Position numbers and translations under genes: made by a program. A stretch of DNA of 48,012 nucleotides. Source: Victivallaceae bacterium. GTDB taxonomy: Bacteria > Verrucomicrobiota > Lentisphaeria > Victivallales > Victivallaceae. Positions 1 through 48,012 of the stretch are shown piece by piece. Where the stretch lies: assembly GCA_018400135.1 (NCBI GenBank), contig JAGYNC010000001.1, positions 1-48,012 of the forward strand, given 5' to 3'. Below the pieces are notes generated by a model. It had not been told where the DNA came from. It ran no database searches and saw nothing but the letters and a program-made list of their open reading frames with translations. Numbering within the stretch: position 1 is the stretch's first letter; the number at the start of each line of letters is the position of its first letter.

Positions 1-1182
1 CGCCGCTCTCCGCGTCGTGGGCACCGTGCCGCATGCCGTTTATAATTTCGTTCCGATGCGCGTTGAAAAGGTGATGAACATGAATACGCTTTTCCGCTGT
101 GACAATTGTGGACAGGATACGCTTGCCGCCACTCCCGATGCCATGCCGGGAGCCAAGTACAGTAATGCTGCCGCCGCTCAAATCATAACGGAATGTTATT
201 TTCATCAGAGCACCATCGGCAACATCGCCCGGCGGCTGAAAGTAAACAAAGGCACGCTGATCGGAATGGCGCACCGTTATGCGGATTTGCTCAAACCGCT
301 GTTTGACCAGACTTTGCTCGAATTGCGAAAATGCGTTTTTCTTCACGCTGACGAAACCGGCTGGTCAATGGACGGCAAACGCTCATATGTCTGGCTTTTC
401 GCCAACGCGCTGTTCCGGGTATTTCTGTTCCGCGATTCCCGCGGCTCCAAGGTGCCTCTGGAAGTTCTGGGACGGGAGAAGCTCATGCTGATTCTGATCG
501 TCGACCGCTATCGCGGCTATCTTCCGTTGCTGGTCGAACGCCAGTTCTGTTTCGTTCATCTTCTGCGCGATGTCAAAAAACTCAAACTGGACTTTCCAGA
601 CGACGCGCAAATCCTGGCATTCTGCGACGATCTGATGCCACAACTGAGCCAAGCCGTCAAGCTGCCGACATTGAGACTGACGCCGGAGGAATATCGCGAC
701 CGGGCGGAGCACATCCGGGAAAGCATCATGGAAATATGCGGCAAACCGTCAAACGATCCCGGTATTCAACATATCCAGGATATTTTCCGGATCAATGAAC
801 ATCAACTTTTTCATTGGGGCAAGAATCCGGATATTCCCTGCGAAAACAATTTCGCGGAACGCAACCTTCGCCCGGTGGTGATTTCACGAAAAACCAGCTT
901 CGGATGCCAGTCTGAAAGAGGAATGCAAACACGGGAAATCCTGATGACCATTCTGCACACCGCCAAGTGTCGGGGCCATGATCCCGCCACATTTCTGGAA
1001 AACGCCCTCAACGTCTTGACCTTGAATCCCAAAGCCGATCTGACGCAATTGCTCTTTTCCGACGCAATTCGTCTCCAGAACGTTGCCTGATTATCGAGCA
1101 ACGCCGGCAATTACGACTACCGGAAAGAGGCGATGCCCACGCATGCTCGAACATCAACGGCCTCGGCGGACTGACCGATTAC
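1..1182 (+). mobile_element. Right-hand part of an IS66-family insertion sequence; proposed right terminus ...CGATTAC at 1176-1182
   Basis: The transposase ends at 1090. IS66 elements end in 5'-GTAA/TTAC-3'. The reverse complement of 1159-1182 reads GTAATCGGTCAGTCCGCCGAGGCC, and AT-rich non-IS sequence starts just after. The left end is off-window, so the inverted repeat cannot be confirmed. Confidence 0.45.
2..1090 (+). CDS. IS66-family transposase (TnpC-like), N-terminus cut by the window edge
   Basis: The frame is open to base 2 with no upstream stop. It has a Zn-ribbon-like CDNCGQD, the HADETGW catalytic region and the C-terminal NNFAERNLRPVVISRKTSFGCQSERG motif typical of IS66 transposases. 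Confidence 0.85.
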   Translation, partial: AALRVVGTVPHAVYNFVPMRVEKVMNMNTLFRCDNCGQDTLAATPDAMPGAKYSNAAAAQIITECYFHQSTIGNIARRLKVNKGTLIGMAHRYADLLKPLFDQTLLELRKCVFLHADETGWSMDGKRSYVWLFANALFRVFLFRDSRGSKVPLEVLGREKLMLILIVDRYRGYLPLLVERQFCFVHLLRDVKKLKLDFPDDAQILAFCDDLMPQLSQAVKLPTLRLTPEEYRDRAEHIRESIMEICGKPSNDPGIQHIQDIFRINEHQLFHWGKNPDIPCENNFAERNLRPVVISRKTSFGCQSERGMQTREILMTILHTAKCRGHDPATFLENALNVLTLNPKADLTQLLFSDAIRLQNVA

Positions 1183-1221
1183 GGCCATTAAACTGAAACA
1201 GTAAAAAATCTCTTTTTTTTC

Positions 1222-1250
1222 TTGCAAATGAAGATTAAGTATGCTATAAT
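1222..1250 (+). promoter_or_regulatory. Near-consensus sigma70-type promoter (TTGCAA, 17-nt spacer, TATAAT)
   Basis: TTGCAA at 1222-1227, a 17-nt spacer, and TATAAT at 1245-1250. It sits in the AT-rich island leader about 600 nt upstream of the primase gene. Confidence 0.3.
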
Positions 1251-1599
1251 ATTAAAAAACCTGTTAGAATCAGGCCAAACGTAAAAAATTAAGGATAGCA
1301 AAAAAAAATGACTTAAAGAAACTATTACGGCACGTTATTAATCAGGAATCGTACGCGCCGGGCAAACCCGTTGGTTTGTTTCGTGTATTCCAACTCCCCT
1401 CCGAAAATCTCGCATGAAAAAATCTGCGATTCTGGTCACTATCTGTGGCTTAGATGATTAGGCGGTTCTTAGCGAACGCAGCCTCACTAGCACATTTGTT
1501 AGTGTTAATTTTATCCTAGGCGAATCCCGCCTCATTAAACTTTTTTGTATTTGTATTAATTATTTGTTATTTATGGCAGTTATTTAGGTGTTGAATATC

Positions 1600-1632
1600 G
1601 TGTTGAAGCTTCCCAGCGGGAAGCTTCAACAC
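1600..1632. repeat. Perfect 15-bp inverted repeat with a 3-nt loop (GTGTTGAAGCTTCCC-AGC-GGGAAGCTTCAACAC)
   Basis: Read directly from the sequence. GTGTTGAA also occurs 12 nt upstream at 1588-1595, and an AT-rich TATTTGT/TTATTT-rich tract precedes it. Confidence 0.8.
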
Positions 1633-1850
1633 GACAGCGTGTCCTATGTGTGGTTCCCTGCCAAAAATGGAACCGCAGATGAAACGTCGGTCGAAAGAAA
1701 TTTTGGTCGTGCCCTCGGGACTATTTCGAGTTCCGGTCGGCAAATGAAAGGCAATGTTTCCGCCCGCGAACTTGGCGGGAAAACCACGTCGGATCGTCCG
1801 GCGATTGCTTCAAGGCTTTGTGGGAAAACAAAAAAATCAAGGAGGATTAA

Positions 1851-3308
1851 ATGAACATTGATACCAGCAAAATAACTAAAAATTGGATGAAAGCCGCTGA
1901 AAAAAATTATGGGAAACCCTTTTTCCCTCAGAAAAGGGGAATGGATAAAATTAATGAAAGCTATTTAGCCGCATTAATCGCGGAAGTCTCGGGCATCAAA
2001 TACTATACGTCCGAAAATAGATTTTATTATTATCACGACGGAACTGGAGAATTTAAGCCCATGACTGACCATTCTGTTCTTGACCTCATTGGAAGAGTGA
2101 TTGTAAAATTGGCAGCCTCCATGGAACAATTTAAAAATATTCCACCTTATTTTTGTACGGCCAGAACACTGGATTCGGTTATAAAGCTAATCAAGGGAAA
2201 ATGTGAAGATTCGACATTTTTCAGTCGCGACCAGCTCCAGCTTCATATCCATTGCGCCAATAAGATGCTGGAATTTGACCGCAAGACGGATCGTTGGATT
2301 GCTAAACCCTTTTCCGCGGCTTATCGGAGCAGAAACAGAAATCCTCTGGCATATGCCCCGCGGGCAAAATGCCCTAAATTTATCGAAAATCTTTTGAAAC
2401 CGGCTATGAATGAAGATGACATCTCTCTTTTCCAGTGTTTTGTCGGACAATGTCTGCTGGGCTATAATTTTGGCCAGATTTTCCTTGTGCTTGTCGGCAT
2501 GGCAGGCGGTGGAAAGTCAACCTCAATCAATATCGTCGAGGGGCTTGTAGGGAAATGGAATTGTGTAGAGTTGCGCATCGAGCACATGGGTAGCAGGTTC
2601 GAAATTGGCCGTATTCACGGGAAAACCCTACTGACCGGCAAAGATATCCAACCCGAGCTATTAAGCGGTTCTTCAGTGGCAAAGCTCAAGTCGCTTACAG
2701 GCGGCGACACGCTCACTGCCGAATTCAAAGGCAGCAATTCCAGACTTGACGTGACTGGCACCGCCAATGTCGCCATCACCTGTAATGGGATTCCCCGATT
2801 CAAGCTGGATCAGGATGTCGATGCGTGGAAAAGACGAATCAGGGTTATTCGCTTTGAAAGACCGCCGACTAAAAATAAAATCGCGAATTTCGATAAGATA
2901 CTGCTTGAGGAAGAAGGGAGCGGTATTTTGAACTGGGCGCTGGAGGGAGCCACGCGCCTTTTGAAAAACGGCGGGCATATTCCCTTGACCATGGAGCAGG
3001 AACTCCGCGTCGATGGAATTATCGACTGTTCGCGCTCTTTCGACGTATTCGCCGACAAGTATATTCATCCAACCGCGAACGCGATAATTTCCACTGCCGA
3101 AGCGGTATCCTTTTACAGCAAGTTTTGCAAAGGAAAAGGATGGGTGCCGATGTCAGAAAGACTCGCCCAAAAAGCTTTTCATGCGTACATGCGAACCCAG
3201 TATGGGGCCTCGCTTCGTACCGATATCAAAGTAATTGACGAAGACGGCAAACTCAAAAACCGCAGAGGTTACGCCGGATATCAAATCACAAACAAAAAAG
3301 GAGTTTGA
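1851..3308 (+). CDS. Phage/plasmid primase-helicase, P4/D5 family (SF3 NTPase)
   Basis: Strong RBS AAGGAGG upstream of the ATG. Walker A is VGMAGGGKST, and the D5_N-like N-terminal region and C-terminal architecture are typical of P4-family primase C-terminal domain proteins. Confidence 0.8.
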   Translation: MNIDTSKITKNWMKAAEKNYGKPFFPQKRGMDKINESYLAALIAEVSGIKYYTSENRFYYYHDGTGEFKPMTDHSVLDLIGRVIVKLAASMEQFKNIPPYFCTARTLDSVIKLIKGKCEDSTFFSRDQLQLHIHCANKMLEFDRKTDRWIAKPFSAAYRSRNRNPLAYAPRAKCPKFIENLLKPAMNEDDISLFQCFVGQCLLGYNFGQIFLVLVGMAGGGKSTSINIVEGLVGKWNCVELRIEHMGSRFEIGRIHGKTLLTGKDIQPELLSGSSVAKLKSLTGGDTLTAEFKGSNSRLDVTGTANVAITCNGIPRFKLDQDVDAWKRRIRVIRFERPPTKNKIANFDKILLEEEGSGILNWALEGATRLLKNGGHIPLTMEQELRVDGIIDCSRSFDVFADKYIHPTANAIISTAEAVSFYSKFCKGKGWVPMSERLAQKAFHAYMRTQYGASLRTDIKVIDEDGKLKNRRGYAGYQITNKKGV

Positions 3309-3310
3309 AA

Positions 3311-4045
3311 ATGCATCCTACTATCGACGACATCGAAAAAACCGTATGTAACGTGTTGAAGCGTAAGACTTCAAGCTCAAGCAGGCGGGAGGAATCAATG
3401 CCTCAAGAACTACTCCCTGCTATTGAGGAACAGGCAAATCTGGCCTTCGCGAGTCAATCATTGCCATCAGGATTACTTTGTCCCGAAGAATCCAACGAGT
3501 ATAAATCCATAAAAAGCGTTCTCGAATATGCGGGGATGCCGACCGATTATTACTGTTTGGATTTTGTCATGAACAACTCTCCGATACGAATGGCTGATCC
3601 TGTCCAGCTGACCATGGCGCAAATAATCGCCTTCTGTCGCGATCTCCGAAGCAATGGCAATAGTTATCCCTTTTTCTTATCCAGCGAGACTTTGTTCTCC
3701 TTGGTAGAGCAAATAGACATGCTCCCCAATATGCTGGGGTTCCACTACCCTGATGCGTTGCGGCGGGAATGTCAATTTCTGGTACCTCGCCCAATCGATG
3801 AAAGAATGCCTATCTCCCAAGTCACTATACCTTTACAGCGCTTCCTGCAAAACCAGCAACACCTGCATTGCCCAAGGATGCTCGGAACGGGACTGTTACT
3901 GTCGCTGTTGCACAGGTTTTTGCGCGGCAACGAAAAGCTGACAAAGGCGGATTGGACGCCGCTCGTGAGAACGGTTGAATCTCCGAACCGTTATGAACCT
4001 CTGGCATTTATTCTCAACGAAACCGTAGATGCATTAACCCCTTAA
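3311..4045 (+). CDS. Hypothetical protein (island cargo)
   Basis: The ATG at 3311 follows RBS AAGGAG at 3297-3302; the track start at 3305 is a TTG. The gene is packed tightly against the primase stop. I recognise no motif. Confidence 0.6.
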   Translation: MHPTIDDIEKTVCNVLKRKTSSSSRREESMPQELLPAIEEQANLAFASQSLPSGLLCPEESNEYKSIKSVLEYAGMPTDYYCLDFVMNNSPIRMADPVQLTMAQIIAFCRDLRSNGNSYPFFLSSETLFSLVEQIDMLPNMLGFHYPDALRRECQFLVPRPIDERMPISQVTIPLQRFLQNQQHLHCPRMLGTGLLLSLLHRFLRGNEKLTKADWTPLVRTVESPNRYEPLAFILNETVDALTP

Positions 4046-4056
4046 AAAAAGGAAAC

Positions 4057-6030
4057 ATGAACATGATAATAACAAAAAGCGCTGGATCAGTGGGGCGGGG
4101 TGTTCTTAAACAACATTTGCAACAAGTTCCATTGAAAAAATATCCCGATTTACAAATATTTCGTGACAACAATCTAGAAAAGGATGCTATTCAATGTTCG
4201 GGAGTCGAGTTAATAATAAGAAACGACATGCACTCCGCTAATCTGCGGAGACGCATGCAAATCTCATTTGATTCTCAAGGCAGCCCGATCTTATGTAACG
4301 GCAGCATAAAAATTCTGCCAAACCAACCGAGCAGTTTTTTTACAGGGTTGTCATTCAACCCATTCTGGCCTCAACCAGAATGCGAACCGACCATTTATCA
4401 ATACGATCAACCAACAAAATACTCGATTTACAACCGGGATTCATCAATTGATGCCAAGTTCATAATGTTGAGAATATGCCAACCGGATGCCAACATAAGT
4501 TACTGCGTGGGTTCTGAGTTTTGGAGCGACAAAGACAAGGAATTCGGGCGTTATCTAGGAAAAGAATGGGATGTATCCGGAGAGTGGAATAGCCGTGAGG
4601 ATTCTATCGACGGCCCATGGAGCCGTGTTCCAATTCAGCAACCTGGTGCTAACATTTTTCGCGCCTTGGATTTTGCGGATACGCCATCTTATTACTTGGA
4701 ATATTACCCCAACGGCAGGAGCTACTCGATCCTGCCGTTACAATTCTATCAGCACCATTCGTATAAATCCCCGCTGAAGCTGTTTGTCCCTCCGCGTCCG
4801 CCATACACGCTAGTCAACTCGCAATATGTGGGCCGCTTTCCTAAGGCAAAAGTGTATCTTACGGATGATTTTTTTTTGGCACTTTTGAATGCACAATGCC
4901 CTGAATATGTTTTCCTGTGGAATCCCGGAGGCAACGCATGGGTTGAAAATCTAGACATAAGCAAATTACACGGGCGCAGGGTAACTTGCCCCGTCGTCCA
5001 AATCCATACCGAAAACCATAATATCGCCCAATCCTACCAATCCGCGCTCAATATGGCGAATAGATTGGAGGCTAGTGGAATTAAAACGGAGTTCTCTGAA
5101 ATCAAATTCCCGCGAAGCCATGATATTGGATTCCAACTACCCGTGGGGCCATGTCTCGAAAGTATTAGAACGAAATCTGGTGATGAAAAAATCATCTCAA
5201 AAAGTGAATTCATAAAACACGCCCAGGCACATGGGGCACATGTTCCAGACCTGTTGAGGCTTGATCGTTTTGGCTGTCTCGATGTTCAGAAACTCGAAAA
5301 AACAATTCCGCTTATTGAAAATTGTGTAGACTCGGGGGAGGTCACGATTATCGTCGAACATAGCAGGATCGATCAAAACATGGTATCAAGCCTGCTGTTT
5401 TCAATATTGATTGGCTCGGGCCGGAATACATTGCCTTTCTGGCGAAAAGTCTCGGATTCACAGCTCTCGTGCTTAGTGTTCCTTGATTTTGACCGTGCTA
5501 AACATTTCATGACCCATTTCCGACGTTATAGCTTGGCGGAAGTGGAGTGTCTGAAAAACTCGATTCACAGCACCAAGATTTTCATGTATCCAGAAAAAGA
5601 TGGATATTCTGAATTCAAAAAATTGGTGGGAATAAAATTACCCAAGGTCGTGATATTTGATGCCGAGTCCCTTAGGCATGGCAACGCGCAGCGAATTCAG
5701 TTACTGAGGAACGTTATGCATTATTGTGCCAGCGAAAATATCGCAGTGGTCATTGTCGTCAGAAGCCAACAGTTACTTCAACTCATACCTTGTCCCGATA
5801 GGCAAATCGAAGTGTGGAGTGACAATTCCGGAGATTCTGCACTTCTGGTCGAAGAAAAAGGAAATCATCAGGGATTTGATCCTTTCAAGATTTCCTTCAA
5901 TAATAAAGACCTCGTAATGGAACCTCTAGACGAAGATGTTCTGGCAAACCTCCCTGAACGCCAGCGTTGGTCAACATATAAGCCTGGTGTTGATCCGGAT
6001 GTTTTGGAAGAACTAAATTCCATGTCATAA
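4057..6030 (+). CDS. Hypothetical 657-aa protein (island cargo), possibly degenerate Toprim-like plus RecA/AAA_25-like regions
   Basis: Long ORF with RBS AAGGAAA, lying 11 nt after the previous stop. There are Walker-B-like hydrophobic-D strands (LVFLDFD, VVIFDAES, IAVVIVV) but no Walker A GKS/T. Confidence 0.65.
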   Translation: MNMIITKSAGSVGRGVLKQHLQQVPLKKYPDLQIFRDNNLEKDAIQCSGVELIIRNDMHSANLRRRMQISFDSQGSPILCNGSIKILPNQPSSFFTGLSFNPFWPQPECEPTIYQYDQPTKYSIYNRDSSIDAKFIMLRICQPDANISYCVGSEFWSDKDKEFGRYLGKEWDVSGEWNSREDSIDGPWSRVPIQQPGANIFRALDFADTPSYYLEYYPNGRSYSILPLQFYQHHSYKSPLKLFVPPRPPYTLVNSQYVGRFPKAKVYLTDDFFLALLNAQCPEYVFLWNPGGNAWVENLDISKLHGRRVTCPVVQIHTENHNIAQSYQSALNMANRLEASGIKTEFSEIKFPRSHDIGFQLPVGPCLESIRTKSGDEKIISKSEFIKHAQAHGAHVPDLLRLDRFGCLDVQKLEKTIPLIENCVDSGEVTIIVEHSRIDQNMVSSLLFSILIGSGRNTLPFWRKVSDSQLSCLVFLDFDRAKHFMTHFRRYSLAEVECLKNSIHSTKIFMYPEKDGYSEFKKLVGIKLPKVVIFDAESLRHGNAQRIQLLRNVMHYCASENIAVVIVVRSQQLLQLIPCPDRQIEVWSDNSGDSALLVEEKGNHQGFDPFKISFNNKDLVMEPLDEDVLANLPERQRWSTYKPGVDPDVLEELNSMS

Positions 6031-6275
6031 ACGTGCCGTAACTCATGCACGCAAAAACAACACAAAAGGAGGTACTCGGAATAAGAAAACAAAATCGGAA
6101 CCAGTAGCAGAACTCACAACAACGCGAGGCAAAAATGAAAGGAACAATCGGGTAAAATGGCTACCCTAGGCCAAAGAACCGAGAGTGGCGTTGAGTGCCG
6201 ATCTCGGTCCGACGACAGATATTCTTCTGTCAAATTTATATTAATAACTCCTTGTGATGGGGAGGCGGAGTTCAG

Positions 6276-6647
6276 GTGAAAACGCTGATGAAAGCACCTG
6301 TCCGTTATACAACTGTGAAACTTATAGGCCGGTTGCTTCAGCCGATTGCAGAAGCCGGGGCTATAAATATTCCAGAACTCAATGAAATTATGGCAAACCT
6401 GCGGCATCTCGCTCAAAAAGGCGAGTTGCTGCCGGATATGCCACCAAAACTTTTGACACAGCGTGAAGTTGCTGAAATGTTAAATATATCATTTCCGCAC
6501 TTTCGTGATTTGGAGCGCGAGGGACATTTTACCTTCCGCAGAAAAATGGTAGGAACTGCCGTTCGCTATTACAATATTGAAGTAGTGAAGTACATTTTAT
6601 CGCTTGACGAAGATGCCAATTTTTCGAGACAGGCTAAAATCGCATAA
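6276..6647 (+). CDS. Small HTH DNA-binding protein, excisionase/AlpA/MerR-like
   Basis: The segment LTQREVAEMLNISFPHFRDLEREGHF is typical of excisionase-family HTH domains. The gene converges on the integrase and is followed by an intrinsic terminator. It uses a GTG start; an alternative ATG lies at 6288. Confidence 0.55.
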   Translation: MKTLMKAPVRYTTVKLIGRLLQPIAEAGAINIPELNEIMANLRHLAQKGELLPDMPPKLLTQREVAEMLNISFPHFRDLEREGHFTFRRKMVGTAVRYYNIEVVKYILSLDEDANFSRQAKIA

Positions 6648-6660
6648 ACTTGTTTGATGG

Positions 6661-6696
6661 GCCTCGGGAAAGAAACACAACTTCCCGAGGCTTTTT
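6661..6696 (+). terminator. Rho-independent terminator (GCCTCGGGAA-loop-TTCCCGAGGC followed by TTTTT)
   Basis: A 10-bp GC-rich stem and a T-run directly follow the HTH gene stop, between the convergent genes. Confidence 0.65.
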
Positions 6697-6710
6697 CATA
6701 TCAGGAAAGT

Positions 6711-8084
6711 TTATCCACCCAAAATGGCGCGAAGCCGTTTCAATAGCCCAGTTGTAGGCTCGGGGTTCTGGGCCAGCAAAGCAAGCGCTTTTCTGATTCG
6801 CTCTTGAGGGCTGTCGCCCGTTGTTGTCATGGTATCGGTAATTGCCGCGATAGCCTGTTTTTGGGAGTCGCTTGAGACATGAGTGTAGAATTTATCGGCT
6901 ATTTTAGAGTCCGTGCCGAGAATCGATAACAGAGTAGATTTCGGGACGTTTGCCTCGGCACAAAACGAACAAAAAGAATGCCTGAGAGAGTGGAAGCCGT
7001 AGACCGTCATTTTTTTTGCTCGACCAGGTACTTTGACCGAAGGCTCCAGCCGAATCCAGCGGATTACGCGCATCACGTCTATGTTCACGAGGTTGTTCCC
7101 AACGTTTTTCCCGAGAGCGTTGGTTTTGTTATAACGGGCAGCGGTTTTCGGACACACATAGAGTTCCTTTCGCCAGCCTTCGGCTTCTCTCAGTGCCTCC
7201 AATAACGGAGGGGCGATGGGAATGGTTACATTCCTGCCGGTCTTGTACTGATGAACGTAAAGCTGGCCGAGGGCAAAATCAATATTTTGCCACTGCATTA
7301 AAACACAATCCTTCATCCGCTGACCTGTATACATACCAATTATATAAATTATTCTGATCTCATTTTTGTTGATCAATTTGCGTTCAGGATTTTTCAATTC
7401 TCTAAGCAAGGCCTGCTCCTGTTCCCTGGTGAAAGCCTGACGGCGAATCACCGATGATTGTTCTTCTCGAACATTGCGCAGCAATGATTTTTTACGGAAG
7501 GGGTTTTCGTGTTCGCAATAGTCTCCCAATACATCGAGGATTTTTCGTAAACGCTTTATCTTGCGGTTGTGGGTATCCACCGCCAGACTATTGGTTCTCA
7601 ACATGGACGCGTATTCTTCGGCAACCGCTGGAGTAATCTCGTTTATCGAGGAAATAATCGTGTGCAGAATTTCTCTGCTGGCAGTTGGAGAAGAGACAAA
7701 ATCCACGAACTCCTTGAAGGTCGATTGATAGGCCAACTGTTCGCTAACGGTATGTGGCATGGCGCGATCAGGACTTGCTGAATATTTTGCCCACGCATCT
7801 TCAATCGGCAGAATTTGACTGCGTTTGGCAAAACCTCTGGCAGCGCTGACATGCGCGGCGACGATTTCCACCTGATTTGCCTTTACAATCGGGATGAGTT
7901 CCTTGGCTTTTCGTTCCGCTTCGTTTTTGTTGTGAGTCTTCAGCGGAACATCTTTTCGCTGACCGTTGATCTGATAGCGAAAATAGTATGTGCCTCCTTT
8001 GACTTTTTGCCTGATTGATCCGAATTCGAGTTTCATGCAAATGACCTTGGTTTGTCTTGACATAAACGCATTCCTGTAAACCAC
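6711..8084 (-). CDS. int: Tyrosine-type site-specific recombinase/integrase
   Basis: Catalytic signature present: YTGQRMKD (R), HSLRHSF (HxxR) and FYTH (Y). It is adjacent to a tRNA 3' end. Alternative ATG starts lie at 8063 and 8036. Confidence 0.9.
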   Translation of the reverse strand: MVYRNAFMSRQTKVICMKLEFGSIRQKVKGGTYYFRYQINGQRKDVPLKTHNKNEAERKAKELIPIVKANQVEIVAAHVSAARGFAKRSQILPIEDAWAKYSASPDRAMPHTVSEQLAYQSTFKEFVDFVSSPTASREILHTIISSINEITPAVAEEYASMLRTNSLAVDTHNRKIKRLRKILDVLGDYCEHENPFRKKSLLRNVREEQSSVIRRQAFTREQEQALLRELKNPERKLINKNEIRIIYIIGMYTGQRMKDCVLMQWQNIDFALGQLYVHQYKTGRNVTIPIAPPLLEALREAEGWRKELYVCPKTAARYNKTNALGKNVGNNLVNIDVMRVIRWIRLEPSVKVPGRAKKMTVYGFHSLRHSFCSFCAEANVPKSTLLSILGTDSKIADKFYTHVSSDSQKQAIAAITDTMTTTGDSPQERIRKALALLAQNPEPTTGLLKRLRAILGG

Positions 8085-8174
8085 AGGTTACAGCACAATA
8101 TATCACGATCATGGACTATGCAAAGGCAAAGTGGGGAAAAGTGGGTCAAAAAAGAAGAAATTTGAGGCTAAAAA

Positions 8175-8264
8175 TGGCGGAGAGAGAGGGATTCGAACCC
8201 TCGGTGGAGTTACCCCCACACAGCATTTCCAATGCTGCGCCTTCGACCACTCGGCCATCTCTCC
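8175..8264 (-). tRNA. tRNA-Ser (anticodon GGA), 90 nt with a long variable arm and encoded CCA
   Basis: The reverse complement reads GGAGAGATGGCCGAGTGGTCGAAGGCGCAGCATTGGAAATGCTG...GAGGGTTCGAATCCCTCTCTCTCCGCCA. The acceptor stem is GGAGAGA/TCTCTCC, the anticodon loop is TTGGAAA, and the T-loop is GGTTCGAATCC. Confidence 0.93.
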
Positions 8265-8366
8265 GTATTGGGGAGTGTGTTGAAAATTCACGAGCGCATA
8301 ATATAGCGCATTGGCTTAAATAAACAAGAAAAGAAAGGGCTTGGTCGTGAGAAATCCGGGGGGCGT

Positions 8367-8470
8367 GTAATGCCTCACTCTTTCCTTTGGTTCGGGGTCA
8401 ATACTACACAGCCTCGTCGTTACTCCTCGGGTGTCGTAGCCTCGACCCCACCCAAAGAGTGAGGTATTAC
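8367..8470 (+). repeat. Family-A MITE-like hairpin repeat, copy A1 (intact)
   Basis: GTAATGCCTCACTCTTT...AAAGAGTGAGGTATTAC forms a 17-bp terminal inverted repeat. The 8-bp flanks are GGGGGCGT and AGGGGTGT (6/8 identical). Confidence 0.8.
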
Positions 8471-8543
8471 AGGGGTGTTAGTTTTTTTGAAATGAGGCGT
8501 TACTCATAAAACAACGGAACGTGCCGCTTGCGGCAACCGTAGC

Positions 8544-8599
8544 TTGCGCTCTCCGAGCGCAAATAGCAATGCCCCGCTTTATGCGTTCGGAGAACGCAT
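8544..8599. repeat. Two adjacent 8-bp-stem hairpins (TTGCGCTC-TCC-GAGCGCAA and ATGCGTTC-GGA-GAACGCAT)
   Basis: Read directly from the sequence. They lie downstream of the pgsA stop on the minus strand, and neither has a U-tract. Confidence 0.6.
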
Positions 8600-8624
8600 G
8601 CTACTTCGCAAGGCAAGGGTAATA

Positions 8625-9206
8625 TCAGTCGAGCAGGAGTCGGCGATATTTGATAAAATAACTCAATCCGGAAAGGACGGTAATAACCGCAGTTAATAAT
8701 AAGAAAGCTTGCCAGCCGGAGTTCAGCACGATTTTCCCGTCGTCGATTTGGTGTTGCAGCGAAAAGATTTGCACCCATGCCGCCCCTGCAATCAAAAGCA
8801 TAATCATCTGCAAGAAAGTTTTTGCTTTACCCCAGCGATCGGCGGCGATGACTTCGCCTTTCTGAGAAGCTACCATCCGCAGACCGGTTACCAGGAATTC
8901 GCGGGCAATGATGACTACTGCGATCCACGCTGGCATAAGTCGAAATTCTATCATCATCAGCATTGCGGCAACTACAAAAATTTTGTCAGCCAAAGGATCC
9001 AATAATGCGCCGATATCGGTTTCCTGATGCCATTTGCGGGCAAGATAACCGTCGAGCAGATCGGTAAACCCGGCAACAATCGCCAGAATATAGGCAACGA
9101 TCCGCATGGTTAACACAGAACCTTCGGGGATGCCGTGGGAATTGGATGCCAATATCAGGAAGATAAAAATTATGACGATTCTGGCAGTCGTCAGTATATT
9201 AGGCAT
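8625..9206 (-). CDS. pgsA: CDP-diacylglycerol--glycerol-3-phosphate 3-phosphatidyltransferase
   Basis: CDP-alcohol phosphatidyltransferase motif DLLDGYLARKW...GALLDPLADK. The start at MPNILTTARI (9206) gives the usual ~193 aa; the longest ORF extends to 9329. Confidence 0.85.
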   Translation of the reverse strand: MPNILTTARIVIIFIFLILASNSHGIPEGSVLTMRIVAYILAIVAGFTDLLDGYLARKWHQETDIGALLDPLADKIFVVAAMLMMIEFRLMPAWIAVVIIAREFLVTGLRMVASQKGEVIAADRWGKAKTFLQMIMLLIAGAAWVQIFSLQHQIDDGKIVLNSGWQAFLLLTAVITVLSGLSYFIKYRRLLLD

Positions 9207-9386
9207 ATTAATTTTCACTAATGACACTCCGTAGGGGTTATTGCAGTTTTGGACACTAAAACAGCTTGTCTGAAATATACTCTGTTGATCCGGGTTTTCA
9301 ACTTGAGCTAAAAGAGAAAAATTCGACATGCATAAGTATATTTTAGGTTTCTATTGAATTTAAGACTCGCTTTTAATGACCGGCAA

Positions 9387-10781
9387 TCAGCGTCGTTTAA
9401 CTATTTTCGAGCGACGTTTCGCGACTGGTAATTTAGCGATTAAGTCGTAGGCATTAGCATCAGTAACTTCTACCTGACGGATATCTCCGGGGCGAATGTT
9501 GGTTCGCCCCTTGATTACGACGGAGTTGTCTATTTCCGGTGCATCCATAATTGAACGACCGACGGCTCCGTCGGGTCTGCACACGTCAAAAATCACTTCC
9601 AGGTTACGCCCGATCAAAAGTCGATTATTGCGCAGAGAAATTTCGGCCTGAATATTCATTAATTCAGCAGCGCGTTGTTCGCCAACGGCGTGAGGGATTG
9701 AAAAGGGTAGTTTCGATGCCGGAGCATCAGGTTCAGAAAAAAAACTGAATACGCCGAATCGCTGAAACTCATGTTCCTGAACAAAACTTTTCAACTCTTC
9801 AAAATCACGCTCTGTTTCACCCGGGAAGCCGGTTATAAAAGTAGTTCTTAAGGCGAGGTTTGGGATTGTTTTGCGCAATTGTTCCAGCAGGGCAATTATG
9901 CCATCTCGTGAAATTTTGCGCCCCATTGCTTGAAGAATACGGTCGGAAATATGTTGCAATGGAAGATCAATATATGGCAAAACATGTTTTGCGTTGGCAA
10001 TGGTTTCAATCAATTCATCGCTGAAATGAGCAGGGTGGGTGTACATCAAACGCAACCAATATTTTGTGTCAAACTGGTCGAGTTCACGCAAAAGTCCGGC
10101 AAGATTTCCCTGTCCATTGTTATCCATTCCGAATGCGGTAATGTCCTGACCGATAAGTACCAGCTCCCGAACCCCGTTTTGCAGCAGTCCGGCGGCTTCA
10201 GCAACTACAGACTTTATTGAGCGGCTACGCAAGCCTCCCCTGATGGAGGGAATTAGACAATAAGAACAACGATTATCACATCCTTCAGTAATTTTCAGGT
10301 AAGCCAGATGCGGCAATGTCAGTTGCAGCCGGGGCATCCGGTCATCGTAAATAAAAGCAGGATCATTTTGGCGCATAAAAATGTTGGTTGCCGGGGCGGC
10401 GGTGAGCACCTGTTGGAGATATTCGGCCACGCGTGTAACCTGATCAATACCGAGCCATAAATCTATTTCGGGGTATTCCCTTCTGAACGCCTCGTCTTTA
10501 TCCCACTGCACCAGGCAACCGGTGACAATGATTTTACGTTCATCAACGCGCTCATTTTTCCAGTAAATAGCCTCTTCAACGAAGTCTTTGGCCTCGTCCC
10601 TGGCTGGTGGAATAAAAGCACAGGTATTAATTAAAAAGACATTTGCTTCGTCAGGGGAAAAAGTAATCCCCCAACCATTACTAATCAGATTCCCTGACAT
10701 TAACTCGGTATCAACCAGATTTTTAGGACAACCAAGGCTGACAATGTACACGACTCCATTTAGCGTACGATCTTTTCCCAT
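9387..10781 (-). CDS. rimO: Ribosomal protein S12 methylthiotransferase (radical SAM MTTase)
   Basis: N-terminal SLGCPKNLVDTE, radical SAM motif CDNRCSYCLIP, and a C-terminal TRAM-like region. Confidence 0.85.
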   Translation of the reverse strand: MGKDRTLNGVVYIVSLGCPKNLVDTELMSGNLISNGWGITFSPDEANVFLINTCAFIPPARDEAKDFVEEAIYWKNERVDERKIIVTGCLVQWDKDEAFRREYPEIDLWLGIDQVTRVAEYLQQVLTAAPATNIFMRQNDPAFIYDDRMPRLQLTLPHLAYLKITEGCDNRCSYCLIPSIRGGLRSRSIKSVVAEAAGLLQNGVRELVLIGQDITAFGMDNNGQGNLAGLLRELDQFDTKYWLRLMYTHPAHFSDELIETIANAKHVLPYIDLPLQHISDRILQAMGRKISRDGIIALLEQLRKTIPNLALRTTFITGFPGETERDFEELKSFVQEHEFQRFGVFSFFSEPDAPASKLPFSIPHAVGEQRAAELMNIQAEISLRNNRLLIGRNLEVIFDVCRPDGAVGRSIMDAPEIDNSVVIKGRTNIRPGDIRQVEVTDANAYDLIAKLPVAKRRSKIVKRR

Positions 10782-10802
10782 GCAGCACCATTTCCTTTGA
10801 AT

Positions 10803-11660
10803 TTATAGGTTATCAGGCAGGGTGATTTTAGAAAAAATTTCGTTTGCAATGTTACGGGAGGTGGCGATAACGGCATAACCACGTAGTTTCCATCTATTCT
10901 GACTACCTGGTGAAAGTTCGTAAAGTTTCTCTGAAATAAGAGAAGTCAATTCATTGCCGTCGCCGGTAACCGCGCTGAAGCCAAGTCGTTCCATAATCGC
11001 AAGCGATGCGGCGATATCCCATAGAGATACCGCAGCCACATAGGCCATGATTTTGCCTGTGAACATGAAATAAAATGAGGCGACGCATCCTCCCAAAGAG
11101 AAAACTGGTCCTGGAATGGACACGCGGCCGTATTTTGCGTGTTGTTGCGAAATACTGACAGCTCCGACGAGATTGCGATGCGATGAACATTTTGCCATTA
11201 GTTCGCATTTGCCGCCGCTGGAAAAATTTCTGACGCGATAGGCGTTGGCTCCTGAGGTATAAAATAATTCATCCTGAGGCGGCAGATAAATAGCGCCTTC
11301 AATAATACGCCCATCTTTTGCCAAGGCTACTGAAATACCCCAGGCGGGAATCCCTGTTACGAATGGGGCGGTACCGTCGATTGGATCGATAATCCAGCAG
11401 ACTCCTTTTAGGGCACGCTGAATGTAATCTTCAGAGCGGCTATCGAGGGTTTCTTCTCCGATAAGATAAACTCCTGCTTCCGGGTGATCGAAGCGCCTGG
11501 CCAGCAGGTTCTCAATGCCGGTATCGGCCGGAGTAACAACACTGTGATCAGCTTTGAGTTTAATACTTGGGTCGACATAGTGCTGCATTGAGAGTTTTCC
11601 GCATTCCCGCAGCAATTGCTTGATTTCTGCAATATTCCAATCGTTGATGACAATAGACAT
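10803..11660 (-). CDS. Inositol monophosphatase family protein (SuhB-like)
   Basis: Motifs YLIGEE and WIIDPIDGT are characteristic of the IMPase/FBPase family. Confidence 0.8.
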   Translation of the reverse strand: MSIVINDWNIAEIKQLLRECGKLSMQHYVDPSIKLKADHSVVTPADTGIENLLARRFDHPEAGVYLIGEETLDSRSEDYIQRALKGVCWIIDPIDGTAPFVTGIPAWGISVALAKDGRIIEGAIYLPPQDELFYTSGANAYRVRNFSSGGKCELMAKCSSHRNLVGAVSISQQHAKYGRVSIPGPVFSLGGCVASFYFMFTGKIMAYVAAVSLWDIAASLAIMERLGFSAVTGDGNELTSLISEKLYELSPGSQNRWKLRGYAVIATSRNIANEIFSKITLPDNL

Positions 11661-11762
11661 AACAACCTCTTTACGAACTTAATGTAAAATATAAGATAAT
11701 ATATCTGGTTATTATTTTTTCAAGGATTTACACAATTTTTATGAAAGTTGAATTCAACAGCA

Positions 11763-11832
11763 GTAACGCCTCACTCTTTTTCTACTGGCTGCCCGCTTTC
11801 GTCGCCGTTCTCCTCAGACGATATGATAACAT
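11763..11832 (+). repeat. Family-B repeat, copy B1 (5' half only; 3' terminus lost)
   Basis: GTAACGCCTCACTCTTTTTCTACTGGCTGCCCGCTTTCGTCGCCGTTCTCCTCAGACGATATGATA aligns with 36399-36470. Confidence 0.7.
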
Positions 11833-11833
11833 A

Positions 11834-12457
11834 TTAACTGGTCGAAACAGTATCACGGAGTGCCAACGCTATTTCTGATTCGGTGATCGGTCCGGGACGA
11901 AGTATGATAAATCCGTTATTGTCAACCTTGACTACGGTCGAAGCCAAATTACCCAGTGGTATAATCCCGGCATCAATCGCCAAATCAGGGGATGTGTGTA
12001 ATTCCGCCAGAGCTTCCTCTACAGTCAGTGCGTTAGCTGCTCCAGAACGGTTGGCGCTGGTGGATGCCAACGGGAAGCCCCCATGCTTCAACAACTTGAG
12101 CATAAAAGGATGATCGGGAATGCGAAACCCAACTGTACCGTTATCTGTCCCCGGAATCACCAGAGTCAGTGGGCCGGGGCAAAACGCGTCAATCAACTGC
12201 CTGGCTGTAGATTTTACAACCACACCAGCACGTTCGACCATATTGACAGAAGCGGCAAACATCGCCAACGGCTTATTCTGGTGACGTCCTTTCATCTCGT
12301 AGATTCGCTGGATCGCCGCCTGGTCTTCCCACCGGCAGAACAAGCCGTAAACCGTTTCAGTGGGTAATAAAGCAACCGCGCCGGGTGCTTTAAAAATATT
12401 CAGCGTTGCAGCGACAAGTTCCGCCGCATTGTTGTTCCGTAGCTGGTAACTTTCCAT
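11834..12457 (-). CDS. tsaC: L-threonylcarbamoyladenylate synthase (Sua5/YwlC/TsaC family)
   Basis: LLPTETVYGL motif and TsaC-like fold length. The start was moved to MESYQL (12457) because the 48 upstream codons of the longest ORF translate repeat copy A2. Confidence 0.8.
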   Translation of the reverse strand: MESYQLRNNNAAELVAATLNIFKAPGAVALLPTETVYGLFCRWEDQAAIQRIYEMKGRHQNKPLAMFAASVNMVERAGVVVKSTARQLIDAFCPGPLTLVIPGTDNGTVGFRIPDHPFMLKLLKHGGFPLASTSANRSGAANALTVEEALAELHTSPDLAIDAGIIPLGNLASTVVKVDNNGFIILRPGPITESEIALALRDTVSTS

Positions 12458-12481
12458 AAGCGTTAATTCATATAATTTCCG

Positions 12482-12575
12482 GCAATGCCTCACTCTTTCC
12501 CTTTGGTTCGGGGTCAATACTACACAGCCTCGTCGTTCCTCCTCGGGTGTCGTAGCCTCAACCTCGCCCCAATAG
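12482..12575 (+). repeat. Family-A repeat, copy A2 (3' terminus degenerate)
   Basis: GCAATGCCTCACTCTTTCCCTTTGGTTCGGGGTCAATACTACACAGCCTCGTCGTTCCTCCTCGGGTGTCGTAGCCTC, after which it diverges. Confidence 0.75.
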
Positions 12576-12641
12576 CGTGGCCGTCTGCTGCGTCTACGCA
12601 CTCAACGTGGTTCACGCGAAGTGTTACTACTGGCTCAACAA

Positions 12642-14378
12642 TCACCAGTTCTTTCTCGGAGTATAGTGGGTGTGCAGCAATTCATGTGCTTTTTTGCTGC
12701 CCGGCTTATCCAGATATTCATCATACAATTTGATAACATCAGGATTCTGATGCGATTTGCGCAACGACAATCCGCTGTCCGCTTTATAGATGGCTTCTTT
12801 GCGTTTTTCGAGAATTTTGGTATCCCCATGAATATAAGGCTGACCGCCGCCGTTCAGACAACCGCCGGGACAGGCCATAATCTCGATAGCATGATACTGC
12901 GCCTTCCCGGACTTGATGCGGTCAAGCAATTTACGGGCATTGCCAAGACCGGAAGCTATTGCCACTTTTACATCCGTACCAGCAACTTTGACAGTGGTAT
13001 CTCTGATACCGGACAGGCCGCGCACTTCCTCAAAGTCAAACTCTTTCAGGTCCTCTCCAGAAAGCCAGTCAGCAGCAGTACGCAGCGCGGCTTCAAGAAC
13101 GCCGCCGGAAGCCCCAAAAATAACACCGGCGCCAGTGGATTCACCCAGCGGACTATCGAATTGCTGTTCTTCCAGCTTGTTGATATGGATACCAGCTTCC
13201 TTGAACATGTCGGCCAATTCCCGCGTGGAAATCACAATATCCACATCCGGCACACCGTCGCGGGTAAATTCACTACGTGATGCTTCATACTTTTTAGCCA
13301 GACACGGCATAACAGAAACAACCACAATGTCTTCCGGCTTCAAACCCATTTTTTCGGCATAGTATGATTTGGCCACAGCACCGAACATTTGTTGCGGCGA
13401 CTTAGCGCTTGACGGCATATAGATCAGCTCCGGGAACTGGTGTTCAAGAAACTTCACCCAGCCGGGGCAGCACGAAGTCAGAATCGGCAGATTCTCATTT
13501 TTCTTCAAGCGATCAATAAATTCGGTGGTTTCTTCCATAATAGTCAAATCGGCGGCAAAGTCGGTATCGAATACTTTGTCGAACCCAAGCAATTTTAACC
13601 CGGCAACCAGTTTGCCGGTAGCAATCTCTCCCGGTGCCATACCAAACTCTTCGCCAATAGCCACACGTACCGCAGGTGCCGTCTGAACAACGACATGCTT
13701 TTTCTCGTTATTCAGCGCTCGCCAGACGTTGTACTTATAGTTCTGTTCGGTTAAAGCGCCCACCGGACAAGCGGCCACACACTGACCGCAGAAAACACAT
13801 TTAGTTTCGCTCAACGGGCGAAGACCGGGAGTCCCTACTACCGCCTCAAATCCTCTGCCGACACCGGAGAGAATTCCGACCGTCTGAACATTATTGCAGG
13901 CGTTTTCGCAGCGACGACACATGATACATTTGTCTAAATCCCGGACAATGGCGTTACAGGCGAGATCAATGTCATATTTGGATTGTCTGCCTTCATAAAG
14001 CAAATGGTGTAAATCCATTTCGCTGGCTAACCGCTGCAATTCGCAGTTGCCGTTCTTTTCGCAGGTAAGACAATCTTTTGGATGATCCGAAAGAATCAGA
14101 TCCAACATTGTTCGCCTGGCGTTAATTGCCCGGAGAGTACTGGTTTTTACTACCATTCCTTCATTTACCGGAGTACAACATGCTGGTGCCAGATTGTTAC
14201 GTCCCTCGACTTCAACAACGCATATCCGGCATGACCCCATCCGGTTCTCAATTGTGAAGCAATCCAATTCAAGATGGCACAACGTCGGAATACGAATGCC
14301 GATTTTATCAGCTGCCTGGAGTATGGTTGACCCCTTTTTCACCCGAACCGGCAGATTATTAATGCTAAGATTAATCAT
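12642..14378 (-). CDS. hydA: [FeFe]-hydrogenase catalytic subunit (group A3, HydA-type)
   Basis: H-cluster motifs TSCCPGW, MPCLAKKYE and EIMACPGGCLNGGGQP, plus an N-terminal 2Fe-2S and multiple 4Fe-4S Cys clusters. Confidence 0.92.
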   Translation of the reverse strand: MINLSINNLPVRVKKGSTILQAADKIGIRIPTLCHLELDCFTIENRMGSCRICVVEVEGRNNLAPACCTPVNEGMVVKTSTLRAINARRTMLDLILSDHPKDCLTCEKNGNCELQRLASEMDLHHLLYEGRQSKYDIDLACNAIVRDLDKCIMCRRCENACNNVQTVGILSGVGRGFEAVVGTPGLRPLSETKCVFCGQCVAACPVGALTEQNYKYNVWRALNNEKKHVVVQTAPAVRVAIGEEFGMAPGEIATGKLVAGLKLLGFDKVFDTDFAADLTIMEETTEFIDRLKKNENLPILTSCCPGWVKFLEHQFPELIYMPSSAKSPQQMFGAVAKSYYAEKMGLKPEDIVVVSVMPCLAKKYEASRSEFTRDGVPDVDIVISTRELADMFKEAGIHINKLEEQQFDSPLGESTGAGVIFGASGGVLEAALRTAADWLSGEDLKEFDFEEVRGLSGIRDTTVKVAGTDVKVAIASGLGNARKLLDRIKSGKAQYHAIEIMACPGGCLNGGGQPYIHGDTKILEKRKEAIYKADSGLSLRKSHQNPDVIKLYDEYLDKPGSKKAHELLHTHYTPRKNW

Positions 14379-14396
14379 GAGAAGAAAGTCTCCTTG

Positions 14397-16235
14397 TTAA
14401 ATTCTGTCAATAGCGTGGAATTTGCAAGTGTTATAACACACGCCGCACTTGATGCATTTGTCCTGATCAATAACGTGCTGTTCCTTGCGTTCTCCGGCAA
14501 TGCACTGTACCGGACAGTTTCTCGCGCACAGTGTACACCCAACGCACTGATCATTGATAACATAGCTGATCAGTTTGGTACAAACACCGGCCAGACAGCG
14601 TTTATCCTTGACGTGAGACTGGTATTCATCAGCAAAATTGCTAAGCGTTGACAACACCGGATTAGGTGAAGTCTGACCCAAACCGCACAACGCGGTATCT
14701 TTGATGGTGAGCGCCAGTGTCTTAAGTTTTGTCAGGGTTTCTTCGGTGCCGTTGCCTTCACAAATCTGCTCAAGCATTTCAAATAATCGGGTATTGCCGA
14801 TCCGGCACGGAGTGCACTTCCCGCAAGATTCGTCAAGTGTAAATTCCAGGAAAAATTTGGCGATATTCACCATGCAATCATCCTCGTCCATAACAATCAT
14901 GCCGCCTGAACCCATCATTGACCCAAGCGCTTTCAGTGAATCATAATCAATCGGGGTGTCAAGTTGCGATGCGGGCAAAGCGCCGCCGGACGGACCGCCA
15001 GTTTGTACCGCTTTGAATTCCTTGTCATTGTAAATACCACCGCCAAGGTTGAAAATAATATCTCTTAACGCAGTGCCCATCGGCACTTCGATCAGTCCTA
15101 CGCGTTTGATTTTGCCAGCCAGGGCAAATACCTTGGTGCCGGGTGATTTTTCAGTGCCGATCCGACGAAACCAGGCTGCACCCAAACGGATAATTGCTGT
15201 AATATTGGCAAAAGTTTCAACGTTGTTGACAATTGTCGGTTTTCCCCAAAGACCTGAAATGGCGGGGTACGGCGGTTTGAACGTCGGTTCACCGCGCTTC
15301 CCCTCGATTGAATGAATCAGCGCTGTTTCTTCACCGCAGACAAAAGCGCCAGCGCCGTACTTAAGTTCAATATGAAAATCAAAGTCGCTACCAAGAATAT
15401 TTTTTCCCAGCAGCCCGGCATTTTCCGCCTGTTCGATAGCAATCCGCAGGCGTTTAATCGCCAGGGGATATTCAGCGCGGATATAGATGTATCCTTCATG
15501 TGCACCAATGGCATAACCAGCGATGGCCATGGCTTCAAGTACGGAATGCGGGTCTCCCTCCAGCACCGCGCGATCCATAAATGCTCCCGGGTCGCCTTCG
15601 TCTGCGTTGCAAATCAGGTATTTAACATCGGATTCCTGATTGGCAGCAAATTCCCACTTTTTACCAGTCGGAAATCCGCCTCCACCGCGGCCACGCAGAC
15701 CAGAGGCCAGAATCTCGTCAATAACCGCACGCGCGCTCATCTCTGTTAATACCTTGCCCAATGCCTGATAACCATTATTGGCGACGTAGTCATCAAGCCG
15801 TTCCGGATTAACACGGCCACTGTTGCGTAGCACTATCCGGGCCTGCAATTGTTGTTCTCCGGGCTCTTCCAGCTCAGGATAGTACCAGGTACGATTAACA
15901 GTGTCTACTCCGACAGCCGCGCCATCGAGGTTTTTAACAATAACCGGTGCATCACCAGGTTTAACATTGCCGTAAATAATTGATTTGCCAGTTTGGGTAT
16001 TTTCTATTTCAATGCTCGGTTCGCAGTAACACAATCCCATACAGCCGGTTTCAACCAATTTAACACTTGACTCAAGATTGCGTTCAGCGATTTCCTTTTG
16101 CAAAGCAGCAAGCACCGGGGTAGCGCCAGCGGCGATGCCACAGGTCCCCATCGACACCATCACTTTGATTGGCTGCTTGGTTGGGGCACGTAATTCACGC
16201 GCCCGTTGCGACAGTTTATCAATATTATCAAACAT
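14397..16235 (-). CDS. hydB: NuoF-like NAD(H)/FMN-binding subunit of a bifurcating hydrogenase (HydB)
   Basis: [20 protein letters not shown] motif and C-terminal 2x[4Fe-4S] ferredoxin CxxCxxCxxxCP motifs. The ATG at 16235 has RBS GAAGGAAGG; the track start at 16253 is a TTG. Confidence 0.9.
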
Positions 16236-16253
16236 GATTATTCCTTCCTTCAA

Positions 16254-16790
16254 CTATGCGCATTCGTTAATGATATCCGGCACCATCTTCGCAGTCACTT
16301 TGCCGTACACCTTGTCATTGACCATTACCACCGGAGCCAGGCTGCATGCCCCCACACATCTCAATGAGTTGAGTGAAAACTTCCGATCTGCGGAAGTTTC
16401 CCCCACTTCAAGATTCAGATAACGCTTGAACTCATCCAATACTGCTCCGGCTCCCTTGACAAAACACGCGGTGCCGGTACAGACATGAATTTTGTACTTA
16501 CCAACCGGTTTATCGGTAAAATAGGAATAAAAACTTATAACACCATAAACTTCCGAAAGATGAAGTTTGAGTTTGTCGGCCACAAACAATTGAACACACA
16601 GCGGCAGATAACCGAATATGTCTTGCGCCTTATGCAAACTTTGTATAAGTAATCCGCGATTTTTCTCGCGATTGTTACCAATGTCCAAAGATTGAATGTA
16701 CTCTTCGAGTTTTTTGCGCTTATCAGGAAACTCTTCAATCAGATTCAGTTCCTGCGGCTTCTGTTCGTCACAATGACATGACATGACCAC
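16254..16790 (-). CDS. hydC: NuoE-like 2Fe-2S thioredoxin-fold subunit (HydC)
   Basis: NuoE-type pattern CTGTACFVKG...CVGACSLAPV, and it is the first gene of the hydCBA operon. Confidence 0.88.
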   Translation of the reverse strand: MVMSCHCDEQKPQELNLIEEFPDKRKKLEEYIQSLDIGNNREKNRGLLIQSLHKAQDIFGYLPLCVQLFVADKLKLHLSEVYGVISFYSYFTDKPVGKYKIHVCTGTACFVKGAGAVLDEFKRYLNLEVGETSADRKFSLNSLRCVGACSLAPVVMVNDKVYGKVTAKMVPDIINECA

Positions 16791-16912
16791 TCTTGCTCCC
16801 TAGTTGTAATATTAAATACCTAAACGGTGGACTATTGTGGAAAACAGTTAATTTAATACTTTTTTATTAATTACCAAATTTTAAGGCGCTTTTTATTGAA
16901 GAAACTCAAATC

Positions 16913-17009
16913 GTAATCCTTTGGGTGGGGGCGAAGCTACGACACTCGAGGAGAAACGACGAGGCTGTGTAGTATTGACCCCGAACCAAAGAAAAGAGTG
17001 AGGCTTTAC
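16913..17009 (-). repeat. Family-A repeat, copy A3 (inverted orientation; 8-nt deletion in one terminus)
   Basis: GTAATCCTTTGGGTGGGGGCGAAGCTACGACACTCGAGGAGAAACGACGAGGCTGTGTAGTATTGACCCCGAACCAAAGAAAAGAGTGAGGCTTTAC is the reverse complement of the A consensus. Confidence 0.8.
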
Positions 17010-17094
17010 TGAGCGATTACCAAATCTCTGATAACTTAAGAAAAAAGTTGATTTATTTTAATAGTTATGTTATAATTATGGAATATTCGAAAAG

Positions 17095-17120
17095 TTCTAA
17101 AAACTCGAAACCTTTTCGAG
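17095..17120 (-). terminator. Candidate intrinsic terminator on the minus strand (CTCGAAA-AGG-TTTCGAG followed by TTTTTAGAACTTTT)
   Basis: A 7-bp AT-rich stem followed by a T-run when read on the minus strand, immediately downstream of the GC-rich block at 17130-17295. Confidence 0.35.
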
Positions 17121-17324
17121 TATGGTTTAGTTGGCCCAGGAGATGATGAGTGATTAATGCGAGTCGTTGTCACCGTGGCGGCACCTGCCCGAACCGTCCC
17201 GGCGGCAGTCGGGGCCGAGCAATCGTAGTCGAACTGGCCGGGGGATCGGGACACCGGAAAAAGCTCGATCACGATCACGATTGCGATAACGAGGAAAACA
17301 AGAAATAGCGTATAAACTGAAAAT

Positions 17325-17346
17325 GTTCTGTCAATTTTGACAGAAC
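17325..17346. promoter_or_regulatory. Perfect 22-bp palindrome GTTCTGTCAA-TT-TTGACAGAAC (candidate operator; carries TTGACA on both strands)
   Basis: Read directly from the sequence. It lies 25 nt upstream of the ATG of the H-X9-DG gene. On the minus strand, TTGACA, a 16-nt spacer and TACGCT form a possible promoter. Confidence 0.5.
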
Positions 17347-17370
17347 CCGGATAAAGCAAAGGAGCAGGAG

Positions 17371-18057
17371 ATGATTAAGACACCAAATATTAACCGATTC
17401 ACCCTTATCGAACTCCTCGTCGTGATCTCGATTATAGCTATACTCGCCGGGATGCTATTGCCCGCGTTAAACAGCGCCAGACAGAAGGCTCATGCCATCA
17501 ACTGTCTCAACAATCTGAAACAATGCGGGCTGGCTTTTCGCAGTTACATTGATGACAGTAAAGACTTTTTTCCTCCGGTACACGGCGGCACCTATGGCAA
17601 CCCTACGAGAACCGGCGCCGCATGTACCCAGTGGCACGAATATTTGCGCCGGCATGGCGTGGAGCCTAAGTTTGTGCGATGTCATGCCGATCCAACGGTG
17701 CAGTCCGGATTCGATGATTCCGCAGCCTCCACTTCAACGTGGGATACGCGCCCGAGTTATATCTACAACGGCATGTTTGCTTTTGACAAGAAGGTTAATT
17801 GCCTGAAGCACATGACCGAAAGTGTGCTGCTTTCGGAACGTTCTGAAAACACAGACTATTTGGACCACCATGGCTATCCCGCTTTTAAAAATCCAAGTGA
17901 ATGGGAAGCCGGCATTGCGGCTATTCGCCACCAGGGCAAAGCCAACTACCTCTATGTTGACGGACACGTTGAAATTAAGAAATTCGATGAAACCGTTGGA
18001 GACTCCGAACAGCAGAACCAGCACTTTATCAAGGAATATCTTTCTTCATATCTCTAG
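17371..18057 (+). CDS. Prepilin-type N-terminal cleavage/methylation domain protein with an H-X9-DG C-terminus (DUF1559-like)
   Basis: N-terminus [26 protein letters not shown]-terminus [14 protein letters not shown] (H-X9-DG), and RBS AAAGGAG. Confidence 0.85.
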
Positions 18058-18211
18058 TGTTCAGTTTCACGATGAATTTAAAACCAAGCCTTGTTCTTTT
18101 TTGCCGGTTCTCCACTAAATAAAATTCTAAAAATTCAATGTTCAAATCCATAGCATGTCGCCATTTTTAAAGGTTTTGTCATGAAAAGTTTAGGATTTTG
18201 AATTATGGTTG

Positions 18212-19012
18212 TTAAGATGGCAGTTTAAGCGATAACAATTCGGCTGCGTTTCGCCAGAGGATAAGTTCCTGTTCGGTTTCAGTCAGGGGTAAGCGCATAA
18301 ACTTTTGCAACTCCTCATTTTGACTTCGCCATGGACTATCGGTTCCAAACAAGATTCGATTGGCCCCGTGTCGGCGAATCATGTTTGTCAATTTTCCGGA
18401 ATCAATCATCCCCAAGATAAATGCCAAGTCCATATAGACCGGCAACCCTAACAGATGTTGTTCAACTTCCTCCCACATTCCCCATGAACCCATGTGAGCC
18501 AACACCAACTTTAATTTTGGGAAGCGACGGTGAAAAGCGGCGAGGCTTCGTGGATTGGAGTGGAATGGTGCGGAAAAATTAATATCGCCTCCAGCGTGGG
18601 TAAGCACCAGTAGATCATATTCTATACATGCCTCCCAAATCTGGAAAAAACGGGGATCATCAAAAGTGAAATCCTGGTATTCCGGATGAATTTTAATACC
18701 TTTCAGGTTATTGTCGGCAATCCACTTTATCGCCGGCACCGGATCGCTCATGGCAGGATGAATTGACCCGAGTAGAAGAATAGGTGATTGGTTGTTCAAC
18801 GCCGCCCAACGATTGATGCCCCGGACATTATCGGGGGTGTTAGCCAAAGGCAATCCTAAAGATAAATCAATACCCGACTCATTCATTGAAGCCAAGAGTC
18901 CAGTTCGTGTGCCATCAGTAGCCGGCTTCATCCCGGCGACAGATATGATCGAACTCAGTGCCCGATCAGCTATCTTATCCGGGTAATAGTGCGTATGGAA
19001 ATCAATAATCAT
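18212..19012 (-). CDS. Amidohydrolase-family metal-dependent hydrolase (TIM barrel)
   Basis: MIIDFHTHYYP N-terminal HxH metal motif. A start at 19012 avoids overlap with the upstream gene. Confidence 0.7.
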   Translation of the reverse strand: MIIDFHTHYYPDKIADRALSSIISVAGMKPATDGTRTGLLASMNESGIDLSLGLPLANTPDNVRGINRWAALNNQSPILLLGSIHPAMSDPVPAIKWIADNNLKGIKIHPEYQDFTFDDPRFFQIWEACIEYDLLVLTHAGGDINFSAPFHSNPRSLAAFHRRFPKLKLVLAHMGSWGMWEEVEQHLLGLPVYMDLAFILGMIDSGKLTNMIRRHGANRILFGTDSPWRSQNEELQKFMRLPLTETEQELILWRNAAELLSLKLPS

Positions 19013-19038
19013 TATGCTACGGGCGTACTCTGCATCAT

Positions 19039-20184
19039 TCAGTCGGCAACAACCTCTTGTACCCACTGAACACTAGGGAAGAAGTCGAGGAAAAAAGATT
19101 TTATCATTACTTCCAGGCCTTCACGTCCTACTTTCCAGTTCAATGCATCATTGCCGAGTTGAGATCGTATATTGGTTTGATCAAAAATAATGTTGGAGGA
19201 GAAATATGGAAGTAAATCACCAAGGAAACGCGTCATTAATTTTTCATCCATATTCAGTTCATCGTCAAGGAGCCCAACGGTAATATTCTTAATTTTCAAT
19301 ATTTTACTGATAGTTTCAGCGATCATGAGTGTAGATACGGGACTGTTGCCAGTAATATGATAGCTCTTATTGGCAACCGGTTTCTGAAACAATCTGGTGA
19401 TAGCTGTTTGGACAAAGTCAATTGGCACGAAGTAAACGAGTTCTGACGGTTCGGCATCAAAATGCACTTGCAGGTCAATCGGGGTAAGCGGATCAACTCC
19501 AAGTTTGGCACAACGATGTTTCTTCAGTTTCGCAACAAACTCAATAATTCGATAGAATGCCAACGGCTTGCGAATGCGTCCGTCTTGGAGTCTGCCGATA
19601 ATAATTGATGGCCGATATATTGAGAAAGGAACACCGGAATTCCGGACTTCCATTTCTGCCAGGAATTTGCTCTCTTCATAAGCATTGTTAAAACCCGAAT
19701 TAACCGGCTTATCCTCGTGGGCAATGCCCGAAAGTTTACCAGCAACGTAGGCTGTTCCAACGTAATGAAATTCCTGAACACCGAGAAGCTTTGCCAATTC
19801 CAAAACTTTTTTTGTCCCACCGAGATTAGTTTCCAACACTATTCCTTCCGGGTCTTTGCCAAGGTGAACAACGGCGGCACAATGAAAGATTTTGGAAACA
19901 TTTTTCATCTCAGGACGGGTGGCCAGTGCGGCAGGATCCAATTTGGTAACATCGCTCTCAATAATAGTCAATGCCCGCAATACTTTTTCCGATGATGCCG
20001 AATAGCCATCGAACTCGCACTGCTCCCGGATGATGTCTTCAACTCTCTCCCGAGCCCCGGCAACAGCGTTCCCTCTGGCCAGAGTGATGATTTCGACATC
20101 ATCGCGTTCCCTGACCAACGCGCAGGCAAATGCGCTCCCAACCAATCCAGTTATCCCGGTAAGAAATATTTTCGTCATCACCAC
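19039..20184 (-). CDS. SDR-family NAD(P)-dependent reductase/epimerase (thioester-reductase-like)
   Basis: Rossmann motif TGITGLVGSAF and the length and architecture of acyl-CoA/thioester reductase-type SDRs. Confidence 0.7.
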   Translation of the reverse strand: MVMTKIFLTGITGLVGSAFACALVRERDDVEIITLARGNAVAGARERVEDIIREQCEFDGYSASSEKVLRALTIIESDVTKLDPAALATRPEMKNVSKIFHCAAVVHLGKDPEGIVLETNLGGTKKVLELAKLLGVQEFHYVGTAYVAGKLSGIAHEDKPVNSGFNNAYEESKFLAEMEVRNSGVPFSIYRPSIIIGRLQDGRIRKPLAFYRIIEFVAKLKKHRCAKLGVDPLTPIDLQVHFDAEPSELVYFVPIDFVQTAITRLFQKPVANKSYHITGNSPVSTLMIAETISKILKIKNITVGLLDDELNMDEKLMTRFLGDLLPYFSSNIIFDQTNIRSQLGNDALNWKVGREGLEVMIKSFFLDFFPSVQWVQEVVAD

Positions 20185-20574
20185 TCCAAAAATTGTTTTG
20201 ATTTGATCTCCGGATTTGTTCCCGGAGCAAATAATATTTGACCAATTCGGTCATCCGTGTCTTTCGGGTTCCGGAGTCACGTCGAGATGACCACCGAGTA
20301 TTAACACATGACCATATTTACTTTAACTACTTAAAGCCAACCAAGTAAATTAAAGCCTGCAAAATGATAATACAACCTTTGAAAACAAATAATTCGCCAA
20401 AATTTGAGTCGCGCGACTTGCGGCAATTCTTGTTTCGCGTTAAGTTACAATATGGTTTTGTACCGCGCCCGGGCCGATACCGGATAAGAGTCTGTATTGA
20501 TTGGATTGGATCCAGTGAAACGTAATTCCGACTGGGTTGGAAGAGTTTTTTGTTGATTAAAATGGTAGCTAGCT

Positions 20575-21567
20575 ATGATTTTTAGAAAAAAATACACGTC
20601 ATTCGATGTCAAACGATTTTACTTATTGCTGATAACCGGTTTTTGTTTATTGTTGACCGCAGGTTGTTCGGAGCGAAGAAAGTCCGACGATCCTAATAAT
20701 AAAGGTATTCCCCCTATAGTTATCTACACTGGTATCCGCCCGATTGCTTTTATTGTTGCTAAAGTAGGCGGCAAATTTGCTGACGTCAACAGTTTGGTAC
20801 CGGAAGGTAAAAGTCCCCACAGCTTTCTGCCTTCGCCCGCCGACATTGACAAGCTACAACGGGCCGATTGTTATTTTAGTATTAATCTGGCATTGGAAAG
20901 AAATGTCATTCTTCCTGTGCTAAGCGATACCGGGGTAAAAATTACAGATATTTCCAGTGGAATTGAGCGTTTACCAATGAGTGGAGATCCTCGTCATGGA
21001 TGTGATGATTGTGGCGGGTTTCATGAGGATAAACACGCAATCGCGACCGATCACGAGTTGTTTGATCCTCATATCTGGCTGGATCCGGAAAACGCCATTA
21101 TTATTGCTACCAATGCTCTCAAAATACTTTGCGAATCATTGCCGGCGCGTTCCGAGTACTTCAAATTAAATTATCAGCGATTAGTGCGCAACCTTCAATC
21201 ATTGGACTCACGTTTGCGAAAGCAGCTTTCTCCTTTCAGGGGTGAAACTTTTTTAGTTTATCACCCTTCTTTTGGTTATTTTGCCAAACGTTATGGTTTG
21301 GTTCAGAAAGCAGTTGAAATTGACGGCAAATCCCCATCGCCAAGAAAAGTCAGTCAGTTGGTTGAAATTGCTCGCAAGAATAACATTCATATTATTTTTG
21401 TTCAGCCTCAATTTAACCAAAAAGCGGCAAATGCGGTGGCTTCCGCGATCCGGGGCAGAGTAGTACCTCTGAATCCGTTGCATTATAACGTTATCGAAAA
21501 CCTTAATACCATTGCATTGGAAATACGCCAGGCACTTGGTAATGGATCAAGAGATGGTAAAAACTGA
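20575..21567 (+). CDS. Metal (Zn/Mn) ABC transporter substrate-binding lipoprotein, ZnuA/TroA family
   Basis: Lipobox LLTAGCS, a His/Asp/Cys-rich loop HGCDDCGGFHEDKH, and the conserved DPHIWLDP motif. Confidence 0.85.
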   Translation: MIFRKKYTSFDVKRFYLLLITGFCLLLTAGCSERRKSDDPNNKGIPPIVIYTGIRPIAFIVAKVGGKFADVNSLVPEGKSPHSFLPSPADIDKLQRADCYFSINLALERNVILPVLSDTGVKITDISSGIERLPMSGDPRHGCDDCGGFHEDKHAIATDHELFDPHIWLDPENAIIIATNALKILCESLPARSEYFKLNYQRLVRNLQSLDSRLRKQLSPFRGETFLVYHPSFGYFAKRYGLVQKAVEIDGKSPSPRKVSQLVEIARKNNIHIIFVQPQFNQKAANAVASAIRGRVVPLNPLHYNVIENLNTIALEIRQALGNGSRDGKN

Positions 21568-22327
21568 AAATTCAGACTGTATCATTTGCATTGAAAATTT
21601 GAGTTTTTCCTATGATTCGGAGGCCCCGGTTCTTAGCAATGTCAATTTACGTTTCCGCCGTTTGGAGTCGGCTTGCATTGTCGGGCCTAACGGGGGAGGT
21701 AAAAGCACGTTGTTATTCCTCATTCTCGGGCTACTCAAACCATCACACGGAAAAATTTCCGTTTTTGGCGAAAATCCGGAAGTTGCCAGATTGAAAATAG
21801 GCTACATGCCTCAACATATCCAATTAGATCCTGACTTTCCGATTAGCGTCATGGAGGTCGTACTCATGGGACGTTTGCGTCAGCATTTCTGGGGCCGTTA
21901 TTCGCAACAAGATCGGACAATTGCCCGGGATGCCATGGCGGAAATGTCGATAGACAAATTACGGGATCGTCCTTTTTCTTCTCTTTCCGGCGGGCAGCGA
22001 CAACGAGTGTTGATTGCCAGAGCACTGGCTTGTCAACCCGAGTTGTTGCTGCTGGATGAACCGACTGCCAATGTTGATCCCGGCGTTCAGGAACACTTTT
22101 ATGATATGTTACATAAGCTAAACCAACGCATGTCGATTCTCACCGTTTCTCACGATTTGGGATTTGTTTCTGAAAATGTTGACAGTGTTATTTGCGTCAA
22201 CCGTGAAATTCATGTTCATCCGGTCAGTGAGCTCACTGGTGATATGGTACGGGATATGTATGGTTACGGAGTGAATCTTGTCCAACACAATTATCGTTGT
22301 TCAGAAGGAAGTCATACCCATGCTTGA
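21554..22327 (+). CDS. Metal ABC transporter ATP-binding protein (ZnuC-like)
   Basis: Walker A GPNGGGKST, signature LSGGQRQR and Walker B LLLLDEP. The ATG at 21554 was chosen over the longer overlapping start. Confidence 0.88.
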   Translation: MVKTENSDCIICIENLSFSYDSEAPVLSNVNLRFRRLESACIVGPNGGGKSTLLFLILGLLKPSHGKISVFGENPEVARLKIGYMPQHIQLDPDFPISVMEVVLMGRLRQHFWGRYSQQDRTIARDAMAEMSIDKLRDRPFSSLSGGQRQRVLIARALACQPELLLLDEPTANVDPGVQEHFYDMLHKLNQRMSILTVSHDLGFVSENVDSVICVNREIHVHPVSELTGDMVRDMYGYGVNLVQHNYRCSEGSHTHA

Positions 22328-23168
22328 ATTATGGCAAGAATTTACCGGAGCAAATATCCCCTTTTTACGCTATGCCTTTATCATCGGTATTTTTTCCAGT
22401 ATTTCATTTGGTATTGTCGGAACTTACGTGGTAACACGTCGTATCAGCTCAATAGCAGGAGCAATCGCGCATTGTGTTTTAGGAGGCATAGGGGCGGCGC
22501 TCTACTTCAGAACCAACTACCACCTGATGTGGTTGCAACCGATTTACGGCGCTATTATTGCCGCATTGTTTGCTGCGCTATTACTCGGATTGGTCAGCAT
22601 TTATGCAAAACAACGAGAAGATACTGTTATTGGTGCTATTTGGGCGATCGGTATGGCCACCGGCTTGTTGTTTATTGCCGCGACTCCGGGATATGTTGAT
22701 TTGCATAGTTATCTGTTCGGCAATATCCTCTTGACATCTTTCAATGATGTGATTGTAACGTTGGTACTGGGAATTATTGTGCTGTTGCCGGCAGTTGTTT
22801 TCTTCAACAATCTGTTGGCCGTATGTTTTGACAATCGATTTGCTGAATTGCGTGGTGTCAGAGTGCGGCTGATTTATCTGATGTTGCTGGCGATGACTGC
22901 GTTAACTATCGTTTTGATGGTGGATATTGTTGGCATTATCATGGTTATAGCGTTGCTGACGCTTCCTCCTGCTGTTGCTGGTCATTTCACCAGGCGTATT
23001 TGGTCAATGATGTTTTTGTCTGCCATCTTGAGTGTCATTTTTACTACCAGTGGGTTGGTTGCAAGCTATCGACTCGATTTGCCAAGCGGGCCGACTATTG
23101 TCATCATCGCCGGTGCCGGTTATTTGTTGTCAATTATCTATGCTAAAATAAAATCCGCTTTTATTTAA
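22320..23168 (+). CDS. Metal ABC transporter permease (ZnuB-like)
   Basis: Polytopic membrane protein of the ABC-3 family. The ATG at 22320 overlaps the ZnuC-like stop (ATGCTTGA). Confidence 0.85.
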   Translation: MLELWQEFTGANIPFLRYAFIIGIFSSISFGIVGTYVVTRRISSIAGAIAHCVLGGIGAALYFRTNYHLMWLQPIYGAIIAALFAALLLGLVSIYAKQREDTVIGAIWAIGMATGLLFIAATPGYVDLHSYLFGNILLTSFNDVIVTLVLGIIVLLPAVVFFNNLLAVCFDNRFAELRGVRVRLIYLMLLAMTALTIVLMVDIVGIIMVIALLTLPPAVAGHFTRRIWSMMFLSAILSVIFTTSGLVASYRLDLPSGPTIVIIAGAGYLLSIIYAKIKSAFI

Positions 23169-23243
23169 GACGTGTCCGAAAGCCTTTTGGGGTTCATGCT
23201 CTGCATGTTGGTTCACATTAACCTTTTCGAATAAGCTCTAATT

Positions 23244-25259
23244 ATGTCGTTATTTACTCTTCACTCTGATTATGAACCCGCTGGCGATCAGCCTCAGGCG
23301 ATTGCCGGATTGTTGCACGGTCTGGAGAATCGGGAACCATACCAGACGTTGCTTGGAGTAACCGGATCCGGGAAGACGTTTACCATGGCTAACGTGATTT
23401 CGCGACTTGATCGTCCAGTGCTGGTGCTTTCCCATAATAAAACTCTGGCGGCGCAACTTTACAGCGAATTTAAAGCATTCTTCCCGGGAAATGCGGTCGA
23501 ATACTTTATCAGCTATTACGATTATTATATGCCGGAATCCTATATTCCGCAAACTGATACCTACATTGCCAAAGATGCCGGTATTAACGAAAATATTGAG
23601 AAATTACGTCTGGCCGCAACTTCATCGCTGATGGAGCGACGTGATGTCATTGTCGTGGCCAGCGTGTCTTGTATCTACGGCTTGGGGTCGCCCGAGGATT
23701 ATGACCGGATGACCGTGTTGCTGCAACGCAGAAAACGAATAGGACGCGATGATTTGCTGCGACAGCTGATCAGTATCCAATATGCCAGAAACGATACTGC
23801 TCCCGACAAAGGGCAATTCCGGGTACGTGGCGATACGGTAGATGTTTATGAACCGCATCGTGAAAATTTTATCAGGGTGGAATTCTGGGGGGATCAAATT
23901 GATCAAATTTCCCGTTATGAGTCAGTCAGCGGCAAGTTTATAAGCCGACCGGAAAAGGTTTATCTGTTTCCCTGTCGTCACTTCGTTATGCCCGAGGAAC
24001 GCATTGAGGCGGCAATAAGCCGGATCGAAGATGAGCTACAGCAACAAGTAGCGTTTTTCGAAAAGAATAATCTATTGGTTGAAGCACAACGCATCTATCA
24101 ACGGACTACTTACGATATCGAGATGATGCGGGAGATTGGTTATTGTTCCGGAATTGAAAATTATTCGTGGTTTCTGTCCCATCGCGCCCCTGGGGGAAGG
24201 CCATTTTGTCTGCTGGATTTTTTCCCTTCGGATCGGCTTGCCATCATTGACGAGTCTCACGTGACCATCCCGCAATTACGGGCCATGTACAAGGCAGACC
24301 GCAGCCGCAAACAAACTCTGGTTGAGCATGGCTTCAGATTGCCTTCTGCTCTTCAAAATCGCCCGTTGACTTTTGAAGAATTTGAAAAAATTCACGGAGA
24401 TGTTGTTTTTGTTTCAGCAACACCCGGTGATTATGAGCTAGAACATAGCGGGGCCCCAATATCTCAGATTATTCGTCCCACCGGGCTGCTTGATCCCAAG
24501 ATTGAAGTAAGACCGCTGGGGAATCAGATCGACGATGTGATGGAAGAAATTCGCCGCGCCTCAAGCCGCAACGAACGAGTGTTGGTAACGACACTCACGA
24601 AAAAAAATTCCGAACAACTTACTGATTATTTAAAGGAACTGGGTCTTAAAGTCAGTTACTTGCATTCGGAACTTGATGCACTTGAACGGGTACGCGTTAT
24701 ATCACGTCTGCGCAAAGGTGATTTTGATTGTCTTATCGGCATTAACTTGCTGAGAGAAGGTATAGACCTGCCGGAGGTAGCGCTGGTGGCTATCCTTGAT
24801 GCTGACAAGGAAGGATTTCTGCGCTCCGAACGTTCTCTGATTCAGGTTGCTGGACGCGCTGCCAGAAACCGGGATGGGCGCGTAGTCCTTTATGCTGACA
24901 GAATCACTCCAAGCATTCAAAAATTGGTGGAAATTTGCATGCAACGTCGTGCCAGGCAACAAGCTTACAATCAAAAACACCATATTGTGCCGCGTTCCAT
25001 TGAAAAATCAGTGCGTGTTACGATTGCCGAGGCTGTTGATGGTGCTGACCCTAAAAAATATTCTGAAGCTGACGCTATTGATCAGATATTTGCTACCGGT
25101 GAGGAGTCTGCTGCCTATGGCGCCAATAAGAAACTCACTGCCGACGAAATACAGGAACTGGTAGAAGAGCTTGAAACGGAAATGTTGGCAGCGGCCGAAG
25201 CGTTGGAATTCGAGCGCGCCGCTAATCTCCGGGATTATATTAATAAAATAAATAAATAA
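23244..25259 (+). CDS. uvrB: Excinuclease ABC subunit B
   Basis: GVTGSGKTFT Walker A, helicase motifs and the C-terminal UVR domain (EFERAANLRD). Confidence 0.95.
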   Translation: MSLFTLHSDYEPAGDQPQAIAGLLHGLENREPYQTLLGVTGSGKTFTMANVISRLDRPVLVLSHNKTLAAQLYSEFKAFFPGNAVEYFISYYDYYMPESYIPQTDTYIAKDAGINENIEKLRLAATSSLMERRDVIVVASVSCIYGLGSPEDYDRMTVLLQRRKRIGRDDLLRQLISIQYARNDTAPDKGQFRVRGDTVDVYEPHRENFIRVEFWGDQIDQISRYESVSGKFISRPEKVYLFPCRHFVMPEERIEAAISRIEDELQQQVAFFEKNNLLVEAQRIYQRTTYDIEMMREIGYCSGIENYSWFLSHRAPGGRPFCLLDFFPSDRLAIIDESHVTIPQLRAMYKADRSRKQTLVEHGFRLPSALQNRPLTFEEFEKIHGDVVFVSATPGDYELEHSGAPISQIIRPTGLLDPKIEVRPLGNQIDDVMEEIRRASSRNERVLVTTLTKKNSEQLTDYLKELGLKVSYLHSELDALERVRVISRLRKGDFDCLIGINLLREGIDLPEVALVAILDADKEGFLRSERSLIQVAGRAARNRDGRVVLYADRITPSIQKLVEICMQRRARQQAYNQKHHIVPRSIEKSVRVTIAEAVDGADPKKYSEADAIDQIFATGEESAAYGANKKLTADEIQELVEELETEMLAAAEALEFERAANLRDYINKINK

Positions 25260-25336
25260 ATCCTGATTGAGCACTAGAAAAAGAAAGGTGGGAATACGCG
25301 GGAAAAAAGTTCTGCTTTTACTGAGGCAAAAATATC

Positions 25337-25447
25337 CTGAAATATGTGTTTGAGTTTGGGCTAATGCGCCGCCGGGGATTGGAAAATGTCCGCGCCGAGA
25401 TGACCGAAAAAGTCATTGCTTATAACACATATTTGAGGACTTCATAA
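25337..25447 (+). pseudogene. C-terminal remnant of a DDE transposase (IS4/IS5/IS1182-like tail)
   Basis: It translates to LKYVFEFGLMRRRGLENVRAEMTEKVIAYNTYLRTS*, resembling the conserved FGL.R...RGL.KV......A.NL tail. An in-frame stop lies immediately upstream, and there is no catalytic domain. Confidence 0.45.
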
Positions 25448-25475
25448 AAATGCAAGTGTCATCAGCAGGTATAAA

Positions 25476-26105
25476 CTACCGGCTTCCGGCGCGTCGCTCA
25501 CGAAGCGCTTTCCTGTACTCCATGAAGCGTGCCCGGGTAATTGGATCACTATTCTCATAGCGACTCTTCATTCGTGCAATTGATGGTGTCCGGCGCGCAG
25601 CCGGATTGGTTTCCCGTTGCCGATTGCCGCCCTGAGCGGCGGCTCCGGTCTGAGGCCGTTGTTCTCCTGCTTGCGCCTGCCGCCGCGCCCTGAATTCATC
25701 CATGCGCTTTATCGTCCGATCAAGTTCCTGATTTTGCTTCTCTTTCGACAAAGAAAAAAATTTCTCCATGTGTTCTTTTTGCATTGCCTGAAATACCGGA
25801 CGCATGTTGGCCATCAAATTAGTTCGTTCCTGGTCTGATAATTGCGTGTTGCGTAACATCCCGCCACGGCCACGATTTTCGCCTTGCTCGGAGTCGCGCA
25901 ATTGCTGTAAGTATTCCCGTTTCTGCGCCGTCGAAAACCGGTTGAAGTCGTTTGACGCAATAAATTTGAAGACTTTCTCCGGCTCTTTTTTCGGGTCAGG
26001 CGGTGCTACCCGGGTAATAAGTGCAATAACTCCACCTAATAGCGTCAAAACAACAACTGTGGTTACAATAACTGCAAGCTTGTGTTGACGCCATAATTTT
26101 TTCAT
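25476..26105 (-). CDS. Hypothetical membrane-anchored protein with a charged, low-complexity C-terminus
   Basis: It has one N-terminal TM helix and is the last gene of a three-gene minus-strand cluster. Confidence 0.6.
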   Translation of the reverse strand: MKKLWRQHKLAVIVTTVVVLTLLGGVIALITRVAPPDPKKEPEKVFKFIASNDFNRFSTAQKREYLQQLRDSEQGENRGRGGMLRNTQLSDQERTNLMANMRPVFQAMQKEHMEKFFSLSKEKQNQELDRTIKRMDEFRARRQAQAGEQRPQTGAAAQGGNRQRETNPAARRTPSIARMKSRYENSDPITRARFMEYRKALRERRAGSR

Positions 26106-26176
26106 GATTCATCTCCGATAATTAGCGCCTGAACGAAAAAGGCTTTTTTCGTCGGCAATGATTTTAAAAGGTCGGT

Positions 26177-26710
26177 TTATTCGATATCACCAACATGACT
26201 GTCGGCAAAAAGATAATTCATCGCGCCAGGGCGACCGGGAATACCATGAAATGTACGATAATCGTGCATGATAACCACCCTGCTGGCACCAAAGCGCTTT
26301 ATCATTCTGGAATTCTCTAAACGCGTTCCACCAAAACGCGGTTCATAGGCATAACTGGTTCCTTCGTGAACAAAATAGGTTTCGCCGTCTAAATCGTCCT
26401 GAAGATAAACATCTTTCGGGCACTGAAAAATTTTGTGGACCCCATCGGTATAAGGCATCAGAACTTCAACGATGCTCGGCTCCGTATTCACCGACGGCAA
26501 ATACGCGGCCTCCGGATAAATGCCTTTCGAGTCTCCCAGATAACAGTAAAGCATCTGACCAATATTCTTCAGGTTATTTTTACAATTGGTACGATGTGCC
26601 TCATCCCTTACTTTATTCAGCGCCGGCAGAAGCAATGCTGCAAGTATTGCCATGATGGTTATCACCGTGAGGAGTTCGATAAGGGTAAAACGGGATAATC
26701 TTTTTTTCAT
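26177..26710 (-). CDS. Prepilin-type N-terminal cleavage/methylation domain protein (short DUF1559-like)
   Basis: N-terminus [25 protein letters not shown] and C-terminus [11 protein letters not shown]. Confidence 0.8.
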
Positions 26711-26721
26711 TTAGTGTCCTG

Positions 26722-26991
26722 TTATTTCGGAATTAATCCACCAAAAACTTTTTCTTGATTATGCTTGCGCTCAACCTCAATTTTTTGGTAGTAACCGCGC
26801 AATTGACTTTTTTCGTACTCATTCAGTTGTCCGGAAAAACTACACTCATCCACTGAATCTACTTTTTTTCGTGGCTGTTGTGCTTTATGATAAGCTTTAC
26901 GATTGTCTTCTTTAAACTCGTTGATAACAGCGCAACCGCTCAAAATAACAAATGTCAAAATACCAACGATAAAATATGTAAGCTTTCTCAC
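26722..26991 (-). CDS. Small lipoprotein
   Basis: Signal peptide with lipobox ILSGC. It lies 11 nt upstream of the pseudopilin-like gene. Confidence 0.6.
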   Translation of the reverse strand: MRKLTYFIVGILTFVILSGCAVINEFKEDNRKAYHKAQQPRKKVDSVDECSFSGQLNEYEKSQLRGYYQKIEVERKHNQEKVFGGLIPK

Positions 26992-27474
26992 CGGCAGCCT
27001 CTTTTCTATAGCAATTTATATCCACACAAAACTTGAAGTTCAACAACAAAAAGCATGTCAAAAACCAAGATATGTAACTCTGTCTGCTAACGTTTTCATA
27101 ATCAGCTTTATTGTATTACTTACTTAATTATTGCAATTATTTTTTTAACCGAAAAAGATTCAACAACAAAAAGCAATTTAACTTTAATGACTTATATCTG
27201 AGTCGAATCATGTAAAATATAGAGATTGATGTGAGTAAAATCAAGCAAATCTGCAAAAAACACGAAACATCGGGAAAGTGGCGTTAACCGTCAAATAATG
27301 AAACTGTATTATATTTCTATTCTATAGTAAATAATATCTAAAATAGACAAAAGTTGCTTGAATTATTGGTGAGTTACAACCATTTTAATGGTCTGCTTAA
27401 GGCCGGGTGTTTAACGAATCCGTTGAAACGACATGCCCCCGGCGTTACTGAAATTAAACACGGAGACACTTGTT

Positions 27475-28272
27475 ATGGAAGTAATCATCAGGGAAAATGC
27501 GGAGGCGGCGGTGGCATTAACCGCAAGCCTGATAACTGAGGCGATTGTGGCCAATCCATCATTGACGCTCGGACTGGCGACCGGACGGACGATGGAAGCG
27601 GTTTATGCCAAACTGGCAGAGATCGACCGCCATGACGGGTTGGATTTTTCACTGGCCAAAACTTACAATCTGGACGAATACATCGGGTTGCCGCCGGAAG
27701 ATCCCCATTCCTACCGATACTACATGAATGAACATCTGTTCAGCAAGATAAATATCGACTTGCGAAACACCCACCTGCCGCTCGGCATGGCTGAAGATAT
27801 TGATGAGGAATGCCTCGCCTACGAAGACAGTATTCTTAATGATGGTGGCATTGACCTGCAATTGCTCGGCATTGGGCGTTCCGGACATATCGGCTTTAAC
27901 GAGCCTCTCTCAGCGCTTCGCTCCAGAACCCGAGCTAAGGCGCTGACCCCGACAACTATTGCCCAGAATTCCCCATTATTTAAAGTTCCTGAGGATATGC
28001 CGAGCCGAGCCATTACCATGGGCGTTGGTACTATTCTGGAAGCCGGCCGCATCATCATGTTGGTCACCGGCAAAGAAAAAGCCGCTATTCTGGCCAAAGC
28101 AGTGGAGGGGCCGATTACCTCAATGATTTCCGCCAGCGCCATCCAGTTGCACCCCAAGTGCACGGTAATCGTTGATGAAACGGCTGCCGAACAGCTACAG
28201 GAAAAAGAGTATTACCGTTGGATTTTCGATAATGAACCGGAGTGGGAACCATATCGGAACAATAATGCCTAA
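27475..28272 (+). CDS. nagB: Glucosamine-6-phosphate deaminase
   Basis: Motifs GLATGRT and LLGIGRSGHIGFNEP. The start is at MEVIIREN. Confidence 0.9.
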   Translation: MEVIIRENAEAAVALTASLITEAIVANPSLTLGLATGRTMEAVYAKLAEIDRHDGLDFSLAKTYNLDEYIGLPPEDPHSYRYYMNEHLFSKINIDLRNTHLPLGMAEDIDEECLAYEDSILNDGGIDLQLLGIGRSGHIGFNEPLSALRSRTRAKALTPTTIAQNSPLFKVPEDMPSRAITMGVGTILEAGRIIMLVTGKEKAAILAKAVEGPITSMISASAIQLHPKCTVIVDETAAEQLQEKEYYRWIFDNEPEWEPYRNNNA

Positions 28273-28289
28273 TCTCAAGAAGTAGGGTG

Positions 28290-28446
28290 TTTTCGCCGAA
28301 AGCCCCGCCCTGTGACGCAGTTAGTACGTCAAACAAGTAGGACGTTTTCGGCGAAAATTCCCCCGTACCGCAGTCATCGCAGCAATGTCATGTTTAACGC
28401 GTTGATTGCAGATAGAGTTAATAAGGGCCGGTTTCGGCGAAACCGG
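28290..28446. promoter_or_regulatory. Three copies of the palindromic motif TTTCG(C/G)CGAAA
   Basis: TTTTCGCCGAAA at 28290-28301, TTTTCGGCGAAAA at 28345-28357 and CCGGTTTCGGCGAAACCGG at 28428-28446. The first two are each preceded by AAGTAGG. Confidence 0.45.
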
Positions 28447-28691
28447 TCTACCTAGCGAACCCGAATAGAGAATACACTCTATAAACAAACACGGAATCAT
28501 TTATCCACGAATTTCACTAATTTTTTTACAAATGTGGCGATTGAACCGGTTTTATGTTTGCACTTTATTTTTTCCAACATAGTTTAATTAGTAGGATTTG
28601 GTTACGTCGACCAAATCAGAGAGATTAGTAGCATAACGAATTAACTAATGTTGTATTAACCGGCGCCAAGCGCGCCCAAGGGAGACAAAAA

Positions 28692-28853
28692 ATGAAAAAG
28701 TATGTTTGCGATCTTTGTGGTTGGGTTTATGATCCTGCAATTGGAGATCCGGAAAATGGCGTAAAGCCGGGAACCGCGTTTGAAGATTTGCCGAACGACT
28801 GGGTTTGTCCGGAGTGCGGAGCAGCGAAAGAAGATTTTTCTCCAGAAGATTAA
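28692..28853 (+). CDS. Rubredoxin (53 aa; below the ORF-track cutoff)
   Basis: It translates to [53 protein letters not shown], with both CxxCG knuckles and the WVCPxCG signature. RBS is GGGAGA. Confidence 0.9.
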
Positions 28854-28896
28854 TTTTGTTTCCAGATGGAAGCAAACAACTTGATAGAGAGAAATT

Positions 28897-29196
28897 ATGA
28901 GTAAGATAAAAATAGCAAAGAATAAACAGATCAATGCTCTTTTTGAGGCGTTGTCCCAGTATTTTTTGAGAGGCTTTTTTCTGGGGTTACTATTGTTGTT
29001 GGCTTGGTTCTGGCTATATGTAATGCTGGGAGGCTGGTGCTATGAGGTTCACGAACAGTGGTTTGGTATCACCAGAGTTGAATTCGACCGGGTTAATTAC
29101 TATGGTATGGCGGCCATGAAACTGTTTATTATCGTAGCGTTTTTTATCCCCTATTTGTCTACTAAGATGATGCAAAAAGGTAGTTTGTCGGGTTAA
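28897..29196 (+). CDS. Small two-TM membrane protein, unknown function
   Basis: It has two hydrophobic helices and sits between the rubredoxin and aldehyde dehydrogenase genes on the same strand. Confidence 0.55.
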   Translation: MSKIKIAKNKQINALFEALSQYFLRGFFLGLLLLLAWFWLYVMLGGWCYEVHEQWFGITRVEFDRVNYYGMAAMKLFIIVAFFIPYLSTKMMQKGSLSG

Positions 29197-29219
29197 ATGA
29201 AAATAATGAGGCAAAGCTC

Positions 29220-30650
29220 ATGGAAAAGTCAGTCGATCTTGTTGATGATGTCTTGACCCGGGCTCTTTCCGCCGCCGCGATTTTCAGCCAGTTGAATCAA
29301 AAGAAAACGGATCGCATTGTTCGTGCCGTCTACGAGGCGGGATTGAACAACAGAATCAAACTGGCCAGGATGGCGGCCGACGAGACCGGTATCGGCAAAT
29401 GGGAAGACAAGGTGATAAAAAATGTCGTGGCGACTCAATACGTTTATGAAAGCATCAAGAATCAGAAAACGGTAGGCATTATCTCTGAAGACCATGAAAG
29501 CGGAATATCCGAAATTGCCCAACCCATAGGTCCGATCCTGGCAATTATTCCATGCACCAATCCTACCTCCACGGTGATGTTCAAAATACTGATTGCCCTG
29601 AAAACCAGAAATCCGATAATTATCAGTTCCCATCACCGTGCCCTTGAGTGTTGCCGCGAAGCTGTCAGGCTGTGCTACGAGGCGGCGTTGAACGCCGATG
29701 CGCCGGATGACTGTATTATATTTTTCGAGCGCGGATCGCGCGACGATACCAGAAATCTGATGTGCGACAAAAGGCTAGCGCTGATTCTTGCCACCGGCGG
29801 TGAGAGCGTGGTCAAGGCCGCATATAGTTCCGGCACTCCGGCGCTTGGAGTGGGAGCGGGCAATGTGCCGGTTTTTATCGAGGAAACCGCTGATATAGCC
29901 TTTGCCTCGGAACAGATAATGTTGTCAAAGACTTTCGACAACGGAACCATCTGTGCCAGCGAACAATCGCTGGTGGTGGATGGAAAGATTGCGGATGCCT
30001 TCGCGGCTGACTTGATTTCTAGAGGTGCCCGGTTTCTCACGGATGAGGAAATGTCCGCTGTTGCGAACATCGCCTTTGACTCCCAGAAGCTGACCATGAC
30101 TCCGGAGGTGGTGGGACAATCCGCAATTCGCGTCGCGGAAATGGCTGGAATCAGTGTTAAACCGGAGACGAAACTGCTGGTTGCCCCCCTGAAAAGCGTG
30201 GGCTGCCAGTGTCCGCTATCCTGTGAAATTCTCGCCCCGATAGTGGCATGGTATGTTGTTGATGGATTCGATGAAGCGGTTAAAACATGCATCGATCTGA
30301 ATTTTCACGGTGGCATCGGCCATACCGTAAGCATATACTCGAACGACGAGGATAAAATAAAACGGTTCGCCGTGACCATGAACGCCGGACGCGTTCTGGT
30401 GAATACCCCGTCTTCACAAGGCGCCGTGGGTGGATTGTACAACCGGCTGAATCCATCGCTGACGCTCGGCTGCGGTACCGGCGGAAAAAACATCACCATG
30501 GACAATGTAACCGCCGGACATCTCCTGAATATTCAGCGTCTTGCGCGAAGAAGAGTCAACGAGCGCATGGAGCATTTTGACGCGTCCCTTTATTTCGATC
30601 CGGAAATCGACGCGCAAACCATTGAAAGATTGTTCAATCTCAACCGCTAG
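29220..30650 (+). CDS. CoA-acylating aldehyde dehydrogenase (AdhE N-terminal domain/EutE-like, stand-alone)
   Basis: ALDH fold with the catalytic NGTICASEQS motif typical of acetaldehyde dehydrogenase (acetylating). Confidence 0.85.
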   Translation: MEKSVDLVDDVLTRALSAAAIFSQLNQKKTDRIVRAVYEAGLNNRIKLARMAADETGIGKWEDKVIKNVVATQYVYESIKNQKTVGIISEDHESGISEIAQPIGPILAIIPCTNPTSTVMFKILIALKTRNPIIISSHHRALECCREAVRLCYEAALNADAPDDCIIFFERGSRDDTRNLMCDKRLALILATGGESVVKAAYSSGTPALGVGAGNVPVFIEETADIAFASEQIMLSKTFDNGTICASEQSLVVDGKIADAFAADLISRGARFLTDEEMSAVANIAFDSQKLTMTPEVVGQSAIRVAEMAGISVKPETKLLVAPLKSVGCQCPLSCEILAPIVAWYVVDGFDEAVKTCIDLNFHGGIGHTVSIYSNDEDKIKRFAVTMNAGRVLVNTPSSQGAVGGLYNRLNPSLTLGCGTGGKNITMDNVTAGHLLNIQRLARRRVNERMEHFDASLYFDPEIDAQTIERLFNLNR

Positions 30651-30744
30651 GAGAGTTAAAATTTCAACCTTATAGAGTATACACAGAAAAACGCTCTGTT
30701 AGTTTTGACAAAACCTAAAGATCGCCAGGGAGTTGTGAAGAATC

Positions 30745-31044
30745 ATGAAAAAAACGAACGAGAAAAGTCGGATGATCATTGTTTTTGAACAAACGCTGGA
30801 TACGCGGGCGTGTAATGAACTCGAGGAGGAACTGATTCGCGCGATGGATGATTGCGAATCGAACGGGTTGCCAGTCGTGTTCGATTTGACCGAAGTTGAC
30901 TTCATTGCCTCGTCGTTCCTGCGTCTCTGCATGAAAGCATCTCGACAACTCGGTTCGGAAAACGTCAGTATCGTCAATGTCGCGCCGCCAATCAAAAAGG
31001 TCTTCAAAATAGCCGGCTTCACCGATTATCTCTCAATCTGTTGA
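30745..31044 (+). CDS. STAS-domain protein (anti-sigma-factor antagonist-like)
   Basis: DLTEVDFIASSFLRL and C-terminal KKVFKIAGFTDYL are typical of SpoIIAA/STAS proteins. Confidence 0.7.
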   Translation: MKKTNEKSRMIIVFEQTLDTRACNELEEELIRAMDDCESNGLPVVFDLTEVDFIASSFLRLCMKASRQLGSENVSIVNVAPPIKKVFKIAGFTDYLSIC

Positions 31045-31134
31045 TTTTCCCGCGCGTGCACGGGCGGCGATTTTTGTTTTTTCTATTTTTAAAATGCAGG
31101 GTTCTGTCCACTATATTTTTTTAAGGACAATTGA

Positions 31135-31932
31135 ATGTATAACAATCAAAAAGTTGCTGTTGTCATGCCCGCTTATAATGCAACTGAAACCCTGGTTAAA
31201 TCTTATCAAGAGGTGCAAAAACAGGCATTTGTTGATTGTGTTATCGTCGTTGATGATTGCAGCAGTGATAACACTGCCGAACTGGCAAGAACCGAATGCC
31301 CTGAAGCTCTCTTTTATCAAACTGCTCAAAATTCAGGATATGGAGCCAATCAGAAATTATGCTATAAAATTGCCTTGGAATGTAATGCCGATATCATTAT
31401 AATGGTTCACCCTGATTATCAATATACCCCGGATCTTATTCCCGCAATGGTTGCTCTGATTGGAAATGGTCTTTATCATTGTGTGATAGGATCAAGGATT
31501 TTGGGTGGTTACGCCCTTAAAGGCGGGATGCCGGTTTGGAAATATATTTCCAATCGTTTACTGACTCTTGTTCAAAATTGTTTTTGGGGTGTAAAATTGT
31601 CTGAATATCATAGCGGTTATCGTGCTTATTCCAGAACTTTATTGGAACAATTGCCTTTAGATGAAAATAGTGATGACTTTGTTTTTGACAATCAGGTATT
31701 GGCTGAAATTATTTGGCAGAATTATATTATCGCGGAAATTAGCTGTCCAACCAGATATTTTGCCGAAGCATCATCTATTTCATTCGCTCGCAGCGTTAGC
31801 TACGGTTTGGGTTGTTTAAGCACAACATGTTCATATTTATTGGCTAAATTTCACTTGCGTGACTCAAAACTTTTCAAACGTGAATTATTCAGGTATGCAT
31901 CAAAACAATTTCCAGAAAAAAGCGAAAAATAA
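31135..31932 (+). CDS. Family 2 glycosyltransferase
   Basis: VVMPAYNATETL and VVDDCSSDNT (DxD-type) motifs. Confidence 0.85.
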   Translation: MYNNQKVAVVMPAYNATETLVKSYQEVQKQAFVDCVIVVDDCSSDNTAELARTECPEALFYQTAQNSGYGANQKLCYKIALECNADIIIMVHPDYQYTPDLIPAMVALIGNGLYHCVIGSRILGGYALKGGMPVWKYISNRLLTLVQNCFWGVKLSEYHSGYRAYSRTLLEQLPLDENSDDFVFDNQVLAEIIWQNYIIAEISCPTRYFAEASSISFARSVSYGLGCLSTTCSYLLAKFHLRDSKLFKRELFRYASKQFPEKSEK

Positions 31933-33463
31933 ATATTTGCACGACCAGTCCCACGCCTAATATTGCTATTTGATAAAATTTGAACTGGTAATATTGACAG
32001 GCTTTTATTACTAAAATATAGACAAAAGGCCAGGCCAAACTCCATTGACGGGCAACCTCTGCTCGTGTTGGCGAGAATAATAAAACAGCTAAACACGCGC
32101 ATGAAGCTAATTCCAGAGCGTGCTGGTCCGATAATGGAAATCTTTTTGGCAGAGTGCGCCAGGATATGGATTTGAAATAATCATAAGCCCAGACGAGAAG
32201 CAGGAAAAAACCTGACAAACCAGTTCCAATCAAAAATTCAACCGGGTTGAGCAGTTTCCAAATAATTGTTCGGCTTGACTGGTTTTTGAAAAACATTTCA
32301 TTGTTGTGAAGACAGGAAAAAAGTACACGGGGCAACAGAAAATCAAAACATATAAACATAAAAACAATAAATAGCAGAATCCCCAGTGCATAAGGAATAA
32401 AGTAATTTACAAACACGTAATTAAAATGGTTCTTTTCTGTTTGTTGAGTATCGCGGCTTAACCAGAAAAATACCAACCATAAGCATGGAATCGCTATCGC
32501 AACAGATTGTAAAATGAATAGAGAACAGCATATGCCTAAAATGATATTTGACAAAAACAAATATTTTGTTTTGGGTTGCCAAAGCGCGTAGAGGATGATG
32601 AATGCACTGCAACAGGCCAAAAGTCCGTCATAATGCCCCAAAAACAACAAGCATGTGGGCACAAAAAGATATAAAACTGAGGTCTGAACCGAGCAGTCAA
32701 CACCATAAGCTTTCCATACGGCAAGCGCAAATAAAAATTTGCTCAATAACAAAATAAGCAAAAAGAAGTAAATATGCAATATGGCGGCAGCTTTTACTTC
32801 GTCAGTTAACTTGAACATTGGGAAAAGGTTGTTGTTTTTTATCAACCGATACGCGTCACGCATATCTTCAGGCATGCTTTTCAGCAGTAACGCCGTCAAT
32901 CCGGGAACATTTTCAACAGTTTTATAAATATAATAACTCATCAATGTCCTCCCCGGCGGGTGAACGTTGATATGATTAATAAAACCCGTGTAAGCCTGGT
33001 TTTGATGGAATTTTCCCAGAAAGTCATTTGTGGAACTGATACTTAATGCTTTTTGGTAGTAACCGGTGGCAAATGGATCATAGATGGCAAAGAGGTTTTC
33101 TCCCATACCCATTTTCCCGGATTTCAAAACTTGAATATCAAATACCACACTGCCTGAAATAATGATGAATAAAAGAACAAATTTACTTTGCGTACTTGCT
33201 GATTCTTTAGAGTAAAGCTTAGCAACAAGTACGCATATCGCAGCAAAAACAAGGCCGCCGAATATTATATGATTAAGAGACAACATCCCTTGACTATTAT
33301 AGGGGTATATCCATTGTCCCGGAATGCCCATAGGAAACAAATTTAATACTACTGAAAGCAAGAACACAAATGAGCAAAGACTAATTCCAATGATAATATA
33401 ATTATTTTTTGATAACCCGGGCTTTTTCAATATGCTGCGCCTTAAGTTTTCGCGTTTACTCAA
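31889..33463 (-). CDS. Polytopic membrane protein (GT-C/ArnT-like candidate)
   Basis: It has more than 10 predicted TM helices and converges on, and overlaps, the GT2 gene. Confidence 0.6.
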   Translation of the reverse strand: MSKRENLRRSILKKPGLSKNNYIIIGISLCSFVFLLSVVLNLFPMGIPGQWIYPYNSQGMLSLNHIIFGGLVFAAICVLVAKLYSKESASTQSKFVLLFIIISGSVVFDIQVLKSGKMGMGENLFAIYDPFATGYYQKALSISSTNDFLGKFHQNQAYTGFINHINVHPPGRTLMSYYIYKTVENVPGLTALLLKSMPEDMRDAYRLIKNNNLFPMFKLTDEVKAAAILHIYFFLLILLLSKFLFALAVWKAYGVDCSVQTSVLYLFVPTCLLFLGHYDGLLACCSAFIILYALWQPKTKYLFLSNIILGICCSLFILQSVAIAIPCLWLVFFWLSRDTQQTEKNHFNYVFVNYFIPYALGILLFIVFMFICFDFLLPRVLFSCLHNNEMFFKNQSSRTIIWKLLNPVEFLIGTGLSGFFLLLVWAYDYFKSISWRTLPKRFPLSDQHALELASCACLAVLLFSPTRAEVARQWSLAWPFVYILVIKACQYYQFKFYQIAILGVGLVVQIFIFRFFLEIVLMHT

Positions 33464-33569
33464 CTATGGTTTTCTCCATCCGGTAATCATCCATTAAAAA
33501 AACGCCTCCAAAGAAGAAATCGCTGAATAGTTTACCGATATTATTCAGAGGCGGTTGCCATGCTGAATT

Positions 33570-34112
33570 TTACGGACAATTCAGCAAGGTTTTGATTTTT
33601 GTCAGAATGTCGGCTGGCTCTGCCATGCGACCGGTGCCGTCATCGCCGCAGGCGACATGGCCGATTTCCGGGCCGATAAACTCAACATTTCGTGCAGCGA
33701 GCAGTTTGATATTATTCTGTACTGCCGGATGATGCCACATATTGGGGTTCATCGCTGGCGCCAGCAGTACTGTGCCACGATGCGCCAAGGCGCAGGTAGA
33801 CAGCGCGTCATCGGCAATGCCGTGTGTGTATTTGCCGATAAAATTCGCGGTGCATGGTGCCACCACCAGTAAGTCAGCGTGTTCCGCCAGCGCGACGTGT
33901 TCCGGGCGCCATTCCGGCACGTCCCAAAGAGAGGTGATTACCGGCCGATGCGACAGCGTCAGGAATGTCCGTTCCCCGACCAGTTTTGTGGCAGATTCGG
34001 TCATGATTATCTGTACTTCATAACCACATTGAACCATTTTGCTGCATAAATCCGCAGCTTTGTAGGCGGCAATGCCGCCGGTAACGCCGAGAGTCACAAA
34101 CTGTTTATTCAT
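33570..34112 (-). CDS. coaC: Phosphopantothenoylcysteine decarboxylase flavoprotein, stand-alone CoaC domain
   Basis: GVTGGIAAYKA, the PAMNPNMW motif and ACGDDGTGRMAEP all match the N-terminal half of CoaBC. No CoaB half follows. Confidence 0.8.
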   Translation of the reverse strand: MNKQFVTLGVTGGIAAYKAADLCSKMVQCGYEVQIIMTESATKLVGERTFLTLSHRPVITSLWDVPEWRPEHVALAEHADLLVVAPCTANFIGKYTHGIADDALSTCALAHRGTVLLAPAMNPNMWHHPAVQNNIKLLAARNVEFIGPEIGHVACGDDGTGRMAEPADILTKIKTLLNCP

Positions 34113-34740
34113 TGCAGTAATCCTCCGGTAATCGTACTGTTTTCAGACGCATCGCCCTGACCAGAGCAATCAAATCAGCGGCCGCGGTTTCAAGTTGATC
34201 ATTGGTGATCAAATAGTCGTATTGCCGCCAATGGTTGATTTCATCACGTGCCCTGGTGAGGCGTTGTTCCAGCTGATCCCCCGGGCCAGCTGGTCGGCAA
34301 CGCAGTCGCTCTTCCAACTCCGAGAGTGATGAGGGGATGATAAAGACAAATTCACAGCATTTTGCCAGTAACGGCGAGGCGGCAGCGAATTCCCGGATCT
34401 GCATTGCGCCCTGAACGTCGATATCCAGAAAAACGTTCTGCCCATGGCTGATTTTGTCTTCGACTTCGCTTCTTAATGTCCCATAAAAGTTACCGAACAC
34501 GCACGCGTATTCAAGCATTTTACCTTCGGCAATGAGTCGTTTAAATTGTACCTGAGTGACAAAATGGTAGTGAACGCCATCAATCTCGCCGGGGCGTGGC
34601 GGGCGGGTGGTGCAAGAAACCGAGAATGCCAGTTCAGGCATGGCTTGACGTACCATCTCGCATAAAGTGGACTTGCCGACACCGCTCGGGCCGGAGATGA
34701 TAATCGCCGTTCCAAATCGTTTTTTAGTAGTATGTGTCAT
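34105..34740 (-). CDS. gmk: Guanylate kinase
   Basis: GPSGVGKST P-loop and TTRPPRPGE motif. Confidence 0.92.
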   Translation of the reverse strand: MTHTTKKRFGTAIIISGPSGVGKSTLCEMVRQAMPELAFSVSCTTRPPRPGEIDGVHYHFVTQVQFKRLIAEGKMLEYACVFGNFYGTLRSEVEDKISHGQNVFLDIDVQGAMQIREFAAASPLLAKCCEFVFIIPSSLSELEERLRCRPAGPGDQLEQRLTRARDEINHWRQYDYLITNDQLETAAADLIALVRAMRLKTVRLPEDYCNE

Positions 34741-34837
34741 ATATATTTATTGCATTATTCATTCCGCATTTTTTCCCACAATCCCGCCAATCCTGTTATC
34801 CTGTCTAAGATTTCTTCAGATTCGGTCAAGCCCGGCA

Positions 34838-36145
34838 TCAAGCCTTGTACACGTTCGGCCCCGGTTGCATCGCGTTACGGGTATCAATAATCAGTTTTGC
34901 TTCTCGTGCTAAACGTTGATAATCAAGGCCATCGTGCGCAGTGGAAATGAGCACGGCATCATAATCCGGCGCGTTTTCCAGTGGCACGCTCTTAATCCCC
35001 TCGAACTGCGGGTGTTCACGCATGTGGGGAGCTTCAGGACAATAGGGGTCGCAATAGTCAACTTTGGCCCCACGCTCTTCCAGCAGCTGCCACAGCTTGA
35101 AGCTTGGGCTTTCACGCGGATCATCAACATTTTTCTTGTAAGCCAGCCCCACCAACAATATTCTGGCGTTTTTCATCGCGATGCCGTTGATGCTCATGAT
35201 TTCAATCATTCGGCTTATGACATGATACGGCATGTAGGTATTAATTTCGCCGGCAAGTTCAATAAAACGGGTCGGGGTATCGTATTCCCGTGATTTCCAG
35301 GTGAGATAAAAAGGATCAATCGGAATACAGTGGCCACCGAGTCCGGGTCCCGGATAAAACGGCATGAAACCGAACGGCTTGGTGGCGGCGGCATCAATCA
35401 CCTCCCAAACATCAATCCCCATTTTTTCAAAAACTACTTTGAGTTCATTGACCAATGCGATGTTAACCGCCCGAAAAATATTTTCCAACAATTTAGTCGC
35501 TTCTGCCGTTGAGGCAGATGACACCGGAACCGTCCGGCAGATGACGGCATCATACAGTGCCCGAGCACCCTGGAGACTGCGTTCATCTATGCCGCCGACC
35601 ACTTTGGGGATGGTTGAAGTTGAAAAATTCTTGTTGTTCGGATCTTCGCGTTCCGGCGAGTAAGCAACAAGAAAATCCTTACCGGCCTTAAGTCCGCTTC
35701 CTTTTTCCAGAATGGGGATCAAGACTTCTGTGGTTGTTCCCGGATAAGTGGTTGACTCCAGACAGTAGAGCTGACCGCGACGCACATGGGATGCCAGAGT
35801 TTCGGCGGTAGAAACAATATAACTCATGTCCGGTTCGCGATGGCGAGTCAGCGGTGTCGGCACACAGATGAGAATGGCATCACATGACGCGATTTGGCTG
35901 AAATCATCTGTTGCGTCAAACCGGTTGGACGCATTGAGTTGAGCTATTTTATCCGATAAAATATGACGAATGTAAGATTTTGATGCAAGCAATGCATCAA
36001 CTTTTTTTTGATCAATATCAAGTCCCAGTACCTTGAATCCGGCGCGACAGAACTCCAATACCAACGGCAACCCAACGTAACCAAGACCAACAACTCCAAT
36101 CCGGGCATCACGTTTCGTCATTTTATCAAGAAAGTTTTCAGGCAT
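34838..36145 (-). CDS. Nucleotide-sugar dehydrogenase (UDP-glucose/GDP-mannose dehydrogenase family)
   Basis: N-terminal IGVVGLGYVGLPL Rossmann motif and the catalytic GLGGHCIPIDP motif. Confidence 0.88.
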   Translation of the reverse strand: MPENFLDKMTKRDARIGVVGLGYVGLPLVLEFCRAGFKVLGLDIDQKKVDALLASKSYIRHILSDKIAQLNASNRFDATDDFSQIASCDAILICVPTPLTRHREPDMSYIVSTAETLASHVRRGQLYCLESTTYPGTTTEVLIPILEKGSGLKAGKDFLVAYSPEREDPNNKNFSTSTIPKVVGGIDERSLQGARALYDAVICRTVPVSSASTAEATKLLENIFRAVNIALVNELKVVFEKMGIDVWEVIDAAATKPFGFMPFYPGPGLGGHCIPIDPFYLTWKSREYDTPTRFIELAGEINTYMPYHVISRMIEIMSINGIAMKNARILLVGLAYKKNVDDPRESPSFKLWQLLEERGAKVDYCDPYCPEAPHMREHPQFEGIKSVPLENAPDYDAVLISTAHDGLDYQRLAREAKLIIDTRNAMQPGPNVYKA

Positions 36146-36193
36146 ATTGCTCCTTTGCGTGACGCTTGCGCCAGGCTAATTGTAAGATTATTT

Positions 36194-36297
36194 GTAACCC
36201 CTCACTCTTTCCTTTGGATCGGGGTCAATACTACACAGCCTCATCGTTCCTCCTCGGGTGTCGTAGCCTCGACCCCACCCAAAGAGTGAGGCATTAC
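36194..36297 (+). repeat. Family-A MITE-like repeat, copy A4 (intact)
   Basis: GTAACCCCTCACTCTTT...AAAGAGTGAGGCATTAC, flanked by GATTATTT and AATTATTT (7/8 identical). Confidence 0.85.
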
Positions 36298-36398
36298 AAT
36301 TATTTTGTGCTAATTTAACGATTGACGTACAATACTTAGAATTTATCACTTTATTGTGGTAAAATCAATCGGAGTATTGGAGTAGTCTGCAAAATCTG

Positions 36399-36500
36399 GC
36401 AACACCTCACTCTTTTTCTACTCGTTGCCCGCTTTCATCGCCGTTCTCCTGAACCGATATGATAGTCCCCCCGACAAATCAGGATTGAGTGAGGCGCTAC
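36399..36500 (+). repeat. Family-B MITE-like repeat, copy B2 (intact)
   Basis: GCAACACCTCACTCTTTTTCTAC...GATTGAGTGAGGCGCTAC, flanked by AAAATCTG and GAAATCTT (6/8 identical). Confidence 0.8.
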
Positions 36501-36611
36501 GAAATCTTAATTTTATCCGTCTTATTTTGTAAATTTGATTTGAAGCAACGGCAATTTCGGGATAAACTATCTGAAGTATAAATCAAAACAAAAAATTACA
36601 AAGGAGATATC

Positions 36612-37589
36612 ATGGCTGTCTGTTATCGCGACCTGGGATTGGTCAATACTCGTGAAATGTTCGCCAAGGCAATGGAAGGCAAATACGCTATCCCCGCCTA
36701 CAACTTCAACAACATGGAACAACTGCAAGCGATTATTTCGGCTTGTGTTGAAACTGAATCACCGGTAATTTTGCAAATATCCAAAGGTGCTCGTGAGTAT
36801 GCCAATCAAACGCTTTTGCGTTATATGGCACAGGGCGCGGTGGAATACGCCAAAGAACTCAGTGGCGGCAATGCTATTCCGATCGCTGTGCATTTGGATC
36901 ATGGTCCTGATTTTGATGTCTGCAAGAGTTGCATTGATTTCGGATTTTCATCAGTAATGATTGACGGTTCTCATCTGTCTTTCGATAAGAATATTGAAGA
37001 GACCCGCAAGGTGGTTGAGTACGCGCATCAGCATGATGTAACAGTCGAAGGCGAACTGGGAGTACTGGCCGGAAAGGAAGATGATGTTGAAGCTGAAGAA
37101 CACATCTACACCCAGCCGGATGAAGTAGAAGAGTTTGTTAAACGCACCGGTGTTGACAGCCTGGCGATTGCCATCGGCACGTCTCATGGAGCTTTCAAAT
37201 TTAAACCCGGAACAGATCCAAAAATCCGACTTGACATACTCGCCGAGATTGAAAGACGTATTCCCGGCTTCACCATTGTTCTACATGGCTCGTCTTCAGT
37301 GCCGGCAGAGCTGGTTGCCATTATCAATCAATATGGCGGCAAGTTGAAAGACGCTATCGGTATTGGCGAAGACCAACTACGTAAAGCAGCTAAATCAGCA
37401 GTGTGCAAAATCAATATTGATTCCGATGGACGCCTGGCCATGACGGCCGCAATTCGCAGGGTGCTTGCAGAGAAACCGGCGGAGTTTGATCCGCGAAAAT
37501 ATCTCGGTCCGGCCCGCGAGGCGCTGAAAGAACTTTATATGCATAAGAATGTCAAAGTCCTCGGTTCTGCCGGCCATGCCTTCGATTGA
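36612..37589 (+). CDS. fba: Class II fructose-1,6-bisphosphate aldolase
   Basis: VHLDHG, GTSHGAFKF and LHGSSSVP motifs, with RBS AAAGGAG. Confidence 0.92.
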   Translation: MAVCYRDLGLVNTREMFAKAMEGKYAIPAYNFNNMEQLQAIISACVETESPVILQISKGAREYANQTLLRYMAQGAVEYAKELSGGNAIPIAVHLDHGPDFDVCKSCIDFGFSSVMIDGSHLSFDKNIEETRKVVEYAHQHDVTVEGELGVLAGKEDDVEAEEHIYTQPDEVEEFVKRTGVDSLAIAIGTSHGAFKFKPGTDPKIRLDILAEIERRIPGFTIVLHGSSSVPAELVAIINQYGGKLKDAIGIGEDQLRKAAKSAVCKINIDSDGRLAMTAAIRRVLAEKPAEFDPRKYLGPAREALKELYMHKNVKVLGSAGHAFD

Positions 37590-37748
37590 TTAGACTGAGC
37601 AAATATGGGATAATTTCATAGTGAGTTATTCCTGAATCGAAGTGTATATAGCGCCTGGTGAAATCAGCCACCGGCTATACTAGTCATTTTATAGGTAAAA
37701 ACACAACTCCCGAGCCTCCGGGAGTCAATCATATTCAGGAGGAGCCTG

Positions 37749-38948
37749 ATGTCCGAAATCAACGTTGCAGCCGTGGGATGTTCCTTAGCCGACTATCTTT
37801 ATACTGACATCGACTTTAATAGTGATGTTTTTCGTAAGTATCAATCACGGGTTGAGGGCGACGGGGGATTGAGTCCCGGGCATTTGGTATTCGCCGGAGA
37901 TTTAGCAAAGTTTGCCGACTCCGATTTCCAAACTATTATTAACGAGATCACCGGGGGGAAACCATTTACCGCATTTAATCTCGGCGGGCCGGCTATTGTT
38001 GCTCTGATCAACGCTGCCCAGTTGTTGCATGGAGCTCCTGTTAAATTTAGTTTTTTTGGAGCACTTGGACGGGATGCCACAGCAGGCCGAATGTTGGAAA
38101 TTATACAGCGCACTCCTGTGCGCATCGAGCATTATCAGAAAGTTTCCGGAGAATCCCCTTGTACCGATGTGCTTTCCGACCCTAATTACGCCAATGGTAA
38201 AGGAGAAAGGACTTTTATCAATAATATCGGCGCCTGCTGGAACTATACCCCGGATATGTTGGACAAAAGTTTTTTTGATGCCGACATCCTGTTTTTCGGA
38301 GCAACTGCCCTGACCCCGGGCATTCATGATCATCTCACCGCGCTTTTAGCTCGGGGCAAGGCTGTTGACACTATCAATATTGTAACTACAGTATTTGACT
38401 TTCGCAATGAAAAAGACCATCCCGGTCGCCCGTGGCCGCTGGGGGAAAGTAATGATTCATTTAGAATGATTGATCTGTTGGTAATGGATTGGGACGAGGC
38501 ACTGAAAATCAGCGGCAAAAACCATTTCGATGATGCATTCAAATTCTTTATTGACCAAGGTGTTAAGACTCTCATAGTTACACATGGAGCCCATGATTTT
38601 TACGCCTGGTCCAGTGGCAAACTATTTGAACCGCTGGAAATGACTGCCTATCCGGTATGCGCACTGGCCGATCAAATAATGCTGGAAAATCCCGCGTCCC
38701 GCGGTGATACAACTGGTTGTGGCGACAATTTTGCCGGCGGGGTACTGGCATCGGTTGCAGCCCAAATCGCCGCCGGCAAAAAGCCCGGAGAACTAAAAAT
38801 GATTGATGCTTGCGCGCGTGGTGCAGCATCAGGCGGCTTCGCCTGTTTTTCTATAGGTGGAGTTTATCGCGAACCATCACCGGGGGATAAGCAAGCACAA
38901 ATTGAACGTTTTTATCAATCTTATTTGGAACAACTTGGACAGAGTTAA
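37749..38948 (+). CDS. PfkB-family carbohydrate/nucleoside kinase (long form, 399 aa)
   Basis: C-terminal DTTGCGDNFAGG PfkB signature and RBS AGGAGG. Confidence 0.8.
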   Translation: MSEINVAAVGCSLADYLYTDIDFNSDVFRKYQSRVEGDGGLSPGHLVFAGDLAKFADSDFQTIINEITGGKPFTAFNLGGPAIVALINAAQLLHGAPVKFSFFGALGRDATAGRMLEIIQRTPVRIEHYQKVSGESPCTDVLSDPNYANGKGERTFINNIGACWNYTPDMLDKSFFDADILFFGATALTPGIHDHLTALLARGKAVDTINIVTTVFDFRNEKDHPGRPWPLGESNDSFRMIDLLVMDWDEALKISGKNHFDDAFKFFIDQGVKTLIVTHGAHDFYAWSSGKLFEPLEMTAYPVCALADQIMLENPASRGDTTGCGDNFAGGVLASVAAQIAAGKKPGELKMIDACARGAASGGFACFSIGGVYREPSPGDKQAQIERFYQSYLEQLGQS

Positions 38949-38954
38949 CCCACG

Positions 38955-39596
38955 ATGAATCCTCGTTTTCACAAAGACGTAATCGCCAAAGTTAAACAGC
39001 GCATTCAGAAAATCAGCCAGGGTCGGCTGCGCCGACCGGGGGTGGCAGACAGTTTGGTCAAAATGAATATACCCCCCTTGGCCGGACGTCGTGACGCTAT
39101 CTATCTTCAGGCAGAAAAAATTCTCACAGAAGAATTGTCCGTCAGTTCGCCGCAGGAATGCGAAAAACATTACGGTCTGGCGTTGCAACTATTGGATAGC
39201 GCGATTAAAGATTCAATGACCATACTGGGCGCTATGCCCGCAGAAGAGGCGTTTGAAGCGCGGGAACAGGAGATTGCCGGTTTTTTGCGACTGCTGCGTA
39301 ACATCGTTCAAGCAATATTAGATACCTTGAATTTTTGCTCCCCCCCGCATCGCCGACAAGAGGAATCAGCAACAATGACTGAACGCTCAAAATCACCACA
39401 GCTTGTTTTTCCTGACTTTTCAAAAAATGTTGAGAATAATGCCGGGCAAATTGAAGAATTATTGAAAAAGTCACATGAACAGCTTGCCGAATATCGCAAT
39501 TTAACCGTAAAAAGTTTTGATCGAAACGGTATAGAGCGCTATCAAGCGGCGTTCAAGTCTTATTCGAAAATCTCTGATAATGCCAATCCGGACTAG
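38955..39596 (+). CDS. Hypothetical protein
   Basis: This ORF starts 6 nt after the kinase stop. I recognise no motif. Confidence 0.5.
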   Translation: MNPRFHKDVIAKVKQRIQKISQGRLRRPGVADSLVKMNIPPLAGRRDAIYLQAEKILTEELSVSSPQECEKHYGLALQLLDSAIKDSMTILGAMPAEEAFEAREQEIAGFLRLLRNIVQAILDTLNFCSPPHRRQEESATMTERSKSPQLVFPDFSKNVENNAGQIEELLKKSHEQLAEYRNLTVKSFDRNGIERYQAAFKSYSKISDNANPD

Positions 39597-39654
39597 CCAT
39601 TCCCTGGTGAAAAAGATGATGGGAATCAAGAAAACTTTGTAAAAATAACGATAT

Positions 39655-40674
39655 TTACCGTTGCTCAAAGTTTATCCGCGGATCAACCAGAACGTAGAGC
39701 AGGTCAGAAAACAAGATACCAATCAGTGACAGCACTCCTGAAATGCAAAACAATGCCATTTGCAGCGGATAATCACGGCTGCTTAACGAAAGCAGGGCAA
39801 GTGACCCCATGCCATTAATATTGAAAATATGTTCAACTATAATACTTCCCGCAATCAAACCTGGAATCAAGCCGGCAAAAAGAGTAATGAGTGGCAGCAT
39901 ACCGTTGCGTAACGCATGTTTGAAAATTACCAGAAATTCCGATGCTCCCTTGGCGCGTGCCGTATAAATGTAGTCCTGGTTGATTATTTCCAACATGCCG
40001 GAACGGGCGAAACGCGAGATTACCGCAAACCCGCCATAGGAAAGACAAATAACCGGTAAAATATAGTGTTTGGCGGTTGCAGCGAGCAGCTGCCATGAGG
40101 TCATATCTCCGGTATTGGCTGGAACAACCCCCTTAAGAGGAAACAATGGCCATTTTCCACCTTCACAAAACCCGGCCTGCAACAGAAGAGCCACCCAAAT
40201 CACCGGCAGAGAATATAGCAAAAACAAGAGAAAGGTAATATAGCGATCGAATCGTCCATTCGGTTTGAGCGCGGCAAAAATTCCCAGAGGAATAGCAAGT
40301 AGATATGTGATCATAATTGCCAGCAAATTGATGGTCAGAGTTACCGGCAGGCGTTCCATAATCATGGCGGCTACCGGCCTGCCGGGATCAATTGATGCCG
40401 ACTCGCCGAAATCACCATGATACACGACGGCTTTCAACCAGTAAAAAAAACCGACATGAATCGGTTCATCAAGATGCAACTTGCGCCGTAACGAAATATT
40501 TTCAGAAAATTCATTTTTTTCAGCTGACAAGCCGGTTCCCGGAGTTTCCCCGCCCAACATGTGACTGCGGGTTGGATCCCCGGGCGCCAACCGCAACAAC
40601 CCATAACTGGCCGCCGTAATAACCAGCAGAATAAATATTGCCAGCACAATTCTCTTTATTAAATATTGCAACAT
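39655..40674 (-). CDS. ABC transporter permease, OppB/DppB family (no partner genes nearby)
   Basis: N-terminus MLQYLIKRIVLAIFILLVITAASYGLLRLAPGDP and the EAA-loop region YIYTARAKGASE. Confidence 0.8.
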   Translation of the reverse strand: MLQYLIKRIVLAIFILLVITAASYGLLRLAPGDPTRSHMLGGETPGTGLSAEKNEFSENISLRRKLHLDEPIHVGFFYWLKAVVYHGDFGESASIDPGRPVAAMIMERLPVTLTINLLAIMITYLLAIPLGIFAALKPNGRFDRYITFLLFLLYSLPVIWVALLLQAGFCEGGKWPLFPLKGVVPANTGDMTSWQLLAATAKHYILPVICLSYGGFAVISRFARSGMLEIINQDYIYTARAKGASEFLVIFKHALRNGMLPLITLFAGLIPGLIAGSIIVEHIFNINGMGSLALLSLSSRDYPLQMALFCISGVLSLIGILFSDLLYVLVDPRINFEQR

Positions 40675-40914
40675 TACAAGTCCGAATAGCTTTTTGGTTA
40701 TCAGGTATTTCAATCGGAGTAGTACACGAGACTAATATAAATGTTTTCCGTAACGCGGCAAATTATATCGATAGATTATCGCCATATTTGAAGTTTTCAG
40801 ATTATGCATTAATTTTAGTTGCACGGCGTCTTTCAGCGCGGTTGCTTACGGATAGCCCGATTTTATCACGAATTCAGGTAGAACATAATAACGCTACCAA
40901 CAGGAGAATATCTG

Positions 40915-41253
40915 ATGTTTACTGAAAAAATTACCTCAATAGAAAAAAAAATAGAACAAACACCAGCAATAGACCAACCCGCAAAAGATGAATTGCTTGA
41001 GCTGTTGGACAACCTGAATGAAGAACTGTCAAAACTTGAAGATAACTCCACCAATATGGGACACAGTCAGGAAATTGTCGGGAAAGCCAGCCGATTCGCC
41101 GAACAGGCTATTGCCGATCCCGGCGCAACGCAGGAAATAGAACAATCAATCAATGAATTGAAAGGATCTGTTGCTGATTTTGAAGCATCGCACCCGAAGT
41201 TGGTACAAATCATCAATCGGGTTTGTGTTATGCTTTCAGATATCGGCATTTAG
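40915..41253 (+). CDS. Small acidic coiled-coil protein, unknown function
   Basis: ORF with RBS-like AGGAGAA. I cannot assign a family with certainty. Confidence 0.5.
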   Translation: MFTEKITSIEKKIEQTPAIDQPAKDELLELLDNLNEELSKLEDNSTNMGHSQEIVGKASRFAEQAIADPGATQEIEQSINELKGSVADFEASHPKLVQIINRVCVMLSDIGI

Positions 41254-41374
41254 CCGTTCGAGTCGCGGCCGTCTCCCTTCCCGTTGCGGTAAAATCGTTG
41301 ATTTTACCCGTTGTAGTGATACATTTATCGATGTTTTTAATCCCGCCCCCCTGTTGAACAATGGAAATATATAG

Positions 41375-42730
41375 ATGAAATCAAAAAAACTTTTCGGCAC
41401 CGACGGCATAAGAGGAAAAGCCAACTCACATCCTATTACCGCCGAACTTGCGTTATTATTGGGAAAAGCTACCGCGCTTACTTTCGGCGCACGCGGTCGA
41501 GGTTCACATAAAGCCGTGCTCGGTAAGGATACCCGTCTTTCCGGTTACATGCTGGAAACCGCCATCACCAGTGGCATGCTCAGCATGGGGATGGATGTCC
41601 TCGAAGTGGGGCCAATGCCTACTCCGGCAGTGGCGCATCTGACAAAATCAATGGGAGCATCATGCGGTATTATGATAACAGCCTCCCATAACCCGGCTGA
41701 AGATAACGGAATTAAAATTTTCGGCGGAAACGGTTTCAAGTTGCCGGATCAAACCGAACAGGAAATAGAGGCACAAATCGCCAGTGGCAGGATAAATTCC
41801 GAACATATCAATAATGATCAGATTGGCAAGGCATATCGCATTGATGATGCGCGTGGAAGATATATTGAGTTCGCAAAAAGTTCAATCGACAATCAAAGTC
41901 TAAAAGGACTCAAAATTGTTCTCGACTGTGCCAATGGGGCAGCGTATTCTATTGCACCACTCATTTTCCGCGAACTTGGTGCAGAAGTTATAGAGACAGC
42001 CGTCACCCCCGACGGTAGAAATATCAATGCTAAATGTGGCGCTACCTGTACTGCCCATGCCGGCAAGTTGGTGCGCGAAAATAACGCCGACGTCGGAGTT
42101 TCGCTTGATGGTGATGCCGATCGGGTAATTTTCTGCGATGCTTCCGGCAAGGAAGTTAACGGCGATCGGATTATCGGCATGGTGGCTCTGGACTATTTGG
42201 AACGTGATAAACTCAATGACAAAACTATTGTTGTTACCAGTATGAGCAACCTCGGTCTTTTGCGGGCAATGCATAAGGTTGGCATTAAAGTTATCACCAC
42301 TGATGTCGGCGACCGGTATGTGATCGAGCAACTACGTCAAAATCGACTTAATCTTGGCGGAGAGCAATCCGGGCACATTATTTTCATGGATTATGTTACG
42401 ACCGGAGATGGTATTATTACCGCGTTACATGTGCTGCAGCTAATGTTACGCAAACAGCGCACTCTCCGGCAACTTGCGGACTTCATGAAAGTTTTCCCGC
42501 AACATTTGGAAAGCATCAGGGTTAGAGAGAAAATCCCGGTTGACGATGTTCCTGAACTGAAAAAAACTATCAATAACTGCGAAAACACGCTGGGTGAGAA
42601 AGGTCGTAATATCGTTCGTTATTCCGGCACGGAAAATAAAATCAGGATATTAGTCGAGGCCGAATTGCAACATGATGTCGATTATTGGACTGGCCAATTG
42701 GGCGAGGTAGTACGCCGAAATTTGTCGTAA
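41375..42730 (+). CDS. glmM: Phosphoglucosamine mutase
   Basis: Active-site ITASHNPAEDNGIKIF, the metal-binding site SLDGDADR and the GEQSGH sugar-binding loop. Confidence 0.93.
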   Translation: MKSKKLFGTDGIRGKANSHPITAELALLLGKATALTFGARGRGSHKAVLGKDTRLSGYMLETAITSGMLSMGMDVLEVGPMPTPAVAHLTKSMGASCGIMITASHNPAEDNGIKIFGGNGFKLPDQTEQEIEAQIASGRINSEHINNDQIGKAYRIDDARGRYIEFAKSSIDNQSLKGLKIVLDCANGAAYSIAPLIFRELGAEVIETAVTPDGRNINAKCGATCTAHAGKLVRENNADVGVSLDGDADRVIFCDASGKEVNGDRIIGMVALDYLERDKLNDKTIVVTSMSNLGLLRAMHKVGIKVITTDVGDRYVIEQLRQNRLNLGGEQSGHIIFMDYVTTGDGIITALHVLQLMLRKQRTLRQLADFMKVFPQHLESIRVREKIPVDDVPELKKTINNCENTLGEKGRNIVRYSGTENKIRILVEAELQHDVDYWTGQLGEVVRRNLS

Positions 42731-42772
42731 ATCTCTAATTCCACTATTATTGACCACCAGGGAGCGGACACA

Positions 42773-43681
42773 ATGCGGGTAAAAATTATTGACGTTGACC
42801 CAAAACCGGAAATGGAGCCTCTAACCTGTAATCGCAAATTACATCATATCCCTGTTGCCGGAGAGACTATCGCTGAGAGGTTAATTTCACTATTCGAAGC
42901 CGGAAATGAAGATTGTACCTTAACCATCCGAGCGGATTTCTGGCCGTCGAATCAACTAATTGCTAAATTGTTTGAAGCAGAGAACGGAGTAATAATTCGC
43001 GACCATGAGCAACAAACGGTTGCAACCCTAAGTTTCGACTGTGCACCTGACAGCAAGACTGAAATAATAACCTTGGACAAACATTTCCAATTGCTGCGTT
43101 ATCCCTGGCAAATACTGGAACTTAACGAACAGCTGACTGGTAATATCAAAGAAAGTAAAATTCAGGGTAAGGTGCGGGAAAACGTTGCTATTGACGGCAT
43201 AGTTTGGCTGGGGCAAGGGACAATAATATTACCGGGAGTATTCATCGAAGGCAATGTTATAATCGGCGAAAACTGCAAAATTGGACCCAATTGTTATTTG
43301 CGGGGGAATACCAGCATCGGCGATAATTGCCACATCGGACAGGCCGTGGAAATCAAAAATAGTTTACTGATGGACCATGTCAGTGTAGGTCATCTGAGTT
43401 ATCTTGGAGATTCCATTATTTGTCCTGGCGTTAACTTGGGAGCGGGTACTATTAGCGCGAATTTACGTCACGACGGTCACAATCATCGCTCACAGATAGG
43501 AAACTTTCTAGTAGATACCGGAAGACGAAAATTCGGCGTTGTCCTTGGAGACCAGGTTCATACCGGCATTAATACCAGCCTTTATCCCGGTAGAAAGATG
43601 TGGCCGGGCACATCAACCCGGCCCGGAGAAAGCGTTGATAGCGACAAACGTCATCCAGACACGAATTCAGGATGCTGTTAA
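42773..43681 (+). CDS. GlmU-like protein: degenerate nucleotidyltransferase-like N-domain plus a left-handed beta-helix (hexapeptide repeats)
   Basis: Hexapeptide repeats run through IIGENCKIGPNCYLRGNTSIGDNCHIGQAVEIKNS. The N-terminus lacks the LAAGxGTR loop. The gene directly follows glmM. Confidence 0.65.
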   Translation: MRVKIIDVDPKPEMEPLTCNRKLHHIPVAGETIAERLISLFEAGNEDCTLTIRADFWPSNQLIAKLFEAENGVIIRDHEQQTVATLSFDCAPDSKTEIITLDKHFQLLRYPWQILELNEQLTGNIKESKIQGKVRENVAIDGIVWLGQGTIILPGVFIEGNVIIGENCKIGPNCYLRGNTSIGDNCHIGQAVEIKNSLLMDHVSVGHLSYLGDSIICPGVNLGAGTISANLRHDGHNHRSQIGNFLVDTGRRKFGVVLGDQVHTGINTSLYPGRKMWPGTSTRPGESVDSDKRHPDTNSGCC

Positions 43682-44046
43682 TGGATTCTCCAATGGACAA
43701 AATTTTTATCAGAAATTTAAAAGCAGAAACCATTATCGGTACACTTCCGTCAGAACGCCTGGAAGCACAAACTGTGCTGATTAATATTGAGTTGGAACTC
43801 AACCTTGCCGCTGCCGGGAAAAGTGATTCTCTCAATGATACAGTTGATTATGCTGCCTTGGAAAAATCAGTCATTGAAGCGGTACGAAAGGCCAAATTTT
43901 ATCTGCTGGAACGCCTGGCCGGGGAGGTCGCTGCCGTGTGCCTCAGGTTCAGTCGAATTGTTCGGGTAATTGTGACGGTTGACAAACCCGGCGCACTGAA
44001 GTATTCAAACAGCGTAGCTGTGCGGATCGAACGCTCCAGACACTGA
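43672..44046 (+). CDS. folB: Dihydroneopterin aldolase
   Basis: DKIFIRNL...IIGTLPSER...VDYAALEKSV is the typical FolB pattern. Alternative starts are 43681 (TAATG overlap) and 43693. Confidence 0.8.
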   Translation: MLLMDSPMDKIFIRNLKAETIIGTLPSERLEAQTVLINIELELNLAAAGKSDSLNDTVDYAALEKSVIEAVRKAKFYLLERLAGEVAAVCLRFSRIVRVIVTVDKPGALKYSNSVAVRIERSRH

Positions 44047-44208
44047 CAAACCAGGGATGTTGAAGCAACTACCAGGCCAAAAAGTAATGCAATGCGGTGA
44101 AGTTCTGCCTTGCAGAATATAATGCGAGCGAGCCTCATAATCGAGGGCTGTATGAAAACAATTGAACGGAGTATTATAGCACACATAATTTCGTAACAAA
44201 TAAAATAG

Positions 44209-44232
44209 CTGGTGCGCGGCATGGCGCACCAG
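44209..44232. other. GC-rich hairpin CTGGTGCGC-GGCATG-GCGCACCAG
   Basis: A 9-bp perfect stem, with an A-rich tract on the plus-strand 5' side (a T-run if read on the minus strand). Confidence 0.6.
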
Positions 44233-44257
44233 TGATCTATAAAAAAGGAGGAATCGA

Positions 44258-44800
44258 ATGGAACGACGCCCCATCACCACCAGCGAATTCAAAACCGATA
44301 TTTTCGACACTTTTCTCAAGGATTGGATGTTGTTGACCGCCGGTGATTTTCAGTCCGGCCGTTTCAATCAGATGACCATTGCTTGGGGATTTATGGGCGG
44401 CATGTGGTTCAAGCCCGCAGTTATGGTGGTTGTAAGACCGCAACGGCATACTTTGCAATTCATGGATAAATACGACGATTTCACTATTTGCGCTTTCCCG
44501 GAAAGCAAAAAAGAAGTGCTCTCATTTTGCGGTTCGCATTCCGGCAAAGAGCTGAACAAAACACAAGAGTGCGGCTTGACACCGATTCCCGGCGAGAAAA
44601 GTAACGCGCCCGGTTATGAAGAGGCCACGTTGATTATTGAATGTCGCAAGCTTTACCGCGATCAATACAAAGCCAAAAACTTTTTGGAAAAATCTATCCT
44701 TGACAGTTGCTATCCGGAACGGGATCTTCACTACATGTTTGTTGGAGAAATTATGCATATTTCCGGCATTGACAAGTACCGCAGGAAAAGCTTTTCCTAA
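44258..44800 (+). CDS. Flavin reductase-like (FMN-binding split-barrel) protein
   Basis: RBS AAGGAGG. The N-terminal pattern LLTAGD...NQMTIAWG is typical of flavin reductase-like domain proteins. Confidence 0.65.
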   Translation: MERRPITTSEFKTDIFDTFLKDWMLLTAGDFQSGRFNQMTIAWGFMGGMWFKPAVMVVVRPQRHTLQFMDKYDDFTICAFPESKKEVLSFCGSHSGKELNKTQECGLTPIPGEKSNAPGYEEATLIIECRKLYRDQYKAKNFLEKSILDSCYPERDLHYMFVGEIMHISGIDKYRRKSFS

Positions 44801-44825
44801 ACCTGTATCTGTGAGAAGTTCAGTG

Positions 44826-44897
44826 GTAATCGCTCACTCTTTGGGCGTCGAGGCTGCGACACCCGAGGAGGAACGATTGGTGCTCTGTAAAGTCAAT
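44826..44897 (-). repeat. Family-A repeat, copy A5 (decayed; inverted orientation)
   Basis: GTAATCGCTCACTCTTTGGGCGTCGAGGCTGCGACACCCGAGGAGGAACGA matches the reverse-complement A consensus with a 3-nt deletion. The remainder is degenerate. Confidence 0.65.
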
Positions 44898-45681
44898 CTT
44901 GTGATTGCGGCTTCGGAGTGAAAGATAAAAAAGGCGGAATAAAATCCGCTGCTTTCAAAGGAACATTGAGTTTATAAAGAATAATTTTGTATTTACTTGC
45001 TGTTTGCCCGCTTTGTACAGTAATTTCATCTGGAATCATCACATTATCGTAAAGCGCGTATCTTTCAATGGTGGCGTGATAGCGTTCGCTTCCTTTGTCG
45101 TTAAGAAGAGTATTAATACTTTTGGTCAAAAAGTTATTTTTCCCCACATAGATGTTGAACGGCTGTTGTCCTTCTACCGCAGAAATGCACTCAAGGCGAT
45201 AGTAAGGTTTGTTGTCACGCAAAATGCATTGTGAAAGCCGGATTTCAGGAAAAAGCTGCTGGTAGGAGCGATCCGGCCGGCTCATACCAAAAAAGACGCG
45301 CATCCGCTCAAGAGTTATACCCTCAATTTTGGTTGTTCGTTGCTTACGATAATCAACCACCCAGGCTTCACGGCCATCGAAGAAAATAGCGGTAACCGGT
45401 TTATTTTCTTCAATTGTCGTCATTCTCAGAAATTCGGGGCGTTTAAAAATGGTTTCTACAATATAGTGTCGAGCCTGGCTGCCGCTTTCCACTAACATCT
45501 GACGTTGTACATAAGATTGAGCTTGGCGAAACACGCCATTGGGGTCCATCGTCTTTCGCATTTTTTGTTCAAGTGAGTCAAGACTGATATCGGCCGGTTG
45601 ATATTTCGGTTCAAAGGTTGAACAACCTGTAAGCATAAAGCCAAGCATTACCAGCCCGATAATTATACGCGATAACATCAT
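44893..45681 (-). CDS. Hypothetical lipoprotein (LolA-like candidate)
   Basis: Signal peptide with lipobox MLTGCS, starting at MMLSRII. Confidence 0.6.
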   Translation of the reverse strand: MMLSRIIIGLVMLGFMLTGCSTFEPKYQPADISLDSLEQKMRKTMDPNGVFRQAQSYVQRQMLVESGSQARHYIVETIFKRPEFLRMTTIEENKPVTAIFFDGREAWVVDYRKQRTTKIEGITLERMRVFFGMSRPDRSYQQLFPEIRLSQCILRDNKPYYRLECISAVEGQQPFNIYVGKNNFLTKSINTLLNDKGSERYHATIERYALYDNVMIPDEITVQSGQTASKYKIILYKLNVPLKAADFIPPFLSFTPKPQSQD

Positions 45682-45798
45682 GAATTGAGCCCTCCTGAGT
45701 TGCGGTTTTATCTGTGCCGCAAGTAGCAACCGTTGTTATTGTCTGGATAAAAATAGTCCACGATAACCTTTAATACAAATTACAGAAGACGATGTTTA

Positions 45799-46701
45799 TT
45801 ATTCTGGCTGGTAAATCTCCACCACGCAGGGAGCAACACGGAATGCCAGACCGGTGGCCTGGCAGATATAACTGATAACGCGATAGAGAGATTCCTGTGG
45901 CAGTTTCGCGTTAATAATAAATTCTCGCTCAGCTATATCCTTTTCCTGGTAGAAATTGACTCCCTGTCCATCAGAATCATGCTGAATCGCCAGTTCGCGC
46001 AATATCTTTAAAGCTTCTTTCAATGGGGTCTCTTTAAATTCGACATCAACCATAATGTCATATAACTTAGCTTTAGTCAGCGGAAAGTCTTCAGGAATTT
46101 TATACGGATGCCGTTTAGCGCGGTTTTCGGCAATAATTTCGGCCTCAGTTTTGGGCTGCCGCGGCATGGAATCATACCAGAAACCGGAGTAAAATTTTCT
46201 AAAAACCGGCATGGGCGGCATGGTTATTACCGTATTGCCGACAACAACGGTTTTCCCCGGTCGGTAGCCGATTGGATAATGCGTGCTTTCTCCAATGGCA
46301 ATACGTGTGCCATCAGGGTATTTATCCAATGCAGAATGCTTTAATTTATATTCTTCGGGATAGTATGGTTCAATCAGTTTTAGACTTTTTCCGAGGTAAA
46401 GCAATCCTTCGCGAAATTGATAACGTACTCCCGCTTCGCGTGCGGCATATTTAACCGCCACCCATAATGGCACGTGTTTTAAGTCAAGGTTGATGCGATG
46501 CAATTTGTCCAGCTCGGCGCTGGTATCCTCCAGCACAGAGTTGACCCGGTATTCAGAGCGGAGGATTTTGGTAAATTCGCGAAGAGTAATATTATCCAGA
46601 TGCATTGACGGGACATATATATCAGTCTGAGACGCCTCCACAGAAGCAAAAATTAGCAGCGTCGAAAATATGGCAGCAACTCTGATTATAAAAGTGTTCA
46701 T
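45799..46701 (-). CDS. Secreted protein with two STN-like (secretin/TonB N-terminal-like) segments
   Basis: Signal peptide MNTFIIRVAAIFSTLLIFASVEA. The segments ITLREFTKILRSEY and PLKEALKILRELA resemble STN motifs. Confidence 0.55.
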   Translation of the reverse strand: MNTFIIRVAAIFSTLLIFASVEASQTDIYVPSMHLDNITLREFTKILRSEYRVNSVLEDTSAELDKLHRINLDLKHVPLWVAVKYAAREAGVRYQFREGLLYLGKSLKLIEPYYPEEYKLKHSALDKYPDGTRIAIGESTHYPIGYRPGKTVVVGNTVITMPPMPVFRKFYSGFWYDSMPRQPKTEAEIIAENRAKRHPYKIPEDFPLTKAKLYDIMVDVEFKETPLKEALKILRELAIQHDSDGQGVNFYQEKDIAEREFIINAKLPQESLYRVISYICQATGLAFRVAPCVVEIYQPE

Positions 46702-46714
46702 AATACAGCAAAAT

Positions 46715-47611
46715 TTAAACTTGTCCTTGTTTGTGGAAAAGACCGCTGGTCCACTCATTTTCATTTTGAGAATCAACTAGTTCCATACCATATTCGCGTT
46801 GCAGTCTTGACGCTAATCGTGAAAATTCCGCCTGCAGGGTGCCGGCCAGAATCAAATAACCCGACGCGCGGACAAAGGAAACCAGACGCGACAAATGCTG
46901 TTCTAATACCACTCCCAGGATATTGGCCGCCACCAGATGATAACCGTCTCGCGATGAACGATAAGCGGCCACATCCGCCGTACTGATATTGACGGCATTG
47001 ACGGGCAGGCGATTGATGGCGAAATTTTCCATTGCCACTTTAACGGCAAGCGGGTCGTTATCGAATGCGTCAATCGGTGCATATCCAAGTTTGGCGGCGG
47101 CGATGGAAAGGATGCCTGAACCACTTCCGGCATCAAGCAAGGAACAATCCGGACTGCTTCCGGCTAATTTGTCCATGATTCTCAAACAGTAGGAAGTTGT
47201 GGCGTGCCGGCCAGTGCCGAAACTCATGCCGGGATCAATGTCCACCACTACCTGTCCGGGAGTCGGTTCATAAGCCAGCCAGCTGGGACGAATCACCAGC
47301 CGGGGAGACAAGTGAATAATATCAAAGAATTTCTTCCAGACTTCGCTCCACTCTTCTTTTGCCAGTTCAACAGTTTGGATGTTGTTGATGCTAAGACCAA
47401 CTCTCTTCCAGTCGGGGATCAATGCCCGCAATCCGCTCGCGACTTCTTCAGCTTCACCTTCATCGGCACAATAAATAGTATATTGCGTTTGCCCTGACTC
47501 ATCATCACTCCAGCTGCTGAATGCAACATCCTGAGCGGCAATAAATTCCTGAGTCAATTCCGGATTACCTGACGCATCCGTCAGCTTGCAACAATGAATA
47601 ACCTCGTCCAC
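46715..47611 (-). CDS. prmA: Ribosomal protein L11 methyltransferase
   Basis: SAM motif LLDAGSGSGILSIAAAKLG and PrmA-like length, with a GTG start. Confidence 0.88.
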   Translation of the reverse strand: MDEVIHCCKLTDASGNPELTQEFIAAQDVAFSSWSDDESGQTQYTIYCADEGEAEEVASGLRALIPDWKRVGLSINNIQTVELAKEEWSEVWKKFFDIIHLSPRLVIRPSWLAYEPTPGQVVVDIDPGMSFGTGRHATTSYCLRIMDKLAGSSPDCSLLDAGSGSGILSIAAAKLGYAPIDAFDNDPLAVKVAMENFAINRLPVNAVNISTADVAAYRSSRDGYHLVAANILGVVLEQHLSRLVSFVRASGYLILAGTLQAEFSRLASRLQREYGMELVDSQNENEWTSGLFHKQGQV

Positions 47612-47616
47612 TTAGC

Positions 47617-47730
47617 TTATTTTCCGGTCGATTTCGAAGATTTTATCAGTTGGCGAACCGCCATTTTTTTGCGGGCAAAATATGCTTTCCGCCGCCGCCG
47701 TTTTTCAATTTTGTTAATTTGCTGTCCCAT
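47617..47730 (-). CDS. Candidate 37-aa highly basic small protein (MGQQINKIEKRRRRKAYFARKKMAVRQLIKSSKSTGK)
   Basis: The ATG is preceded by AAGGAAAC at suitable spacing, and the stop lies 5 nt before the prmA GTG. It is below the ORF-track size cutoff. Confidence 0.35.
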   Translation of the reverse strand: MGQQINKIEKRRRRKAYFARKKMAVRQLIKSSKSTGK

Positions 47731-47866
47731 GAAATTGTTTCCTTTTTTAAGTTGTATTTTTAAGAGAAAGGAGAGTTTTGAAATTGTCTCAAACTGTGAA
47801 TCTAACGGGTTGAGACGTAAAATTCAAATACAATTAACAAAAATTGTGGAACGGAGGGAATTCTTG

Positions 47867-47947
47867 GTAAGGCCTCACTCTTTCCTTTGGTTCGGGGTCA
47901 ATACTACACAGCCTCGTCGTTCCTCCTCGGGTGTCGTAGCCTCGACC
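47867..47947 (+). repeat. Family-A repeat, copy A6 (3' terminus missing)
   Basis: GTAAGGCCTCACTCTTTCCTTTGGTTCGGGGTCAATACTACACAGCCTCGTCGTTCCTCCTCGGGTGTCGTAGCCTCGACC, after which it is unrelated sequence. Confidence 0.75.
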
Positions 47948-48012
47948 TGCTTATGTCCCGTAAATTAAGCTGGTAATTTTATAATATTCTGCTATCTTCC
48001 TTTCATTCACTC

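Follow-up and report, generated by a model that had tools for sequence, protein, structure and literature searches.

The window, by which we mean the whole stretch of 48,012 bp that was analysed, is an entire contig, and its first base falls inside an insertion sequence (IS) whose left flank lies outside the assembly. A reading frame runs uninterrupted from base 2 to a TGA stop codon and encodes the C-terminal portion of a transposase, which matches the Pfam model PF03050 (DDE_Tnp_IS66) with a score of 107 bits (1.4e-30; cut-off 23.1). Against NF033517, the NCBIfam equivalog model for IS66, the truncated copy, which lacks ~43 positions at the start of the model, reaches 178.7 bits; the range for full-length relatives is 194-243 bits, above the cut-off of 180, with P0003 and P0020 at 202-206. 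The proteins gave no match to the ISLre2 or ISKra4 models, the only matches being those to the IS66 model and a weak one to ISL3. These assignments bear out the first-pass annotation, a reading of the bare sequence, which had described a truncated IS66 element at 1-1182; the truncation lies at base 1, where the contig breaks off. No second IS66 transposase is encoded in the 48,012-bp window. Within positions 1-6700 there is likewise no repeat of at least 10 nt of the tRNA-Ser 3′ end, the att sequence that would limit the adjacent island. The features of the IS, of the DNA beside it, and of the miniature elements (MITEs) discussed below are collected in Table 1.

Table 1. Features of the insertion sequence, its right flank and the A and B MITEs in the window
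Feature	Position	Strand	Basis or remark
IS66-family insertion sequence, right-hand ~55%	1..1182	+	cut at base 1 by contig end
IS66-family DDE transposase, C-terminal 362 codons + TGA (1088-1090)	2..1090	+	PF03050, NF033517
CxxC motif	C33/C36 of window transposase frame	+	sequence
Candidate catalytic residues	D117 350-352; D168 503-505; E286 857-859	+	invariant in 18-sequence alignment
Right non-coding end of IS	1091..1182	+	between stop codon and conserved terminal repeat
Right terminal inverted repeat (IRR), GTAATCGGTCAGTCCGCC on minus strand	1165..1182	-	18 nt identical in relatives
Presumptive right copy of target duplication, GGCCATTA, 8 bp abutting IS end	1183..1190		same-clade relatives
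Sigma-70-like promoter, TTGCAA-17 nt-TATAAT, TG before -10	1222..1250	+	target DNA, points away from IS
MITE copy A1, 104 bp	8367..8470	+	termini GTAATGCCTCACTCTTT, GTAATACCTCACTCTTT; flanking 8 bp match 6/8
MITE copy A4, 104 bp	36194..36297	+	flanking 8 bp match 7/8
MITE copy B2, 102 bp	36399..36500	+	flanking 8 bp match 6/8
Partial MITE copy A5, terminus GTAATCGCTCACTCT	44826..44840	+	MITE end closest to IS end according to the first-pass annotation

Relatives of the transposase in public data are 539-543 amino acids in length, and the window protein aligns from residue ~179/180 of theirs, indicating that 178 codons are missing from the window copy. Complete relatives of the element measure 2,119-2,171 bp, from which a full length of ~2.12-2.17 kb is expected here. 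In every complete close relative examined, a DUF6788 gene of 100-109 amino acids lies upstream and overlaps the start of the transposase gene, and neither tnpA nor tnpB is present in the complete relatives of the same clade that were examined. The DUF6788 gene was found in 60 of the 96 loci fetched; the more distant relatives of 1.55-1.7 kb (e.g., L084 and L068) are single-ORF elements. By analogy with its complete relatives, the window element would be one of a subgroup that has, in place of tnpA/tnpB, an upstream DUF6788 gene of ~105 aa overlapping the gene for a ~540-aa DDE transposase; the ~985 bp missing from it would account for the left repeat, all of DUF6788 and the absent transposase codons. 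No report on DUF6788 was found in the literature searched.

This organization sets the clade beside two groups of known elements. Members of the canonical IS66 group (IS66, IS679, ISPpa5 and ISPpa7), which generate an 8-bp target duplication (PMC3281130), encode a transposase of the same family as the window IS and carry tnpA-tnpB-tnpC over ~2.5-2.8 kb, whereas the relatives of the window IS, judged from complete members of its clade, have DUF6788 followed by tnpC over ~2.1-2.2 kb and no tnpA and tnpB upstream. The ISBst12 group (ISBst12, ISDge4) resembles the window clade in having a DDE_Tnp_IS66 transposase without tnpA/tnpB, short repeats that open with GTAA and continue with TCAG at positions 9-12, and 8-bp direct repeats; ISDge4 of Deinococcus, which is experimentally active, has the terminus GTAACTGCTCAGCA and an 8-bp repeat (PMC12898284). 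The window clade nonetheless differs from this group, in which a single transposase ORF stands without an accessory gene, by its longer (~540 aa) transposase and by the overlapping upstream DUF6788 ORF that same-clade relatives carry. It differs further in a fixed distance from promoters, a behaviour for which no IS66 report was found in the literature searched (ISfinder lay outside the scope of that search). On sequence grounds, positions 1-1182 are the right part of an ordinary new IS66-family element, and in itself the element is routine, one further member of the family in the genome of an uncultured, Victivallales-like bacterium of the Lentisphaerota. The host's RimO protein has its best named relatives among Lentisphaerota/Victivallaceae proteins, at 55-57% identity, and the neighbouring 485-aa protein has no identical entry on record.

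The motifs ADET (D117), DRYxGY (D168) and NNxAER (E286) are invariant in an alignment of 18 sequences and are intact in the window copy; from what is known of the IS66 family, we take these three residues to be the candidate DDE triad. We infer that the window copy is complete and active. It might instead be a dead, 5′-truncated remnant rather than an intact element that the assembler broke in two, given that its own left part lies outside the window and that L001/L009 (74% identical), L001 being the one relative returned by a scan of genome contigs, represents a truly 5′-truncated copy embedded in unrelated sequence. We consider such a remnant unlikely, however, because the frame is open from the first base through to the stop, the invariant residues, including the candidate triad, are all preserved, and the contig breaks within the element, as is expected where an assembler meets a multi-copy repeat.

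The right end of this presumably complete element is defined by relatives in which both ends are visible. The window sequence 3′ of the stop codon runs up to ...CTCGGCGGACTGACCGATTAC, where the IS ends, and continues with the octamer GGCCATTA. Both the left (IRL) and the right (IRR) repeat of L003 and L005, the relatives having 68-86% identity, match the last 18 nt of the IS, GTAATCGGTCAGTCCGCC, at every base, and the first 14 nt, GTAATCGGTCAGTC, are unchanged in L002, L007, L008 and L093. Relatives that have kept the terminus span 62-86% transposase identity to P0003, the remainder of their non-coding end having diverged, and GTAATCGGTCAGTC is invariant in the window clade down to 62-65% transposase identity, with the sole exception of L001 (74%), which differs at one of the 14 positions; there, the intervening non-coding sequence has diverged and the terminus has been retained. 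At up to three mismatches, the IS terminus occurs in the window just this once.

Within the same clade, perfect 8-bp duplications abut the repeats of L002 (ACGGAACC) and L093 (CCGGGAAA), and perfect 8-bp duplications were also found in L011, L017, L026, L027 and L034. The retention of the 18-nt repeat, combined with abutting duplications in two relatives, places the end of the element at 1182, where the first-pass annotation had put it. A candidate end at the TTAC at 1111-1114 is ruled out, as the conserved terminal repeat corresponds to 1165-1182 in all relatives. The G+C content drops from ~0.53 to 0.34-0.41 just past 1182, which agrees with the change to AT-rich composition reported at that point, and the GTAA at the IS end and the 8-bp duplications of close relatives conform to the 5′-GTAA ends and duplication length that had been anticipated for this family. 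Judging from these relatives, the transposase would bind the 18-nt repeats and insert the element by way of 8-bp staggered cuts.

The promoter that lies in the target DNA beyond this end scores 10/12 and is the sole promoter-like site in a scan of 1091-1900. Counting from the first base past the IS, base 40 is the first of its -35 hexamer, leaving 39 bp between the two, and a like arrangement is seen beside the relatives L001, L002, L005 and L012. We analysed the spacing, with the last base of the IS and the first of the -35 hexamer as its limits, in 118 distinct flanks, each of at least 75 nt and free of IS-end motifs, scoring as positive an outward-facing promoter of at least 9/12. The signal, read with a simple consensus scan from metagenomic contigs whose two flanks may derive from different copies, is statistically strong: in clade 1 (the ~2.1-kb DUF6788-carrying elements, including the window copy and the L023 group), the -35 falls at 38-41 nt in 21 of 47 flanks, one of these positives (L097) being the IS's own degenerate left end that had passed the IS-end-motif filter, where 0.88 would be expected, and at 18-20 nt in none. 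In clade 2, which holds more distant elements, 20 of 71 flanks have the -35 at 18-20 nt (expected, 0.21) and none has it at 38-41 nt. The scan hits at L097 and L098, beside IS ends of the P0072 type, represent an IS left end adjoining a right end and are not host promoters; the IS-end-motif filter caught L098, and the left flanks of the P0072/P0039 loci were left out.

Inward-facing promoters show no peak among the 118 flanks. The outward promoter can stand on either side of the element, and the spacing is present in elements bounded by perfect duplications (L002, L011 and L093). The right end of L090 and the left end of L091 adjoin one and the same site, which has thus been hit in both orientations. 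In L093 the promoter precedes a URO-D gene. The L093 copy sits in a 5.69-Mb contig.

A constant distance between insertion site and -35 element is known from TnGBS, ISLre2 and ISKra4, which insert 15-17 bp upstream of the -35 of sigma-A/sigma-70 promoters. In the ISKra4 group, elements whose repeats are near-perfect do so in either orientation; IS66 is absent from the paper describing them (PMC3942029). Both IS66 clades share with these elements the enrichment at a fixed distance, exemplified in the window by the -35 at 1222, whereas the distances differ (18-20 or 38-41 nt versus 15-17 bp) and the transposases are unrelated, those of TnGBS, ISLre2 and ISKra4 being Mutator-like (p-MULT 3/4) and those of the IS66 clades not. 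The likeness is therefore one of behaviour and not of membership.

It is an evenly balanced proposition, in our judgement, that the IS66 subfamily and the MITEs it mobilises pick their targets by reading sigma-70 promoters in either orientation, at 38-41 nt before the -35 in the DUF6788-carrying ~2.1-kb clade, which includes the window copy, and at 18-20 nt in the distant clade, some members of which carry DUF6788; this would constitute an independent origin of promoter targeting. The two spacings lie about two helical turns apart. The pattern suggests that the transposition machinery may be tethered, either to RNA polymerase sitting at the promoter or to the UP-element/-35 region. The window copy itself landed in AT-rich intergenic DNA at the spacing typical of its clade. 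If targeting of this kind is real, a second, unrelated family with two clade-specific spacings would open promoter reading by DDE transposases to comparison, and the harmless build-up of elements and MITEs upstream of genes would be explained.

Alternatively, the spacing might arise without active targeting, if the elements favour AT-rich or bent DNA and purifying selection spares only harmless intergenic insertions. Many flanks are indeed AT-rich, with a G+C content of 0.21-0.31, and an intergenic survival bias is general among IS elements (PMC13548323). A precision of +/-1-2 nt is nevertheless not expected from selection or from an AT preference, and the two clade-specific spacings without any cross-over, the flat distribution of inward-facing promoters and the site struck in both orientations all argue against this explanation, which we regard as distinctly improbable.

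The A and B MITEs begin with GTAA and are flanked by duplications of roughly 8 bp, matching at 6/8 positions in A1, 7/8 in A4 and 6/8 in B2. Their description in the first-pass annotation, as repeats with GTAA ends and 8-bp duplications, holds with this degree of imperfection. All MITE ends retain CTCACTCT. Promoters were also found at the distance characteristic of clade 1: the -35 lies 38-39 nt from the MITE ends in A3 and B1, with scores of 10/12, and in A1, A6 and B2, with scores of 8/12. As the flanks of the MITEs carry the promoter-distance signature of the subfamily, a general mobilisation of these repeats by the IS66 subfamily is supported, and the spacing class of 38-41 nt that they share with the window IS fits the same broad transposase clade, the window's own included. 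Termini, duplications and flanks mark the A and B MITEs as non-autonomous elements of the IS66 type. They resemble the MITEs of classical MITE/parent-IS pairs in having the family-type ends (here GTAA...TCAC) and duplications of ~8 bp and in lacking coding capacity.

Whether the window IS is the parent in such a pair turns on how specific the likeness of the ends is. The reverse complement of 1168-1182, GTAATCGGTCAGTCC, has three mismatches to the A5 terminus GTAATCGCTCACTCT (12/15) and five to the A consensus GTAATGCCTCACTCT (10/15, or 10/17 overall); on a recount, both figures in the first-pass annotation proved correct. As controls, we used 80 related metagenome loci and others, with both ends set for 48-54 distinct elements. 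Across 71 distinct termini, the subfamily displays the signature GTAA-nnnn-TCA-(G>C)-T, in which positions 1-4, 9-11 and 13 are invariant or nearly so. Of the distinct control termini, 79 in number and all from outside the window clade, 59 reach 10/15 or better against the A consensus and 18 reach 12/15 or better against A5. The extra matches between the IS and A5 fall in positions 5-8, which are free to vary and can be unlike even at the two ends of one element. The resemblance of the IS end to the MITE termini that had been pointed out thus stands insofar as it exceeds the expectation for random sequence, but it is no closer than that of any other member of the IS subfamily. Taken with the conserved positions, the resemblance is the signature of the whole subfamily, GTAA-nnnn-TCA-G/C-T.

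A different picture emerges from positions 14-22, where the two ends of the same element agree at 7.61/9 on average and the ends of different elements at 3.40/9. Here, the window IS agrees with the ten MITE ends at only 1-3/9, under the 3.4/9 mean of unrelated elements, and the right end of L023 agrees with the same ten ends at 4-6/9. Sequence shared internal to the termini amounts to chance words of 7-10 nt when the MITEs are compared with positions 1-1250 of the window or with the left ends of same-clade relatives. In classical pairs the parent normally has near-identical terminal repeats and often shares subterminal sequence with its MITE, whereas the window IS has neither; over the part of the repeat that the transposase would bind, its termini and those of the MITEs are not (near-)identical. 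The IS and the MITEs do agree in duplication length (~8 bp in the MITEs) and in target preference (-35 at 38-39 nt), but both properties are common to the whole clade and, therefore, do not single out the window IS; the spacing fits the L023 group equally.

The proposal in the first-pass annotation that the window IS is the autonomous partner of the A and B MITEs consequently does not hold up against 59 of 79 equally good controls, an inner repeat that matches at 1-3/9 and the lack of subterminal similarity. That its transposase recognises and moves them despite the differences in their repeats is very improbable: the common GTAA...TCA.T termini, the 8-bp duplications, the location on one contig, the promoter spacing at the MITE flanks and the fact that one and the same element can have unlike bases at positions 5-8, and occasionally 12, of its two ends would all accommodate it, yet unrelated control termini match the MITE consensus as well or better, the co-varying inner repeat falls below the mean for unrelated elements, the window clade holds GTAATCGGTCAGTC (with one substitution in L001) where every MITE end holds CTCACTCT, and the termini of other clades match those of the MITEs at 17/17. 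Annotation should accordingly keep the MITEs separate from the window IS.

Termini closer to those of the MITEs occur in other IS66 relatives. L023, P0102, P0110 and L011, whose transposases are 45-51% identical, have the termini GTAAnnnCTCACTCTTTT. The transposases of the L023/P0250, P0102 and P0110 types are 74-94% identical among themselves and 45-47% identical to that of the window; the left termini of these types read G(T/A)AATnnCTCACTCTTTTCGG, and the right end of P0110 departs after GTAATCCCTCACTCT. The terminus of L023, G(T/A)AATGCCTCACTCTTTTCGG, matches the MITE-A terminus at 17/17, those of P0102 and P0110 are GTAATGGCTCACTCTTTTCGG and GTAATCCCTCACTCTTTTCGG, respectively, and the right end of L011, GTAACACGTCACTCTTTTTTCT, is near the left end of MITE B. 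The L023-type match is perfect over 17 nt only, its agreement of 4-6/9 at positions 14-22 being under the within-element norm. Since no candidate has a perfect inner repeat, the partner can be placed in the 'TCACTCTTT' group and no further. The 48-kb contig holds no IS whose termini are of the MITE type.

These comparisons indicate that the MITEs represent another terminal-repeat group, GTAAnnCCTCACTCTTT, whose mover is most likely a related but different IS66-subfamily transposase absent from the contig. We put at roughly 85% the probability of the account as a whole, in which an IS66 element cut by the contig end terminates at 1182 and the MITEs are served by the transposase of a different member of the subfamily. 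Individual elements with two unlike ends were also found among the relatives, differing at position 12 (G versus C in L010/L011) or in the inner repeat (L012 and L090). As such elements tolerate differences between their own ends, a heterologous transposase might conceivably cross-mobilise the MITEs.

Outward-facing sigma-70-like promoters recur at a constant distance from IS66-subfamily elements, both next to the element at the start of the window (1183-1250) and next to its relatives in fetched metagenomic loci. Two spacings about 20 nt apart were found, each specific to one clade of elements, as measured from the last IS base to the start of the -35 hexamer. In clade 1, which comprises the window IS and other DUF6788-carrying elements, the promoter lies at 38-41 nt in 21 of 47 flanks (0.88 expected), one of these matches being the degenerate left end of the IS itself (L097), whereas in the more distant clade 2 it lies at 18-20 nt in 20 of 71 flanks (0.21 expected). 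This spacing resembles the behavior of TnGBS, ISLre2 and ISKra4, which are known for fixed-distance insertion near promoters (PMC3942029); a literature search found no report of a fixed promoter distance for IS66 elements.

The MITE insertions in the window exhibit the same signature as the clade 1 elements. In the flanks of five MITE ends, a TTGnnn hexamer occurs at a distance of 38-39 nt and is followed, 16-17 nt beyond it, by a -10-like box. At MITE copy A3, the directly preceding sequence GTAATCGCTCA corresponds to the first 11 nt of an A5-type terminus (window 17006-17020 and 16905-17009, both on the (-) strand), and approximately 7 nt of the terminal repeat are missing from the opposite end (...CCCAAAGGATTAC). 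The adjoining terminus and this loss suggest that A3 was inserted into, or recombined with, another MITE end.

In relatives outside the window, the 5′ end of the transposase gene overlaps with a DUF6788 gene of approximately 100-109 aa, which occupies the position expected for tnpA/tnpB. The DUF6788 protein bears a CxxC...CxxC-like motif, and 60 of the 96 fetched loci carry a homologous ORF. A literature search on DUF6788 found no paper mentioning it.

Several metagenomic loci display other arrangements of these elements. In three of them, a left IS end follows a right IS end by only 7-11 bp. This could mean that copies are arranged head to tail in tandem, that a copy-out/paste-in pathway has produced circle junctions, or that the assembly contains cycles. 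One host sequence (GGATTAGAGAGGATTATTTCACC...) adjoins the right end of the element in L090 (from 2229) and the left end in L091 (to 228), loci derived from separate samples, which reflects either two insertions into one site in opposite directions or an inversion between copies. The IS66 element typified by protein P0103 (L107-L116) occurs on contigs from at least eight different samples, each time between the same two neighbor genes, of 102 aa and 319 aa. It appears to represent a single insertion that is fixed or very widespread.

Downstream of the window IS, a region resembling an integrative element ends at a tRNA-Ser(GGA) gene, just past which MITE A1 begins (8367). No repeat of the tRNA-Ser 3′ end of at least 10 nt was found in window positions 1-6700, and the far boundary of this region may be situated on the other side of the IS. 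The longest contig listed for protein P0121 measures 48,012 bp, so the window (1-48,012) represents a whole contig. It starts inside the IS and terminates approximately 40-65 nt past MITE A6; both contig ends are situated at or near repeats.

Features of the window and of fetched loci (L-numbers)
Feature	Location	Strand	Remark
A3 flank	17010-17080		promoter match 10/12
B1 flank	11690-11762		promoter match 10/12
A1 flank	8295-8366		promoter match 8/12
A6 flank	47795-47866		promoter match 8/12
B2 flank	36501-36570		promoter match 8/12
MITE copy A6	47867-~47971		
Integrative-element-like region	1851-8264		
DUF5906 protein	1851-3308		primase/helicase-like
Three proteins	within 1851-8264		no Pfam match
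Tyrosine integrase	6714-8084	(-)	adjoins tRNA-Ser(GGA)
tRNA-Ser(GGA)	8175-8264	(-)	
DUF6788 gene	L002 216-530; L003 442-756; L005 250-576; L023 204-533; L093 2675-3004		
Right end-left end junctions	L023 62-110; L098 ~2030-2090; L104 ~1670-1725		
38-41 nt spacing	L001, L002, L005, L011-L013, L020, L021, L090-L093, L099, L100, L102, L117, L118		
18-20 nt spacing	L028, L029, L032, L033, L039, L041, L043, L048, L051, L053, L067, L068, L073, L074, L077, L078, L084, L086

Follow-up and report, generated by a model that had tools for sequence, protein, structure and literature searches.

A probable tRNA-Ser-associated integrative element and its unusual, probably split replication module in an uncultured member of the Victivallales

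Cryptic islands CP4-57 and CP4-6 of Escherichia coli have the arrangement intA-alpA-yfjJ/yagK, and we take Pfam family PF11726 to be their link to the elements discussed here. Tycheposons, which occur in Prochlorococcus and other marine bacteria, are integrative elements that target tRNA genes (bioRxiv 10.1101/2020.12.28.424599). Among phage satellites, the trio of integrase, HTH regulator, and replicase defines the "Type C PICI," which the authors of SatelliteFinder treat as unreliable (PMC10085698). Here, we describe a locus that shares parts with each of these systems. The window (the whole stretch of DNA analyzed) is 48,012 bases long and is the entire contig. We consider its first 8 kb, with a probability of roughly 60%, to hold the tRNA-proximal part of a site-specific integrative element that carries its own replication module, integrated in the chromosome of an uncultured member of the Victivallales (Lentisphaerota). 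That module is of an unusual, split type. The features are as follows.

1 to 1182, plus strand: 3' part of an IS66-family element (Pfam DDE_Tnp_IS66, 1.4e-30)
1183 to 1850, plus strand: leader upstream of the helicase gene, 668 bp, 41% GC
1851 to 3308, plus strand: SF3 helicase (hel) of the D5/P4-alpha C-terminal type, 485 aa (Pfam DUF5906, 2.7e-11; TIGR01613 primase_Cterm, 2.7e-31)
3305 to 4045, plus strand: OrfC, 246 aa (244 from the ATG at 3311), encoded directly upstream of OrfD
4057 to 6030, plus strand: OrfD, 657 aa, predicted to have a Toprim primase-like fold in its N half and a RecA/AAA_25-like C half
6276 to 6647, plus strand: excisionase/AlpA-type HTH protein, 123 aa, convergent with the integrase gene, weak profile matches
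6659 to 6698, plus strand: intrinsic terminator, a 12-bp GC-rich stem followed by UUUUUC (-21.8 kcal/mol, z -4.2)
6711 to 8084, minus strand: tyrosine integrase, 457-aa open reading frame (Pfam Phage_integrase, 8.6e-14; PHROG_1, 2e-36)
8175 to 8264, minus strand: tRNA-Ser(GGA) (ARAGORN; Rfam, 62.4 bits)

Gene and domain calls confirm the inventory given by an earlier, sequence-only reading: a tRNA-Ser(GGA), a tyrosine integrase, a convergent HTH gene with a terminator, and a packed plus-strand block. A single tRNA was called by both ARAGORN and Rfam; its 3' end faces the integrase, and it is the presumed integration target, on the attR side. The block from 1183 to 8174 is compositionally foreign, lying at a tetranucleotide distance of 0.162 from the rest of the contig compared with 0.103 +/- 0.009 (maximum, 0.121) for chromosomal 7-kb windows, an outlier by about 6.8 standard deviations. 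The order rimO-pgsA-tRNA-Ser is kept in seven related genomes. Among these, only L014 has a related integrase after the tRNA (54% identical, with a 47% identical HTH protein, at the same tRNA-Ser site), and ordinary genes follow the tRNA in Victivallis vadensis (L031) and L036, the genomes with downstream genes scanned. As "empty sites," these are weak evidence, given how distant the nearest host genomes are (RimO, 55 to 57% identity). Together with the tRNA-linked lineage of the integrase, composition and synteny uphold the claim of a foreign element integrated at the tRNA 3' end.

Homologues place the probable true start of the integrase at 8036, giving 441 aa, and a promoter-like site lies at 8124 to 8097. 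A metagenome scan returned 51 loci of this integrase lineage. Across them, at least 10 different tRNA genes have the integrase some 200 bp downstream; in the 22 loci with a tRNA in view, tRNAs of many kinds sit just upstream of the integrase. As in the window, a convergent HTH gene is often present. The HTH protein itself has weak profile matches (HTH_17, 0.0033, below the cutoff; the excisionase/DNA-binding PHROG_6401, 4e-6, and PHROG_66, 3e-5; TIGR01764 "excise," 0.0023), and convergent orthologues with 42 to 65% identity follow same-lineage integrases in L014, L096, L099, L115, L118, and L120. It probably acts as a recombination directionality factor, a regulator, or both. The terminator between the two genes has its U-run on the plus strand only, with none on the minus strand, and ends the plus-strand transcript or transcripts. 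Relatives of the integrase carry mostly defense cargo: the 10 kb downstream of 11 of them hold restriction-modification, GmrSD, AbiEii, SNF2, methylase, RhuM, and Fic genes. No att repeat was found within 8 to 11 kb in relatives of the integrase lineage, so elements of the lineage are larger than the part visible here.

At the left edge, the contig start cuts through the IS66 copy, where the assembly broke. The transposase open reading frame is open at the contig start, with no stop codon before position 17, and stops at 1090; NCBIfam transpos_IS66 matches it at 2.9e-52 over profile positions 47 to 385 of 387. As read from the sequence, the likely right end of the copy is ...GACCGATTAC at 1182, which when reverse complemented reads GTAA..., as is typical of IS66. 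GC content is 0.53 in the IS66 part and 0.45 in the island. The left boundary at 1183 therefore marks where the IS66 copy ends and is no end of the island. The copy interrupts or bounds the island, and because the contig breaks inside it, the far end of the element, with any cargo, lies out of view beyond it. As the sequence-only reading had stated, the far att repeat is absent from the window: no copy of the tRNA 3' end was found elsewhere in it, even with 3 mismatches or 11-mers. With no att duplication seen and the element cut at IS66, its mobility is putative.

The leader was described earlier as about 650 bp and AT rich. The length holds, but the AT-rich part is limited to 1183 to 1345 (27.6% GC). 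A promoter-like site at 1222 to 1250 (TTGCAA-17-TATAAT with a TG extension) is followed, after the AT-rich stretch, by a strongly structured 500 nt (z of -5.3 for a 596-nt fold) with a perfect 17-bp palindrome at 1598 to 1634 that is unique in the window (-32.5 kcal/mol, z -8.1). The leader matched no Rfam family, and neither an HTH_17 nor a YagK pseudogene was found in it. We regard it as a candidate promoter/operator and/or replication origin, the role as origin being purely conjectural.

The plus-strand genes from 1851 to 6030 are tightly packed, with orfC overlapping hel by 4 nt and an 11-nt gap between orfC and orfD. What had been called a P4/D5 primase-helicase is indeed an SF3 helicase, with the Walker A motif GMAGGGKST, but has no primase domain: it matches PHROG primases only in their C-terminal halves, from their position ~200 onward, and lacks the Prim-Pol domain (PF09250) of its longer homologues. 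OrfC has no match in Pfam, PHROG, PADLOC, NCBIfam, or PDB, and a word-indexed search retrieves only itself. Homologues adjoin OrfD relatives in L084 (35% identity, 2e-29), L003, L085, L086, L090, and L094, and OrfC is encoded just upstream of OrfD wherever it is found.

For OrfD, called an orphan in the sequence-only reading, an exhaustive HMMER search found about 56 relatives, full-length or split in two genes. AAA_25 is matched by 9 of 26 of these (2e-18) and KaiC by 4. Structure prediction gave a full-length AlphaFold2 model of OrfD (pLDDT, 80.7) that matches KaiC and Twinkle folds at E values of about 1e-9. An N-domain model (pLDDT, 87.6; pTM, 0.88) matches primase-helicases of phages, labeled "DnaG/twinkle TOPRIM" (1e-7 to 7e-4), and, at 0.02, the catalytic (RNA-polymerase) core of DnaG (5vaz). 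In these models, residues 34 to 350, approximately, fold like a DnaG/Twinkle-type primase, with an N subdomain and a Toprim-like subdomain; the primase match is one of predicted structure (TM, 0.28 to 0.35), and sequence-profile searches for primase similarity returned nothing. Residues from about 376 to 625 are a RecA/AAA_25-like domain that has lost Walker A; the P-loop is lost in the clade of the window and kept in a distant clade. In the Toprim-like half, the acidic residue after strand 1 is kept (T269, D271), and the DxD position, where this protein has Q316, is not conserved, so that primase activity of the modeled protein is uncertain.

Genes for HTH, C, and D are found again beside integrases in further metagenomic elements, usually together with an SF3 helicase and, in many cases, a YagK/G2P-like Rep. 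The order hel-C-D is identical in L085, L086, and L094, and the order is HTH-C-D-hel in L003 and L090; all complete examples adjoin an integrase. Among relatives with an intact P-loop, L088, the one examined, carries HTH, C-like, D, and int genes and no SF3 helicase, and its distant C-like protein has an extra Fic-like_C winged helix. The genes hel, C, and D are a conserved set found in other integrase-bearing elements, and C and D probably belong to the genes that copy the DNA of the element, its backbone and not anti-phage cargo. Recurrence of the C-D pair with HTH_17, integrases, and usually an SF3 helicase in unrelated elements contradicts the proposal that the two proteins are orphans serving as anti-phage or interference cargo, as does, for OrfD, a predicted fold that is primase-helicase-like.

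In the reading that we prefer, the integrase would excise the element as a circle, the HTH protein acting as its directionality factor or regulator, and the split replication module would then copy the circle. The SF3 helicase would have lost its usual fused primase or never have had one, and OrfD would be a diverged gp4/Twinkle-like protein that kept the Toprim primase-like half and a RecA-type half with a dead P-loop. OrfD may serve in priming and/or helicase loading, with OrfC as its adaptor, and the structured leader with its palindrome would be a candidate operator or origin.

An unlikely alternative is decay: an old island, truncated by IS66 insertion and rearrangement, would have lost its far att, become immobile, and now persist as chromosomal baggage. 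IS66 abuts the leader where the contig ends, the window holds no att repeat, island GC content is that of the chromosome, and the YagK/Rep, HTH_17, and SF1 helicase that accompany hel-C-D in relatives are missing. Remnants occur in other genomes: in L096, an AraC-type gene comes after int and HTH, and in L001, L002, and L092, a helicase lies beside a tRNA with no integrase nearby. Against decay, all five genes are intact, full-length open reading frames, tightly spaced and furnished with a Shine-Dalgarno sequence and a terminator; the helicase Walker A is kept; the tetranucleotide signature is not ameliorated; and excision is still possible with an internal insertion sequence if both att sites survive.

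It is improbable that two elements accreted in tandem at the tRNA, int-HTH being the integration module of one and hel-C-D part of another that has its integrase and HTH_17 further left or has lost them. In relatives, hel-C-D is paired with a different integrase lineage (24 to 27% identity) and a different HTH_17, while int and HTH of the window type accompany YagK or defense cargo and never hel-C-D; the sole contig of this integrase lineage with hel-C-D has it in a neighboring element. Such neighbors do occur: on contig Ga0209467_1000217, the integrase of a hel-C-D element and a window-type integrase stand back to back. Because the relatives lack hel-C-D, its juxtaposition with this integrase may be secondary. 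However, the HTH gene starts only 245 bp after orfD on the same strand, the gap holds no promoter-like site, and the two genes share one terminator, all compatible with a single transcription unit; neither an att remnant nor a piece of a tRNA lies between the two modules; and module shuffling within one functional element fits the data equally well.

We think it quite improbable that the locus is a P4-like or PICI-like phage satellite, the label given by the sequence-only reading, which would be helper induced, use its own replicase and helper capsids, and deploy the proteins of then-unassigned function in helper interference. To our knowledge, satellites are not known from the host phylum. 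An integrase, an AlpA/excisionase-type HTH protein, and a P4-family helicase are common to such satellites (PMC10085698), the visible part is small and free of structural genes, and packaging genes could sit beyond IS66. The label nevertheless leans on the generic, unreliable "Type C" trio: hijacking and packaging genes are absent, with no homologue of Psu, Delta, Sid, Ash, terS, ppi, or capsid morphogenesis genes in PHROGs, Pfam, or NCBIfam, and every open reading frame from 1183 to 8174 is assigned, with none to spare. C and D are of a replication-type backbone, and OrfD, the integrase lineage, and close helicase relatives are absent from 2.9 million IMG/VR contigs and from GenBank phages. 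The earlier statement that structural and conjugation genes are lacking stands, as no capsid, tail, terminase, or relaxase was matched in Pfam, PHROGs, NCBIfam, or PADLOC.

That an ordinary prophage or conjugative element ends here, with structural or transfer genes in the hidden left part beyond IS66, would agree with a lineage of larger elements but is highly improbable, since capsid, terminase, tail, relaxase, and T4SS families are not among the 25 most frequent Pfam hits in the 10 kb after the 11 related integrases, the fully visible hel-C-D elements (L003, L085, L090, and L094) have no such genes, and relatives are absent from IMG/VR.

Compared with known systems, OrfD finds its best fold matches in T7 gp4, mitochondrial Twinkle, and phage "DnaG-twinkle TOPRIM" primase-helicases, sharing a DnaG-type primase core with a Toprim subdomain followed by a RecA-type (DnaB/AAA_25-like) domain. 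Unlike them, it has no zinc-binding domain (one conserved Cys only), has VEHSRIDQN in place of Walker A, lacks an HHEN-type motif and conservation of the second Toprim acidic motif, shows no detectable sequence-level similarity to them, and belongs to a type sometimes split in two genes. Relatives of the element resemble CP4-57 and CP4-6 in combining int, an AlpA-like HTH, and a YagK_YfjJ_C/REP_ORF2-G2P protein, whereas the visible part of the element has no YagK/YfjJ gene, and we know of no C-D pair in those islands. With P4-like satellites and "Type C" PICI (PMC10085698), the locus shares an integrase, a small AlpA/MerR-type regulator, the P4-alpha-family helicase domain (TIGR01613), and tRNA integration, but none of the Psu, Delta, Sid, Ash, and PICI packaging genes, and where P4 alpha joins primase, helicase, and origin-binding parts in one protein, the window has a helicase alone and a separate Toprim-like protein. 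Tycheposons differ in phylum, Lentisphaerota being the one here, in an integrase clade in which that of the window is not placed, and in the partial-tRNA repeat, cargo, and PICI-like capsid module not seen in the window; the primase-less SF3 helicase with OrfC and a P-loop-dead, Twinkle-like OrfD is not among their described modules (bioRxiv 10.1101/2020.12.28.424599). Like tycheposons, the locus has a tyrosine recombinase beside a full tRNA gene, an excisionase, and a primase/helicase replication module, with shuffled integration and replication modules, no conjugation genes, and, in relatives of its integrase lineage, defense cargo.

The single tRNA gene in the window, tRNA-Ser(GGA), has a tyrosine integrase open reading frame on its left, towards the tRNA 3′ end. 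The features from the start of the contig to this tRNA are as follows:

1-1182, 3′ portion of an IS66-family element, with a transposase ORF that is cut off by the contig start
1183-1850, leader, 668 bp upstream of the three plus-strand genes
1851-3308, plus strand, SF3 helicase (hel), 485 aa; DUF5906 and TIGR01613 (C-terminal part of P4-family primases)
3305-4045, plus strand, C, 246 aa
4057-6030, plus strand, D, 657 aa
6276-6647, plus strand, HTH gene, 123 aa, converging on the integrase
6659-6698, plus strand only, terminator hairpin (12 bp, GC rich, with a U-run; -21.8 kcal/mol, z -4.2)
6711-8084, minus strand, tyrosine integrase (Pfam Phage_integrase, PHROG_1); true start likely 8036, from alignment with homologues
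8175-8264, minus strand, tRNA-Ser(GGA)

The sequence-only reading had described a tRNA-linked island with an integrase, a convergent HTH gene with its own terminator, and a packed plus-strand block, and that description is accurate. It had also placed the far attachment repeat beyond the window; indeed, no second copy of the tRNA 3′ end occurs in the window, whether searched as exact matches, with 3 mismatches, or as 11-mers. A partial tRNA repeat was likewise not found; the full tRNA is present, and the contig extends only 7 kb from it before stopping in IS66.

The window corresponds to one entire contig of 48,012 bases, the sole contig on record for D. The remainder is ordinary chromosome, with genes for a CDP-alcohol phosphatidyltransferase, RimO, an inositol monophosphatase, UvrB, a phosphoglucosamine-mutase-like protein, and others. 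It includes an electron-bifurcating-type hydrogenase cluster (FeFe hydrogenase large subunit and a NuoF-like flavoprotein partner, 12642-16790), as is ordinary in anaerobic Victivallales, and a 32-nt imperfect inverted repeat (8366-8397 and 8440-8471, 78% complementary, 42 nt apart) between the 5′ side of the tRNA and the pgsA-like gene. RimO of the window has matches in Victivallaceae, Victivallales, and Lentisphaerota genomes at 49 to 57% identity at most, so the host lacks a close sequenced relative.

The order rimO, pgsA-like gene, tRNA-Ser(GGA) is conserved in seven of the related genomes. Where checked, the tRNA is followed by ordinary genes, as in Victivallis vadensis (a beta-lactamase-family protein and AraC regulators) and in another related locus, L036 (an ABC ATPase), but such “empty” sites are weak evidence because the genomes are phylogenetically distant. 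Furthermore, in a lake metagenome-assembled genome (L014) the same tRNA is occupied by an integrase 54% identical and an HTH gene 47% identical to those of the window, in the same convergent layout, after which the contig stops. GC content does not distinguish the island (0.45) from the chromosome (0.456); its tetranucleotide L1 distance is 0.162, compared with 0.103 ± 0.009 (maximum, 0.121) for chromosomal 7-kb windows. Together, these observations support a horizontally acquired block that was inserted site specifically.

At the left end, the IS66 copy has a GC content of 0.53, compared with ∼0.45 elsewhere. The assembly evidently broke inside this repeated element, which implies several IS66 copies in the genome, and position 1183 is thus the boundary of the insertion sequence, not of the island. 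The leader that follows had been taken as an AT-rich stretch of ∼650 bp; its 668 bp are present, but only the first 160 bp are truly AT rich (27.6% GC). A sigma-70-like site with an extended -10 lies inside this stretch (1222-1250). The rest of the leader is strongly structured (for ∼600 nt of leader, fold z of -5.3 relative to shuffles) and contains a perfect 17-bp palindrome with a 3-nt spacer (1598-1634; -32.5 kcal/mol as RNA, z -8.1), found nowhere else in the window. No Rfam family matched the leader. A search of the leader led us to reject a decayed HTH_17 or YagK gene as its origin, and an 88-aa ORF (1588-1854) was treated as noncoding, given that it has no matches and overlaps the palindrome. 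The structured leader with its palindrome is a candidate operator or origin, or a regulatory RNA.

The first plus-strand gene had been read as a primase-helicase, a reading that has to be narrowed: the 485-aa protein is the helicase part only. It scores 108.6 bits against TIGR01613 (cutoff, 108.7), its PHROG primase matches begin only at about position 200 of those primases, and domain searches detected neither a Toprim nor a Prim-Pol domain. Its Walker A motif, as read from the sequence, is intact (GMAGGGKST). The nearest homologues (≤47% identity, from Lentisphaerota and Verrucomicrobiota metagenomes) are also 470 to 500 aa long, whereas distant homologues of 650 to 840 aa have the N-terminal Prim-Pol domain that is missing here. 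Close homologues of the helicase were also seen 120 to 550 bp downstream of full tRNA genes (Arg-CCT, His-GTG, and Val-GAC) in other related loci (L001, 9537-11437; L002, 9801-11506; L092/L093, 9378-11434). There, C, D, and an integrase are absent within 10 kb, and YagK_YfjJ_C follows in L001 and L093; these loci may represent either remnants or another kind of element, oriented the other way with respect to the tRNA.

C and D had been considered orphans, of a kind that is often helper-interference or antiphage cargo, and here the earlier interpretation changes. Pfam, PHROGs, PADLOC, and NCBIfam gave no match for either protein, and a word-indexed search of 5.8 billion proteins found only C and D themselves. 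An exhaustive HMMER search of 1.84 billion cluster representatives recovered 56 relatives of D, which are either full length (∼600 to 760 aa) or split into an N gene (∼320 to 350 aa) and a C gene (∼260 to 310 aa). Sequence profiles against PDB for C, D, and the N half of D returned spurious PPR and opioid-receptor matches and marginal matches to RadA, which we set aside. D had no match in GenBank phages or PLSDB plasmids, and in IMG/VR the D family, the integrase lineage, and the helicase were absent or represented only by generic AAA_25 or integrase matches.

Homologues of C lie directly upstream of D in every element examined: L084 (35% identity, 2e-29), L003, L085, L086, L090, and L094 (contig Ga0209467_1000217, also listed as L123). 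At a further locus, L088, a distant C-like protein with an added Fic-like_C winged helix precedes D (hhalign probability 78%, E 1.8e-5). The gene order in L085 is integrase, an unassigned gene, HTH_17, helicase, C, D, a YagK/G2P-like gene, and UvrD. In L094, HTH_17, helicase, C, and the two halves of D are followed by UmuC, UmuD, a toxin-antitoxin pair, and an integrase on the opposite strand. L003 and L090 share the order integrase, HTH_17, C, D, helicase, YagK, with PIF1 next in L003, and in L084 PIF1 and YagK on the opposite strand come before HTH_17, C, D, and a convergent integrase. The recurrence of HTH-C-D, usually with an SF3 helicase and YagK/REP_ORF2-G2P, identifies it as the family backbone of integrase-bearing elements, not variable cargo.

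Several of these loci have additional contents. Error-prone polymerase genes of the UmuC/UmuD type (IMS and Peptidase_S24) are carried as cargo in L090 (16428-18108) and L094 (14479-16267), the toxin-antitoxin genes of L094 are of the HicB and Gp49 types, and SIR2_2 is encoded close to the L003 element. In L094, the HTH_17 gene upstream of the helicase contains a 15-nt unit, GCGCCTTGACGCCGA, in three identical tandem copies (9514-9563), and a 323-aa ORF beside the L084 element contains three tandem copies of a 174-nt unit that are 73 to 78% identical (3397-4044).

Among 26 full-length relatives of D, 9 match Pfam AAA_25 (best 2e-18) and 4 match KaiC; D of the window matches none. Structure prediction for the supposed orphans was informative for D, at the level of the fold. 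A full AlphaFold2 model from the family alignment (pLDDT 80.7) matches KaiC and Twinkle helicase folds with E values of about 1e-9. Residues 30 to 375 were modeled with a pLDDT of 87.6 and a pTM of 0.88; the best PDB match of this N-terminal domain is weak (5vaz, the Pseudomonas aeruginosa DnaG primase catalytic core; E 0.02, TM about 0.3), and its top matches in BFVD are phage primase-helicases (E 1e-7 to 7e-4, probability about 1) annotated as “Archaeal primase DnaG/twinkle, TOPRIM domain,” “DNA primase catalytic core,” and “Replicative DNA helicase.”

T7 gp4 and Twinkle have the domain order predicted here: a DnaG-type primase core with a Toprim subdomain (present at fold level only), followed by a RecA-type domain. 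Unlike those proteins, D has lost the Walker A P-loop of its RecA-type domain and lacks the N-terminal zinc-binding domain, with one conserved Cys (C109) and no CxxC pairs. The alignment columns separate two clades: a distant one that retains the P-loop (GGTGxxKS), hhhhDN, and HHEN, and the clade of the window, in which the P-loop is replaced (VEHSRIDQN in the window protein) and HHEN is lost. The Toprim-like part retains the acidic residue that follows strand 1 (LTDD or TD[DE]), and within the close clade T269 and D271 do not vary. Its DxD position varies; the window protein has Q316 there. Given the domain order and the lost P-loop, we read D as a strongly diverged gp4/Twinkle-like protein with a predicted dead motor and possible primase activity.

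The HTH protein has weak yet consistent matches to HTH_17 (0.0033, below the Pfam cutoff), TIGR01764 (“excise”), and PHROG excisionase/DNA-binding/regulator families (3e-5); a PADLOC match to “mad1” (1.8e-6) was discounted as generic HTH similarity, not a defense system. We scanned JGI/ENA metagenome contigs with an alignment of three integrases and obtained 51 loci, with full-length matches 37 to 62% identical. In all loci with a tRNA in view, the tRNA is encoded upstream on the integrase strand, about 130 to 220 bp from the aligned integrase start, and the tRNAs include Ser(GCT), Ser(TGA), Ala(CGC), Phe, Leu(CAA), Leu(CAG), Val(TAC), and Cys. An HTH gene of the window type follows the integrase directly and convergently in five loci (L096, L099, L115, L118, and L120) and slightly farther away in others, and a YagK_YfjJ_C gene is often next.

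No repeat of the tRNA end occurs within 8 to 11 kb downstream in the three longest loci, from which it follows that elements of this lineage are larger than that. The 53 ORFs downstream of 11 lineage integrases belong mostly to defense-type families (type I restriction-modification, GmrSD, AbiEii, SNF2, C5-methylase, RhuM, and Fic), and the 25 most frequent Pfam families among them include no structural or conjugative family. hel-C-D is absent from the lineage loci with one exception, contig Ga0209467_1000217. On that contig, two different tyrosine integrases stand back to back (17628-20543), one belonging to the hel-C-D element and the other 50% identical to the integrase of the window; this pair looks like tandem or adjacent elements. 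A search of the relatives for att repeats yielded nothing convincing, only a weak 18-nt pair in L084. These direct repeats (6265-6282 and 13477-13494, 17 of 18 positions identical) bracket 7.2 kb that hold exactly PIF1, YagK, HTH, C, D, and the integrase, one copy lying 100 nt upstream of the integrase gene; the pair, statistically weak, may be the att sites.

The visible element thus has a tRNA-targeting integrase, a convergent excisionase-type gene, a foreign composition, and a conserved hel-C-D set. We give a probability of about 0.25 to the reading that HTH-C-D, with or without an SF3 helicase and a YagK-type Rep, represents a new family of integrative replicons of Lentisphaerota and related uncultured bacteria, in which a P-loop-dead, Twinkle/gp4-like D acts as primase and/or loader for an unrelated, primase-less SF3 helicase, such that two helicase superfamilies share the labor. 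In the mechanism that we consider most likely, the integrase and HTH protein would excise and integrate the element at the tRNA-Ser 3′ end, and the excised circle would be copied by an SF3 helicase without the fused primase usual in its family. D would serve as primase and/or as loader or scaffold for the helicase, C would be an adaptor of D, and the structured leader with its palindrome would be the candidate operator or origin. For the sole element seen with a P-loop-intact D (L088), the 7-kb contig contains no SF3 helicase, whereas an SF3 or SF1 helicase lies nearby in all seven P-loop-less cases, a contrast that fits such a division of labor, with an n of 1 on the P-loop-intact side.

The different partners that int-HTH and hel-C-D have elsewhere suggest that two elements could be juxtaposed here, an arrangement against which the shared strand, the 245-bp spacing with no promoter-like site, and the single terminator argue. 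It is also possible that the island is a decayed remnant truncated by IS66: no att repeat is in the window, and YagK and HTH_17 are missing, yet all genes are intact. A phage satellite of the PICI or P4-like type, as the sequence-only reading proposed, is improbable. Only the generic trio of integrase, putative regulator, and replicase is shared; the visible part contains none of the defining hijack and packaging genes, and the proteins of the element have no relatives in IMG/VR or GenBank phages beyond generic domain similarity. A prophage or conjugative element continuing beyond the insertion sequence is unlikely, since the gene content of the relatives speaks against it.

Small tRNA-linked islands that combine an integrase with an excisionase and a replicase are frequent, and most of them have yet to be classified; “hitchers” is the term under which they are now discussed. 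Replication genes offer the best means of sorting such islands. New here are the C and D protein families, almost exclusively known from metagenomes and uncharacterized, with the predicted structure-based assignment of D; the pairing, as separate genes, of a primase-less SF3 helicase with a P-loop-dead Twinkle-like protein; and the occurrence in Lentisphaerota. The arrangement suggests that priming and loading, by a degenerate RecA-type protein, have been separated from unwinding by an SF3 helicase. To our knowledge, no mobile elements have been described from Lentisphaerota beyond bare annotations, and the present data sketch, for the first time, an element family and a tRNA-hopping integrase lineage with defense genes. 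In the replicon-family reading, such elements could be vehicles, possibly helper dependent, by which defense islands move from one tRNA site to another in this phylum. Orphan genes in a small island should be called antiphage cargo only after exhaustive homology search, given that the word-indexed search found no relatives and HMMER found a family.

Comparison with described classes followed the SatelliteFinder definition of P4-like satellites (PMC10085698). The integrase is present (Phage_integrase, PHROG_1), and the candidate for the AlpA/MerR/Stl-type regulator is the HTH gene, whose HTH_17 match (0.0033) falls below the Pfam cutoff and whose PHROG excisionase/regulator match is at 3e-5. 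P4-like satellites require an alpha protein with primase and helicase, whereas here only the helicase, or C-terminal, part is found. Psu, Delta, Sid, and Ash/epsilon had no PHROG, Pfam, or NCBIfam match, and no unassigned ORF is left in the visible part (1183-8174). The PICI/cfPICI packaging or hijacking module (terS, ppi/rpp, cpm, and capsid genes) is absent from the visible element. The earlier statement that capsid, tail, terminase, and conjugation genes are lacking holds for the same stretch: no island gene matched a capsid, tail, terminase, relaxase, or defense system in Pfam, PHROGs, PADLOC, or NCBIfam, nor was relaxase/oriT or a type IV secretion system matched in Pfam or PHROGs. An integrase-regulator-replicase trio alone is the unreliable “Type C” of the SatelliteFinder authors (PMC10085698), and by these membership tests the element classifies as neither a P4-like satellite nor a PICI. 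The functionally closest described class is the tycheposons, with which it shares a replication module (primase and/or helicase; here, hel and D) and an excisionase (the HTH gene). Of the full tRNA and partial tRNA repeat that flank a tycheposon, the full tRNA is seen here. More broadly, it falls among the helper-dependent or unclassified “int-xis-replicase” islands at tRNAs.

Follow-up and report, generated by a model that had tools for sequence, protein, structure and literature searches.

Short palindromic repeats with IS66-type ends and a conserved inner hairpin in a 48-kb Victivallaceae contig

Repeats and genes of the window

The window, by which we mean the whole 48,012-nt stretch analyzed, carries genes for a group A6 FeFe hydrogenase with NuoE/NuoF-like partners, pgsA, tsaC, a class II aldolase, an H-X9-DG prepilin, ZnuABC, and UvrB. 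Aldolases of Lentisphaerae/Victivallaceae MAGs share 84–88% identity with that of the window, and together with the gene content this indicates an uncultured, Victivallales-like member of the Lentisphaerae as host. The window, which appears to comprise an entire contig, starts inside an insertion sequence (IS) and ends 65 nt after a truncated repeat (47947–48012), which suggests that assembly broke at repeats. Between these limits lie two families of short repeats, A and B, read below as putative MITEs, together with stray pieces of their termini:

1–1182, + strand: right-hand part of an IS66-family IS; the contig start lies inside it
8367–8470, + strand: family A, intact, 104 nt, between tRNA-Ser (8175–8264, −) and pgsA (8625–9329, −)
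8490–8503, + strand: isolated piece resembling a terminus, AAATGAGGCGTTAC; it matches the family-B terminus at 12/14 and lies 20 nt from copy 8367
11763 to ∼11865, + strand: family B, 3′ part decayed; over the 5′ terminus and first 64 nt it shares 89% identity with copy 36399
12482 to ∼12585, + strand: family A; 5′ terminus GCAATGCC... and core intact, 3′ terminus degenerate
16913–17009, − strand: family A, inverted, with an 8-nt internal deletion beside one terminus
17010–17020, reverse strand: partial terminus of 11 nt, GTAATCGCTCA, abutting copy 16913
36194–36297, + strand: family A, intact, 104 nt, the copy named in the preliminary description
36399–36500, + strand: family B, intact, 102 nt; termini GCAACACCTCACTC...GAGTGAGGCGCTAC, also given as GYAACRCCTCACTC...GAGTGAGGCGCTAC
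44826 to ∼44901, − strand: family-A remnant, inverted; half of the core and a single terminus, which reads GTAATCGCTCACTC on the + strand, are left, the other core half being decayed
47867–47947, + strand: family A, 3′ truncated at 47947; 5′ terminus and core present

The six family-A copies of the preliminary description, positions included, were recovered by a repeat finder, a MAFFT alignment, and a covariance model of the core, which found exactly these six in the window and nothing else. They are 74–94% identical over 106 nt (repeat finder and MAFFT alignment), with the intact copies at 8367 and 36194 at 94% identity over that length. The 19-nt terminus GTAATGCCTCACTCTTTCC has eight matches at ≤3 mismatches in the window, versus 0.01 expected from shuffles. 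The elements are 102–115 nt long and noncoding, each frame being interrupted or no longer than 34 aa, and the recurring “fake peptides” noticed earlier are merely open frames running across the repeat. The terminal inverted repeats start with GTAA and end with TTAC, and GTAA stands at both ends of copies 8367 and 36194. They are 17 nt long and, in the intact copies, complementary at 15–16 of the 17 positions. RNA folds of intact copies bore out the long imperfect hairpin (−40 to −53 kcal/mol, z-scores −5.4 to −6.8).

The copies are scattered through the window in either orientation, between genes that may be co-directional, divergent, or convergent. Copy 12482 is placed between the FeFe hydrogenase gene (12642–14378, −) and tsaC, copy 16913 lies upstream of a nuoE/hoxE-like gene (16254–16790, −), copy 36194 lies in the divergent region between an NDP-sugar dehydrogenase gene (34838–36145, −) and the fructose-bisphosphate aldolase gene (36612–37589, +), and copy 44826 lies between the convergent ORFs 44258–44800 (+) and 44893–45729 (−). 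Most are intergenic, and two touch doubtful ORF ends. Copy 12482 overlaps the tsaC ORF only in an N-terminal extension that is itself dubious; copy 44826 lies against the stop of ORF 44893–45729 or overlaps it. A promoter/terminator consensus scan around the copies gave background levels.

Families A and B together make eight elements in 48 kb. Their termini are of the same type, and their interiors match no better than shuffled sequence. There are thus two families on one set of termini, and the family-A interior occurs elsewhere, on contigs described below, with different IS66-like termini. MITE decay typically leaves truncated and decayed copies, isolated termini, and partial termini next to an element, all of which are present here. 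The fragment at 8490–8503 is possibly the remnant of a lost element; together with the partial terminus at 17010–17020 and a weaker 31-nt terminus-like match at 44550–44580, inside ORF 44258–44800, it may stand for lost or nested insertions.

Copy 8367 also has a palindromic neighbor of another kind, a 66-nt hairpin at 8539–8604 with GTAGC...GCTAC ends (14/16 complementary), between that copy and the pgsA stop. Its sequence is unrelated to families A and B; a terminator is one possibility, some other small palindromic element a second. To the left of copy 8367 lies an island-like block (1851–8264), in which a DUF5906 (primase-like) ORF (1851–3308) and unknown ORFs (3305–6030) are followed by a tyrosine integrase (6711–8084) that directly adjoins tRNA-Ser(GGA) at 8175–8264. 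The arrangement resembles that of an element integrated beside a tRNA gene.

Flank duplications and IS66-type ends

The sequences that flank the elements over 8 bp are similar at several copies, both in the window and on contigs L004–L006, which carry related elements:

8359–8366 GGGGGCGT and 8471–8478 AGGGGTGT: flanks of copy 8367, 6/8
36186–36193 GATTATTT and 36298–36305 AATTATTT: flanks of copy 36194, 7/8
36391–36398 AAAATCTG and 36501–36508 GAAATCTT: flanks of family-B copy 36399, 6/8
L006 element: flanks 7/8
L005 element: flanks 4/8
L004c element: flanks 8/8 with a 1-nt offset

Under a null drawn from the window, the probability of a match of at least 6/8 in strict register is 0.0055, and that of an 8/8 match with offsets ≤1 nt is 0.0002. 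Four of the seven elements match at ≥6/8 in strict register, a significant similarity for which chance is no explanation. The near-identical flanks first quoted for 36194 and 8367 were correct, and further copies with flank similarity, which were looked for, are present on other contigs (L004, L005, L006, and L007). No window copy has a perfect 8-bp duplication. Since the duplications in the window are all imperfect, no insertion there looks recent; imperfect flanks, truncated copies, and solo fragments fit old insertions.

In the literature, GTAA...TTAC termini together with ∼8-bp flank duplications mark the IS66 family (PMC11946415, PMC3281130, PMC12898284). The inverted repeats of its members start with GTAAGCG or GTAAC and are accompanied by 8-bp direct repeats (PMC11946415, table in PMC3281130, PMC12898284, PMC12888890); ISDge4 has a GTAACTGCTCAGCA end and an 8-bp repeat (PMC12898284). 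A member of this family lies in the contig itself. Window positions 17–1090 encode the last 357 aa of a DDE_Tnp_IS66 transposase (PF03050, E = 1.4e-30), and the right inverted repeat of the IS, GGCGGACTGACCGATTAC, occupies 1165–1182, where the element ends. Read inward (GTAATCGGTCAGTC), this repeat agrees with the MITE terminus in 10 of 14 positions. The IS is a candidate source of a trans-acting transposase and probably not the exact cognate.

Complete relatives show what such an IS looks like. Homologs of the window transposase at 65–75% identity are ∼540 aa long. A full-length IS on L008 (2171 bp) consists of a small DUF6788 ORF and a 540-aa transposase, and a full-length relative on L009 likewise has both ORFs. 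The two are bounded by inverted repeats GTAATCGGTCAGTCCG..., of which the same right repeat ends the window IS, and the L008 copy has a perfect 8-bp duplication (ACGGAACC, 8/8). The closest ends belong to a more distant relative: a full-length IS66-type IS on L012, a contig from another metagenome sample than that of the source organism, encodes a transposase with 52% identity to that of the window, and its perfect 18-bp inverted repeats, GTAATGCCTCAGTCTTTA, agree with the MITE terminus GTAATGCCTCACTCTTT in 16 of 17 positions. On L013 the IS is bounded by GTAATGCGTCAGTCGGTT inverted repeats, and its flanks are alike at 7/8. All MITE termini and IS repeats examined have the pattern GTA(A)nnnnnTCA(G/C)T in common. 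As a side observation, a Nextera adapter (GTCTCGTGGGCTCGGAGATGTGTATAAGAGACAG) is embedded at ∼100–135 of L012, near the left contig end, and that end is chimeric, which may be the reason for the lack of matching 8-bp flanks at the L012 IS.

Because GTAA termini and 8-bp flanks are both hallmarks of the IS66 family, we read the ends of the repeats as IS66-type. Families A and B are very probably non-autonomous type II MITEs mobilized in trans by an IS66-family DDE transposase. The original “MITE-like” reading is thereby supported and narrowed to an IS66-family-type MITE, on the strength of the termini, the flanks, the IS66 fragment in the contig, and the near match at L012. A type II MITE shares only its termini with the parent IS. 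Under the proposed mechanism, an IS66-family transposase would bind the ∼17-bp terminal inverted repeats (GTAAnGCCTCACTCTTT), cut at their GTAA/TTAC ends, and insert the element through a staggered 8-bp cut, the repair of which would produce the flanking 8-bp direct repeat. A cognate IS66-type IS with GTAATGCCTCA(C/G)TCTTT-type ends is presumably encoded elsewhere in the source genome, and the copies may be mobile now or may have been so recently. The long hairpin would be mainly a by-product of the palindromic build; alternatively, by analogy with other bacterial MITEs, it could act on host transcripts as a stabilizer, terminator, or RNase target.

The same ends and flanks weigh on two other accounts of ∼100-nt intergenic palindromes. 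REP/REPIN elements are two inverted palindromes that form a hairpin and are spread on ssDNA by RAYT, a Y1/HUH transposase related to IS200/IS605. They resemble our repeats in size, in the long hairpin, in intergenic location, and in high density, and a separate REP-like cluster does occur in the window. At 28282–28451, just downstream of the gene at 27433–28272, three units of the form GTAGnnnG(G/T)TTTCG(C/G)CGAAA, with a GTAG head and a short palindrome, lie two in direct and one in inverted orientation (3 matches versus 0.05 expected, none elsewhere in the window), and they may be a separate REP/BIME-type family. REPINs, however, join two inverted short REPs without target duplication, whereas the repeats described here end in plain GTAA inverted repeats, not self-palindromic and with no GTAG head, that match an IS66-type repeat at 16/17 and are flanked by 8-bp duplications. 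Mobilization of the RAYT/IS200 type is not known to make flank duplications. A Y1/HUH transposase is also absent among the window ORFs scanned, and we consider a REPIN origin very unlikely.

Alternatively, the repeats, being imperfect palindromes of ∼100 nt, could be hairpins for site-specific recombination that resemble integron attC or dif and serve the tyrosine recombinase at 6711–8084. That enzyme is weakly similar to integron integrases and lies 280 nt from copy 8367. Against this, the copies are scattered in both orientations among housekeeping genes instead of forming a one-way cassette array, their termini are GTAA/TTAC rather than the RYYYAAC...GTTRRRY of attC sites, and the flank duplications fit transposition; the recombinase, beside tRNA-Ser, resembles a normal island integrase. 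Such a role is hardly credible.

Related elements on other contigs and the inner core

Direct nucleotide searches returned nothing related. Blastn of the element against 5,426 complete E. coli genomes (E ≤ 0.01) gave no match, nor did BLAST against plasmids and phages, and patterns of the family-A core had 0 matches in GTDB representative genomes, 0 matches in IMG/VR viral contigs, and no true match in JGI metagenome contigs; the lone JGI pattern match, L001, is a chance match in unrelated 65%-GC DNA. A search for proteins exactly identical to the window's aldolase gave no match, and the contigs with the closest aldolase homologs, L002 and L003, are not syntenic with the window and are without the repeat. 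Further copies were found by searching the translated frames of the repeat against a protein database and then reading the contigs of the matches. This search returned four spurious ORFs, and their contigs (L004–L007) carry related elements, three within 9 kb on L004 and one each on L005, L006, and L007. Only four further ORFs of this sort (P0249–P0252) came out of an exhaustive profile search, in which another match, P0248, was a false positive; hence the element either is rare or seldom gets annotated as an ORF. The elements on L004 (JGI 3300083231 contig, 9 kb) are of three different subtypes, and all lie in divergent promoter regions:

∼636–735, − strand: L004, related element
∼5145–5250, + strand: L004, related element
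∼5361–5458, + strand: L004, related element, with compensatory changes in the outer and inner stems

The 56-nt core of the copies on L004–L007 is identical to that of window family A at 52 of 56 positions. Their ends differ. The metagenomic variants start with GTAA, GTAC, or GTAT; the termini on L005 and L006 are GTA(C/T)ATATTCAGTGAAC, and that of L004c is GTAAGCCCTCAGTCGC. The element at ∼263–370 of L007 is chimeric around the same core, with the window-type end GTAATGCCTCAGTTGCC on one side and the L005-type end GTTTACTGAATATGTAC on the other, which suggests recombination or an exchange of termini between subfamilies. No parent IS was found for termini of the GTA(C/T)ATATTCAGTGAAC type, L011 and L013 carrying other ends, and the covariance model detected no family-A core inside the full-length IS66-type ISs L008, L009, L012, and L013. 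Between subfamilies, then, the core is 93% identical on termini that are 41% identical (7/17). MITEs usually show the opposite, and an interior better conserved than its termini calls for some additional explanation.

The core has several properties that a structured RNA would have. It is 95.8% paired across eight distinct sequences, a small sample of related sequences, and pairs 8–49, 12–45, and 13–44 are changed on both sides, as can also happen in palindromic DNA and in transposase-bound repeats, which co-vary too. The G·U pairs 7–50 and 10–47 are invariant and always lie on the G-rich strand, which folds better than its complement by 3–13 kcal/mol in all five variants tested. The purine-rich apical loop, GAGGAGGAACGACGA, hardly varies, and a purine bulge of 2 nt on the 3′ side of the core is conserved as well. 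The outer stem keeps its pairing while its sequence differs between subfamilies. The G-rich strand is the sense strand at copies 8367 and 12482, which lie between co-directional genes (2/2 informative copies).

These observations could mean that the repeats are immobile, either structured noncoding RNA genes or cis-regulatory RNA hairpins, with the outer stem as a closing helix. However, Rfam yielded tRNA-Ser alone at the gathering score and no known RNA family over the repeat even at E ≤ 10, the check proposed at the outset; a known ribozyme or riboswitch was rejected on the same ground. Significant 8-bp flank duplications and GTAA termini like IS inverted repeats are unexpected for an RNA gene. 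Family B, with the same termini on an unrelated interior, also speaks against it, as do copies scattered in both orientations, many of them truncated or decayed. Covariation is equally expected for transposase-bound termini and palindromic DNA, and orientation is informative at two positions only. The preliminary description had looked to syntenic copies with compensatory changes as the mark of an RNA: the compensatory changes are there, across subfamilies, but the copies are dispersed, not syntenic. Overall, we regard immobile RNA genes as unlikely.

The core may nonetheless have a function within the MITE reading. We tentatively propose, as a minority possibility, that the 56-nt core is a selected functional module, a structured RNA or ssDNA hairpin on the G-rich strand, that would travel as a passenger on IS66-type termini and be refitted with different termini in different hosts. 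If so, the MITE would be more than junk DNA: it would be the dispersal vehicle of a regulatory or protein-binding hairpin. Selection on the core would then make it a functional hairpin spread by a MITE and swapped between transposase-specific termini, with a bearing on how MITEs become domesticated as regulatory elements.

Known relatives and implications

It is useful to compare the repeats with the systems they most resemble. The IS66-family ISs in the two-ORF form (L008, L009, L012, and L013) share with them GTAA ends, the box GTAAnnnnTCAGTC, the 8-bp target duplication, and the host clade, since they too lie on Victivallales/Lentisphaerae-like metagenomic contigs. Unlike these ISs, the MITEs are ∼104 nt long without an ORF, and their interiors are dissimilar to IS interiors. 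Among type II bacterial MITEs, MITEPsy1 is 100 nt long, has ISPsy2-like termini, and is mobilized in vivo (PMC3189936, PMC10969869); the QMITEs and Chunjie elements belong to the same class (reviewed in PMC10969869). The repeats share with this class their small size, inverted termini common to an IS, direct repeats that decay with age, predicted stable stem-loop transcripts, mostly intergenic location, and the coexistence of truncated and full-length copies (PMC3189936, PMC10969869). They differ from MITEPsy1 in their parent, IS66 here versus IS5-like there, and in an interior better conserved than the termini. A literature search found no described IS66-derived MITE, which is weak evidence of novelty.

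ERIC/IRU and Correia elements are similar in other respects. They have conserved cores and affect mRNA processing. They are imperfect palindromes of ∼100–150 nt, present in high copy number, often co-transcribed with their neighbors, and conserved across species beyond the expectation for junk DNA (see PMC10969869). Their termini, duplication length, and host phylum differ from those described here. Identity with ERIC was rejected: there is no sequence similarity, and blastn found no match in the 5,426 E. coli genomes, which carry ERIC. In sum of these likenesses, the element is of an ordinary, well-known kind in a poorly studied phylum, with an inner hairpin that is unusually well conserved.

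The recognition of these elements may be relevant in several ways. First, they explain spurious small ORFs and contig breaks in Lentisphaerae/Victivallales MAGs. Second, they explain dense hairpins beside housekeeping genes, here the hydrogenase operon, pgsA, tsaC, and the aldolase gene. Finally, they offer a concrete pairing of MITE and IS for the little-studied IS66 family, with GTAA ends, an 8-bp duplication, and an accessory DUF6788 ORF. In L008, L009, L010, L012, and L013, that ORF encodes ∼100 aa and accompanies the DDE transposase, as against the classical tnpA/tnpB/tnpC layout.

Follow-up and report, generated by a model that had tools for sequence, protein, structure and literature searches.

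A probable MITE-like element with IS66-type ends shares its terminus with a second repeat family in a Victivallaceae contig

Results

Repeats and mobile elements of the contig

The window, i.e. the whole stretch of DNA that was analysed, is an entire contig of 48,012 bp, and its relevant features are collected in Table 1. In the 466-bp divergent region between a gene of the UDP-glucose/GDP-mannose dehydrogenase family and class II fba lie two short repeats, A4 and B2, which are separated by 101 bp; the positions agree with those given in a first-pass annotation of this DNA. A4 is a member of family A, a set of repeats of ~104 bp represented in the window by two complete, three damaged and one diverged copy. 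B2 represents a second type, family B, with two copies in 48 kb, one of them (B1) one-ended.

The contig opens within an insertion sequence (IS). Positions 2-1090 encode the C-terminal 362 codons of a transposase, identified as DDE_Tnp_IS66 (PF03050, E = 1.4e-30) in a Pfam scan of the open reading frames (ORFs), and the presence of a repeat at the contig start probably caused the assembly break. The adjoining interval (1183-8264) looks like an integrated mobile element at tRNA-Ser(GGA); a search of 1100-6720 detected no att direct repeat of the tRNA end.

Several further observations concern the family-A copies. A2 and A3 are inverted relative to one another and bracket a three-gene [FeFe]-hydrogenase/NuoF-like/NuoE-like cluster (12642-16790), with their intact ends facing outward and their damaged ends inward, a layout resembling that of a composite transposon. 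A composite transposon around the hydrogenase operon was rejected because the outer 8-bp flanks (AATTTCCG and TGAGCGAT) do not match. Just outside the left end of A3, on the minus strand at 17010-17020, GTAATCGCTCA forms an 11-nt partial second terminus (junction GTAATCGCTCA/GTAAAGCCTCACTC), which may be a remnant of an earlier or nested insertion, and GATTTG is directly repeated on both outer sides at A3. The mechanically called ORF of the Sua5/YciO/YrdC-family gene (11834-12601, minus strand) runs ~50-60 codons upstream through A2. In this ORF the Pfam domain is not reached until residue 74; a true start close to 12430 is therefore probable, and the extra codons would be an artefact of the inserted MITE.

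Table 1. Features of the 48,012-bp window discussed in the text.
Feature	Position	Strand	Remarks
Right-hand part of IS66-family insertion sequence, cut by contig start	1..1182	+	transposase fragment and right inverted repeat
DUF5906 protein	1851-3308		upstream of integrase
Large ORFs without family match	3305-6030		
Tyrosine integrase gene	6711-8084	-	adjoins tRNA-Ser(GGA)
tRNA-Ser(GGA)	8175-8264	-	
A1, full family-A element	8367..8470	+	flanks GGGGGCGT / AGGGGTGT, 6/8 match
B1, left 66 nt of family-B element, right part missing	11763..11828	+	start GTAACGCCTCACTCTTT, canonical end
A2, family-A copy	12482..12587	+	decayed right end, GCAAT tip
A3, family-A copy	16913..17009	-	short deletion in right inverted repeat
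UDP-glucose/GDP-mannose dehydrogenase-family gene	34838-36145	-	
A4, full family-A element, 104 bp	36194..36297	+	whole-length hairpin; flanks GATTATTT / AATTATTT, 7/8 match
Left copy of imperfect 8-bp target-site duplication of B2	36391..36398	.	AAAATCTG; 6/8 against 36501-36508
B2, two-ended family-B element, 102 bp	36399..36500	+	left end GCAACACCTCACTCTTT, right end GAGTGAGGCGCTAC
Right copy of imperfect 8-bp target-site duplication of B2	36501..36508	.	GAAATCTT
Class II fba	36612-37589	+	325-aa product
Diverged A-like copy	44826..44925	+	terminus GTAATCGCTCACTC, intermediate between MITE end and IS end
A5, family-A copy truncated on right	47867..47947	+	

Sequence and anatomy of the family-B elements

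The complete sequence of B2 is GCAACACCTCACTCTTT TTCTACTCGTTGCCCGCTTTCATCGCCGTTCTCCTGAACCGATATGATA GTCCCCCCGACAAATCAGGATT GAGTGAGGCGCTAC. Family B had been described in the first-pass annotation as an intact copy at 36399-36500 and a copy at 11763 consisting of the 5′ part only. Both were recovered, and the similarity was measured to extend to 11828: positions 11763-11828 and 36399-36464 are identical at 58 of 66 nucleotides (88%), from the first G to GATATGATA, where the likeness ends. The similarity begins exactly at the terminus, the flanks of B1 and B2 being unrelated. A 25-mer from the B interior is present at two places in the window (B1 and B2) against 0 expected, and the right-hand 22-mer of B2 occurs once. 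Five nucleotides separate the end of B1 from the stop codon (11834-11836) of the Sua5/YciO/YrdC-family gene, which runs on the minus strand. A candidate residual right end of B1 within the 3′ end of this gene (GAGTG..CGCTA, 11858-11871) was rejected, being weakly alike and showing neither a duplication nor a significant alignment.

The right end of B2, read as its reverse complement (GTAGCGCCTCACTC), matches the left end of the same element at 11/14 positions and the left end of B1 at 13/14, consistent with the earlier description of the intact copy as ending in an inverted repeat of its start. The terminal tetranucleotides of B2 are GCAA and GTAG, in place of the GTAA that starts the left end of B1 and seven A-type ends. 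One frame is open across B2, but no start codon follows the upstream stop before the element is reached; the 102 bp contain no Pfam-scale ORF and no transposase gene. When B2 was folded, only the terminal repeat paired (z = -1.3, no better than shuffled sequence), and an Rfam search gave no match for the repeats. A structured RNA was rejected on these two grounds.

A and B share a 17-nt terminus and flanking 8-bp duplications

The starts of A and B elements have a 17-nt terminus in common, GYAAYNCCTCACTCTTT. Its core, CCTCACTCTTT, has 10 matches in the window where 0.57 are expected. All 10 window occurrences of the 8-mer CCTCACTC were found at element edges, in A or in B copies, indicating that within the window the terminus never stands alone as a solo motif; the first-pass annotation had named such a motif, present without the rest of the element, as an observation that would count against its proposal. 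In every copy of A and B the repeat boundary is the G of G(T/C)AA, with unrelated sequence outside. The interiors of A and B were compared in both orientations and showed no significant similarity, with 120 to 520 of 1000 shuffles scoring equally or better. The two families thus agree in their terminus, in where the element begins and, as the flanks described below show, in how long the target duplication is; the shuffle test bears out the view that the interior of B is unlike that of A. Family A forms a single long hairpin (DNA z = -5.3 and -5.8), and its inverted repeat spans 17 nt or more as against 14 nt in B2.

The flanks of the three two-ended copies (A1, A4 and B2) were examined by setting the k bases left of each element against the k bases right of it, with k from 4 to 10. 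The most matches were obtained at k = 8 in each copy (A1 6/8, A4 7/8, B2 6/8), and for B2 this was the sole flank length with a good match; the flanks AAAATCTG and GAAATCTT thus bear out the 6/8 agreement reported earlier. At random window positions the probability of 6 or more matches in 8 is 0.006 and that of 7 or more is 0.0007, giving a joint chance of 2.6e-8 for the three 8-bp flank matches, or 2e-7 under a stricter AT-rich null. All three duplications are imperfect.

Both copies of B are old and probably immobile. B2 looks dead because its tips differ from the conserved GTAA, a difference taken as decay, and because its duplication carries two mismatches, while B1 looks dead because its right end is lost. 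The A copies, which are 90-94% identical and have several damaged ends, are old as well. An intact 11-mer core remains in 9/14 ends, roughly the proportion that neutral decay would leave, giving no sign of selection on the motif.

The shared terminus resembles the ends of IS66-family insertion sequences

Insertion sequences of the IS66 family have 20-30-bp inverted repeats starting GTAAGCG and are flanked by 8-bp direct repeats (PMC11946415), as exemplified by ISDge4, with inverted repeat GTAACTGCTCAGCA and an 8-bp direct repeat (PMC12898284), and by the inverted repeat GTAACCGTCCGGGCA (PMC12888890). A GTAA tip together with an 8-bp duplication is a hallmark of the family, and the A and B elements resemble these ISs in both respects.

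The IS at the contig start ends at 1182 with GTAATCGGTCAGTCC. Read as the reverse complement, its right inverted repeat is the 18-mer GTAATCGGTCAGTCCGCC, located at 1165-1182 on the minus strand, 92 bp beyond the transposase stop codon, and this 18-mer is identical to the ends of related complete ISs, fixing the right end of the window IS at 1182. Homologues of the transposase (~540 aa, up to 74-75% identical) are encoded in metagenome-assembled genomes (MAGs) of Victivallaceae and other Lentisphaerota. The loci retrieved are two-gene ISs in which an ORF of ~101-104 aa (DUF6788) is followed by the DDE_Tnp_IS66 gene; one copy with GTAATCGGTCAGTCCGCC inverted repeats is flanked by a perfect 8-bp duplication, ACGGAACC. 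Perfect duplications of this length were seen at loci L021 and L026. The L026 element, a complete IS66-family IS of 2110 bp in a Victivallales MAG, belongs to a second class of this IS type, whose 524-aa transposase is 52% identical to the window fragment; its ends read GTAACGCGTCAGTCTTT (longer reading GTAACGCGTCAGTCTTTATTTTAGG), and its duplication is GGAATTAG. Two other loci of the 524-aa class (P0153 and P0150) were rejected as further ISs, being without recognisable GTAA ends.

Aligned from the tip, the L026 end and the B1 terminus GTAACGCCTCACTCTTT agree in 15 of their 17 nucleotides. The L026 end matches the A1 left, A4 left and A4 right ends at 14-15/17 and the A1 right end at 13/17. 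The end of the window's own IS agrees with the A/B terminus at 10/17, representing a different inverted-repeat variant. The only consistent differences fall at positions 8 and 12 of the terminus, where every MITE end has C and every IS end seen has G. An IS with the exact A/B terminus was not found among the IS ends sampled, the closest being that of L026, from another Victivallales MAG. From position 18 inward, none of the IS ends sampled resembles A or B; the idea that A and B are deletion derivatives of the window IS or the L026 IS was rejected, as no significant subterminal similarity was detected.

The IS subgroup displays at least two inverted-repeat types in Lentisphaerota (GTAATCGGTCAGTCC and GTAACGCGTCAGTCTTT), and the inverted repeat of B2 is shorter than that of A. 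Both observations would fit a situation in which A and B were moved by two different, related IS66-family transposases, with the 17 shared nucleotides reflecting common descent of the ends. We consider this improbable, because the A and B ends share C8, C12 and a TCTTT tail, unlike every IS end sampled, and these shared features make one enzyme for A and B likelier than two. That the very same transposase moved both families is the reading to which we incline, albeit with little more than even confidence.

Searches for copies beyond the window

The B-specific 18-mer CCTCACTCTTTTTCTACT was searched against genome contigs and gave nine matches, all in unrelated sequence from unrelated taxa; the copies in the window were not among them. 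A degenerate pattern covering A and B gave four random matches only in metagenome contigs, and three scans of viral contigs (A/B pattern, general terminus, B interior) returned either nothing or single unpaired random matches. A peptide search was also performed, using a chimeric query assembled from all open frames of A and B against 5.8 billion proteins. It returned nothing for B and one match for A, in which a copy is joined to the 3′ end of gene P0121, located on a different contig. In this 278-aa protein (NCBI, 7381-bp contig) the last 31 residues (VTPHSLGGVEAATPEEERRGCVVLTPLQRKE) correspond to a translated family-A element, demonstrating that family A exists outside the window. The 3′ end of this gene was thus either extended into a MITE copy or replaced by one.

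With two copies known, 88% identical and one of them without a right end, B might be a sporadic derivative of family A or of a parent IS, whose interior was replaced (through aberrant gap repair, template switching or nested deletion) and which was then copied once, or duplicated in part through recombination instead of transposition. B has the same termini as family A, and drift and replacement of interiors in this lineage are evident from the diverged A-like variant at 44826. We nevertheless regard such an origin as unlikely. B2 is flanked by an 8-bp duplication of its own, in the correct register, and no similarity is left between the A and B interiors. Moreover, the flanks of B1 and B2 are unrelated and the likeness starts from the terminus on, as expected for a transposed B-type progenitor.

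The intergenic region between fba and the dehydrogenase gene

When both elements and their duplications are subtracted from the 466-bp region, about 244 bp remain. The sequence upstream of fba in relatives measures 196-261 bp, a correspondence that lends weak support to insertion. Homologues of fba with 84-88% identity are found in MAGs assigned to Lentisphaerae or Victivallaceae, and it is on them that the placement of the genome in Lentisphaerota is based; the closest homologue loci in this identity range are not syntenic with the window. The terminus motif is absent from the orthologous fba upstream regions of relatives. Scans with consensus promoters produced marginal matches only, one of which lies between A4 and B2 (36315-36342, plus strand). 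A4 and B2 may influence the promoters of fba or of the dehydrogenase gene; no effect on expression is claimed. A separate observation concerns an ENA scaffold (L010, protein P0001) encoding a 508-aa class II aldolase homologue, which scores above the window's own 325-aa fba product, has a long extra region and sits in a different gene neighbourhood.

All A and B copies are intergenic and several are located in promoter or terminator regions, and family A forms a strong hairpin. These properties would be expected if the shared terminus were a regulatory or protein-binding motif (an operator or an uptake-like signal) and the repeats were conserved regulatory modules. This explanation is highly improbable: within the window the terminus was never seen without the rest of the element, occurring instead as inverted pairs at element boundaries with 8-bp duplications in the flanks; it matches the end of a real IS66-family transposon at 15/17 positions; B folds no better than shuffled sequence; and the motif is missing upstream of fba in relatives.

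Discussion

B has the size of a MITE, a terminal inverted repeat, an 8-bp near-duplication and no gene. Its relation to IS66 elements is seen in the GTAA tip, in the 8-bp length of the duplication, in an end matching that of L026 at 15/17 and in a transposase gene of the family in the same genome. Taken together, these observations support the interpretation of B as a MITE-like element with IS66-type ends, to which we assign a probability of roughly three in four. It is standard practice to link a MITE with its IS through the ends and the length of the duplication, and MITEPsy1 was connected with ISPsy2 in this way. New here are the common 8-bp duplication length of the three two-ended copies, the identification of the IS66 family and the recognition of the IS fragment at the contig start.

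We infer that A and B were mobilised in trans. In the mechanism that we propose, an IS66-family DDE transposase encoded elsewhere would bind ends of 14-17 nt, cleave at the GTAA tips and insert the element into a staggered 8-bp cut, the repair of which would generate the flanking duplication. Since family A shares these ends and the length of the duplication, it and B would most likely have been moved by one transposase or by very close relatives. The transposase would be of the two-gene type found in Victivallales, in which a DUF6788 ORF precedes DDE_Tnp_IS66. The mobilising enzyme is predicted to recognise GTAAYNCCTCACTCTTT, and the L026 class may be the closest known relative of the enzyme's own IS.

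The first-pass annotation had proposed two MITE families served by one transposase. The MITE anatomy, the shared 17-nt terminus, the element boundary, the duplication length and the IS66-type ends all favour this proposal. It was not sustained as far as B would be a family beyond two copies, an IS with the exact terminus did not come to light, and the single transposase is deduced from the shared ends.

The elements can be compared with bacterial MITEs for which a source IS has been proposed. MITEPsy1 of Pseudomonas syringae was assigned to ISPsy2 by shared terminal repeats (PMC3189936), and an ISCca4-related MITE is present in Cardinium (PMC9769881). A and B resemble these elements in being ~100 bp long and devoid of genes, in having IS-like inverted repeats and duplications of IS length, and in their intergenic copies; in each case trans mobilisation was proposed from end similarity. 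In contrast to both examples, the matching IS for A and B comes from another organism and differs at 2/17 positions, B has two copies, and two element types with unrelated interiors share one end; the elements described here are known from their sequence alone. Compared with the DUF6788 plus DDE_Tnp_IS66 insertion sequences of Victivallales and other Lentisphaerota MAGs (loci L021-L026), A and B have a closely similar terminus (15/17 against L026) and reside on a contig with such an IS, but they are without a transposase, are ~20 times shorter, have C rather than G at positions 8 and 12, and show no subterminal similarity. In the literature searched, few descriptions of IS66-family MITEs were encountered.

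Eukaryotic MITE superfamilies share only inverted repeats and duplication with the source of their transposase, as seen in the pairings of Stowaway with Tc1/mariner and of Tourist with PIF/Harbinger. By analogy only, A and B recall these systems, in which shared ends suffice for the cross-mobilisation of several families whose interiors are unrelated; the eukaryotic systems belong to another domain of life and involve another transposase superfamily.

MITEs are routine components of bacterial genomes, and in this sense the biology described here is unsurprising. In practical terms, the repeats should be masked or annotated as IS66-type MITEs. They account for breaks in the assembly, for ORFs that are spuriously extended (as in P0121) and for the enlargement of intergenic regions in this Lentisphaerota MAG. 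The sequence GTAAYNCCTCACTCTTT combined with an 8-bp duplication constitutes a clean signature for finding the cognate IS, and GYAAYNCCTCACTC with its complement, as inverted pairs 60-3000 bp apart, can serve as a search pattern for such elements.

A more far-reaching scenario, which we regard as speculative and improbable, is that an IS66-family transposase variant specific for C8/C12 ends spawned several unrelated MITE families by capture of 17-nt ends, and that some of the elements (the family-A hairpin, the pair between fba and the dehydrogenase gene) were perhaps co-opted as regulatory or RNA-structure modules. If this were true, it would document IS66-driven cross-mobilisation and MITE genesis in bacteria. 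If one enzyme does act on both families through 17 shared nucleotides alone, A and B would provide a compact bacterial model of transposase cross-mobilisation.
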